DNA of 64,000 nt, taken from Podarcis melisellensis (lineage: Eukaryota). The stretch lies in the NCBI GenBank assembly GCA_964234715.1, contig OZ174282.1. One strand, given 5' to 3'. This document shows positions 1 through 64,000 of this stretch, piece by piece (within the stretch, counting starts at the first letter, position 1; every line of letters starts with the position of its first letter). The notes below the pieces were generated by a model, which was given only the letters and a program-made list of their open reading frames with translations, searched no databases and was not told where the DNA came from. A program made the translations under genes and the position numbers.

Positions 1-203
1 ATGGCAAAAGTGTGTAGACAAATGCTAAACCTCTGTAGTGTGGGGCGCTACTCAAAATAATTAAAGAGTGTTTAGAATCGCCAACATTTCCCCAGATACC
101 GTATGTGTTTATCTCAATGAAATTTGCCTCCATGTAAGCGTGTGTAACTTCTTGGGTTTCAAGCCCTGAACAACTTCATTGGGATTTTTTTCCTTTTGTG
201 CAG

Positions 204-292
204 AATTTTCAAAGGAAATGGAGTTCCTGGAAGCCGTAACCAGCGCCTTGCGAGCCCTTTTGCAAACACTGGCGTCTAATAATATATCTCAG
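204..292 (+). CDS. HEATR3: HEATR3 coding exon (internal)
   Basis: tgtgcag acceptor and cag|gtgag donor; encodes FSKEMEFLEAVTSALRALLQTLASNNISQ, in phase with the next exon. Confidence 0.88.
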
Positions 293-616
293 GTGAGACT
301 GCTTTTTTCCCAGGGGTGGAGGTGCCAGAAGGGGGATAAACTGAGAAAACTGGGTGAAGGAGAAGTATGGAAAGGCTGTTCTCCTAACATGCAGCCAGTG
401 TCTCCAAACATGTACAGAGTGCTTTTTGTCTATATCTGTTGCTTCTGTGCAACCTGTTTGTAAGTAGCCTGAGGTGCTAGCCCTCCACTTTTATATGTTT
501 GATGCCTTAAACACTTGAATTAAAAAATGTTCTTTGGCATTTGCTTTGAAACAGCTTGGATGCTGAGTGTTTTATCTCTTCCCCTCACCAGTCCCAATTT
601 TTATTCTTTTAAACAG

Positions 617-760
617 AGCATGTCTCCTGAGCAGCTGATGACTTTATGTGAAGCCGGTATTCAGAATACCAATGTTAGTGTCCGAGTAAACGTGGTTAGC
701 ATTCTAGGAATTGCTGGCAGTGTGCTGGCCAAGGTGGAAGACACAGCAGAAACACTAAAG
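617..760 (+). CDS. HEATR3: HEATR3 coding exon
   Basis: aaacag acceptor, aag|gtaaaa donor, 144 nt; [14 protein letters not shown]...AETLK, HEAT/ARM-like helices. Confidence 0.92.
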
Positions 761-865
761 GTAAAACTTCTGTATGGAAATACCTATCTCTCACTTCTGG
801 CAATGACATTACTGCTTGTAAGATCTGTAGTGATTTTTGGGGTACCTGTTTCTGTGTCATTTCAG

Positions 866-1042
866 ATGATTGGGAAATTCCTCCTTGACGTTGCAACGAA
901 GGATCCTTCCCTTGTGGTGGTGGGGGAAGCTCTGGATGCCCTCTTTGATGTGTTCGCTGACGGTAAAGAAGCCGAAAAGGCAGGAGAGCAAATAAAGTTG
1001 TTATATGCACTTAAGGAATTCCAGCCAGTTTTCAAATCGCGG
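866..1042 (+). CDS. HEATR3: HEATR3 penultimate coding exon
   Basis: tttcag acceptor, cgg|gtaagc donor, 177 nt; [33 protein letters not shown]...FKSR. Confidence 0.93.
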
Positions 1043-1830
1043 GTAAGCCTATTTTATTCACTGTGAGAGGGAAGTACTTGAAACACTAATAGGGTTTGTG
1101 ACTTCACTAATGCCACCAGTTGGGAAAACTTTTCTTTACCGCAGTTGCATCCAAGATTCATATTGAATACCTAAAAAAAAAAATTCTTGTTGAGGGAAAA
1201 AAAGGGGAGAGCAAGTTTCTAGTCCTCATTGGTTCAATAATATGTCTCCAAAGATGGAGGCAAGTGAATGTTAGAATGCTAGTGGTGAGAAAGGAAGGTG
1301 TTTGGTTTCCCCCCTTCTCTTTTTGTTGAGCCCTGTCTGTCGTCATAGACATGACCCCAGCTCGGTGTCGGCATCTCATGAGAGCCGTTCTTTGGGTCTG
1401 TCCTTCTTCAGTGTCATGTTGCTGTTAAGACAAGCTTGCCTAGCTTTGCTCAGATAATGTGTGTGCTTCTGTCACAGCTGAACAGAGTTTAGTAAATATG
1501 ACCAGATGGTTTTTATTAGGTCAGGCCAGTGCTAGCTGTTTGGAATCTCGGAGAATTTGGCTTTTTGTGGGGATTAAATTTTAGGTTTTGAGGGGTTAAT
1601 GCAAAGGCATCGTCTGAGAAATAATTGCAGTGCTGTACCTGCCAGCCCCAGAGAACATGTTGCTCTGGAACACAAGGAAGGAGCTTGTCTGCCAGCCTGG
1701 GAGACAGATGCTGCTTAGTCATTTCCTAGTTTGCCGAGTCAAAGTGTACTAGTGTGGGTTCTCCAAGGAGGAGAAAGGACTAAGGGGTTGAGTGCACACC
1801 TATGTGTTCATCACTGGGGCGGGGGGTGTC

Positions 1831-1993
1831 GCTTCTGAATACTAGTTGCTGGGAGCAACAGGAGGGGAAAGTATTCTTGTGCTCGGGTCCTGCTGGCAAG
1901 TTATCCTTAGGCATCTGGGTGGCCATTGTGAGAACAGAACTCTGGACCAGATGAGCCATTGGCCTAATCCAGCAGGCTCTTCTTATGTTCTTA
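1831..1993 (+). mobile_element. CR1 LINE (or CR1-tailed SINE) 3' end fragment
   Basis: ends in ...tccagcaggctcttcttatgttctta, a CR1-type tail; similar to 11390-11528. Confidence 0.6.
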
Positions 1994-3017
1994 AGGTCAG
2001 GTAAAGACTTGCGCATGTGTGAATGAGCTAGCACACATCAGCCAGCACTTCCAGCCTTTCCTAGCAATCGACACCGGCATAATCAGTGGTGGAAGTTCAC
2101 ACATTCAGTTCACATCTAAACCATCTATTCAAAGCAGCAACATATCAATTCAAACCATCAGCCCCCACAAAGATTCCTGGAAATTGTAGCTTGTTTAAGG
2201 GTATGGAGAGTTGCTAGGAGACCCTGAACAAACTACAGTTCCCAGGGTTCTTTGAGGGAAACCATGACTGTTTAAAGTGGTATAAGAGTGTGGTTGTGGC
2301 CTTGGTTGCAAGTTATCCATGACAAAAGTAGCAAGCAAGCCCTAGGATCAGCACACGACAGCTGTTGAGGCCTCAGCATCCCTGTAGGCGCAACTCTGGT
2401 GCCTGTCCTGAGCCCTTCTTGAAACAGAAACAAAAACCCACCCACAATCAGCTACTGTAATCAGCAGTGACCAGCTTGGTTTAAAAGCTGATGTTTTAAT
2501 TTCCCATAATGCCTACACTAGGGCATTATGGAAAAAAATTAAAAGGCGACTTTCAGCTGCCCAGTGCTGTCTGCTGCTGATGACATCAGATGATTCCACT
2601 AAGACTCACCTACACAGAAGAGCTCCATTGATTAGGAGGGGACCCAACAGAGGGCCTTCTACTATGGGCCTCCTCAAACCTGGAGCTGGTCCTGGTATTT
2701 GAGCATTGTACACATGTGAGTCTGCCGCTTGGGTTGTAGCCCCCTTAGAGGTACTGAGATTAGACCAACTTCAACTAATGAAAATAAATCATGTGTGTTA
2801 ACTTCAGTAGGTCTCTGCTGAGTAGGACTAGCATTGGATACCACCTAAAGTGTTGAATTATCAGAGGGAGGGAATGCTCACCAGGATTATTATAATTATT
2901 TATTCCATGGTTTTATAACCCACCTTGATCACTGAGATCATCTGCGGGGAGCACTGTTGGACATTCCCTGTGTTGGTGAGGCTCATTTGACCGTAACAAG
3001 AAACCAAGCCTTTAGTG

Positions 3018-3210
3018 CAGAGCTTACTAAATTGTGTGTCGCGACACGTTAGTGTGTTGGCACGTCACACAAATGCTCCCTGCGCTCCTCCCAGAACTAG
3101 AAAAGGGTTGATTTTAACCTCTGGTTTGCTAGTAAAACTGAATTACCATCTTGTGAAATGATACATGTCTAAAAAGTATATCATCAACGTGGAAAGTTTG
3201 GAAAGCTCTG
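3018..3210. mobile_element. hAT-family MITE
   Basis: ends cagagctt.../...aagctctg; perfect 8-bp TSD CTTTAGTG at 3010-3017 and 3211-3218. Confidence 0.85.
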
Positions 3211-3758
3211 CTTTAGTGTCATCAGCCCAGTCCTGTGGAACACTTTGTCACTAGAGATTCAGCAGACGCCTTCTCTTCCGACTTCTAAATGCCTGCTGGA
3301 AATGTTTCTATTCTGTCGGATTTATACAGGCAATTGAGAATACATCTTTCCATAATAGCTGCTTTCTGATTTTTAACTTTTTACTGTATGCTTCTATGTA
3401 TTATTGTTGTAAACTGCTCCGATTTTTTTATGAATAGCTGAATAGAAATATTTTTAATAAATAACTAAATCCCTGTTGGTGGAGCACTGCTCATTTTAAG
3501 CTTGTGACCCTTAAACTACTATGATATCTGAGTGAAGATAATTTAGTTATTCTTGCCACCCACTCTAACTTGTTACTTTGGGCAAGAGACATCAATGCCC
3601 TGCTTTTGAAAGGACTGCATACAACATCTCCTTTTGCAGAGGAGGACTGTGGGTTTTTGTTTGTTTGTTTGCTTGTTTGTTTTTGGATGGTTTGGGATTC
3701 CTCTCCTGTAGAATATCAACATAATACACTTGTCTTTTTCCCCCCTTTTGAATTGCAG

Positions 3759-3872
3759 ATGCGGAAAGAAGGGAAAGGACAGTACAGCTCAGATCAATTA
3801 TGTGTGCTTGACAATGTGAAACTGAACTTAAGAAGATTCATTGCCTATCAAGAGAAATTGGAGAGAAAATAA
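3759..3872 (+). CDS. HEATR3: HEATR3 last coding exon with stop codon
   Basis: ttgcag acceptor; [37 protein letters not shown] matches the HEATR3 C-terminus as I recall it; upstream neighbour of TENT4B as in human. Confidence 0.93.
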
Positions 3873-5855
3873 TAATTTTTGAATAGGAAAAAAAGACTGT
3901 AAAGCTATATTTTTATTATCGTTTGTTAAATACTTTAGCTTGGGATTTTTCTATAGCACCTTGCAGTGATTGGTGGCAGGAGGTGAGTTAAGAAATTGTG
4001 GAGTTATGGAGCTGTTAAAACTGGATTCAGCATCTGTAAGTGCCGCAGCATTTGATTTTGATTCAGTGTTGACAGTAGCCAGAATGTGCCCTTAAATACT
4101 GGAAAAAAGTTTATGTCACCCATCAGTTTCTCAAGAACCAGCATCAGATTTTAGGAGTAAGCTCTGCTGAAGGCCTAATGTAATATTCCTAATCTTCCAG
4201 CCATCATTAGAAGATTGGGAAGATCTTGCTTTCCTTCCACTCTTCCTATTTCATCTGCACATGGCATTGGAGGGTAGTGTTGGGCCATGGTTAGCTCAAA
4301 CCGGAGTTTGCACACCAACTTCTAACCATGGCTGCCAGCTCTGATTTGATATAATCATGGTTAATGTTAACATTGGTGCAGACATTAAAAGGGAAGTGAG
4401 GGAGCATGCAAGCCTGTGGAGTACTCATACTCTCTTAACCAAGGTTAAAAAATCTAGACTATTACATTGGTACTGGCTTGAAATTTCTGGATTTTATTTT
4501 CATTGTGTGGAAATATACATGCCTTCCATGTACAAAAGCATTGTTCTGCAAAGGAAATGTGAATTTAATTTATGTTGGAAGACTATTAAAAGGTATGCTT
4601 TTATAGACTGCTCTGAGGGTATAATTCCCTGAAAAACCAATATTTGCTTTTAAGTTGATCTACTTTAATACACTTAATATTCTTGTGGATTAGACCCAAG
4701 TGGCTTTATCCTAGGGGTGGCTTTGTGCCAACTACATATTAGCTAACTGCACTGCAAAAACATACCAAGATTCTTTCAACCTGGAATATACTCTTTGCCA
4801 TATGTATCAGGCTCAGACTAGCAGGTGGGGGAGCCCTCCCTAAGTACCAGTTTTGATCCTATAGGTGCCAGCTGTACGCAAGGTTGGAAAAATATTTCCA
4901 GCATCTCCTTTTCTAGGCAGCGCCTTGCTTGGGATTTTTCCAGCCTGGGCTATATAAATGATAGATTGCTATCGACTGCTACTGTTGAGCAGCTACAACA
5001 GGTGTGACTGTTGTCACTCTGCAAAGTCACCCACACCTGTCACCTTGAAATGTGTTTGCTGAACAGTTGGGAAAATATAGATAGCGCAAAACCAGCTCGA
5101 GATTTCCTTCGAGTCGATTAAGTGGATTGAAAGCAGGCATTAACAGAAAGCAGCAGGTTAGCCATGCTGAGCAATAGAGTCGTGCGGCACCTTTTGTTAC
5201 CATAAATATGTGTATGTAGAATGTCGGCTTTCGTAGGCAAGTGACTACTTCCAGCAGCATCAGTTGAAAAAGGGTATTTCCTTCAGAAGTTCATAGAACA
5301 ATATATTAGTTGGAATATAATTCTGGCCTCCGTTTGTGGACGGGAGGGCATGGAAGCTCCAGGAAAGAGAATATCCTGTGCTGGCATTCTTCCTGCCTTA
5401 CCCAGCTCACAGGGTGCCCAGCTTTAAAGCTGCCTCTTCTACCAAGGCGTCAACTAGCACAGGTCTCATTCTGTGACTCAGTTCTGCTGGCTCCTGACAG
5501 GTGTGCAGCATGCATGTGTGAACATCCGGAGAGCCCTGCTGGGTCAGACCAAAGGCCCATCTGCTCCAGGATCCTGTTCGTACAATGTCCAACCAGGTTC
5601 CATGGGGATGTCTGCAAGCAGGATGCCACATGTGGTCAGGTGAATTGAGGTTTTGGGTGGCCGTGCCCTGGTGTATCAGTCACCTGGATCCTCAGCACTG
5701 CACCCTCCATACAGCAAAGGATTGTACATATGGTCTTCTAAGGCGTCAACTTGCAGAAGGCTTCCTGAGCAACACAGCAGAGGAATCCTCAGCATATTAT
5801 TCTTTTACCATTTGTAGCATAGACTGTTGTCATATCACCTTGAAACTGTTATATA

Positions 5856-6009
5856 CCGTATAAGATGCCCCCATGTATAAGACAACCCCTATTTTGGGGG
5901 ACTCTGATTTAAGAAAATGGGGGGAGATGGCCCCCGTGTATAAGACGCCCCCAAATTTCGGACATTATTTTTTAAGGGGGAACCTAGTCTTAGACATGGA
6001 AAAATACGG
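5856..6009. mobile_element. Tc1/mariner-superfamily (Tc2/pogo-like) MITE, left end partly deleted
   Basis: TA|CCGTA...TACGG|TA ends; internal repeats of gtataagacg. Confidence 0.6.
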
Positions 6010-7859
6010 TATACTAGGGTAATATACGGAAGCCAAGAAAATACGCTACATTTTGTTTCTTAATATCTGCCCTGCCTAAAAATCTATGAGGTTTTTTCTT
6101 TTTTTTAAATTGTGTATTGTTGGATAGAGAAAAAAGGCTATTTGATCAGTGTCTCCTCCCCACCTTGCATAGAATCTGGTGATGTTTCAAATGGGCAGGT
6201 AAATGAGCCACATCATAGTGGCTCATAGTGGTTCACACATAGTTTAGTGTTTTTGCACTAAACTTGGATGCATATAAATAAATATGTTTAAAGTATTTGC
6301 AGTTCTACTAAAATATATATTGTGGAGATTACAAGTTGGAAAGTTGGAAGGATTCTGTTTAGTAAGTCAAGTTTTAACTGAATAGTATTTTATTTGAAAA
6401 GTGATTCAGTTTGTTAAGTATTTGTCTTAAGTTGTGGGGGTGGAAGGGCATGACATGAATTGCAATCACACAAAATACGTAAAATACTGGAAATACTGAA
6501 GCCCTGTAATAATGGGGAATTTCTGATTTGTGCTTATATCCCTGGCTGACGACAATAATCACACGACTCCAGATCTAGGAAATAAACCGTACCTCTAAAG
6601 ACACGATAAACTGACCACCTTAGCCCCGCTTTCATAGGGACATTTTCTCTCCACAAACACATTGCTAGTTCTGCATGAGGGTGGCAGGAATCAGAGAGAA
6701 AATTCTTGGCGGTGATTGTTAAGTGTTTGCTTTCTCTGCTTTCCTTCTCTTAAACCTTTTGGGTTTTGCCATGGTGTGAGAAAGGAGGAGAAATTGCAAG
6801 CGGTGTCTGTTGACAATATCAGACAGAGCTGTAGGTAGCGTGAAGGCGCCACCTGGAACTTCTTGCTCTGAAAATCTCAGCATCAACTTTTCTGGGGTAA
6901 GAGAATCTCATGCTGAGGATTTACAGAGGCCATGCCTCTGTCTCTTCATATTGTTCAGGCTGATAGCACTTTCATGTTGCTAAATACAAACACAATATAA
7001 ACAGTACCTGCTGCTGGCTAATTTCCTGCATTGTTTCGGTGGGAGGTGCTACACATTTAGAAATCAAGCTTCCACTTAGTACATTTTTACACACCATCTG
7101 CTCAAAGCAATTTTAATCATGCATTCAGAGATGGAAAATCTCTGTGAGCCTTTGGTAAGCGAAACAATTAAAACCTTTTTTTATATACAATCGGAATGAG
7201 GAAACCTGAATGAAAACAAAGCAATCTCCCTTACCCAGTTAATTGAGACCTGTGTTTATTGCTTCACTACCTTTTGCCCGTTTGGCCTCTGACGAAGAAA
7301 TGACCAGTCCATAATTTTAATGGTAGGTTTATTGTAGCTGTGAGAGACAGAATAACAACAAATTGCTTCAAAACAATTTGATGTTATTGTTGGGGCAGGT
7401 TCCCTGGGAATCTCCATAGGACTGTACTTCAGATTCCTTTTTATTCAGCGAAGTGTGTATTTACAAGAGAGAGAAAGAAAATGTTATAGTATCCAAATAG
7501 TAATAACTCTCACCTCAGATTCTTATTTTGATCAGACCAGATGATATGCCTTGCTGAGTGAAGGGTTTGGATGCTCAATTTGGGCAAGACAAAAAAGGTC
7601 AGTGCTTCTAGTGGAATATATTTGTCTTTTGCTACTGAGCAACACTAATGCCTTGGGTTGTGGGATTCACCTTACAATTGTCATGTGATGTCTTTGGCAA
7701 TAAGTGTTTCCCCGTCCCCCATCTGTAAAACAAATTCCCAAAATTTGGGTGTTCGACCATTCTTTATGGGTGCAGTTTTCTTCATAGCTATCTACAATTT
7801 CTGCAAAAGCCAGATTAGATTGCTGCCAGGCACGCCACTGTAGGTGGTATGGTCTAGCT

Positions 7860-7995
7860 CAGGCTTGCTGAACCTTGGCCCTCCAGATGTTTTGAGACTA
7901 CAATTCCCATCATCCCTGACCACTGGTCCTGCTAGCTAGGGATCATGGGAGTTGTAGGCCAAAAACTTCTGGAGGGCCGAGGTTGAGGAAGCCTG
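7860..7995. mobile_element. hAT (Charlie-like) palindromic MITE
   Basis: caggctt.../...aagcctg ends, near-complete hairpin; perfect 8-bp TSD GTCTAGCT at 7852-7859 and 7996-8003. Confidence 0.88.
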
Positions 7996-8003
7996 GTCTA
8001 GCT

Positions 8004-8139
8004 CAGTGAAGGGGAGCGTGGCCTTCTATATGTTGTTGAACTAAAGTTCCCATCATCCCTGACCATTGGCCATGCTGGCTGGAGTTGATGAGTGTTCTAG
8101 TCTAGCAACATCTGGAGGGCCACAGGTTCCCCATCCCTG
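8004..8139. mobile_element. older related hAT (MER3/MER5-like) MITE
   Basis: same internal core (ttcccatcatccctgacca...acatctggagggcc), ends ...ccccatccctg; more diverged. Confidence 0.7.
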
Positions 8140-10286
8140 TCAAGTGCAGAATGCATTTGAGTGATAGAGGGGCACAAGCTACAAGTAAATAGCGTAACAT
8201 TTTTTGTTACTCGTTCAAATATTTTCACCTTGACAAACTACTTCTTCGTTTATGTGGCTTCATAGTGATTAAGATTCTGTGAATTATTTTTGCTAATGGT
8301 TTTGATGAACTTTTGTTTGTGGAGGAAGTGGTAGCAAGGTGTTCTCCAGAAAGGACACTCACATATTTAGCACTTAGTATGCTTTTAAAGGCCTGAAATA
8401 GCTGACCTGCAGAAACTAGTTCAGGCCCCGAATACTATGTTGAACAACATTATTATTAATAATTTTTATTGAATTTATATACCGCCCTATACCTGGAGGT
8501 CTCAAACAAATGTGTTCTGAAACACATTAGCAACTATAGAAGTTTGCACTTGAAAAGGACTATCCCTTTAGTCAACCAGACAGTTTATCTGGTTTTCTAA
8601 TAAATCTACCAGTTTTCTAATACATCTACCAACACTGTCTTCACTTACTTGCATGCTGTATTACTGACCTCAGCTCTTTGGCTGCCCCCTCCCAGCATTT
8701 AATAAGTGTGTGTGTGTTTATATAACACACATTTCTCATGTTGAAATAATGGTTCAAAAAAGGGACCCGCAGAAGTCCCTTTTTTGAACCTGACCTTGTG
8801 ATAGTGGAAAAGGGGTTCCCGTTTATCATTTAAAAGATATTTGCGGGGGTGGTGTGGGGACAAAGAAGTAATCTCAATGGATGTTCACATTCTTCCAGTG
8901 CCATCTAGTCTGGGCTACACACTTCTTTCACTTTTGTGAATAATAGCAAACATTTTGTATACTACAAAATATGTGAACATGATTAATAAATCTGGGAGGA
9001 AAACTCATGGATAAGAGCAGAAAGGGAAGATAACCAAAGCACAACATGAAGAAACAATCAAGTATGTGAAAAAGGAAGGATCACTCTAATGGCAGTGAGT
9101 GTGAGGATGACCATAGTCTAGAAAGTAAATTAAAAAGCAAAGAAAGCTGAAGAAAGTCGGAGCCACTGTGCAAGTCAGAAAAAGGCATAATGGTTATAAG
9201 CCAGTCTATGGATTGAAAGAAGCTGGGGGGGGGGGGATCGGAAGATAAAGCTGGAAAGTAAAAGGTGCTATGGTTTATGCATTTCTGGAAGCAACGTCAT
9301 AAGACAATCCTGCAGTGCGGTTGACCCATGCTGAATATAGCTTGTTAGTCCAATACTACAGAGAGAAAGAGTTCAATAAAGCTTGCTTTCCTTACCTGCT
9401 TGGGATCGTAAAAATGAGACTAAAGGGGGAAATGGTGCACTTTTATCACAAATTAGTCTCATTTTATTGAATTTTGCAAAATTAGTCTCTTAATACCAGA
9501 GACAAATCATTGTTTCCAGATGGAAGATAGAAAGTGGCTTTATATTGGTCCATGTTGCTCAGTATTGTCTATACTGATGGTAGCTCTCCAGGATTTCAAA
9601 TGAATGTTTCCCAGCCCTACCTGAAGATGCTGGGCATTGAAGCTGGGATGCTTTGCTACTGAGCTGCAACTATAAGATTATTTCCCATTTAATTAAATGA
9701 TTTTGTCAGGCTTGGTTATTGTTCTGTCTTGACCAAGTCCTTAAATTTAAAACAAAATTGGGGGAGCTGTCAGGACCTTTGGCAAACTGTTATCTAATTC
9801 TATATGTGTTAGAGAAGCATAGCATTAGTAGGTAGGTAGAGAGCTGACCAATGCGCTCTAGTCATAATCAAAGTGACTATCTTTAGTATTACGGTACTTC
9901 ACAAGTTCCACAGAGGAGGCATGATATGAAAAACCAATTGGTATGGTGGATAGAATGCAGGCAGGCCTAAAGGAGAGATGGCATGTCTGTTTATGAAGGT
10001 AGTGGACACAGACAGCAACTGAAGGAGAGTGTGTGTTGTTGTCTCACCAGCAAAAGGTTTGCGTGCATGGAGGTGTGTGAGAGCAGTAGGTTGTAAAGTG
10101 ACATAAATGAACTATTAGAACAGGATGATCTAACATGCAGTCCAAGGGCCACATGAAGACCTCAGTGCCTTTTTTGGCAGCCCTTGGAAACATTTGACAC
10201 CCTCCCCACAGCTTTTGCACTGCCTTCCCAAAGCCGGGAAAACAAGATTATGGGCTTTGGGGAAAAGGTCCTAGGGGCCTCTAGCC

Positions 10287-10409
10287 TAAGGTTACCAGAC
10301 ATCCCCGTTTCCTGGGGACAGTCCCCGGATTTACAAATCAGTCCCCATACAAAATCCATTGAAGTTGAAAAGTGTCCCCAGATTCATTGAAAAAAAACTG
10401 GTAACCTTA
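10287..10409. mobile_element. hAT MITE
   Basis: terminal inverted repeat (TIR) taaggttaccag/ctggtaacctta; perfect 8-bp TSD CTCTAGCC at 10279-10286 and 10410-10417. Confidence 0.88.
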
Positions 10410-10780
10410 CTCTAGCCTCCTTTCCAAAGCCTAGTTAGTGCGTTTCCAGCTTTGAGAAGAACATGGGAGAGTTCTAGGATCCTGCCTGACCCTTGTGCCA
10501 CCTCCTCAAAGCCTGGTGCGTCACTTATCCCTTTGAGAAGGCAGCATGGTGGTCTAGTGGGGCATCAATTTTTGGCCTCACCGCCTCGCCCTCTGCACAA
10601 CAAGGCAGTGTGCGGTTTGCAGGTTCCATGTTGAAGTGCTATTGTGGTCCACTTGGTATGAGAAGTTAGACTTCCCTGTATTAAAACAATCATAGGGATG
10701 GTTGGGTTGACAGATTTGGGGTTGGGGTAGCATAAAGAAATAGCAGCTTGTCAACAAATCAATTTATTATTGTGTCATTG

Positions 10781-11528
10781 CAGGCAACTTCCCTATGAAG
10801 AAAGGTTGCGATGTCTTGGATATTTTAGTTTAGAGAAAAGATGAGAAAGAGGTGTCATGATCAGGGTCATAGCTAGGGGTGGTGAGGTGGGCCTCCGCCA
10901 AGGGCGCAAGCGATGGGTGTGTGCGTGCGCAAAAATATATCCATAAATATAAATGTTGATTATTGCCTCATAAGAAATGGTTTTCAATACAGAGTGAACT
11001 GAATTGGGGGGGGGGTGGAGAGTTGGAAAGAAGAGCTAATTTGTCCATGGCTAGAGGGTGCAATCTGGACTGTTCTGCCAGGGGCGCAAGATCACCTAGA
11101 TAGGCTCTGGTCATGATAGAAGTTTATAAAAGCGTACATGGCATGGAGAAAGCAGATAGAGAAAAGTTGTTTTTCCACTCTCGTAATAGTACAATTTGTG
11201 GACATCCAGTGAAGCTGAACAGTGGGAGATGTAGGACAGATAAAAAGAAGAACTTATTCATGCAGCACATAGTTAAACTATGACACTTGCTCACATACAT
11301 GAGGCAGTGATGATAGCTACAGACCTAGATAGATAGATTAGACAACTTCATGGAAGTTGGAGGTAGCAATGCTTCTGAATACCAGTTGCTGAAAACCACA
11401 GGAGGGGAGAGGGCTCTTGTGCCCGAATCCTACTTGCAGCAGGATTCCCACAGGCATCTGGGTGAACAACAGGATGCAGGAATAGTTGGGTCATAAACCT
11501 GATTCAACGGGAGCTTCTTTTGTTCTTA
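10781..11528 (+). mobile_element. 5'-truncated, decayed CR1 LINE (ORF2 end plus 3' UTR), interrupted by a hAT MITE
   Basis: decayed PYEERL..LG.FSLEKR-type coding motif (ccctatgaagaaaggttg...tttagtttagagaaaaga) and a tgttctta tail. Confidence 0.75.
10862..11109. mobile_element. hAT MITE nested in CR1
   Basis: imperfect TIRs cagggtcatagctagg/cctagataggctctg; perfect 8-bp TSD GTCATGAT at 10854-10861 and 11110-11117. Confidence 0.82.
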
Positions 11529-11769
11529 CAGGAGTACTGTTGCTAGGATTTTTAATGTTCAAAGCACCAGCTAGTTATGGTGAGACTTAGGCTGAACAGT
11601 CGAAGTACGCCTGAAAGTTTCTGCATTAAGTGAAGCAGTCCTTTTAAGGTGCCACAAGACTACATTTTGTGTTACACATATTTGAAATGCCTCGGATGTG
11701 TGTGTGTTCTGATAAAATGGCCTCTATTCCACAGAAACCCATGCCGCAATAAAATAATAAAATCAGTTT

Positions 11770-13850
<2,081 letters not shown>

Positions 13851-16776
13851 GTAGGGAAAATAAAAGGGGCGGGCAGTGTGACTAGGCCCTAGTCAAGGTT
13901 ATAAAACGGTGGAGCAGTTGCTTCCCGGCAATGTGTACTTAATGTATCGATTGGTAAGAGCAAGTATTCCAGGCAAAGGTTCATTCGTTCACTTTTCCTT
14001 TTACCTCCTTTTTTCTTTTTAAGTGTTTTTATACCTTTGGACCTAGAGGTAGGTCCCACAGGTCGAGTCCCAGACGCCTAGGGTGGCAGAAGTTACTCAG
14101 TGGCCAGGCTGTGCTATTCCACATGTGCTGGCAGATTCTTCTTTTTTAAGGATCCTTTAGCATTGAGGTTTCCATAGCTGTTCTCCAGTGCTGTTTGAGG
14201 CGTCCCCCTCCCCCATTGCTCATAGGCTAGCATTGAGAAATACTGGACAGAAGTAGAAACTTGGCCAAAAGCTCATACCTACAAGCTGGAGTGAAGAACT
14301 TGCGGCGGTGATACCAATGTCAGGAAGGTGCTTGGGATGCTAGCTAGGTTAGGCTGGAAAATATATGGTGGAGTAGGTTTGTTGAAGGATTGTTCTTGGG
14401 GGCTAGTCTGGATTACATGATTGCCACTCAAGGCAATGCTGTTGTGCCCTTACTTTTTGGCATTGGGGCAGGGGACAGAGTTGTCTTGCTGCAGAGGTCT
14501 GAAAGGGCCTGGAGTGTGTTTGGGGATTGGCCAGATTTGTCAGCTGCTCAGGTTTGAATTTGACAGAATTTGGGGTGCAGTTAGCATAATGGCCATTGGG
14601 TGGGTGCGTAGGGGAGAACATGTGGCCACCAAGACCCCTGTATTACTGTTTTATTTTTTTGTCTGGAGATCCACAATAACTCATATGAGTTGCGTATGTG
14701 AGATTCTTGTAGCATTTTTCATTTTGTTCTGCAGCAAATGATGTGCTTTAATAGGGGGTGGTCTCTTTAACAATGCTGTCTGGCAATCTTGGCCCAGGAG
14801 CACATGGCGTGGGAAGCAAGAATATGTTCCTGTTCCTATCTGAGATGCAAGTCAGTCTCTCTCTTTCTCTCTTCCTTCTCTCAAATTGGGATGTAGTGCA
14901 CCCCTTTCTTTGTTTCTTTTGAATATGGGAATTCCTCTACCTTTGTGTGCTATGTGCATCCGTTGAAATGCAGGAAGGGGGGGAGCTTTCACATCTCCTG
15001 TTACGCAGATTATATATTTTTGCTGTGGTGTGCTATTTGGTCATTTCACATGTAAAAGGGGCGAGAAGCACTCAGGTGCATATTTTTTTCTATGGAGGGA
15101 AGAAAATTAGTAAATGCATGCTACTCATGTTCTTGAGTACCACAGCAATAGGAGCACATGTGCACGGTATCAAAGGACACGCTGAGGGTTGAGTCTTTCT
15201 GTGCTGTCGCAGCATGTGTTCCAATGCATGGTAGTGTGTGGGCCAGGAAGCCTACTACACACAGAGAAAAAGAGCATGGCATTCAGGGGCTATACATTTG
15301 GGTTTTTACCAAGGCCTGTGTGTTCAACACATCAGGGAAGGGGATGTTACCTCATCTATTGGCTCCTGCAAAGACTTGATTTTCTGTACAATCCACATTT
15401 TCTAAAGAGAATCTTTGTCACTCATAATGTTACATTATGCAAGGTCCCAGGGGATAGGTGCCTTTCTGAATACAAATGTTTTGCCTGTGTGCAGTACAAA
15501 GAGGGCGTGGAAGAAAGTCATCTGCGCAGTTGATGCACAACTCCTCCATGGCACGTTACACACACGTTTGTTAAATTAAATGTAAGGTATTTCAACGTGT
15601 CTTAAAATGCCCAACCTGTTCACAAAGCCCCATTCTTGTGCCTCCATCATATCCTGTCTGCTCTTTTTGCTTTTATTTTTTGACATTGCTAGCATTTTAA
15701 AGTTCTCTAGGAAGTGGCCATGCTGCCTGTTTCTTCTGTGCTTGGGATTTTTTTTTAACTGTAGTAGCATTCCACATTCACTGTGTTTTAGTACACTTCA
15801 AATGATTTTTACAGCAATATGTAACATCTGTCAACAATGTGTTAGTTATGCCCATTTAGTTTAGGGGGGTCTAACATTAGTTACAACCCTCAGTGTTCAG
15901 CAAAACAATTTAGCTTTTGGAGTTTCAAGGTAGTTTGCAGCTTTTACTTGTTTGATTTGTGTATCTTTAATCATAATAATCTTGTGTATATATGGAAACG
16001 TTTCAGTGATTTTTACCTTGACTTCTCATTACTTTCTAATTTTACAAATGCTGGTGCCATTGCAGAGTCAGCATTATTATTTTTCATTGCAGGGTGGACA
16101 CATTGTCCCATAATCACAGAAGGTTAGAATGTGTAGAGGAGAGAATATTTTAGCTGCATATTTATTGTTGGCGTTGCGTGTGGATTTATTCAGGTAGCAG
16201 TATGTCTCTCTTAGAACCTGCTTCAAGGCATGTGGGACCCATATGAACCTTTGCAGTAAATGTAATGTTACCTCTGGAGTGCGAAGTGTTTGCTTAAACT
16301 GAAGAAAAGAGTTCCATTTAGAATTCCCAAACTTTCTGTTGACAAATCTGATTTCAAAGAATGGAACTCCTGTAAGTTTCTCCTGCAAAGCAGATTATGA
16401 AAAATCACCTCCCCTTCCATCTTGCAGACAGGTATAGAAGTCTTACTTTGCATTTTTATGATATAATATCAATTACTATTGTAGAAATTTGTAGTTTAAT
16501 GGACAAACTTATTCTCCATGTGCACTGTTTTCTCTTCTGGGGAATCCTGTAATTTTGAGATATGCTTGTACTGTACTTCTGAAAGTGGCTAAGGCTTGAT
16601 TGTCTGTTAGATGTTGTTTTTGTGCATTTCTTTAAGTACTGTCCCCTGTTTTAGTGTGGGTATTAAATTCAGTAGTTTGATGCTCTGCGATAAACATAGT
16701 TTAGATCCCAAGCCATAGTTTGTGCTTGCAAACATGTAACCAAATCATGGTTTAGAGCTGTGTGTCTACTGTCATT

Positions 16777-16966
16777 TAGGACCATAGGAAACTGCCTTCT
16801 ATTGAGTCAGACTGTAGGCCCTTCTAGTACAGTATTGGCTATACAGACTGGCAGCCGTTCTCCAGGACTTCAGACCAGGAGTCTTTCCTATCCCTGGCTG
16901 AACAGGATTTTACCTGGGACCTTCTGTATGCAAAGCAAATACTCTTAACATGAAGCTACAGCCCTT
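16777..16966 (-). mobile_element. old tRNA-derived SINE with CR1-like tail
   Basis: reverse complement resembles the copy at 47367-47578 (A/B-box-like head; aaggcag.ttcctatg tail). Confidence 0.55.
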
Positions 16967-17955
16967 TCTATCAGCTCATCGCTACTGTCTCTAGGCATAG
17001 CAGCCCCCAGATGCCAAGCTGTAACTACAGTCTGTCCATTCATACATCACATCATATCATAGTTCAGCTCTTTTTCTGGGGTGGATGCAAGGAAGAGATT
17101 GGAAGTTTTGCTTAGTTAACTGTGTTCTATTATTTATTTTATGTATTCAGGGGTATTTATACCCCACCTGCTAACCAAAGTTCTTGAGGGGCCTAAGCTC
17201 AGAATGTGGTTTGTTTCAACTGTGGTTGGGAAACAAGCCAGGATCATAAGCCACATTTTGAATTTGGCTTGTTTCCCAAATAATACTTCAGACTAACCAT
17301 GCAAATAGAAATGAAAGCTTTTGGTCATGCCAGAGGGTAGAGCTAACAAGCCCAAGGGTCATGCACATAACTCTAAGCCATAGTTGAACATTACGTCCAA
17401 ATGCAACCACAGTTGGGCATTGGGTGTTGAGAAAGCATAGGAAATAGTGTGTGCTACTCAGATGCATTGACCTGTGAGGTAAACTATGGTAATATTGTGC
17501 TCTGTAGTCGCAGTCAGAATAAGGCTGCATAAAAAAAACAACCTCAAGATAATCATCACCTCAGATTAGTAATCATTGCTCAAAGCAGATCTCATGTTCT
17601 TTCATTTTGGCAACTCCTATGTTGACCTAAGTGTTATAATGATGATCATTTAAAATGTAATCCTAACAAAAATATGATTATATTTATAATTTTATTATTT
17701 GTTAATACTCACTACATCTTCAAACCTTTGCGGATAGCTTTTGGATCTCAGAAAACTGGTCAGTATAATACTTGTGGACAAAATCTTCTGATGTTTTTGT
17801 TATGGTTGTAGAGAGCCTTGTAGGCCATCTATTCAAACTCCCTGTTCATTGCAGGAAATCAGAGCGTGAACATTCTGTATGGCAGAACCCACCATTCTCT
17901 CATGGGTTTCAGTGTTGAAATGTTCCAACTGTTGTGTGTATGTCCTAAACGCTAG

Positions 17956-18722
17956 TGTCACGGCCACCCCGGACTGGTCCCAGCTCACAAGAGACCTCAC
18001 TCCGTTGCAGCTTATTTACAGGAAAACTTTATTGAAGATTTCTGCTTCTCATACAGCTCAGCATTGTGGCCGTACGTCTGCCACGTTAGACCGCTGAAGT
18101 CCCCTCTGACTCCTCCCCTCTTCCGCACCAACTTAATAGCCTGGCTCTAGACCACCTCTTCCTCTCCTTTCTTTTCCGCAGGGTCTTCCTGCCCCCCTGG
18201 GTTCCCTCTCTCCGTGACTCGCCTGAGGCTGAATCCTCTGCCGCCTCTTCCCCCCTCTTTCTGGCTTTAGGGCCGGGCTCCTCCCCTGAGCTCTCTCCAC
18301 TTCCGCGCGCCTCTACGTTTGAACTTGGCGCGCGTACGTTGCTGCTGACCTTTCTTTCGACCGCTACACCACCCCCTGCTCTGCTCTCCACCCTTTCCGG
18401 CTGAACACCCTGCTGCAACCCCCTCTCTCTGTTCTCTCCTAATCCTGCTCCCTCCGAGAGACTGACGACTCCACCCCCTTTTCTCCGTTCCGGCTGAGAC
18501 GTCTCTTGCTTCCTCTGTCTTCCACTGGGCTCCTCTCCGCTTCTCCCTTCTCCTCCCCTTTGCTTGATTAAGGTAACCCCCTTTTGAGAATCCTCTGACT
18601 CGCTGCTCAGACTCGTGGATTCCCTCAGAATTCCATCATCTTCTTCCTCATCCTTCTGCCCCTCCTCCCACTCGCTCTCCGTCTCCTCTGTCATCTCCTC
18701 CTCTCTCCCAGAAACCCTGACA
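17956..18722 (-). repeat. 3' LTR of the retrotransposon
   Basis: direct repeat of 23683-24449; preceded on - strand by the polypurine tract; AATAAA on - strand at 18028-18033. Confidence 0.96.
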
Positions 18723-21700
18723 TCCATCCCCCCCTCGAAGCCCCCCCTTCCCCCCTCCCGCTCGCCGGGGACCGGTCGTGGAAACTGCGGCTCTTCGGGG
18801 GTAGGCTCAGGATACAGGTCGTCTACGTCAATGTTCTCTGCTGGCAGTTCTGTGTAAGTGTATTCGAAGTCGGGTTCTTCCCCCAAATGCTTCTCAGTCT
18901 CTGCTTCCATCGCTACTTCCTCCGGTGCTGCCCGCCAAGGACCTATCAGCCACCTCTTACGCCATTCCTCCTCTGGCTGCTCCTCCCACCAATAAGGGGT
19001 TTCCGTGTCCACCCCCGAGCACGATCCCCTGGGCGGGCTTGATTCTGGTGTTCTTTCCTCGGGGGAAGAGAAACCCCTGAACGTGCTATCTGACAATGTG
19101 GGTGTGAAAAGCCAGTCATCAAAGTACTCAGCTGGCATGGGTCTATGTGGGAAAAGCGCATGGAACTCTTCTTTCAAAAGGGGTTCGTCTAACTCGTAGC
19201 CTGGCACCCAACTATTAGCAGCGGCTGGTGTGCCCTCCCTGGCGAGAAAATATTCAACTCCCTCCTCCCCCCATCTCGAGTCCAGTATCTCTGTGACCTC
19301 GTTAAGAGGTCCTGGTCTTGGCGATTCCCCCCTCTCAGGCGCCCTCCTACGTGGCTCTGGGGGTGCTCCTGACTCTTGAAACCTGTGTGGGGTTTTGTAG
19401 GGAGTGAGCACCGACCTATGAAAGACCGGGTGCACCCTGGAACCTTCCGGAAGGGCTAGACGAAAAGCCACCGGATTGATCTTAGCCTCAACTTGATATG
19501 GCCCTAGCTGCCTGTGTCCTAACTTCTTCTTGGCCAATGACCTGGCCGGCATCGCGTGGGCTGCTAACCACACCCAGTCCCCAACCTGGATGTCCTCTCC
19601 CGCCCTCCTGTGCTTATCGGCCTGCACCTTATACGCCTGTTTTGCCAGCTCCAAATGTCTCCGCAGCTCCTCGTGCACCTCTTGCAACTCCGCTGCAAAC
19701 TGGTCGGCATCTTGAGGCCCCCCCCCTCCTGGTGCCGCAAATCTCGGGAAGGTTCTGGGATGACGGCCATTGTTCGCGAAGAAAGGCGTCACCCCGGTGG
19801 AAGCGTGTTTCGTGTTGTTGTAGGCGAATTCAGCCATCGGCAGATAGTCCACCCACGCCGCAGGTCGCTGGTTGGCGTAGCACCGCAGGTACTGCTGCAT
19901 GATCGCGTTGACCCTCTCCGCTTGACCGTTGGTTTGTGGATGCCTCGCCGATGTCAGGTTGATTTTGACGTGCAAGATGCCCAGAAGCTTTCGCCAGAAA
20001 GTGGAAACAAACTGGCGCCCCCTGTCGGACAAGACGGACTGCGGAAGTCCATGCACTCTGAAGACATGATCGATGAAGAGCTTTGCGGTCTGTTCTGCCG
20101 TCGCCACCTTGGCACAAGGGATGAAGTGCGCCATCTTGGTGAACAAGTCCACCACCACTAACACCGCCGTCTTACCTCTGGAGCTGGGCAGGTCTGTAAC
20201 AAAGTCCAACGCTACCCTCTCCCATGGTTGCTGCGGTGTCTCCAGCGGTTCTAGCAATCCCGCCTGCTTCTGGTGCACTGGTTTGGACCTCTGGCAGATA
20301 TCACACCTGGCGACGTAGTCCGCCACCTCTCCTCTCATCTGGGGCCACCAAAAGTCTCTAGCCACCAACTCCATCGTCTTCTCTTTGCCGAAATGGCCTG
20401 CACTAGGGGCGTCATGCAACTGTTGCAGAACCTTGGCTCGAAGATCGTCGGTGGGCACGTAAAGGGCACCCTTACGAGTCAAAAGTCCATCTTGTAATTG
20501 AAACTCATCGTTGTGTCGCGACCCTCCGCGTAGCTCCTCCATCTTAGACTGCGCAAACTGATCCCTTTGCAACGCGCGTCGCACCGCGTCCAGGTCGACT
20601 GCGATGGTAGCGCACGTCCACGCCTGCGGTGCGAAAATGTGCTTTGCTGCGATTGGAGCTGCTTCCTCCAAGTATTGCGGCTTTCGGGACAGCGCGTCTG
20701 CAATAACATTGGAGTCTCCTGGGATGTATTCTATTTTGAAGTCGAAGTCCGCAAAGAACTCCGCCCAGCGCATGTGTCGCTGGGTCTGCAACTTAGCCGT
20801 CCGCCAATACTCTAAGTTCTTGTGATCCGTGCGGACCTGCACCGTGTGCTTGGCTCCTATTAAGAAGTGTCGCCACGCCTTGAAAGCTGCATGAATGGCC
20901 AACAACTCCCTGTCCCATATGGTATAATTGCGCTCCGCCTTGCTGAGCTTCCGGGAGTAGAACGCACCCGGTCGCCAGTTGCCTTGTGAATCCTCTTGCA
21001 AAAGAACGGCCCCAACCGCTCTATCTGACGCATCGGTCTCTACCCGCATGGGTCTGCCGGGATTCACGTGGAGCAGCTGCTCTTCGGAGGCGAAAAGACC
21101 TTTAAGCGTCCGGAAGGACCGCTCCGCTTGTTCGGTCCAGACGAACTTCTTCTTCTTGGAACTGAGGGTGTCAGTGATCGCCGCCGTCGCGTTCGCAAAA
21201 CCTTTAATAAACTTGCGGTAAAAATTGGCAAAGCCGATGAACCTCTGGACCTCTTTCCGATTTCGAGGGCTTTTCCAGTCCAACAGCGCTTGAACCTTAG
21301 CCCTGTCCATGGCCAGTCCCTCGTCGGACAACTTGTAGCCAAGGAAATCAACCTCTCTGACATCAAACTGGCACTTTTCCAACTTGGCGTACAGCCTGTG
21401 TTCCTTCAGCCTCTGCAGGACCTCCCTCACGTCCTTATCGTGATCCTCCGGCGATTCCGAGAAAATCAGGATATCGTCGAGAAAGCAGACACACTTTTTG
21501 TAGAGGAGACCTGCTAGCACGTGGTGCATAAATGCTTGAAAAACGTGGCTGCCATTTTGGAGGCCGAAAGGCATGACTCTGTATTCGTATGTGCCCAGAG
21601 GGGTGAACATGGCGGTCTTCCACTCATCTCCTTTCCGGATGCGGATGAGATTGTAAGCTCCACGTAGGTCCAGCTTGGTGAAAATCTTGCCCCTCCTGAC

Positions 21701-22600
21701 GGTCGCTAAAAGGTCGTCAATCTTGGGCATGGGGAAAGCTTTGGGCTTAGTCAAGCTGTTGATGAACCTGTAATCCACTATAAGCCTTTTTTGGGGCGTG
21801 TCCTTCTTCTTCACAAAGAAAACAGGGCTGCCTCCCGCTGCTTTAGATTCCTGGATGAAACCGCGCTTGAGGTTATGGTCTATGAACTCCCGAAGCTCTT
21901 GCATTTCGTCCTCCGACATGGAGTACAGCTTGGCAGCAGGCAATTGCGCCCCTGGCACTAAATCAATCGCGCAGTCGTAAGGTCTATGAGGCGGCAACTT
22001 GTCAGCTTCCTTCTCACAGAAAACCTCCAAGAATTCCTGGTACTTGTGAGGCACTGTTTGCACCATACCCAGATGCAATGGCTGCTCAGCTTCTCCTCCC
22101 TGATCGGTCTGAAAGCAATGCTGAGCACAATACGATGAACAAAAGTTGATCTGCCTCTGGTACCACGCAACCGCGGGACTGTGCCTCTCCAGCCAACTCA
22201 TGCCTAACACGATGGGTGTGTCCGATAAGTGGGTGACATTGAAACTAATAAGCTCTCGATGGTTGCCAATCTGCATCATCATGGGAGGGGTTTGCTGCAC
22301 CACTTGCCCCCCCAGCAACTTCCTGCCGTCCACCGTGACCACGTTCAGAGGCGTCGTTGCAGGCAGGAGCGCCATGTTGTGCTGCTTAACGAACTGCAGT
22401 CCCATGAAGTCGGCGTTGCTTCCCGAATCGATCGTTATTGGAACCTCGAGGAGTCTCCCATCAGGCAACTGGAGTGTTGCTGTGAGCAGAACTGCCGGTT
22501 TGGGAGGCAAAGGGTCCACGCTCTGCAGTGATGCTGGGGGCTTGTCTACAGATCCGCCTGGCTGAGCCCCAGTAGCTCTGCTTCCAGCCAGGCACTGTCG
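18086..22600 (-). CDS. pol: Pol polyprotein (aspartic protease, RT, RNase H, integrase, chromodomain-like domain, long charged tail), expressed as Gag-Pol via -1 frameshift
   Basis: IDSGS protease; LDLRGAY, MPFGL, FLDDILI RT; ETDASD/DRELLAI/TDHKNL/ADALSR RNase H; HDAPSAGH..CDIC and D,D,E integrase; GPY motif; EVTEILDSR..EYF..NSWVP chromo-like; no internal stops. Confidence 0.95.
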   Translation of the reverse strand, partial: RQCLAGSRATGAQPGGSVDKPPASLQSVDPLPPKPAVLLTATLQLPDGRLLEVPITIDSGSNADFMGLQFVKQHNMALLPATTPLNVVTVDGRKLLGGQVVQQTPPMMMQIGNHRELISFNVTHLSDTPIVLGMSWLERHSPAVAWYQRQINFCSSYCAQHCFQTDQGGEAEQPLHLGMVQTVPHKYQEFLEVFCEKEADKLPPHRPYDCAIDLVPGAQLPAAKLYSMSEDEMQELREFIDHNLKRGFIQESKAAGGSPVFFVKKKDTPQKRLIVDYRFINSLTKPKAFPMPKIDDLLATVRRGKIFTKLDLRGAYNLIRIRKGDEWKTAMFTPLGTYEYRVMPFGLQNGSHVFQAFMHHVLAGLLYKKCVCFLDDILIFSESPEDHDKDVREVLQRLKEHRLYAKLEKCQFDVREVDFLGYKLSDEGLAMDRAKVQALLDWKSPRNRKEVQRFIGFANFYRKFIKGFANATAAITDTLSSKKKKFVWTEQAERSFRTLKGLFASEEQLLHVNPGRPMRVETDASDRAVGAVLLQEDSQGNWRPGAFYSRKLSKAERNYTIWDRELLAIHAAFKAWRHFLIGAKHTVQVRTDHKNLEYWRTAKLQTQRHMRWAEFFADFDFKIEYIPGDSNVIADALSRKPQYLEEAAPIAAKHIFAPQAWTCATIAVDLDAVRRALQRDQFAQSKMEELRGGSRHNDEFQLQDGLLTRKGALYVPTDDLRAKVLQQLHDAPSAGHFGKEKTMELVARDFWWPQMRGEVADYVARCDICQRSKPVHQKQAGLLEPLETPQQPWERVALDFVTDLPSSRGKTAVLVVVDLFTKMAHFIPCAKVATAEQTAKLFIDHVFRVHGLPQSVLSDRGRQFVSTFWRKLLGILHVKINLTSARHPQTNGQAERVNAIMQQYLRCYANQRPAAWVDYLPMAEFAYNNTKHASTGVTPFFANNGRHPRTFPRFAAPGGGGPQDADQFAAELQEVHEELRRHLELAKQAYKVQADKHRRAGEDIQVGDWVWLAAHAMPARSLAKKKLGHRQLGPYQVEAKINPVAFRLALPEGSRVHPVFHRSVLTPYKTPHRFQESGAPPEPRRRAPERGESPRPGPLNEVTEILDSRWGEEGVEYFLAREGTPAAANSWVPGYELDEPLLKEEFHALFPHRPMPAEYFDDWLFTPTLSDSTFRGFSSPEERTPESSPPRGSCSGVDTETPYWWEEQPEEEWRKRWLIGPWRAAPEEVAMEAETEKHLGEEPDFEYTYTELPAENIDVDDLYPEPTPEEPQFPRPVPGEREGGRGGFEGGMDVRVSGREEEMTEETESEWEEGQKDEEEDDGILRESTSLSSESEDSQKGVTLIKQRGGEGRSGEEPSGRQRKQETSQPERRKGGGVVSLSEGAGLGENRERGLQQGVQPERVESRAGGGVAVERKVSSNVRAPSSNVEARGSGESSGEEPGPKARKRGEEAAEDSASGESRREGTQGGRKTLRKRKERKRWSRARLLSWCGRGEESEGTSAV
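18723..18736 (-). other. polypurine tract (PPT, plus-strand primer)
   Basis: GAGGGGGGGATGGA on - strand abutting the TG of the 3' LTR. Confidence 0.9.
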
Positions 22601-22606
22601 TTTCCC
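22534..22606 (-). promoter_or_regulatory. programmed -1 ribosomal frameshift signal (slippery heptamer plus stem/pseudoknot)
   Basis: G GGA AAC at 22606-22600 in gag frame; 6-nt spacer; 9-bp stem GCCTGGCTG/CAGCCAGGC; pol is the -1 frame. Confidence 0.85.
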
Positions 22607-23622
22607 TGAAGCTGCTCCCCTGGTTGCACCTCTGCTGTTACAGTTGCCAGCGCTGCAGTGTGCTTCTGGAGCCTCTGGGGGCACTCTTTCGCCATATGGT
22701 GCGCACTGTCACAGATGTAACACTTCCTGGTTCCTCTAGGAGGCTTCGCTTTGGCTGCACCAGGGACAGGGCTCTGGGATGGCTTCTGAGCCCTAGCACC
22801 ACCAATCTCCATTGGCTCCTCTCTGTCCTTCCCCATTGGCGAGGGGTGCGCACGGCTGAAGTCCCTGTGCACAAAAGGGAGAGTCCTTGCTTGCGCACGC
22901 GCTTGGGGCCCGTCCTCCTCGTGCCACGGACGCCCCTCATGTCGAATTCCAAGAGCTAAAGCCCGTTGCACCACGTCTTCTAGGGTCTGGGGTCTGTCCC
23001 CCCTAGCGATCTCATCCTTGATGGGGGGGCTCAATCCCTCCCAAAAAAGATCTCTGACCGGTTTACTGTCCTTTGGCCAATCTAAGGCGGTGAGCAATGC
23101 AAAAAATTTAGAGTGGTATTGGCGCACAGTCGCTTTCCCCTGCCTCAGCCCGTGCATTTGACGGCGCGCAATGTCCACATCCACAGAGGATTGAAAACAA
23201 GAATCCATCGCTTTGATGAACGCAGTTGAATCGCGACGGGCCGGTCCATCTTCGCGCCACAAATTGCGTAGCCAAGCCCTGGCCTCCCCATGCAGGTGCG
23301 AAACAATGAACCCCACTCTCTCCTCCTCATCTTTAAAATCGTGACGGAGTAAGTGCAGTGCATATACAACGTCCGCTCTGAAATTGGGATAGTCTTGCAA
23401 GTTGCCATTAAAATGCGGAACTAGGGCACCCCCCCTCCGTCCAAGCGCAATGCCCTCCGCTCTGGATCCTGGGGCCCCCGCCTTGTCCGCGCGCTCCCAC
23501 CTTGCCTGCAAATCCTGGCACGTCTTCTCCAAGTCGTCATTCTTCTTCTGCGAAGCAATGACTGCCGATGTGAGAGCGGTAACCTGATTCCGCAATGCAA
23601 CCAGCTGCTCCTCAGCGCTCAT
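22546..23622 (-). CDS. gag: Gag (coiled coil, capsid, CCHC zinc knuckle), 358 aa
   Basis: GCAGCCATG start at 23622; LRQG..TV..Y...F capsid motif, EPMEIG, CYICDSAHHMAKEC knuckle; sushi/PEG10-like layout. Confidence 0.93.
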   Translation of the reverse strand: MSAEEQLVALRNQVTALTSAVIASQKKNDDLEKTCQDLQARWERADKAGAPGSRAEGIALGRRGGALVPHFNGNLQDYPNFRADVVYALHLLRHDFKDEEERVGFIVSHLHGEARAWLRNLWREDGPARRDSTAFIKAMDSCFQSSVDVDIARRQMHGLRQGKATVRQYHSKFFALLTALDWPKDSKPVRDLFWEGLSPPIKDEIARGDRPQTLEDVVQRALALGIRHEGRPWHEEDGPQARAQARTLPFVHRDFSRAHPSPMGKDREEPMEIGGARAQKPSQSPVPGAAKAKPPRGTRKCYICDSAHHMAKECPQRLQKHTAALATVTAEVQPGEQLQGNDSAWLEAELLGLSQADL

Positions 23623-23669
23623 GGCTGCTCCCGTTCGTGAGCTTCGCAAAAAAAAATTTTTGCTTTCAG

Positions 23670-23680
23670 AGAGGGGACTT
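23670..23680 (-). other. self-priming primer-binding site (PBS)
   Basis: AAGTCCCCTCT, 2 nt downstream of the 5' LTR; lacks the TGG start of tRNA PBSs; exact complement of AGAGGGGACTT at 23834-23824 in the LTR. Confidence 0.85.
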
Positions 23681-23682
23681 AC

Positions 23683-24449
23683 TGTCACGGCCACCCCGGA
23701 CTGGTCCCAGCTCACAAGAGACCTCACTCCGTTGCAGCTTATTTACAGGAAAACTTTATTGAAGATTTCTGCTTCTCATACAGCTCAGCATTGTGGCCGT
23801 ACGTCTGCCACGTTAGACCGCTGAAGTCCCCTCTGACTCCTCCCCTCTTCCGCACCAACTTAATAGCCTGGCTCTAGACCACCTCTTCCTCTCCTTCCTT
23901 TTCCGCAGGGTCTTCCTGCCCCCCTGGGTTCCCTCTCTCCGTGACTCGCCTGAGGCTGAATCCTCTGCCGCCTCTTCCCCCCTCTTTCTGGCTTTAGGGC
24001 CGGGCTCCTCCCCTGAGCTCTCTCCACTTCCGCGCGCCTCTACGTTTGAACTTGGCGCGCGTACGTTGCTGCTGACCTTTCTTTCGACCGCTACACCACC
24101 CCCTGCTCTGCTCTCCACCCTTTCCGGCTGAACACCCTGCTGCAACCCCCTCTCTCTGTTCTCTCCTAATCCTGCTCCCTCCGAGAGACTGACGACTCCA
24201 CCCCCTTTTCTCCGTTCCGGCTGAGACGTCTCTTGCTTCCTCTGTCTTCCACTGGGCTCCTCTCCGCTTCTCCCTTCTCCTCCCCTTTGCTTGATTAAGG
24301 TAACCCCCTTTTGAGAATCCTCTGACTCGCTGCTCAGACTCGTGGATTCCCTCAGAATTCCATCATCTTCTTCCTCATCCTTCTGCCCCTCCTCCCACTC
24401 GCTCTCCGTCTCCTCTGTCATCTCCTCCTCTCTCCCAGAAACCCTGACA
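23683..24449 (-). repeat. 5' LTR of the retrotransposon (promoter copy)
   Basis: direct repeat of 17956-18722; on - strand TATTAA at 23865-23860, predicted start near 23834, AATAAA at 23760-23755. Confidence 0.96.
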
Positions 24450-24598
24450 GCTAGTTTATCACATAGTTATTTATTCTTACAGCACCTTGTTTCCCTAATA
24501 ACCTGTCTATTTTGCAAAAATAAATTGCTTTCATGGTGTAGCATTATAGATACAGTGCATAATTACCCACTGCTCTGGCCAGCACTCTGATCCCATTA

Positions 24599-24771
24599 CA
24601 GTTACAGATGCTTCAGGTTACAGACTTCACTAACCCAGAAATAGTGCCTCAGGTTAAGAACTTTGCTTCAGGATGAGAAAAGAAATTGTGTGGTGGCGCC
24701 ACGGTGACATTAGCTTCAGGTTAAGAACGGACCTCCAGAACGAATTAAGTTCTTAACCCGAGGTACCACTA
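24599..24771 (+). mobile_element. internally deleted copy of Tc1/mariner (pogo/Tigger-like) MITE family A
   Basis: homologous to 30921-31146; left TIR and middle partly deleted. Confidence 0.75.
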
Positions 24772-25042
24772 TATATCTTTCCTGACTGCAATGTTACAAG
24801 ATGCTAGCAGTTCTGGCTACTTAACCTTTTAGCTTGCTTTGAGTAGTATTAGTATATTCTGCTAGTGGTGCTCATCCAGTTTCAAGCTTTGGTTAAAGAA
24901 CAGTCTTACATTGGGTCAGGCCATTGATCCATCTAGTCAAATGCTGCATGCCTTGACAGCAGTAGATCTCCAGCATTATGGGTATAGAATTATTCTATAC
25001 GCCCTGAGACCCCCAGGTATAGGGCGGTATATAAATTCAATT

Positions 25043-25075
25043 GATGATGATGATGATGATAATAATAATAATAAT
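25043..25075. repeat. compound (GAT)n(AAT)n microsatellite
   Basis: gatgatgatgatgatgataataataataataat, at the tail of a short LINE/SINE 3' fragment. Confidence 0.85.
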
Positions 25076-25229
25076 AGGTTTTGCTCTGCTATCTCAGATC
25101 CTTTTAAGTAGCAAGATCAGAGATGGAAATTTGGACTTCACACATGTGAAGCATGTTGTACCCCCTCCCATTGAATCAAAACCATTTCCTACCTGTACTG
25201 TTTCTCAAGCTGATCAGCACTACCACTTA

Positions 25230-25455
25230 CAGTGGCACCTTGGGTTAAGTACTTAATTTGTTCCGGAGGTCCGTACTTAACCTGAAACTGTTCTTAACCT
25301 GAAGCACCACTTTAGCTAATGGGGCCTCCTGCTGTTGCCGTACCACTGGAGCACTATTTCTGTTCTCATCCTGAAGTAAAGTTCTTAATCTGAAGCACTA
25401 TTTCTGGGTTAGCGGAGTCTGTAACCTGAAGCGTATGTAACCCGAGGTACCACTG
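25230..25455 (-). mobile_element. Tc1/mariner (pogo/Tigger-like) MITE family A
   Basis: TA|CAGTGG...CCACTG|TA, 226 bp, reverse-complement copy of 30921-31146. Confidence 0.88.
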
Positions 25456-27285
25456 TACTAACACTCCTCCAGCACTGGAATTTCAGTGAACTCAAGCAAG
25501 CTTAGCTTCCTTCCTGGTCACCCATCAAGCTACAGGGTCTGATTTAGACATATGAAAGACATGTTAAGTTGAAATAATAAATTGTAGGATTGGAAGGCCC
25601 CAGCCTTCAAAGCAGGGTCATCTCTTTGCCAAAATGCAGCTGAATTTACTGGCCACGGTTACCTGTACTTCATGGAGAATATAATCTTGCAGTACTTTTT
25701 TGCCCATAAAAGTATTGTACTATGTTCTTTCACACCACCCATTTTAATAATTTTCATTTTAAAAATAGTTTTTCATTGTGCTTTGAATTTATTATTGAAG
25801 GGTCAGAAATAAAATACATGAGACAGTAGCTGGTTTAGCAAGGTGCATCAGCAAAATGCATGTCTTAAAATAATTTGTACATACCACAGAGCAGTTGAAC
25901 CCATTCTGTATCGCTGACTAATGGAACAGCTGTAGACAAGGCGATAAAGTTCTTATACAGGGATATCCAGAGAGGCTCCTGAGTAATGTTATCCATTAGT
26001 TGTCTACCAATAAATTGAAAGGTAAGACAGTCCATTTGAATCTTTGCACAATAATCCAGTATCAGTTTTCCTCACCTGTCTAATTGTATGCTTCTTTTCC
26101 ACAAAATTGTTCCTCAAGCGGCTCACCACATATCAAATTAACAATAAGTATAACAGTTCAAAAACATATTGGAAATGGTCATAATGTCAATAAGTAAACA
26201 AAAAAATCCATACAGCACTGTATAAAGCAAGACAAGCTGAAAACTAAACAGAGAATGATGCCTAGCAGAGAGAAAATGTGTGTTGGGCAGGGAGAGGGGG
26301 AATCGCCATTCCAAAAGGGTGTTTGTTCCACAGAGGTTCATTGTAACTAAATTGCATGCATTGGATGGGAACCACACTCTTATGTGTGGCAGTCTTCCTT
26401 CCCTGCTCTCATGTGCCTCCCCTCCCCTCTCTGAACATCTCCACCTTTCATTTAGGAAGGTAAAGATTGCAGCTGCACCTTCAAGCTCCACATGCAGTCA
26501 TAATTTTAATACTGTTCACATTCTCCTACATCCTACATCGCTTTCCAGGCACTTAAGAAACCACAAGCCAAATTTGACCACCTAGACTTTTGCCTGATAG
26601 CGTGTTGCCCAAGGAAGCCCTCCTCCTCTTTGCCTTGCACTTCATACCAGCCTTGATCCAACAAATTTCCCTTGACAGCAACAGCAAAGAAAAGACAGTG
26701 TGGACAGGGATTCCCTATAACCATGTTATCCGGTAGTTGAGATCCAAATTTTCCAAACATCCAGGGGACCCAGAAGCATCTCTCATCTGGGATTATGCAG
26801 ATGTTCTAGCTCTCACCCGGAGGGCCCTTATGCCTCCTCTTTTTGTAGGCTCTCACACCACGTGGTGGCCAATAACTTTCACATTTGCTCATCAATTCAG
26901 GAGGCGGGTAGGGCTCTCGTGGTAGTCTTTGAAGTGGCAACACCTCTTCCCTTAATTCCAAAAATACCTTCTAATCTGAATAGCTGCCTTAGTAACCAGC
27001 ATTTATATTTTATACAACTTAGTGACAAAAACAATAAGGATTTCACTTTATTATGGCCTGTTTCTGACATTCTATATGCGGAAATCTAGCAACATAGAAT
27101 CAGCTGTCATGCTACTACATTTTGAAAACGCTTTGGGTCAACTGTATATATTTCATTATTCTCCAGAATGGTACGAGTAGCTATTAGGGTGATTTTTTGG
27201 TAGATTGATGATATATGAAAAAGTTCACAGACCCATCCATTGATATTGCCTTGAGATTTATGGGTATGGTATGGTATACAAATTT

Positions 27286-27321
27286 AATAATAATAATAAT
27301 AATAATAACAATAATAATAAT
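27286..27321. repeat. (AAT)n microsatellite
   Basis: direct reading of the sequence. Confidence 0.85.
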
Positions 27322-29042
27322 CATACCAGTAACCATTTTTTACCCAAATTAAATCACATTGAACATATCCCTGCCCTGCTCATTGTTTGATGACAGAGTA
27401 CTTCAGCGTATTTCCCCCAAAAATTTTATTTCTTATTGTTAATTCTACCAAAGCACATCACCTTACTTTCTCTAAAATTAATTTGCATTAACCATGCATT
27501 TTTCCCCATCCAGAGTTCATTGGTGGAAATGAGCTAATTTTCCAGTATTGCTGTGCAAGTAAACATGAAGTTGCTATAATAGATTGGAGACAAATTCATC
27601 TTTCCTTCCTGTAGCACAGTTCAGCAAAAAAATCAGTCCACTTTGGGGAAATGAGATGGTAACAGTCTGAAATCTCTTTAATTTCCTCATTTTAAGGCCA
27701 AACACATAAACTATATGAATATTTTGCTGTTTTTATTATTTGATCCCCAGCACCATTGGTATTAAACTTTTTTTTCAGCACTGAAAGAGGGAGACAACAC
27801 TATGTGATAATAGTTTAGTGTTCAGTAATATGAACATGACTGTGAACAGTGTCAGAAACTGGGATAGGAAAGCTAGGAGCCAAATGGCTTCTGAAACCTG
27901 GATTGTGAGCGCCAAAACAGAATGTCTAATCACCATGGGGTGGGTGTGTCAGCAACACTTTTTATTTATTATTTTGATCAAAATGTATTAATACGCAATT
28001 CACTTAAGTGACACATTGTTAATATCACATTTTTAGCAGAAATGGTTAAGACATGTTTAATTTGGTGTTTACAGTAAGAATATCAGTACCATACTTCAGT
28101 TTTCAAAACACTCTACTCTTTATTGTTAAACTCCTTAACATACTGTCGATCCTTAACATATACTTTGAGGCTTCAAAGAAAATACATTTCAGTAATTCTT
28201 GAGTGTTAGCCAGGTGCAAAAAATGGCACCCAGACTTCTGGAGGTACTCACAAATGGAGAATGTTTAGGCGCAAAATGCACCCGGCACCCTGCTAATTTC
28301 AAACCCTGCCTGTGAATAATCAAGAGAAGTAAATGATAGGGAAATCATTTCTCCTACTTTAATGTGCAATAGGGCCCAGGCATAGAACTAGGACATCTGT
28401 GTCTGAATCTTCCAGTGGAGTGTCTGAAATGGGTTCTCTCTCACTAAGCTATGAAGTCTCCCCTAAAATGCATACCTGAAGGTGTGCAGACTCTTTAATT
28501 TCTGCCTCTTCCAGAATACTTCAAACTGCTGAATGAGTGTGGCCCATCCACAGCTTAACTAGTCCTTTTAAGGGTTGATCTGTTTTAAGGGAACCATTTA
28601 TCTTTCCAATCCCTCTGTACCCTTTTAAAGGAATCTTGAGCTGGAGGGTATCGTGGTCATGATGCACCCCATCAGTGTTAGGTTCCAGCTGCCAATATGA
28701 ATAGTCTTGTGTTGTTCCTACAATCTGTTGTCATGCTTTCAAAAGTTACAGGGCAGCTTGAGAGCAATGCACAGGTGTAGGTGTCAGCCTTCCCTTTATC
28801 CTTCCACACTTCCCCATAGGTCTCTTGAAACCTACGTGTACACACATACACAACTTTTTCTGCATACCTGGAGTGCCTCTTGTGTTTGCAGGAACTTTTC
28901 TCTCTTGGAGGCTGAGTTTTGCTGTTGTACTGGTAGGCAGGGGCTGCCAACTTCACAATTAGAAGAAATGATGTTGAGGTTTTTCATCATTTCCCATATA
29001 TATTCTCAATCTGAAGGGCTTTTGAATTAGCTACACTGTTAA

Positions 29043-29307
29043 CAGGGGTCAGCAACCTAAGGCCCATGGGCCGGAAGTGGCCCGCGGAGGTAATTTGACT
29101 GGCCCATGAGCCGCCCCCGAACTGAGCTGCCCACTCGCGTGTGGCGCTAAACCCACACAGCGCAGGGACTCGCTTCCGCGGTGTCAGAAATGGCATCTCC
29201 GCATGTGCAGATGTTGAAAATCACAGGGGTGTGCGCACAATCCGGCCCACAGAGGGATCTCCGCAGGACCGATCCGGCCCAGACAAGATAAACCTTGCTG
29301 ACCCCTG
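29043..29307. mobile_element. hAT (Charlie-like) MITE
   Basis: 13-bp TIR caggggtcagcaa/ttgctgacccctg; 8-bp TSD ACTGTTAA/ACTATTAA (7 of 8). Confidence 0.85.
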
Positions 29308-30463
29308 ACTATTAATTTTACCTTTCTCTAACCCTGTTAACGTGTGGCAGATTTCTAGCACTAGCTAATCCATTATTGCTATCAATCTGTTGGTGCCAAA
29401 AAGTACTTTGCAGACTTTCACCTTCAAGCTAGCTAATTACCAGCAAATCTGATAATGCCACATGTCCCATATAGAGTAACTTAAAGCCTTCAGATTGTCC
29501 CATTTTGAGTGTAAGCTTTTCCATAACTTTTATAGCAGTTACCTTACTCTTTCTGTGCCAGCTATGTATTTATATTCAAAGATATACGTGTACCAGCCTT
29601 TCAAATAATTTTCAAGGCGTTATATATATTAATGAGATGTAAAACAATGTGAAATCCAATAGAAATATTTTTTTAAAAAAAAACCCGAACACCATAAATG
29701 ACACAGCAGTTGATAAAGTTGAAGCCAGAATTCAAATGTGAGCAGCAATAAAATTTCTAATGATTGAAGGCCTGGGCAAATAAAAAAAGTTTATATGGCA
29801 ACTAAAGGTCATGAAAACGGGTACCAGGTGAGCCATCCTGGGCAGGGGAGAAGCATCCTATAGCTGGGATACCAGCACCAATGAAGCTCTCTCCCCAATA
29901 CCCACTTGCCTTGGATCATTATAATTGTCATTCAGGTTCATGTGGTAGCAGATTCCTAGGTTTCATTCTGTATTCCAGGGGTCAGTAACCTTGATGGGCA
30001 CATTTGGAATTTTGAGAAAGTGTCACAAAATGGATGCTATGGGGGTGTGGCATAATACAAAATGGCAGCCACATCTAAAGAAGCAGAAAAAGACAAATCA
30101 TGCAAGTATTTCCTGCCCACCGACACACTTCTTTAACAATGGAAAAAAGGCACCTATATCAGCCACCACTGTACTTGCTCACATGAAGAAGGTCTTTATA
30201 CCTCTCCTCTGTTCGGAGTGGGAGGGAGGGTGGATGAACAAACCTGGCATCCAGTGAAATTCAGGCATGTTTAAGAGTGTGTGGTCCATGTAGGAGAGGG
30301 TGAGCCAGTGCAAGTAGGAACTGAGCAGAAAGAGCACTTTCTGGTGCATTGTTGATTTTATGGGGTTATATTTACGGAGACATTTTGCAGGCACCATATT
30401 CGGTACTGGCTTTGGTGCCTGCAGGTGCCATCTTGGGGACCCCGCTGTATATTATGCAGTATA

Positions 30464-30828
30464 AAAGGTAAAGGTAAAGGTACCCCTGCCCGTACGGGCC
30501 AGTCTTGACAGACTCTGGGGTTGTGCGCCCATCTCACTTAAGAGGCCAGGGGCCAGCGCTGTCCGGAGACACTTCCGGGTCACGTGGCCAGCGTGACATC
30601 GCTGCTCTGGTGAGCCAGAGCCGCACACGGAAACGCCGTTTACCTTCCCGCTGGTAAGCGGTCCCTATTTATCTACTTGCACCCGGAGGTGCTTTCGAAC
30701 TGCTAGGTTGGCAGGCGCTGGGACTGAGCAGCGGGAGCGCACCCCGCCGCAGGGATTCGAACCGCCAACCTTTCGATCGGCAAGTCCTAGGCGCTGAGGC
30801 TTTAACCCACAGCGCCACCTGCGTCCCT
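30464..30828 (-). mobile_element. Sauria SINE, full length (variant subfamily)
   Basis: - strand head GGGACGCAGGTGGCGCTGTGGGTTAAA, B box GGTTCGAATCC, (ACCTTT)n tail; 14-bp TSD TATTATGCAGTATA at 30450-30463 and 30829-30842. Confidence 0.92.
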
Positions 30829-30920
30829 TATTATGCAGTATACAGGGGTTTAAATATTAAAACCAGCACTTTGAAACAGTCAGGAAAATACTGCAGTTGA
30901 TCCAGAACTGATGAGCTTTA

Positions 30921-31146
30921 CAGTGGTACCTCAGGTTACATACGCTTCAGGTTACAGACTCCGATAACCCAGAAATAGTGCTTCAGGTTAGGAACTTTGC
31001 TTCAGGATGAGAACAGAAATTGTGCTCTGGCAGTGCGGTTGCAGCAGGAGGCCCCATTAGCTAAAGTGGTGCTTCAGGTTAAGAACAGTTTCAGGTTAAG
31101 AACGGACCTCCGGAACGAATTAAGTACTTAACCTGAGGTACCACTG
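30921..31146 (+). mobile_element. Tc1/mariner (pogo/Tigger-like) MITE family A
   Basis: perfect 18-bp TIR cagtggtacctcaggtta/taacctgaggtaccactg flanked by TA. Confidence 0.9.
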
Positions 31147-34100
31147 TATTTATTTTTTTAAAAATAAGATTTTATTAAACTGTTTTCATAATACAATAAG
31201 ATAAAAGAAACCAATCCAAATAAAAACAAAAATACAGAGAAAAGGGAAACAGAAAATGCAGAGTCCTCTCTTAACCCATGTCTCACACTGAGTGATGGAC
31301 CCTCACAGCTCTTACCTGGGAGCTTTCCTTTCCTTTTCCTAGTCTCTCATCCTGGAAGGTCTTCCCTTCCCTGCCTCTCATTCAGGGTCCTTCCACCAAC
31401 CATCCACCCCCTTCATGTGTGTGTAATCCTTAGACCCCAAAAACGGCCCAGAGTAGGGGACACCAAAGGAAAACCTAAAAAGAAAATAAGATACATGCAA
31501 GAAATTATTCAAAATATCCACTTTACAATGACATCCAACTGATCTACTTTCTGTTAGGCAATATTTCCTCAATCCTCTGACCCAAATGTCTTGGATTATT
31601 TCCTTTTCTTTTTCACACAAATGTCAGCAATGGTTTTTCTCTTCTCAAACCTATCTGCTTTGTCTCCAGTAACCTCAACAACCATTCCTCCATATTAAAC
31701 AATAAGTCTTTCCATCTTTGTCCACACAAGTCTCTCTGCTGTAATCATATATTGAGATAATATTCGATAGTTCTTTTCTTGTTATGTAGTCTTTAATTCA
31801 CACCCAAGAACTGGTGAGATGTGTTCCGACTGGCCAGTTACACGTTCTGAATCAATTGTAGTAGCCTAGTCTTCAAAGGTATGTACAACATCCATTAAAT
31901 ATGACTTGGATGTTTTAGCGTTATGGGTCACAAAGACCAGCCGGGGTTTATCTAAAAGGGGCGGCAACTTGTGCTGCTTAGCTGCTGAAAGGCCCTTTGT
32001 ACCAGAGATGCTACTCAGACATTTTTGAAGATACTTTTGAAGCCTCTGGGCTAGTGTGGTGCATGCCGCAGGCTCATAATGTCTTCCTTTGTCTACATAG
32101 GAAGGGGGAGTTGAGCCTGGGAGCTCATGAGGAATCATGGGAGTGGCTCATCCCAACAGCTACCATTGAGGTGATGCTTTTGTGGCCAGTTACATAACCT
32201 GATTTAGTTGTCCTGTTTCACTTCACGGGCAATACTTTCTCCTGAAACTGGCATCTGCGCTGACAGGTATAGCCGTTTTGACAGAGAGCGCCAACAAGGG
32301 AATGATGAGGTGCAGCTATCACATAAAATCAATGGTGTGATAATTATGGATTTTATGGTTTAGGTTTCGTTAGTTTTTACCTTCTGATAGAATACTCACT
32401 CACAGCAGAAAACTGCCTGTGTTGCACAGTAGTCATTGACTTGTCATAGTGTGGTTCCAGTTATAGAATGCATTATGCTCCTCTGTGACTTCTGCCATGT
32501 AAACTACTTTACTTGGATGCCAATCTGTTTGTCTGTCTCTTTGACTGTCTGTCCCATTCAGGCAGTAATTAGTCTCCTTTATTACAGTTTATTTTTGTGA
32601 CTCTATTATTGTGAGTTCTCTTCCAAAAAATGGGAGCTCATAATGTGAATGCAGTTGTACTTTTACACAGGAGCAAATTAAAAACAATTATAATGAAAGT
32701 CTGGCTACTTGTACATTGCTTTTTCAACAGATAGTGTGAATTATTCCTACAGATCCTGCTTCAGGAGATGGTTACTGCACTGGGGAAATGAAATTAACAT
32801 TGCCTTATGTTCTAATTGGCTACAGGCCATGCCAGTCTTCGTTTGATTGTTTCCCTTTGCTGATAAGGAAATATTTATCAAAATCTTGATACTTTTGCAT
32901 GTGTAGATGGAGCAGGGCAGTTAAAATTTTAACATTTTTCTTTATAGTAGCCTATGCTTTTGAAATCCACATCACGGAATGCTTTTGAAGACTGGATTCC
33001 TATTGAGCAAGTGGATTTTGCTGATAGCTGCTGAATATTGAATGCATGTGCCCTTGTGCAAAGATATTTGGTCAGTTGGCAACCCATATTTCTTATATGG
33101 TTGGTAGTATGAGGCCAGTCAACAGTGGTCTTCAGAAAGAAGGGCTTTTCCTTAGCTGTGAGGAAAACCCAGTTATTGTTGGACCTGAAAGAGAGTAGTA
33201 TTCTTCTGGGATACATTGTAATTGTCGTTTGAAATGTGCAAGCATCTAGGTCATTTGTGCTGGCTGGTCACGCAGTCGCGGATACTGAGAAATATGTGTT
33301 GATTTTAGTTTCTGGGTCCTAAATCGGGTAGGAAAATGTTGGCCCTTCAGAAGTTTCTGAACTTCAGTTCCCATCAGTCTTAACCCGCATGGGCAATCAG
33401 GGATGATGGGAGTTGTTATCCAGAAGCACTTGGGGGCATGGCGGCAAAGGTTTCCCAGCCCTGTCTAAATAAAAGAAGTGGATTGCTGTCTAGGAAAAAT
33501 GTGCCTAAAGACTGATTTTATTTTATTTTATTTTTAAAAAAAATATATTAGATGTAAATCGTTAAATCAACTACTATGCCTGTGAACAAAAATACTCACC
33601 TGATTGCCTGTGGTGTAGAAATATTGCTTTCCGGTGACTAGGGCTGTCCCTAGTTTCTGACTGCACTTTCTGCTACTCTTTATGGCTGGGGGTGGTGGTG
33701 ACAGCAGACAGGGAGAGAGAGCATGAGCACTGCAAACCCTGCTCTGTTTGTCCACCTGAGCAAACACAGTAGGATATCTTGGCTGCACTTTCTCTTCTCC
33801 ACTGTTGCTCCAAGTATAGATGGACACAGAAAGTCAGCTCCATGTTCATTCATAACAAGGAGGGCTATCTTTTTCTTCTTCCAGCCTTTGAGTCTATAAC
33901 CATAAGTTTGAAAGGGTGGGAAAGCAATTGTTGTTAGCCATGAAAACAATGTAGTACAAATGGCAGCTGTTGTCCTTGGACACCCCCTTGTTTATTTAGC
34001 TAGTCCTACTGATTAATGTCAATTAATTTCATTGATTCTACTCTGAGTAGACCAAGCATTAGCTACCACTCTTTATTTTTACAAGGCAAGTTTCCTAATT

Positions 34101-36884
34101 TTCAAAGTACTTTATAGTCTTCATATTTGTACCTGTAGAAGTAGGACTATTGTTTCCATTTTACAGATGGCAAATGTATATCATGGCAGAGACAGGAGTC
34201 AATCTCAGGTCTACCAGATTCAGATTTGCAATACTATCCACCCACTCATGTTTGCTTTCACTGTCCATTTGGCCTTTGACATTTTATTTCATGTTCAACT
34301 TGAAATTTGTGCCCTACAATGACCTTCAGGGCAAATTCCAATGTTGCAAAGTTACATAACTTTACAAGTGTGCAACTGCTGTTTTTGGGGTGTGCACATA
34401 TGTACAGGGTTGCAAACTGAATGAAAAATTTGTGTTCTTGTGACAAGTTACTCATGGAGATTTTAATTGCATTCTTATATGCCCAGAGGAGAGATGAATA
34501 GCTCAAAAGTAATGCATACTACTCTCCATCATGTTTCTGCAAGTGGAAATATTTTCAAGCAATTGGCAAGGCATGGTTGTAGAAACTTGGCCTTCCTATA
34601 TTTGGCAGTGCTCCTATCTTTGTTTATTACTAGAATTATATGGCTACTTATCAACACATGTTCCCTGGGTAGCATACGGGGCAGAGAATAAAATGCAAGA
34701 TAATAATTACAAGCATCAAGAAAGATAATAAAATGCAGCATAGAGCTTTTTAAATAGCTCAGTAAAATAAAGCACACTTACACAATGAGAGCCCAGAATT
34801 TGCAAGTTTAAAATGCTAGGTGTTTAAAAGGCCTGGATGGCTATGAAGATCTTCACCTGCTGCCCAAGAGACAATAAAGTAGGTACTAGGAGGGCCTCTA
34901 TTTGGAGGTTATTCTACAGCAAGTGTTCTACAACCAAGAAGACCCTCTTCCTAATAGTCACTTGTATCACTTTACAGGGGCACACAGACTCCAGTTCTAT
35001 CAGCCAGCATGGCTAGTGGTCAAGGACGATGAAAGTAGGAACCCAACTCCATCTGGAGGGCCTCATTTTCCCAACTCTTGCTTTAAAGTTTCAAAACACC
35101 ACTTTAAATTCAGCCCAGAAGCTAGTGAAGCTGATAAAACCCTGGCATAATGTAATTGAAATGGCCAGCTCCAGTTAATAATCTTACGGTCCTATTTTGA
35201 ACCAACTACAGTTTCTAGATAATCGTTTAAAGGCATTGCAGTAGCTGGAGATTACCAGTGTGTCTGTATCCATGGCCAAGCTACCCCCATCCTCATATGG
35301 TCATAGCTGGTGTATCAGATGAAGGTGATTGAAGTTGTTTTGAACCACATAAGCTCCTTGTGCTTCTAGTGACAATGTTTGATTCCCAAACCTTTGTGGG
35401 GAGTGCAGCCCCTTTCAGAACAGTTTGAACACCAACCACCAAGAAAGACCCACCAGCAATACCTCCTTTGTCTGAACTGAATATCAGTTTAACCCCTATC
35501 CAGTCCTTTACTGTACCTTAGCACTGCTTCTGGAAGTGATAAGTCAGTGTCTGTGAATCAAGTGTTCACCAAGATTTCTACCCTGACCCATACAAAGTCC
35601 TGCAGTTGCATAGGACAACTCACTCCTTGGCTAAAAGCTATTCCAGACGAAATTTCTTGGCAGGCAGTATGTAGCTTGTTGATAATACATTGTTTATGCC
35701 TAGTTTAGAAGGTTTCAGCAGTGCTTTGTCTTACTCATTTTTGTTGATTTTTCTGCAAATTGAACATCTTTCTTAATCCTTCTCCTTTCCCAAGGAACTT
35801 GGCATAGTAAGAATGAAAAACTCAGCTGACTTATCCCGCTGGGCAACACATTGAGCTATGTAACCTTCCAGTTCTTACATTCCCAGGGATGAAATTCCTA
35901 AATGACCTTGTCAATTCTTTGAAATGAAACTTGATAACAATCTGAGCTTTGGTGTAGTATTAAAAGACTTACTAGACTGTTTTAACATCAAATATCAGTT
36001 GATCAAGATTGCCCAAACATTTCTTTAAACTCTGCTTTTAATAATAACAAAGTAAAGAAATGTAGTTCAAAATAGCCAAAATAGGTTGAGTCTGTCGACA
36101 CAACCAAATATCATGGCTTAAAAGGACAAAATTGAGATGCAAATCATGTTTTGGCTTCTTTTGGCCATACAATTGCATTGATACGCAACTAGGGATAATT
36201 GCAAATCATGTGGTCATATTCTCTCTCACTCTCACTCTTACTCTCTCTGGTAGTTCAGTATTAGTACAGGGGAATCCTGCTTCCACAGGGGTTCCTGGCT
36301 GCCACATGTGCCAGTGCGATGGGTGCAAATCCAGTCCATCCCGCTCTGCTGCGTTCTGCTCCCACCCTGCTCCCTTTGAGTGCTGAACACGGCATGTGTG
36401 TCAGCAGTCATGCACATGCTGATCGCACACGCAGGTGGGAAGGTGCCTGTATTACTTTAGGAGGCATGGCAAGAAATATTTTAAATCCTGTTATACTAGC
36501 ATCAAATGTATAGGTGACAAGCTTACTACACAGAGATGATGAAATTCATAAGCTTCAGTGCCAGGGATTTTTCCAGCGCTATTGTTACAATACCAGTACT
36601 ATCTACTTCTGGTGTTAAAATTGAGCATTGGTTGATCATATCTATACTTTTGTCAGGAGTATGTACTGCTAATAACCATTAATCACACAAGGCCAGATTC
36701 TTTTTTTAAAAAAAACCCTATTATTGAAGTTGCATGTAAAAAAGATGCATTTAAAGATACAACTATTGACTCAGTATAGAATTTATGGGGAAATCTGCTT
36801 TTAAAGTGGTGGCATTTATTTAAGCATTTCCCTCGAGTCTAGCTTTAATGAAGAAAAGATCATTCAAATGGAAATATTTTGTGA

Positions 36885-37109
36885 GGTAAGACGGTGAATG
36901 TTAGGGTGTCGGACTAGGACCTGGGAAACCAGGGTTCAAATCTCCACTCAGCCAGGAAGCTCCCTGGGTGACCTTGAGCCAGTCATTGCCTCCCAGCCTA
37001 ACTTCCCTCACTAGGTTGTTGTGGAGATTAAATGAGGACAGGGAGAACCACGTAACCACTTTGAAGTCATTGAAGAAAAAGGTGGGATACAAATGCAATG
37101 AATGAATGA
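36885..37109 (+). mobile_element. MIR-like / CORE-type tRNA SINE
   Basis: B-box gggttcaaatc, core gggtgaccttgagccagtca...ggttgttgtggagattaaatgag, (gaat)n tail. Confidence 0.7.
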
Positions 37110-38561
37110 ACAGCATGATAAGAAAAACTATGCAAATAGTTTATAATAGCAACTGTTGAAAATTATCCTTTTTTTTCTTAAGTTATATAAGAATTAATGT
37201 TGAAAATACTGTATTGGAATTGTCCTTCAGATCACTGATATGTCGGTTTCTCTGTTCTCCCATTGGTGAAAGTAATATTTAAAGAGCTGATTCTTGTCTG
37301 CTGAGACAAAAAAAATAAAAATTAAAAATTTGACCCTTCTCTAGCTAAACGTAGTAGTGACTACGGCCCAAACCAAATGTAATGGGCCAACCATGTTTGC
37401 ATTCATGTGTGTCCCCTAGTCACACTTAAAGCAAATGTGTGTGTCTTTTCACCCCTATCTTTATTATTTTTGCGTGAAAAACAGTGTATGGGCATGGGGA
37501 GCAAAATCACACACCCCACCTGCCCATATCTATTCAAGCAGCATTTTCACCAGCCTGACTCACTTTCCCTTAATTATGTGATGGGTTGAGAGAAAAGCAC
37601 TTGAAGCATCAGAGCAAAGTGAAATATGGTAGACTAAACACATGGCTAAGCTTCATTCCCCCCTTAGTTCCATTTCATGTGGATAAGGCACCCCGCTTTA
37701 TATGTGAATAAAATTATTGCATTTGTCTGGTGGCATGCAATTTAGCCCCAAGTTCCATTGAAATTAGTGGAGAAAGTTAGTTGCCACTATCCCATTATTT
37801 TTTGTAGGACTTTTCATTGGATTTGGGCTTTTAAGTTCAAGGTGTGTTAAAATGTGCTCCTGAGTTTGAAAGACGTAATACAAAAATAGAGTACACAGCA
37901 AATTCTCAAGATGAGCTGTGAGTCTGGCTTCCTCCCAAACAGACATGAATACTGAAGGATTAATGCTGGCATAGCTGTCAGTCTTGACTCTTGCAGGCTT
38001 TGAGTAAGCTATCTTTTTTTTTTTTTAAAGTGTAAAACTGCTTCAGGCACTGGCGGGGAAGGGGGACAGAGTTTCTTGGTGTCACTATAGGGATCAGCCA
38101 GTTGATGCAGTGTGTAGCCAGCTGCTGTGTTAAACTTCCATGACTGTTGTTTTTTTTAAGAGCCTGACCCCAGTAACCGATAGGTGTGTTTGTATTAAAC
38201 AAAAGCAATTTTTTTCTAAAAATATCACACAGGTCTTTTCACTAAAAGTAAGAGATGCTTCTTTGTGAACGACAAATCTCATGGCCTTCAGTGAGTCTTT
38301 CATGTAATGATAATAACTAGCTAAAGGCTTTGTAAGAAACTCTTACAAATTACTCCAGAATTCATTTATATTCAGTATTCTTTAAACCTAGCATTGCCTT
38401 CAAAATGACTTGCAGGCCGCTTACTTTTCTACAGCCGTCTTTTTTGAGTTTGAAATAATACATTTATTGTGCAAACTGCACTAAAGGCAGCTTGGGGAAC
38501 CTTTTATGAAGTTGAAATAAATAAAAAAATTGTCCAGTAGCAGTTGGTCTCTAAGGTGCTA

Positions 38562-38917
38562 AAGGTAAAGGTAAAGGGACCCCTGACCATTAGGTCCAGT
38601 CGTGGCCGACTTGGGGGTTGCGGCGCTCATCTCGCTTTATTGGCCGAGGGAACCGGCATACAGCTTCCGGGTCAGGTGGCCTGCATGACTAAGCCGCTTC
38701 TGGCGAACCAGAGCAGCGCACGGAAATGCCGTTTACCTTCCCGCTGGAGCGGTACCTATTTATGTACTTGCACTTTGACATGCTTTTGAACTGCTAGGTT
38801 GGCAGGAGCAGGGACCGAGCAACGGGAGCTCACCCTGTTGCGGGGATTCGAACCGCCGACCTTCTGATCGGCAAGCCCTAGGCTCTGTGGTTTAACCCAC
38901 AGCGCCACCCGCATCCC
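38562..38917 (-). mobile_element. Sauria SINE, full length
   Basis: reverse complement of the 44383-44740 copy; 13-bp TSD CTCTA(A/C)GGTGCTA at 38549-38561 and 38918-38930. Confidence 0.92.
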
Positions 38918-40391
38918 CTCTACGGTGCTACTGGACAATTTTTTATTTTTATTATTTATTTTGACTGTGTCAGACCAACATGGCTACCTACCTGAATCTT
39001 TTATGAAGTAATACTGAAAGTATTCTAGAACACTTGTGTTTGAACTTCTAACTTCTTGGAATTATATTATTTATGTAGGTTTCTTTCTTTTTTAAAAAGG
39101 GAAATCTTAAATTATAATGAATTATTAGTGACGTAGCAGAAATAGTTGGGGTTGGTGCAAATGACCCTACAAGCAGGGCTCCACAGCTGCTGGCTGAGCT
39201 TGGAGCTCTCAACATCCCCTTGTTGGTTGACGCTGCTTGGAGCTTGGGAGGGGGCTGATTGGGGAGAGGGTTTGCCTGTGTGGTTCTACATTGCCAGTGC
39301 ACTCCAGGTGTCTCACCAATGCACCATCCGAAAAGACGCCAGCCTTCTTCCCAAGCTTGGAGCTTGGGAGGGGGCTGGATATCTCCATGCGCCTGTTGGG
39401 GCAGAAATTACGCGGCTCTACAGTTCAGGGGAAAAGCTGGGGGCTCACCATTCTTGCCAGACGTGTACAGCACACTTGGCCATGGTGAGTGAAGATGTGG
39501 AAGCACAGTTGCTACGTTGTTCTTATCAAAAAGGCTCAAACCTTCTGATGAATTTTAAATTTTTTTGAAATTAATCTTGAGAATTAAGACAATGTGCCAC
39601 TCTTCCGTTTTCTCTACGATTCCAGTCCATGCAATACTGGTGACACTGTTCTTGTTGAATGGGTGCCTCTGTGGCAGACATCTCTGATCAGGAAAGGAAC
39701 ACAAGTAGCCATCAGTGTCAGAGATTGTTGCCTAGGACAAGCACTGCTGTCTCCATAGCCCAACTACCTTTCATACTGAGATATATCGCTGGGTTTTTTG
39801 TTTTTGTTTTTAAAAAAAGGTAAATTAAGAGGTGGCTGACTCAAGTGTTTCAAAAACAACAGCAGCAGCAAAGGAAAGAACTGTTTTGTGAATTCTCCAA
39901 ATTTACACAAACCTTAGTTAACACTGTTCAGTTATAATATTGCATTAATTACATTTTAAAAATACATTGTTTCACAATAAAGGTTCACTAGTTCGTGTCT
40001 GTATCTAGGAGATGTAGCAGCTCTGCTGATAATGTATCTTTTTTGTTCTAGCAAGAGGTAATGCTTTCAAAATACTTGATCTCTGGTAAGTTTTAAAAGC
40101 AAGACTGAGGGAGTTTTTTTAAAAAAAAAACAACACACCAAACATTTTGATGTTCTGATTGAGGGAGTAAAACACCCTAATCCTCAAGATTCCCATCAGT
40201 CCTAGCCAGCATGACCAGTAGTCAGGAATGAAGGGCAATGTAATCTTTGAGGCAGCCCCTGCGAGAGCATCTGCCTTGGTAGTGGTGCCTGCAACAAAAG
40301 TGAGGTGGAGGCTGAATCCAGCAACTTATATGTAATTGATGAAGCTCATCATCATGGGTTATACAGCTCTGCCTTATGTTGAGGCAGAATA

Positions 40392-40650
40392 CAGTGGTAC
40401 CTCTGGTTGCGAACGGGATCCATTCCGGAGGTCCGTTCGCAACATGAAAAGAGCGCAACCTGCAGCAGCGCATCTGTGCATGCACGGGTTGCGATTGCTG
40501 CTTCTGCACATGCGTGTGGCGTCATTTTGCGCTTCTGCGCATGCACGAGCGGCGAAACCCGGAAGTAACCCTTTCCAGTACTTTCGGGTTGCCGCGGGAC
40601 GTAACCTGAAGGAACATAACACAAAGCAGACGTAACATGAGGTATGACTG
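40392..40650. mobile_element. Tc1/mariner (pogo/Tigger-like) MITE, related family
   Basis: TA|cagtggtacctc...gaggtatgactg|TA; shares ttccggaggtccgttc with family A. Confidence 0.8.
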
Positions 40651-43600
40651 TAGTGTTCAATAGGAAACTACTTTGCTCCCCAAAGGAAGTTCATTTTTCT
40701 ACCTTTGTGGGTGGTGTGCAGCAACATCTGGAGAACCACAGGTTCTTCACCCCTGCCATAATTCAGCCAAGTTTGACATGTTTGGAGGAATGCATACTAT
40801 GCTAAATGACTGTCAGTTTATTATATTTTATGCTGTCTTTTTAAAATACACATGTCCCCATTATGAGCTATGCTAGAATTAGCATTTCTGTGTTCAACTT
40901 TGGATATAAAGATGTACTTTGGAAACTATAAGTGGCACCCAGTGCTAGTCCTACTTAGAGTAGACCCATTGAAATGAACAGACATGGGTAATAGGCCATC
41001 TGCATTTTGAGAAGATGACTTTCACTCAGTAAACTTGCTGCCAGTGCAATCTCCATACTCCGTGTCTATTGTGGTATAAATTATTTAAAGATAGGAACAT
41101 ATCTTCCAGAATTAGGAGAGAAGCAAAATCACAAGATGTGGCTTTCTACTAACATGCATTCTTGGGCTGAAATAAGTTTAATGAGTAGCAACTTGAACTT
41201 TAATCAGTTGGGAGAAACTGAATGCTGAAAGAATAATCTTCTTACCGCTGTTGTGTATTGACATGTTTGAAAATCATATGTTTCTGGCTATTTCAGATTA
41301 ACTATTAGTGCTGCTTTTCAGGATTCTTCAAGGTTTTGTTTGTTTGTTTGTTTGTTTTGTTCAAATACAGTTTGTGTGCATAGGTAGTAAAAAAACCTAA
41401 AAACTTAAGATTTAAAAAATTAAGATTCATAGGTGTCACCGCCATATTTTTAGGCACCTGCAAAATATTTAGTCCACACCTTAAGACGTTTGACTAAAGC
41501 CTACAAATTATAGAGGAGACAATTTCCCATTTGTCCCCAACCCAGTGGTTATAGCAAAAGCTATAAATGCATTTGAAAAACACACATCCAGGCATTTTGG
41601 CCAGTTGTGAATCCTGTGTGTTTGCCAAAATATTAACTGTGTGTGTGTGTGTGTGGTGAATCTTTATAGCTGAGCAGAGTGTGACTCTCAGACATTTTGT
41701 ATGTTCCTCAGGGTACTGAAATTCAGAGAAAGATTTACTGATTTTTGGCTGATTCCCTAGAAAATGCTAGTTATTTCTGACCAGCACTGTTTAGCAAAGT
41801 TTCCTGAATTAAGAGTTGTACTTACTATACTTGAAAGAACTGTTTATATCAGTGGCTGCTAGTTTTGTACTCAGAAGTATTAAGTGGAAGTTGAAAAGAG
41901 GGGGAGGGGGTGGAAACTTGATTGAAACTGCTAGTTGGATCTCCATTCCTCCATGTATCAATCCAAGTATTTATGACTGAAATAGGATATAGTTGTTTGT
42001 CCTACAGATTGTGGGTTCTGAATGTTGAAGGATGACAGAAAACCCAACTGACTTGTCATAGATGGTCACTTTAGGGCTTCCTTGGAGACAAGAAGACTTA
42101 CTCTAATGTTGGGAACATACTTCTACACTCTTCTTCTGCTATTGCTAGTAGAAATAGGTTTTGACCCTTTGTGGTTGGTTTTCACCATAAAGGCTTGCTG
42201 AAATCCATAATAACTCTTGTTTGGAATATGTGATTGCATTTGATGCCCTATTGTCTTTTGAAACATGAAGATGATTGAACTACTTTAACTTAGGAAAGCC
42301 AGTTAATTATCTAACCAGCTTTACTGAGTTTAAAAAAGTAGTTAAATCCAGGTTGTCTACCCCAAACTAGAGCAATGAAATTTACATTTTGGGGGAACTT
42401 AACACATATATTACAGCAGTTCTTAAAGAGGTAATCTTTTGTAAGTATCAGAACTCTCATTGAACTGCTTTAATATTGACAAATGTCCCCCAAACTGCAG
42501 AATTCATTGCTCTAAGCAAGGAGCAAACAACCTGGTGCCCTCCAAATGTGCTGGACTACAACTTCCATTATCCTGGACCATTGAAGCTGGCTGTGGCTGA
42601 TGGGAGTTGGAGTCCAGGGCATCTGCAAGGTGCTGGGCTGCCTACCCCTGCTCTAATCTGTGCACGACTGCTGCTATTTGGAAATTTAGGAAACTTGTTC
42701 ATTGCATTAGTGTTACGTGTGAAGAAGTTACAAATAAAACTAGCATGGTAAAATAGGCCTGAGTCAATTGAATTTTATTGATGTTCAGTTATATTATTTA
42801 GTTATATTTGTTTCCTCTCTTTTTTGTGAGTAGATCTTTGCAGCTTCACAACTTACCTGTGAAAGTAGATGAGCCTGAGAGAGAGCAACTTGGTCACCTT
42901 TTAAAATTATCCCTCTGCTGCTAGAATTAGACCTGAAATGAGTCTCTAATACAAGGCTTTTTGGAGTTGGGATCGGATTTTTTTGGCATGAGGGTCACAG
43001 CTGGAGGAGGAAATGGTTAGCCCTTACCTTCCCAGCTGTGACCTGCCCCCCAATTCCCCCATGCTTCAGTCAGCCATGAAAAAACCTTGCCTTGACTGCA
43101 GTATAGGGTGGAGGAGTAGGGTGAAGTGGGGAGCCTGGACACATGCTTAGTGTAGATGCTTAGTTGGCAACTCATAAACTTGACAATGAGTACTTTGGAG
43201 CACCTTTAATAAAACAATTGCTCAAGTAAACTCTAAACGGTTTGGGTTTTTTTGGCTTAGTTCCATATCTTGATAATTCCCATTGTTTGTGTATCATGGT
43301 GACTTGTAACATTTTCAAAAAATAGAATACTTTTCTTATAAGCTTCTCTTTTTATTTGCATTTTTTCTTGATTCTGAAACTTTTGGAAAGCTTTGCATGT
43401 TTTCACTTATGGTGAAGTGGACCATAGTGAAAAGGGGAAAAAATTGTTTTCTGAACAATGTGATATGTAACCAGTGTGCTTTTTAAAATTAACTCGGGAA
43501 AAGAACTCCTAGAAGAACATTGTAGACATTCCATAAATATAGCTAGTTAACTCAAGAGAAGTCTGCTTTTTCATCAAAAGGAAGCAGTTAGATGCACTAG

Positions 43601-44382
43601 TTCTTGCTTGAGAAAGAGAGAACTGTGGGTTCTTGTGGAGTAGACAAAAAGCAACCAACACTAACTTGGCCAGAATTTTTTGCATTCTGTATCCTGTGGC
43701 TACAGCAACTCTGGATGTGTGTGTGTGTGTGGCTAACCATTTATATTTATCCCAGAGCCTGATGTGGGTGACTTCCATGCTCTTTAGGCTCAACTTCTCC
43801 GTAATTTTTAATGCTGATAATTGGGTATAGGCTAAACCAGGGATGGGAAACCACTTACTCTCCAAATGTTGGATTCCAGCTCCCATTAGCCCCAGCTTGT
43901 ATAGCCAATGGCCAGGTAGGATGGAGCTGTGGTCCAGCAAACATTTTGAGGGTTCAACTGTTGTTACACTGGCACAAAATTTAGAGTAGGTCCCATTCCC
44001 TCTCCTTCAATCCTTTCATCACACCCTTTCCAGGGCAGTGTTCCTGCAGACATGCAATAGGCGTAAAAGCTGGCATATATTTATTTAACTTATTTCCAAA
44101 CTACAGTTTGTATAATTACCTGGAACATAGCCAAGCTTTGAGTTACTGCTCAGAAATGTGATGTAAAAAATGGCTATTCACCCATTCCTCATAGGGATGA
44201 CACTTCTTACTGGAAGAATCAAGCAGGGTCCTCAAAAGCCATTTGCCTAAGAAATGGCTGCCTTGGTCTGAACAGTCATAAAGGTTGGATAGTTGGTATA
44301 GGGTTCCCCGTATACTCTGAAACTCTCTGCCCGTTGATACCTGGGGTGACACCTTTGCTGCATTGTTCGAATCCCCGCGATG

Positions 44383-44740
44383 GGGACGCGGGTGGCGTTG
44401 TGGGTTAAACCACAGAGCCTAGGGCTTGCCGATCAGAAGGTCGGTGGTTCGAATCCCCACAACAGGGTGAGCTCCCGTTGCTCGGTCCCTGCTCCTGCCA
44501 ACCTAGCAGTTTGAAAGCATGTCAAAGTGCAAGTACATAAATAGGTACCGCTCCGGCGGGAAGGTAAATGGCGTTTCCGTGCACTGCTCTGGTTCGCCAG
44601 AAGCAGCTTAGTCATGCTGGCCATATGACCTGGAAGCTGTACTCTGGCTCCCTTGGCCAATAAAGCAAGATGAGCGCCGCAACCCCAGAGTCGGCCATGA
44701 CTGGACCTAATGGTCAGGGGTCCCTTTACCTTTACCTTTA
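44383..44740 (+). mobile_element. Sauria SINE, full length
   Basis: GGGACGCGGGTGGCGTTGTGGGTTAAACC head, GGTTCGAATCC B box, CCTTTACCTTTACCTTTA tail. Confidence 0.92.
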
Positions 44741-45452
44741 AAAGCTTTTACTTTGGGGGGGGGGAGAGTAGATCAGCTTGTTTTTTTACCATTTTGATTT
44801 GTATTTTTAATGTGTGCTTTGTTTTATGTAAACTGCTTAGATGTTTTGATGGTTTAGTGGCACGCAAATCTGGTTAAATAAAAAAACAGAAGGAAGTCCT
44901 GTTGAAATCTGTGAGACCAAAGACACAACTACACTTACCCAGCAAAGTGTGGATTTCTGGATGAGGGGCAGTTGTGGGTTACCTGTTAACCCCAGGATTG
45001 CCTCCTCTCAACCCACACCTCCTGCACAGCCTGCTTTTTATCTCAGAGCTTGAAAAAAATAAGATGAACATTGTCCAGTGGAAGGAGTTGCAGAGATGAA
45101 TCTTGGGGTGACAAAAGTATTAAAAGAGTCCCTCCTGCCTGCTAGTATCCTGCCTGCCAGTATTTCTCTGCAAATACTTCGCCTCAGCATAGCATTTTGA
45201 GGCAAACACTAGTTTGTACATTTCCTTTTCCCTTTATGAGTTGTAGGTCTGCTCTTATAAGTGATTTTAAATTGTTTGAGACTGCTATCCTTACCAGACT
45301 TGGGCTGTAATCCAAAGCACACGTAATGTGTATGCAAGTCCCATTGAACACAGTTGGACTTACTTCCAAGTATGCATGTACAGGATTGGTGTTAAAGATT
45401 ACAACTGAGACACTGTTCTTATTTTAGTCATATTACTGTGTAATTAGTCTAA

Positions 45453-45635
<183 letters not shown>

Positions 45636-47366
45636 TAAATATTTCTATGTCTGCTTGATGATTGGGATGTTCCTCCCCCCCCAAAAAAATTCCACAACTA
45701 GAAAATGTAAGCCCTAGAATGAAAAATATGTAAATGAGGCAAATATGAACAATTTCAACCTCAGTTGATATTAAGGTTATGATTTGTTGTGCACTTATTC
45801 TCAGACTCAGTGTGTTAGGAGCATATTAGAAGAAAGAACAAATTCCTGTACTGAATGGAATATCACTGGAGATTGGAAGCTCCAGCAGCCAAAGTTTAGC
45901 AGCAAGACTGATGCCTGGTGTTTTTGTGTACTAGGGGTTGTGGGTCCGCAAATCACCCCTTACATTCCATTTCACCACTTGCATGCAGCAGTTGCCTTCA
46001 ACTGCATAGAAGGAAAGGGAGCAAAGGTAAAGGGAAGAGAGATAGATATGCCCCAAAATAATTGTAAAACAAACAAGCTGCTGAATTTTGGCTATGATGA
46101 GCTTTGGGTTTTATTCTGTAGCTGCATAAATTCTGTGACTTAAGTGATTTGCAAAAGAGTAACATGTAAGCAAAACTTGAGGGACTGTTTAATATGTCCT
46201 TTACATAAGGTAGTAAAAGCATGCTCTGAAAGCTGGTTGAAAAATTCATTTAGTTGCTTACTGGCTTAACAGACAAGCCATCTTCACTGGCAGTAAGAGC
46301 ACCTGTACAAAACCTGCCTGCCCCTTCCCTCTACTCATTCCTAAATCCATACTTTTCCTGTTAACTTGATCCAGTCATACTTGCCGTCCACATCTGGACT
46401 GAAATGAAAACACTGCAGTCTTATATTCCATAGAAATATTTCCTGTGGCTGCACAATTCATAGAAAGCTCTTGAACCCTGCCTCCTTTTTAGGGAAGAGG
46501 ATTTCTTTCTTTCTTTCAGGAGTTTGCGTACACTCGGTGTGTTTAAGAAAAAAGATAAAACAGGATCGATGGCATTAAGCAAGCATTTATTAAAACTATG
46601 CCTTTATTTATAGAAGCCAGCAATTGTGTCATTTGCTCTATTGCTCCAGGGAATGTGCTTAGACGGAAACATTCCTAGTAAGTGAGAACTGTTCTTGGCA
46701 TCAGCTGGGCTCCACCATAAGAGTGGCTGAGAGAGGCTTTAATTATCCTGGGGTTGGGACGACAGCACAGCTGACATGAAGAGGAAACATGTTAGATTGG
46801 TTTTGAAAAAGAAAGTAAACCTTGTTAAAAAGAACAAACAGTACACCATCGCATTTTAAAACTCTAAATTGTCCTTAGCATGACGCCATGCAGTTTCCTG
46901 CATAGGAAGCCTGGCGCATGCTTACAAACACTGTTATTAAATGTGGGGTGGCTAGGAGGGTGTGCACATGCCAAGAATCTTTCGGCATCTATCACAGTGA
47001 CTCTCCCATGTCCACCAAGGAGCCTTGGATAAGGAGCACAGCTAGAGTTATGCCTGGATTTGCATCACAGAGTCCTCATAACTTAAAGGGCTTTCTAATC
47101 TCTGCACACTAGTATTTACACTAAGTCCAGGATCAGTCTTATCACTGATCGTTTCTATATAGCTGGTTCCATTGAAAGAGAGTTTCAATTATAAGGTGAC
47201 CCAGGGTCCTCAAAGCTGAGCAGAATTAGCTCTCTCAGATAAAACCTTGTGTTGTTTTGACCACATTGACTTCACATTGTGTATTGCGTAATTACGATAA
47301 GAGTGTGTGAAAGTTCAGTACAGGAAAACCTGCTGGAGGAAAGGGTTTGGCCTCTGAAAACTGATC

Positions 47367-47578
47367 GGAGGAGCCATAGCTCAGTGGTTCAGGTCATGTT
47401 TTGCATGGAGGAGGCCTGTGGTTCAAACCTTGATGTCTTCAGTAGCAAGAATCTCATAGAAGATAAAAGATTTCTCATTGCCTAAAATCCAAGAGAGCCA
47501 CTGCCAGTCAGAATAGACAATCTTGAGCTAGATGGGCAAATAATTCTGGCCTAGTAAAAGGCGGCTTCCTATGCCTCT
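47367..47578 (+). mobile_element. old tRNA-derived SINE with CR1-like tail
   Basis: A box tagctcagtgg, B-box-like ggttcaaacc, tail ...aaggcggcttcctatg. Confidence 0.6.
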
Positions 47579-48079
47579 AAAGATATTGGCTTGCAGGGCA
47601 AAGGGAGAGCTACCTGGGGGAGTTGTGCAAGATGGGTGGATCCTGGCTTGCTTTGTCTGTTTCAGTAGAAGGAAGCTTCATAAGTTGATTTGGCAAATAC
47701 TGTGCTCCTTCTTAAAAACAAAGGTTGAATACGCTTTACAAATCCTGCGGGAAAGGGGTGGGACATACGACTGGCTATTTGGATCCCGAAAACCACTGGG
47801 TTCAAAATAATCCTGAAGGTCACTTCAGGTTCTGCAGAAAAACTTGTGTGCTGCTGCGGCCTTCCCCAAAGAGCACATCTTGTCGATTTAAATTGTAGTT
47901 TGGAGAACCTGCAGTTACTGTGATTTGTTTGTGCTGGAGCTGTTTTCACACTGTGTGTGTGTGTGTGTAGTGACTGTGTTTTCTCTGTTCTGCACAGCTC
48001 AGCATGATGACGACACAAAATGTCTAGTTAGCCAATCTGTTTGAAGAGAGCTGTTAAATTATGGCACGTGAAGGATATA

Positions 48080-48871
48080 CAGTGGTGCCTCACAAGACGA
48101 AATTAAAGTCTTTTCGTCTTGCGAGTTTTTTGTCTTGCGAAGCACGGTTTCCCATAGGAATGCATTGAAAATCAATCAATGCGTTCCTATGGAAACCGCC
48201 TTCAGACCAGGTCCGGGGACAGTCTGTCCCCCGACCTCTTCTGAAGGCTGGCGGGGGGCGAAAGTCTTTGCTCCCCCCCCCCGCCTGCCTTCCCGGGACA
48301 GCGGAGACTTCTCCACTGTCCCGGGGCGATCTTAAAAAGCTGAAGGGCGGCAGCGAACCCTTCGCTGCCGTCCCCCAGCATTTTAAAAGCCCCTGGGACA
48401 GCGGAGACTTCTCCGCTGTCCCGGGGCGATTTAAAAGTCCCCGGGAAGGCAGGCAGGGGGGAGCATAGACTTTTGCCCCCCGCCGGCCTTCAGAAGAGGT
48501 CCAGGACCTCTTCTGAAGGCCGGCGGGGGGCGAAAGTCTTTGCTCCCCCCCGCCTGCCTTCAAAAGCCGTCCGGGATAGCGGGAAGCGCTTCCCTGCTAT
48601 CCCGGACTACTTTTAAAATGCTGGTGGTGGGGAGCAAAGCCTTTCGGCCCCGCCAGCCTTCCTGGACCTCTTCTGAAGGCCAGAGGGGAGTGAAAGGCTT
48701 TGCTCCCCACTGCCATTTAAAAGAGGTCCCTGGAGATTTCCCTATGGGCTTTCTTCTTGCGAAGCAAGCCCATAGGGAAATTCGTCTTGCAGAACAACTC
48801 AAAAAACGAAAAACTCTTTCGTCTTGCGAGTTTTTCGTTTTGCGAGGCGTTCGTCTTGCGGGGCACCACTG
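48080..48871. mobile_element. non-autonomous Tc1/mariner (pogo/Tigger-like) element with nested internal palindromes
   Basis: TIR cagtggtgcctcacaagacgaa/ttcgtcttgcggggcaccactg (20 of 22), TA flanks, no transposase ORF. Confidence 0.85.
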
Positions 48872-49838
48872 TAATTGGAATTCATAATTTTCTTACAAAT
48901 AGATGGCATTAGGTACATTGTAGAAGGCTGGCATAACCTGATCAGACTATTTGCCTACCTCAGTTTTGTCAATTGTTGGTGGCACCAGGTGCCAGCTCTC
49001 AGGCATCTGATATTTTTATTTAATTGAACCTGGAACTTCCTTCATGCAAAGCAGATGCTCTCACTGAGCTTTGGCTTCTTCCCATTTGTCCAGTCGGGGG
49101 GGGGGGATGGATAAAGCAATGCTCATCTCATTTTCCAAGTGTGGTTGAGAGCTGACCCCATCTATTCTATCTAAAGCAGTATCATACCAGTTTAAACCAA
49201 ATAATCCAGGGATATGTAGTTTGATAAAGGCACTGAGAATTGTTAGGTGACACGGTCACCTTCCAAGAGTCCCAGTTCTCAGAGTGATTTAACAACCAGT
49301 GACTCTTCCCAAGGAAATTGAGGGAATTGGAGCGCGAGCAGCTCGTGGCACCTTCACCCAACCACAGTTCCAAGGATTGTGAGGCAAGCAATGAGTGTTT
49401 AAAGTGCTATGATGCTGCTTTAAATGTATAGTGCAGATGGGGCCATAAACAGAAACTAGGTTTTGAGTTGTAAAGGCACCAAAAGGAGCAGTTTATTTCC
49501 CCCTCCACTTTCAATTATTTTTGTAAGGGTTTGTAAGTTTTAAAAATTGAGTATAGTGTCACTGTTCTCAATCATTACAATTCAAGTGGTATTTGGAATA
49601 TAACAGTTATCTAGTTTTGAAATAATTTTGTTAAAGTGCCTACTTAACAACATTACTTTTTAGAATTGGCAATTAGCTGCTATGGTGTTGAATATTCAGA
49701 GTTCAAACTCATGTCCTATATTATTCTTCAAGCTTTTCCAAAGTCTGCCAGTTGAGGGCAGCACATTCAATGTTAATTTTTTTCTCCATATGTTTTTGGT
49801 GAAGGATTTTAACTTCCTACTTGCATGTTTTTTTCCAG

Positions 49839-49885
49839 GTACAGATATTTGGAAGTTTTAAGACTGGTTTATATTTACCTACTAG
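49839..49885 (+). CDS. TENT4B: TENT4B exon 3
   Basis: ttccag acceptor, ag|gttag donor; VQIFGSFKTGLYLPT(S), first half of the nucleotidyltransferase motif. Confidence 0.96.
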
Positions 49886-51468
49886 GTTAGTACTCTTTAA
49901 TTTCCCCTTATTCTTACACTGAATATCACATTTTTCCTTCCCTGCTTATATTTAACTTGTAAGTCATACTGAAATTGCATAACAGCTGTTTTGATGTTAT
50001 GGAGATGAAAAGTTATATAATTTCACCGGAAAGCAAATTTGAAGTTCAAGGGAGTCAAAGTCGCTGTCAACATCACTTTCCCTTTACTGACCTGGCTGTT
50101 GACAGAAGATAGTCCTGCACATTTATAAATTATTGTTTCTAATTATGTATTTCCAACCTTTACCAGTGGAAATCTGGCCAATGTGACTTGCAAGTACAGT
50201 CAGAATACAATAATAAAACCGCAGTAAGATTTATTGAAGCTCATCAGAATCCAGGGGAGGAGAGTCTAGCTGGAGCAGACACCCAGTTTATCTTTTGTCT
50301 AGTCCCCTCAATCTCCTGTTCATTTCAGCAGGACATTTTGTGATCCTGTGGAGAGGAGAAGGGGCAGTCTACTTGGAGTAGGCATTGGTTGGTATATTTG
50401 CATGCCTCCCTTACTGTCTCTCACTCCTTTCCACAGGGCAGCTTGTGTCAGGCAATGCCCTGAGTAGACACTTCAGAGACAGCTGCTTGAACTGTCATTT
50501 AGTATTTGACCTAGATGATGCTGTGTAATAAAATACCTACCTGCTTACCCACCTGGCCACCTACTGTGTTCTAACACCAGGCTGGTGATGCATTTAAGCT
50601 GGAGGATTAACTGATTTATCGATGCTTCTAACCCACATTTCAACCGTAAAACTCCTTGGGGCGGTTTAAAGTTAAAAATCACAATAATAATAAATTCCAA
50701 AAACAAACAATGACAGCGGTGTCAGAAAAGAATCGACACAGGGTAGAAGTAGCAAAATGAAACCATTAAAAGCTATGGATGTGAGTTAAAAGCTCAAGTA
50801 GGTAGGATGTACCCAGCCTGGTATTTTAATGGTAACAGTGAAGGCTCCAGGCAAAGTTCCCGTGGAGGGAATTTCCAAAGATGGGAAGCTGCCATAGAAA
50901 GGTCCCTTTCCTGCAGTTGATACTTGCTTTATATCTGAAGACAGGGGAATTTGGAGAATGACCCCAGAAGGTTCACTTGGGTAATGATGGCATTTCAGGT
51001 ACTTGCTCCCAGATTCTGTAGAATGGCACAGGGGGTGGGTTATCTATGTTGGAGCTATTTGTGTCATGTTGTACCTTTGCTGTAGTTATGATTTTGTACA
51101 TTCCCCTGCACATTTAGTTATATCGCCTCTGTGGCTGTGTTCAGGGAGTCATACTGTGTTTCCCGCCCCACCCTATCTTGGATCCTGCAGCTGAGAAACA
51201 CTCTGTTCCTACAGATTTCATTGTAACCTGTGAGCTGGGAGATATTTGCCTGAGAGACTTGGGGACTTCAGAGCCATAAGCCACCAAACTGCCAGGGATA
51301 TTAGTTTGTATATTAGGAGGTGGCCATAGAGTGCCGTTTCTCGAACTCTCACTGCCAAGAAAAGTGTTTTGAGTCACTTCTGTTCACTTCAGAAATACAT
51401 GGCTTGAACAGGATTTTAGACCCCTGCCCTAGAAAAGCTTTGTATCAAATTTAATCACAGTTCTATGA

Positions 51469-51780
<312 letters not shown>

Positions 51781-52751
51781 TGAAAGTTGCAAGCCGAATC
51801 AGTAAATTATTGTTGATTGCTGTTGCTTTTTAAATTATCTGTATCTATTAGAAGTGGGTCCTCACACATGCAAATAAGCCCAAAAGATTGAGGAAGGGGC
51901 AATAGAGTAAGAATGGGCTTGGTAAGGAAGGTTCTCTTCCTCAGCAAAACAACTATGGGGGAGGCTGAAGAACACAAACCATGAATCTTTTTCATGGGCA
52001 CAGTTACTGCAAATGTTGCCAGTGTGACAATTTGCAGTATCCTTTTAAAAGAAGCCTTCCTTGCTTTATTACTGTTCTTGCGCCAGAATCCAGAGAACCA
52101 CACAACTGGTTGTGCATGCCGAAAGGAGCTTTGGGTTTGCATTTCCCAACAAACACATCATTCTGTACAGCAGAAGGACTGCCAAAACCAGTTTGGGAAC
52201 ACCGCATTGGGGGTTGTTGTCATTGGTGGTCTGCAGTTCAATGAAAAGTCTGGTTTCAAAGGGCATCCTCAAGCCTCTGGTCACAAGTTTTGTTACATTC
52301 TGGTCTCAGTAGACAGCCAAATAAGCTAGACTTTAAACAATTTTTAGAGACGAATTTCAGATCCTTGATGTACTTTAGCGCTATGAATTTGAGTCTAGTT
52401 GCTATTGCTTTTTTCAATGGTATTTCCTCGAATCCTTACATGTGAATTCAGCTCCTGATGATAAAGCCACATTTTCTTTCTGAAGTAACATGAGAAGCAC
52501 CTCTGGGATGTGAATGGCTTGCTTCTTATGTCAGGCCTTACGTGAAGAATAGCTTTATTCTGTGGCCTCCTATCTCCCCCTGCTGCCTGTTCATGACTGA
52601 AAAGCAACTGCTTTGTGACTGGAGTACTATTGCATTCCTCTATGGTTGTATAAAGGACCTCTTGTATGTAGCAAAAGGCTGAGCTCTGTGAAGATTGTTT
52701 TGTTTTAATTTTAAGTGTGTGCTGTCCTTGTCTAACACTAAGCATATATGA

Positions 52752-52916
<165 letters not shown>

Positions 52917-54099
52917 TGATACATGGAAACATGGGTTGGATCTAGACACATCAAAGAAGTGTTTCAGTAAAACGCATTGCAAACTTTGTATGAGAAATTG
53001 GGTGAGCAAAAACAGAACTCCATAGCGCCTTCTGGTGTCATAGTGTTAGAATGCATAAACAATGCATATAAAGTGCTTTTTTTTGCCAGTGTAGCTGAGG
53101 CCATGGCTAAGCTTCAAGAGGTGTAGGCAACAGGAGATTTGAGGCATGTTCTTGAAAATTCATGTTGTTTCTCCTCTCTCTGTTTCTTAAGAAAATACAT
53201 TGTATTTCTGATGGTCTCCATATGTTGTTGGACTCCTTTCCCCCCCCCCCATCCTCAGCAAGCCTGGCCAGTGGTTGGCATAGATGAAACTGTGCAGTCC
53301 AATAAAATCTGGAGAGCATCAGGTTGGAGAAAGATGCTGCTAGAAAACCTCATCGCAGCCATGTTTAAAAGAGTGAAAACAATGAAACAATTGAGAGGGG
53401 GCAGAGCATTTATATAGGGTATCTCCAATGGTAGATTTGCTCCAGTAGAAGCTCTTGCAATCTGCCTGCCTTTCTCCAGGCCTTCCTACATCATATTGTC
53501 TCCCAAAAGCTTCTCCTGATTGTTTGAGAGCTCTCTGGTACAGTGCGATCTGTATTCTGGTGAAAAAGAAGCCTTAAAATGGGAAATGGACTTAATCAGA
53601 GCCTGTGAGAAGTTGTATAGAAGGGATGGTGGTCCTGGGGTCAGGCCTGGCCTACCCATGAGGCGGGGTGAAGCAGCCACCTCAGGCGGCAAAAGCTCAA
53701 GCAGTTGCCCTAACCCTAACCCTAACCCATCCACCCCAGCCTTTTTGCTGCAACCGGAACACACACACCCCTGCACAGTTTTGGGAAGAGGGAGGCGTCC
53801 TGGTGCATGACATTGCTGCTTGTCTTCCCCACCCCTGGGAAACACCCCCCATCTCAATGAGTTTTGGTAAGAGGGGGGCATTCTGACAGCAGAAGAAGTG
53901 CTGGGATGGGCGGGGTGGCAGCAGCAGGGGGCAGGAGGTGGCACATTACTGTTTCGCCTCAGGTGGCGAAACGGGACGGGCAGTGCTGCAACTACAACCA
54001 AGTTGAACCTGCCTGCATGCCAAGGCTATTCACAAAAGAATAGAAATGGAAGTGTTAGGTTTTTGTTTGCCGAAGTGGTCCTTAGCACTCTGGGGCCTG

Positions 54100-54515
54100 T
54101 AAGAAGGGTAGTAGAGTCCTACGAGAGGGGCCGGTAGGGCTTGTCAGCCTGGGAAGGTAGCCCATCTAGGAGAAGGACAACTCTGATCCTAAACCTCCAC
54201 TGCCTTGTGGGATATCTTTGGGAGAAGAAAATGCTAAGGAGTAGACCCTACACAAATCTGGAGTAGAGTCCCTAAGATGTTTGAATGGCGCCTTCCAGCA
54301 ACACATGCAGCTAAGCTGGTGCCAAATGTATTGCTCTGCTTTCATTTGGACCACATCAGCGAGGCTGAGAGGGGCTTCTTATCATCTGGGCTGCCTGGTA
54401 CCTCCTGGTACACACTGCTCAAGCTTGCGTCCTGGGGAGGTCACTCCGGTGCCGCTAACACAGAGGTTTGACTTCAACCCCGGAGGCACACTCCATTGTC
54501 TCCCAAGACAGAACA
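54100..54515 (+). mobile_element. probable RTE-clade LINE 5' UTR-derived fragment
   Basis: motif gggaaggtagcccatctaggagaaggacaactctga resembles RTE 5' UTRs as I recall them; not database-checked. Confidence 0.4.
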
Positions 54516-55104
54516 CCTGACCCTGAATGGTGTTGCTTCTTGTTTTTAATTATTATATCACTAGATGGCACCAGAGGATATGTGTGGATCTGTCTGTGTC
54601 TCTCCCCAGTTAAAGTAGACTTTTTGAGCAGTCTTCCAGGTTATATTATTATTTATTACCAAATTTGATTGTACAATTAATCAAACCGTTTGGTATCTCG
54701 TACTATTTCCAGTGTAGAAAGCTCTTATACTTTTAGCGTTGGATGAGTTTCCAGAGGAGTTTTGTTTGTTATTAGACAGACAACCAACAGGTTGTACATT
54801 TTATGGTGTCTCTGAGAGTGCCTGTAAGGTGGCTTAGGGCAATAAGTATGAAGGCTGATTTCACATTTTGTTAGCAAACTGGAAATTAAAGTTCAGTATG
54901 AGAAGGAATCTAGAAAAGGAACCATACAGGCTTGTCCACTAGTCATGCTAGTCTATTATCTGTTGTTTCAGCAAGTAGCAAATCAGCAAATAAATTGGCA
55001 GGCCTCTGGCAAGGTATGAGTACTTTGAACACCACTGAGTGACAGTTCACCTCTTAAGCTGTCAATATCTGCTGAGATCACAGACCCATATTCTTTGTGG
55101 AATA

Positions 55105-55521
<417 letters not shown>

Positions 55522-56638
55522 TGAGAGGAATTATTATGTACCAGGTCATTAGGTCATGAATGGCCTTTCCCTCCTTTTAAGTGTAATATCACTTTAGGGT
55601 ACACAACATTGTAGTCCACCCATTGGCTGTAATAAAATAATTACCATAAAAATTGCATATAATGGAACTTAGTATGCTAACTAGTACTGTAGTTAAATTT
55701 TTTTGGGGGTAGCAGAATAGCTCTGAAGTGGAATGAGCACTGCTTTAGTAATAGCAGTTCTAAAACATTCACTTGTTTAAACTAATTATTTGCTTTGAAT
55801 TATTTTGTACTATTTCTGCCATTTCTGTTTTGGGGATATTTTTATCTGCAAACTAAAAAGTCAAAGACACATAAAGGAAAGGGTGTGAAGGGAAGAAGAC
55901 AGAGAAGGAAGATCAGTGTGATAACATCAGAACAATGTGGTGAGGTAGCCTCACCCCAGATACGCCCATTCAGCTGCTTTGATTTGCTGAACTGCCACTG
56001 TTACGGGTGCTACATAATTCTTGTTCCGCATTTTGTTAGAAATTGATCTTTTATTGTGGCAACACTTAACAATTTGGAACTCCCTTCCTATTGACATCCG
56101 GCAGGTGTCTTCACTGCACTCCTTTCAGCATGCCTGCTGTTTGTTTGTTTGTTTGTTTAGGCAAGCCTGACCAGATATGTAGAATATTGACAAGTGTTTT
56201 AGTCTGGTTTTGCATATCCCAGGTCCCAACTTCAGCTCACTCACTATACAGTGTGCTTCACTCACAATCTGGTTAGGTCTTTTTCGTGTGTTAAGTGTGT
56301 ATGTTGCAACTTTGCATTTCATTCCTCCTTCAGAAGAATCCTGTGAAGGTTCATCATTTATTTTGTTCTATTTTATAGATTTGGGGCAGGGGGCAGAGTA
56401 AGGTAATGACTTGCCCAGACACCCACAGAGTCTGAGTGGAAGTCTTGGGGCATTTTGCATCGGAAATAATTGAGTGATGGGATATGTGCAAAAGCTTTTT
56501 GTGTTTTGTCCCCTGAGCCAGCTATTAAATTGGTTGATTCTTTAATTTCACTATTGATTTTAGTGTTTACATGGATTGTAAAGGAATCTGGAGATTTTTT
56601 GTAAATCATTTTTTGTTTTTGTACCCCCCCCCCAATAG

Positions 56639-56869
<231 letters not shown>

Positions 56870-56961
56870 TAGGCCATAGGAAAGTAAACAATTTCTTGGA
56901 GACTTTTAACCCAAGGATGCAACAAAGCAGCAGTAGTTCCTGAATTGCATACAATCTAGTT

Positions 56962-57408
56962 TCAGGTGATTCCCAACAAATTGGGGGTCTAAATGGTACA
57001 AAATGTAGTAATATAAAACTGGTATTTAAAAAATGATTTTATATCACAAATATATATATAACACAGATGACCCACGAGGATGACCCTAAGACCAAAATGT
57101 GTCTGAGTTTATTTTAGAGTTGAGTTAATTTCAGGTTATGTTTGTTTGGAATTGTTTATATTATATAGAGTTTTAGAGTTGAGTAATATATATACATAAG
57201 CCAAAAGTAATAGCACATATGTCTAAAAGTGACCCACCTTATATACACATGTTCACATATTTGTATACATACATACACACATGCTCTCTCTATGTGTATA
57301 ATGTGTGAAATTTGCAAATATCTATATTGTGTGTTTTAATACATTGCCATTCCGTAGCTGCAACTTGTACAGTAGAAGCTGGAAAGCAAAAAGCTGATGA
57401 TTTATCTC

Positions 57409-57447
<39 letters not shown>

Positions 57448-57651
57448 CCCTCACCTTAAGGAACACTGAGGAAGACCATAAAGTCAAAAAGCATTTGGCA
57501 TTATTTTATTGAGTTGAATAATTTCAGGTTATGTTTTTAACTGTTTTTATATTTGTGATATAAAAGTGCAATATTTGTGTAATAAAATTGCTTATTACTT
57601 CATTTTGTATTATTGGGATATTTAGATCCCAGTTGATTGGTAAATTACCTT
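56962..57651. mobile_element. decayed Penelope-like element remnant (inverted plus tandem terminal segments)
   Basis: 56962-57067 is a degenerate inverted copy of about 57540-57651; about 57075-57145 is a direct repeat of about 57466-57540; hammerhead-like ctgaggaagacc...gtcaaaa. Confidence 0.5.
57409..57447. repeat. (TATATG)n microsatellite
   Basis: direct reading of the sequence. Confidence 0.85.
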
Positions 57652-57754
57652 GTTTTGTTTTGTTGGGACTAATTTCCTTTTTCCAAAATCATATTATATT
57701 CAGAGAAAATGTTTACCCGTTACAATCACCCTAATGGTTGTTTTCTTCTTTTAA

Positions 57755-57883
<129 letters not shown>

Positions 57884-57978
57884 TAAACATTATATGTCCC
57901 AAGTTGGATCCATTAGTGATGTCACTCTTCCCCCCCCCCCATCCTTTAAAAAGCCAGTTAACCTTTCCTTTCTCTTAA

Positions 57979-58128
<150 letters not shown>

Positions 58129-60389
58129 TGAGGCCAAAAGTTCACTTTAGAGGCCTGTAATATAGGTATAAAAGCTTCTTCCGATTCAAAAAAGCTTGAT
58201 TTGCATTATGGACAGTGGCACAAAAAGCTTCAGGCATAATGGAGCTTGCTTCTTAGTAAACATATATAAGATTGCATGGACAGATACAGAAAAGCACAGG
58301 CAAGAGGCCTGCAAGCGTAGGTTCATGATCAAGAGAGAAAACGTTGACTTGATAACTGACTACTTTGATAGAAAAAACACAGGGAGTAATAAATAGTGAC
58401 ATTCTCAAATAGAATAGAACATAGGCTGTGGAAGTTCCATAAGCAGTATAAGATACTTTGGGTTGTATTTGACAGATTTTTTCCTCAAGAGTGGGCTTGC
58501 TGAAGTCAGCGGATGTGATTTAAGTCCATTAATTTGAGTGGGTCTACTTGAGTATGACATACTGTAGTTGGGAGTTCTCATTTTAAAACAAGTTGTTAAC
58601 CCTCATGTGTTGCAGACTGAAATGTTGACAGCAGAATCTGCTGAAGGCTTGATCTGGCAGTAGTCCCTTCTGTTGTCATAACAAGTCAAAAAGAAAACCA
58701 AAGCTGCATAAACTTAAATTGGCCACTCACTAAATCAAGGCCTGTTATTCCCAGATATTCTTAACAGCATAAAGCCTGTATGGAAGCATGCAGACTCTGA
58801 TGATCCAGACTACGATATATTGAAAGCAGAGAACAGGAGGTAGAGGAGAAACAAGAGTGTCAAAGATAGCTGAAAGAAGTGCAGTTGACCATGCTTTTCA
58901 AACCACCTGTGGCTGATACCCTGTGCCCATTTACTTAAAAGTAAGCCCCATTGAACACAGGAGTTGCTTCTAAGAAAACATGTTGTTGGGATGCACTGGA
59001 GGGATGACAGAACTGCTGCAGGCAATTTACTAAATACTCCTATTCAGCAAAGGTTGATTTGTTTTATTGATACAGACCTAGGCCTGAATTCTAAATACAC
59101 TTACTAGATATAATGGAGTTTGCTTCTGAATAAATGTGCATAAGATTGCACTGATGGACACTGAGAAGAAGGGTGGAGAAGCCTGCAAGGAAAAGAAAAA
59201 CCATGGTCCAGAGAGATCAGAAAGGTTATTTGATAGCTGACTATTTCAATGCGAAGAACTGAGGAATAAAAATAAAAATGAATTGGGATAAATGATCATA
59301 TCTATACCTTGACAGAGAGTCCCTGTTCTATACAGCATGTGTCAAAACATGAGTCTCTGAGGAGTGTGTGTTTCTGGTTACAGAGATAATGCCTTCCTCC
59401 CAAGAGTAGTACATGTGTTATAGAGAACCACTCTGCCAAAGAGTTGTTTGTGCAAATCATGGATTTTAACAGAAGTTTTAGCAAATTCTTTTGACACAGC
59501 ATTAACTGAAAAGTTCCATGTCTGTAATAGGCACTTGGAGCACTGTGTCTCTGACAGCAATCTTTGTTACGCCATTTATAAATACTTTATGCAACTTTCT
59601 CAAAAGCTCAGAAGTAGTGTACAACCAACAAAAATGCTCCCAAGTTCTAAAGTTTAAAACGACAACATTTCACTTAGCTTTCCATCATGTCATCCTCTTT
59701 CAGTTATGCTATGCCATCCTTGGTGTGTCTTTAATGTAGCAAATCTTATTAATCTGTCCTGCCTTGCACAAGCTCTGTCAGGATGAAGCAAAGTTAGATC
59801 AGACCAACGCTTGGATAATTACCTAGAATATTTTAAAGAAACTTAACTGGATTCAACTAAATACCCCCCCCCCAATCCAGCTAAAATTAATAATGAAGAA
59901 ATCCCTTGGGGAGTAACAGATCTACATTAGTTGTGTTCATTGTGTTAACACCGGTTTCAGTAGTACATAGACATGACAGAGTTATTTGGTTAAAAGCCAC
60001 GGTCTCAGATATGACTGGATTGCTGCCCTGAATGCCATTTAACACCTATTGTCATTCAGGGCTTTGAAACAAATTAAACCCGTCTTGCATTTCATTTTTG
60101 CACTAAATGCATCTCAGCTGCAAGCATGATGCAAAAGTGGAAACTGATTTTCTTTACAACCCACTGTTGGTCTGAGAACGGAGCACAGTGTGTGTTCATC
60201 TAACACAGGGGTTGGGAACTTGTGGCCCTCCCTATACTGCTGGTGTACATTTTCCCCAGACTATATTCACCATGCTGCGTGGGGCTGGACCACATATTCC
60301 CCGGAATCCAAAACTCTCTATACTGTTGTGAGCAACTTCATTGTTGTGAAAGAATGCTTATGTGCTCACTATTCTGTACTTTTTAACAG

Positions 60390-60571
60390 GTAATGGGGTG
60401 ACCTTGATAGACAACCAGCAGTTGGACAAATGCAACAATAATCTTTCTGAAGGGAATGAATCACTAGGGAAACCTAGAAGTAAAACAGAGACACCAAGCA
60501 AACACTCATCAAATTCTTCATCAGGCCCTTTATCATCGTCATCTTCTACACTCTCCAGCTCCAGCGACGTA
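60390..60571 (+). CDS. TENT4B: TENT4B exon 10
   Basis: (G)NGVTLIDNQQLDKCNNNLSE...SSGPLSSSSSTLSSSSDV; taacag acceptor, gta|gtaagt donor. Confidence 0.92.
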
Positions 60572-62934
60572 GTAAGTATCGTGCCCTGGTCACTGTCCCA
60601 TTGGATTATTGTAATGCACGCTAGCTTCCCTTGAAGCAGTGTAGTTACCCCAGCTGGTCCAGAATATAGCAGCCAAACTATTGTCTGGAGCTATATGGAA
60701 GTCCATATTATGTAATTCTTGTGTTGTTTTCACTGGCCACTGTTTCCGGGCTCAGTTTGAAGTGCTGTGGCTCTGGTCTTTTAAAATAAAAACCTAAGTT
60801 GTCAGGGAACATGGTATCTTGGGAATTACCTTGTCCCATATGAACCCATTCAGAAACATTGCTCATTTTCTGAGGCCCCCCCTTGTAGTACCACCGCTGG
60901 CAGAAGTTCAATTAATGGGAGCAAGAAAAATGACCTTTTAAAATTGTGGCATCCAGGTTATGCAATGGCTTCCCCATAGAAATGTGCCCACCCCTCCAGG
61001 AACACCAGCTTTTAAAAGGGCTCTAAAGACAGCCCTGGTCCAAGGGACATTTTAGTTAAAGATTTCAGAATTGGATAAGTTATTCCTTTTGTCTGTTTTG
61101 TATTGTGCCAATAGTCTTTTTTATAGTAGTATTTCCCCCCCTCTTTGCTGCTTTGCGTCTTCATGCAGAGAAAGGCAGAATCAAACTGATTTGCTCAGGA
61201 AAACCCCCTCCCACCACCACAAAGTTGTTTTGTGTATTTAGGGATGGGCTGCTTTGAATTTTCCTTGCCTCAAACGGTATCCTTATAGCAAACAGTTTAA
61301 AAACGAAACAAAATTGTGAAGAGTTGCAAAGGCATATTTGTTTGCACTCATTCTTATCTTTTAGCTCCCGAAAGCTGTGCTTACATAATCAATTAAAACA
61401 AGACATAATAAAAAAATGAGATACAAACCTGTGAGAGGGGCAAAAAAGCATAGGACAGTTCAAAAGTTTGGCAAAACACAAAAGCATGTAACAAATTAAT
61501 AAAAAGCCAAGGCGAAGGCTAGTAGTCTGCCTTCTTCAGAAGAAGTTCTGAAATCTGGATGCCATAGTCAGAAACGCCATTCTGCCAGTCCCAGCCACCT
61601 AAACCTCCAAGGCAGTGGGAGATGGAACATGGCAGTCCTCTGAGAAGAGTGCAAAGGGTGGTTAGTGACGCCAGGGTTTATATGAGTCTGATCTTCAAGG
61701 AACATAAGTTTTAAAATGAAACAAAACCATACAGAGCAAGCACCTCTAAGCATACTTTAAAGCAGCACCTTTGTTTATGCAGCCCAGCAATTATGGCAAT
61801 ACCTGCTTTTCTATTTTATGTTCTTAGAAACTATATATGTTAGTTTCAGTGGATGCCCTAAAATTTGGTGAGCGTTGATTGTTCACATGGGAATTCCAAA
61901 AACCACATTTTAAAATTTCCAGAAAGGGATATACTTTCCCCTACTACTCATACAGTAGTGAATGCTCGCAATAATTATGCAATTGTCAGGATTCCCTGGT
62001 GTACCCTTGCACACATTCAGCATCTCCCGGACTGAGATGGTCTCAACCTGGATTCAATATGATGCTTTTGGGTTTGATATAAGCAGCATGTGCTTATACA
62101 GCTGCACTTGTAACTGGCAAGGCATATAGCTCACCAGCCCTGTATGGGAGCCCAACAGAGACTAGGTGATTCTCCAGCTTTCACTGCCTGGGACAAAAAA
62201 CCAACCCAATGGGTGCTGAAGCTTCCAGCAGCCCTTAGTACATTGCTGGTGGGTCAGTGGTTGTGCAGGCCTAGCCTTCTAGATCTGGGTTTCCTGGAAA
62301 GTGTATTGGCATCTGTAGGATATGAAAGAAATTTATGTTTGTATAGGACCTGCCTCCTTAGGCATTCCTGGTGCCAGACATGAGCCAAAATGATCAGGAC
62401 AGCAAATATTTGCCAGACTTGCATTAGCCTCTGAGATAATTAAAAAGAGGGGAAACGGTGTATGAGTTGGGATTGTCTTAAAGAGCTCTCTTTCCTCTAG
62501 CCTCATGGCTTCCATAGAAGCAGATTATCCAGAAAATGCAAAAAGAGCTAATTCCTTAGGCCTCTCTAACACGATAAAAGCTAGTTACATAAAGAAAAGG
62601 CGGGGAAGTGTTGCATTTTATGCAGCTGTTGGTGGGTCTAAAATAATTAGATGGATGCTTGCATCAATCCAGCATTTTAAAAGCTCATTTTTGTGGATAA
62701 TATTTGCATAGTACATACATGAAATGTGATTTGGAAACATTCCCTCGGTACAAATGTGATTCTGATAGGTCACTGGATCTGGGAGCAATAAAGGGCCCTT
62801 ATCACGTCTTATATTTGAGAGCAGTAGTCCCTTACCTGGTTGTAGTTTTGAAGGTGCTGACCATCTGAAAGAACCGGCCTCTCCTGTCTTTCCCCTTAAC
62901 TGACATGTTCCTGCTGATGCCTGTTTCCCAACAG

Positions 62935-63099
62935 GAGTCTGATGGAACACCATGCAAAACCTCTAAACAGCTGGGCTGCCGCCAAACTACAGCAAACAGA
63001 ATGGCTACTCAGGACATATCACTGGGATCCACGCAGTTGAGTGGGAAAATACCAAGTGGCCAAACAGTGAATGCATCCAGTGTTGTAAACAAGTCCCAG
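62935..63099 (+). CDS. TENT4B: TENT4B exon 11 (final coding exon not in window)
   Basis: ESDGTPCKTSKQLGCRQTTANRMATQDISL...VNKSQ; caacag acceptor, cag|gttggt donor. Confidence 0.92.
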
Positions 63100-64000
63100 G
63101 TTGGTAGGGCATTGGGCTCAATCACCTTGGTCCCCTTCCTTCTTCCACTGCCAGCATTATTATCCTTAAGTGGCATCCCCACCCTGCCCGGGATTTCAGT
63201 ACAGCATTTTGTTGCTTGCAGAAATTCTGTAACCTCACGCTTACACAAGCTAGCACATTTTCCCATGAGGTTGAAATCTGGAGGGATGGGGTCTCTTCCC
63301 CCTGCCCCTGCCTCTTCAGAGATTGATGGTAATGAGGAGGCTACTAAAATAAGACTTCTCTAGCAATAGGAAAGGGATCTATAAAAGGGGTTTCAGTGGT
63401 CACAAAAGAAATGTAGAGAAGTACATTTTTAGGCCGTCGTTCTGAGCAAATGCCTGTCCAGAGCGACGTACAATTGAAACCTAAGATAAAAAACAGTGCA
63501 AAATTTAAAACTCTAAAAGCTCAGCTATTGTAAGTCATCAGCACCTGACACAGAATGTTCTGCCTATATGCTTTGAATCGTTATGATGTGTTCACACACA
63601 TTTTATGGGGTACCTGTGTAACATCCTAAAACGGTTGCCTTATTTGCTTCTTCAGTTTTTTCTAGGCCACAGAGAATCAAACGTATTTTGGGAGCAATGG
63701 AACAGTAACACAGTCTCCGCAGGTGTAGATCTCCTTAGGGCCTTTGCGTATTTTTATTTAGAGGCATTGTTTTGACAAGTGCAGTGGTACATTAGGGTGA
63801 GGCTATTGCCATTCATCTATACCACAGCATACCTTCATTGAGATTCCTGCATTGCAGGGCGTTGAACTAGATGACCCCGGGGGGGGGGGGGTCTCTTCCA
63901 ACTCTATAATTCTTTCCAGTGAACATTGTTTTAGCTGTGTATTTTCCCCCAATCAAGTAGCTATTTAATTACTACTTATTCGCCTATATTTTTTAAAATA

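Follow-up and report, generated by a model that had tools for sequence, protein, structure and literature searches.

Coding sequence within the U3 region of an LTR is familiar from HIV nef and MMTV sag, which are separate genes expressed from spliced RNAs and not extensions of pol. Pol frames that run into the 3' LTR have been published for plant chromoviruses. In CRM group A, a plant clade primed by tRNA-Met, an LTR-coded CR motif replaces the chromodomain (PMC3059260). In the beet elements Bingo1-4 and Bingo7, the chromodomain lies upstream of the polypurine tract (PPT) and the ORF reaches into the flanking LTR; the accessible part of that source makes no mention of extension length, selection or a motif (PMC3605345). 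Tf1/sushi elements of fungi and fish have a chromodomain, self-priming and an AATAAA near the LTR end, and the sushi U3 is described as T-rich (PMC6317226, PMC3601003). Ty1 integrase has a long disordered tail with an NLS and a short host-factor motif that sets targeting. Ty1 has the copia order, however, its tail is not LTR-coded, and the partner is AC40 of Pol III (PMC8487063, PMC7459421). HIV integrase binds LEDGF through a structured surface (PMC10854676). TND-interacting motifs (TIMs) of host proteins such as IWS1, MLL1, JPO2 and JIL-1 are disordered and consist of a short helix with a hydrophobic anchor, an acidic or phosphorylatable (Ser/Thr) linker of 8-16 residues, and FxGF, a special mark of LEDGF and HRP2 partners (PMC9987994, 10.1101/624023).

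The locus described here lies on the minus strand of a 64,000-nt stretch of Podarcis melisellensis DNA, hereafter the window. The element resembles CRM group A in the layout of pol running into the 3' LTR, and is not a member of it. Unlike CRM, it keeps a chromodomain before the PPT, is self-primed and has its relatives in Podarcis; its extension spans the entire U3 as far as the start site, and its best conserved motif precedes the PPT. The chromodomain before the PPT and the ORF entering the LTR are shared with the plant Bingo elements. The nef and sag genes, which an earlier note on this DNA had named as precedents, share coding within U3 and are not the closest ones, because read-through of pol into the LTR is published for plant chromoviruses. 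The phenomenon is known from those plant elements, and the vertebrate variant with an FxGF motif is new. The paper listings and abstract starts searched contained no report of such a read-through in squamates and none of a TIM on a retroelement integrase.

A self-primed chromovirus with a coding LTR

The element is a self-primed Tf1/sushi-type chromovirus (Ty3/gypsy) that has spread recently. Gag is followed by the PR-RT-RH-IN order of Tf1/sushi chromoviruses, and Pfam matches in pol comprise protease, RT, RNase H, integrase, SH3 and a weak Chromo. The LTRs, both bounded by TG..CA, differ at one position (18170, AGA/AGG, synonymous). The heptamer GGGAAAC presumably directs frameshifting, given its XXXYYYZ form. 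In an integrase tree of 17 rows, the 12 tail-bearing rows form one clade (support 99/98); the tree contains no named Tf1 or sushi-ichi sequence, and the position of this clade relative to the fish and other outgroup rows is ambiguous, with long branches meeting.

Features of the element and its flanks in the window
Feature	Position	Strand	Remarks
Target-site duplication	17951..17955; 24450-24454		5 bp, two copies
3' LTR	17956..18722	-	767 bp, 634 nt coding
AATAAA	18028..18033	-	Predicted polyadenylation signal
pol frame	18086..22708	-	1540 codons stop to stop; PR-RT-RH-IN-SH3-chromodomain-tail
LTR-coded 3' block	18089..18355	-	Basic NLS-like run 18190-18152; L-L-x-W 18139-18128; omega 0.16-0.40
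Self-primer / predicted transcription start	18097..18107	-	Inside last codons
LTR-coded Gly/Ser linker	18356..18580	-	Frame retained; omega 0.4-1.4 in 10/11 pairs, residues mostly near neutral
LTR-coded acidic Ser-rich block	18581..18721	-	CK2-type sites by pattern; omega 0.15-0.31
PPT	18723..18736	-	Read as codons E-G-G-M-D
Trp-rich acidic segment	18947..18994	-	Predicted helix; aligns with helix of second TIM-like motif in families B and C
TIM-like motif	19055..19138	-	Predicted helix with F at its end; Ser/Thr linker of 8 residues; FRGF at 19081-19070; acidic residues follow
Chromodomain	19154..19303	-	Family A has substitutions at each of the three aromatics of the methyl-lysine cage; omega 0.02-0.11 between families
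gag	22546..23622	-	Ty3 capsid, zinc knuckle
Heptamer GGGAAAC	22600..22606	-	Predicted -1 frameshift site in gag/pol overlap
11-nt site adjoining 5' LTR	23670..23680	-	From primer/PBS comparison and folding
5' LTR	23683..24449	-	767 bp; repeats the 211 codons ahead of the predicted transcription start

As the earlier note had proposed, the pol frame stays open past the chromodomain and through the PPT into the 3' LTR. The resulting tail of 350 residues comprises 139 codons up to the LTR edge and 211 inside the LTR. It ends at a TAA (18088-18086) just within the predicted R region, and the AATAAA follows 52 nt further on. Chance is an unlikely source of this opening: the LTR-coded part was stop-free in 2 of 20,000 sequences shuffled by base and 15 of 5,000 shuffled by dinucleotide (P 0.003), the whole tail stayed open in none of 5,000, and the other two frames of the LTR-coded part hold 8 and 4 stops. 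In contrast to the U3 described for sushi, that of the lizard element is T-poor (13%, 102/765 nt) and coding. An AlphaFold model is folded only in the chromodomain and two short helices. Together with the omega values below, it bears out the suggestion of an integrase extension, which is real, selected and mostly disordered, with a basic NLS-like end.

Priming is by the element itself and not by a tRNA. The 11-nt match between self-primer and PBS co-varies in families A1, A2, A3 and B, and the primer folds onto the PBS (z -3.0). Its position within codons was correctly described; its start precedes the end of the stop codon by 22 nt in the tested A families and by 25 nt in family B. The reading of a TATA box as codons held in part. 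The L-x-W-C codons over the TATA-like hexamer (18138-18133) are kept, although the hexamer itself is not conserved in A2 and A3, and a conserved TATA box was rejected.

Retention of the frame and selection on the tail

The full frame is intact in 36 of the 39 near-identical copies fetched. Of the other three, one is frameshifted in the integrase region, one has an internal deletion and one is truncated; none of these defects interrupts the tail. Read-through of the PPT also occurs in families A2, A3, A4, B and C of the same genome and in Podarcis UniRef proteins, and in all families read the tail continues the integrase frame without a break. The LTR-coded length is 205-218 codons in family A, the window's own, and 100 in family B, and G-G-x-x-D-V-R is kept at the PPT in families A, B and C. 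LTRs with just 56-59% identity share this open frame; at that identity, nucleotide gap counts for the window LTR against A2/A3 proved unreliable and were discarded. Among seven A2/A3 LTRs, the sole indel in the coding part is 12 nt long, whereas the 125 nt beyond the stop carry indels of 1-2 nt. In sequencing archives, three DNA-type runs of other organisms yield contigs that span the tail, and the variants listed for them are few and truncated, too sparse for a selection test. No RNA run was listed among the runs searched for the element, and no relative was found in the phage records or metagenome contigs searched. The ESM Atlas yielded chromodomain clusters alone, at 0.80, and the family B tail gave no usable match there.

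MG94 estimates of omega for the LTR-coded part are 0.27-0.37 in all 11 pairs tested, which share branches (P 2e-4 to 6e-8). The window/L074 linker omega (0.15) and one window/L078 motif estimate were saturated and left out. In the LTR-coded part of the gap-free pair L074/L078, changes by codon position number 23/21/59 (P 5e-7), or 19/17/45 without CpG sites. Read in the pol frame, this pair has 43 synonymous and 44 non-synonymous codons; for the two shifted frames the numbers are 9/72 and 15/61. These substitution patterns indicate purifying selection on the LTR-coded part between families, except for a near-neutral middle linker. Across the tail, the constraint falls on three blocks, the FxGF motif, the acidic block and the basic end, with a loose linker between. 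That the tail is coding sequence under selection is nearly certain. Among young copies the tail looks neutral, with 4 synonymous and 17 non-synonymous changes, in a sample chosen for likeness in the tail region and with variants that are mostly singletons. A further count of 3 synonymous and 8 non-synonymous changes among young copies gives no sign of selection by itself. The synonymous difference between the two LTRs, which the earlier note had called consistent with a coding LTR, is without weight. Three older LTRs met by chance share 5 synonymous and 9 non-synonymous changes.

A degenerate chromodomain followed by an FxGF motif

The Pfam Chromo match (residues 1137-1183, E 0.06) falls under the curated cut-off. 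The folded chromodomain model nevertheless matches HP1/CBX chromodomains, and sister families carry PF00385. The aromatics of its methyl-lysine cage are lost, whereas the fish relatives identified retain the Y/W/Y cage, and their tails are short and basic and contain no FxGF. Some fish proteins seem, at the protein level, to extend a few dozen residues beyond PPT-like codons.

The most conserved motif of the tail, FxGF, lies before the PPT and outside the LTR and was absent from the earlier account. Its omega (0.05-0.11, window family versus A4/A2) makes it as conserved as the chromodomain. All 17 tails of the lineage contain the pattern F-x(8-16)-FxGF (each shuffle P <=0.022); these tails are related and hence not independent. 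Three of these tails have it twice, and three more have an L/MxGF and FxGF pair; it occurs in neither of two parsed fish relatives. Only 2 of 121 parsed proteins (145 new library matches) have FxGF after the chromodomain, both from Podarcis members of the lineage. All 11 aligned instances, a set chosen for the motif, share FxGF unchanged, and in distant families the motif is doubled and acidic.

The predicted helix (model residues 58-65) ends at the conserved upstream Phe, in keeping with the TIM definition, and pLDDT is below 50 over residues 66-89 in a model from seven sequences, which places the motif in a disordered region. The linker of 8-10 residues combines acidic residues with Ser/Thr in families B and C and in the more distant rows; that of family A is Ser/Thr/Pro-rich with 0-1 acid, and the window's own family has one motif, not two, which counts against the TIM reading. 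At the sequence level, the predicted helix, the linker length and the FxGF directly after the chromodomain fit the published pattern of TIMs that bind LEDGF or HRP2. Known TIMs belong to host proteins, unlike this integrase motif. Profile searches of the PDB with the 11 instances and a family B stretch matched no known TIM chain and only ARL2, by chance. LEDGF-family genes are present in the same genome on C17 and C18, and both LEDGF/p75 and HRP2 are encoded.

Possible roles of the tail

On balance, we favor a reading in which the conserved tail of 350 residues stays on integrase as a disordered motif arm for nuclear entry and chromatin tethering. The narrower statement that it is a motif arm attached to integrase is the more probable of the two; LEDGF or HRP2 as the partner of FxGF is rather less likely than not. 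Gag-Pol would be made from genomic RNA by a -1 frameshift. This RNA would contain the whole 3' U3, so that the tail would be made one-to-one with integrase; the codon copy in the 5' LTR precedes the start site and would be silent. The helix-linker-FxGF stretch is predicted to mimic host TND-interacting motifs and to bind the integrase-binding domain of LEDGF/p75 or HRP2, probably after Ser/Thr phosphorylation. It would thereby take over from the degenerate chromodomain cage, and the basic run would serve as a nuclear import signal.

The distribution of insertions bears on this reading. With strand skew as a proxy for transcribed DNA, insertions showed no gene-body bias: |skew| exceeded 0.08 in 7/36 family A1 flanks, 9/40 family B flanks and 7/41 random stretches (3 of 120 stretches were dropped as fully masked), in a test that is weak because just 2 of 5 known intron controls passed. 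The window family is dispersed, without a centromeric concentration of the CRM kind. Insertions less than 1.5 Mb from a chromosome end or on unplaced contigs make up 37/56 in A3, 3/40 in the window family and 8/150 in family B (P 4e-9). Only the sister family A3 occupies the terminal arrays.

It is unlikely that the tail acts apart from integrase, as a trans activator, anti-silencing factor or TND decoy that the element's protease releases or that is translated from a spliced RNA or one with a host start. The acidic blocks with scattered aromatics and the basic run look activator-like, in-frame ATGs stand at the PPT and close to the LTR start, and the absent gene-body bias fits a non-targeting role. 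However, the frame is joined to integrase in every family read, the PPT ATG is missing in families B and C and the LTR-internal ATG in A3, and the predicted transcription start lies downstream of the LTR-coded part. No result points to the separate accessory protein that had been suggested as an option.

Slightly less probable is an integrase arm whose FxGF binds another partner, such as a different TND protein or a heterochromatin or telomere factor, with insertion preference set by family-specific tail parts, a role that the CR motif has in plant CRM. The lack of gene-body bias and the concentration of A3 at chromosome ends and unplaced contigs are in its favor. A3 carries the same FxGF motif yet sits in satellite or TTAGGG-mixed arrays (15/18 readable flanks, picked from such places), a location that simple LEDGF tethering would not predict. 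However, some A3 copies share flanks and are thus array duplicates, the pattern could also come from differences between chromodomains or from survival in arrays, and FxGF marks LEDGF and HRP2 partners specially (PMC9987994).

It is improbable that the frame is open for RNA reasons, a short 3' UTR protecting against nonsense-mediated decay, with residues of little weight. The stop close to the AATAAA, at a fixed place just past the start site in families A and B, and the near-neutral middle third fit such a cause. Amino-acid selection is instead indicated by omega, which is about 0.2 for two of the LTR blocks and close to 0.1 over the motif, and most ribosomes would in any case terminate at gag, 4.5 kb further upstream. 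The third-position excess largely refutes an RNA cause alone; a contribution may remain. That the frame is a by-product of the T-poor, purine-rich U3 and promoter constraint is hardly credible: base composition and the young copies without a selection signal agree with it, but the shuffles, the stops in both other frames, the frame kept in strongly diverged LTRs, the between-family omega and a third-position excess that DNA constraint does not give refute it.

For the integrase-attached arm, the picture that may emerge, still short of an even chance, is of a vertebrate chromovirus in which cage decay is accompanied by TND-mimicking motifs on a U3-overprinting tail that dock on LEDGF/p75 or HRP2, and in which family-specific LTR-coded parts steer some families to telomeric or satellite arrays. 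The sister families in different genomic niches provide a natural comparison. A vertebrate LTR can be both a promoter and a selected coding sequence across the whole U3. As a result of this coding, thousands of LTR copies are shaped by codons and LTR divergence in the lineage is not neutral, which bears on dating and annotation. If FxGF binds LEDGF or HRP2, a retroelement would be using the short-motif code of its host to get to a chromatin reader that lentiviruses contact through another surface. The motif would then also offer a peptide-sized, directly testable account of the way in which chromoviruses locate chromatin when their chromodomain is degenerate.

The pol frame through the 3' LTR

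The element lies on the minus strand, and sequence and fold matches place protease, RT, RNase H, integrase, SH3 and a diverged chromodomain in its open pol frame. The earlier note had described this frame as continuing without a stop from the chromodomain through the polypurine tract (PPT) into the 3' LTR, and the frame is indeed open throughout. The tail that follows the chromodomain is 350 residues long; 139 of its codons precede the boundary of the 3' LTR and the other 211 fall within this 767-bp LTR. Chance does not readily explain this opening. With 5,000 dinucleotide shuffles for each, a stop-free sequence arose 15 times for the LTR part and never for the whole tail. Read in its two remaining frames, the LTR part has 8 and 4 stops. 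The LTRs differ at one site, which is synonymous, and a 5-bp duplication is present on both sides of the element.

The last codons of pol include a stretch of 11 nt that is complementary to bases lying behind the 5' LTR. The two partners co-vary across four families, which is the mark of self-priming. By analogy with Tf1, this stretch would also be the start of transcription, so that the pol frame would span all of U3 and stop about 7 codons into R. The distance from the pol stop to AATAAA is 52 nt. A TATA-like hexamer had also been read as codons; the L-x-W-C codons are kept, but the hexamer itself differs between families. All A families (A1 is that of the window) retain a stretch with GCGCGCC and TTCAAA beneath the codons R-A-P-S-S-N. 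It resembles E2F and CHR boxes and might serve as promoter and coding sequence alike. The window copy is inserted antisense in a first intron, about 4.2 kb from exon 1.

Features of the window and their positions
Feature	Position	Strand	Remark
SYO1-like TPR exon	524-1063		
Host gene exons	12928-13717; 45477-56869	+	presumably TENT4/PAPD5, from their appearance
3' LTR	17956-18722	-	
pol stop (TAA)	18088-18086	-	
GCGCGCC and TTCAAA	18339-18314	-	
Open pol frame	22708-18086	-	
5' LTR	23683-24449	-	
90-nt inverted repeats, 661 nt apart	24601-25441		beside 5' LTR; a probable non-autonomous DNA transposon

Selection on the LTR-coded part

A DNA search of the genome returned 2,181 candidates for the window family, and the 40 scored were all 99-100% alike. 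The whole frame is intact in 36 of the 39 other copies fetched; the remaining three carry a frameshift in the integrase region, an internal deletion and a truncation. A perfect 5-bp duplication flanks every copy with both ends found (37/37). Since the 39 were chosen by likeness in the tail, they show a recent spread of tail-bearing elements and are not evidence of selection. Selection is not visible in their LTR-part variants (3 synonymous, 8 non-synonymous); the enzyme core of the same copies has 67 synonymous and 41 non-synonymous variants.

It is the sister families, not the young copies, that settle the coding question. In Podarcis muralis, proteins that are 41-80% alike over the tail region likewise continue past the PPT and end in a basic run and L-L-x-W. 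Searching the genome with them identified families A2, A3, A4, B and a decayed C. The LTR-coded length is 205-218 codons in A2, A3 and A4, and 100 codons in B. Pairwise codon models between families put omega at 0.06-0.14 over RT-integrase. For the LTR part it is 0.27-0.37, with neutrality rejected in every one of the 11 pairs, although the pairs share history. The cleanest comparison is between loci L074 and L078, gap-free over 209 codons, which differ by 23/21/59 changes at codon positions 1/2/3 (P 5e-7), and by 19/17/45 when CpG sites are removed. Shifted frames show no third-position excess and contain stops. The sole indel in the coding LTR of A2/A3 is 12 nt, while the short part after the stop has single-base indels. 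These results show that a recently active lineage of vertebrate chromoviruses carries a real, selected, protein-coding LTR.

Selection is uneven across the LTR part. The acidic and the basic 3' blocks each have an omega of about 0.2, compared with mostly 0.6-1.4 in the Gly/Ser middle. In A, B, C and the distant protein relative P0192, the last 30 residues contain a basic run and then L-L-x-W (or V-L-x-W, L-L-C-W), an end retained although LTR lengths vary almost twofold among families. Family B is also young, because it has many identical full-length copies. In one B 3' LTR (L085), 408 bp long, 100 codons are coding and no AATAAA follows the stop.

An FxGF motif behind the chromodomain

A motif overlooked in the earlier note lies directly behind the chromodomain, where a predicted helix ending in Phe is followed by an 8-residue Ser/Thr linker and FRGF. 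Its omega (0.05-0.11) is comparable to that of the chromodomain. Every one of the 17 lineage tails contains F-x(8-16)-FxGF, which was not found in the tails of the fish relatives. Families B and C and the rows at greater distance carry the motif in tandem, and their linkers are acidic but otherwise vary freely in sequence. In a search of 1.8 billion proteins, FxGF stands behind the chromodomain in 2 of 121 parsed chromodomain proteins, both Podarcis lineage members. In the family A chromodomain, each of the three aromatic cage residues is replaced, and the third is missing in all 12 tail-bearing rows; fish rows keep the cage residues.

Judged by its sequence, the motif fits the pattern published for TND-interacting motifs (TIMs), in which a helix is followed by a linker of 8-16 residues that is acidic or phosphorylated, and then by FxGF (PMC9987994). 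FxGF is described there as typical of LEDGF and HRP2 partners, and JIL-1 is an example (PMC9987994; 10.1101/624023). The LEDGF and HRP2 genes are both present in this genome. A -1 frameshift at GGGAAAC would yield Gag-Pol, so that each integrase would carry the tail. The tail probably acts as a disordered integrase arm, as in Ty1 (PMC8487063, PMC7459421), in which a TIM-like tether would be followed by a phosphorylatable acidic block, a free linker and, at the end, a nuclear import signal.

The tether function of the FxGF motif is a prediction, and its mimicry of LEDGF/HRP2 partners is a tentative reading that we favor somewhat less than its negation. Several results count against a tether. 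Profile search found no likeness to known PDB TIM chains, and the linker of the window's own family is non-acidic. Transcribed-looking flanks are not in excess (A1 7/36, B 9/40, random 7/41), in a test that only 2 of 5 intron controls pass, even though the window copy is itself intronic. Family A3, which has the same motif, sits in terminal satellite and telomeric arrays. The motif may thus act in capturing chromatin or in stability instead of gene-body targeting, or may bind another partner.

A3 (e.g. L078, L101-L120) is young, and 37 of its 56 hits are at chromosome ends or on unplaced contigs. Satellites of the 250-500 bp type or TTAGGG-mixed arrays surround it in 15 of 18 readable flanks, which were picked from such places and in some cases are shared. 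Among vertebrates, A3 may be a counterpart of elements that seek out centromeres or telomeres. On contig C19, older A2, A4 and C copies accumulate, in many cases as sets of identical copies, a pattern expected of a chromosome that does not recombine or is duplicated.

Relation to known elements

The layout is not new in kind, because pol continues into the 3' LTR of every plant CRM group A element (PMC3059260) and of beet Bingo1-4 and 7 (PMC3605345). The window element is not a CRM member, since it retains a chromodomain, is self-primed and has an animal host. The features compared, other than its tree position, agree with those of Tf1/sushi elements. The relatives with names are all from Podarcis. 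Searches of openly accessible literature returned no report of such read-through in squamates or of a TIM on a retrotransposon integrase. Here, a known layout gains a conserved, host-like FxGF motif whose predicted role is cheap to test.
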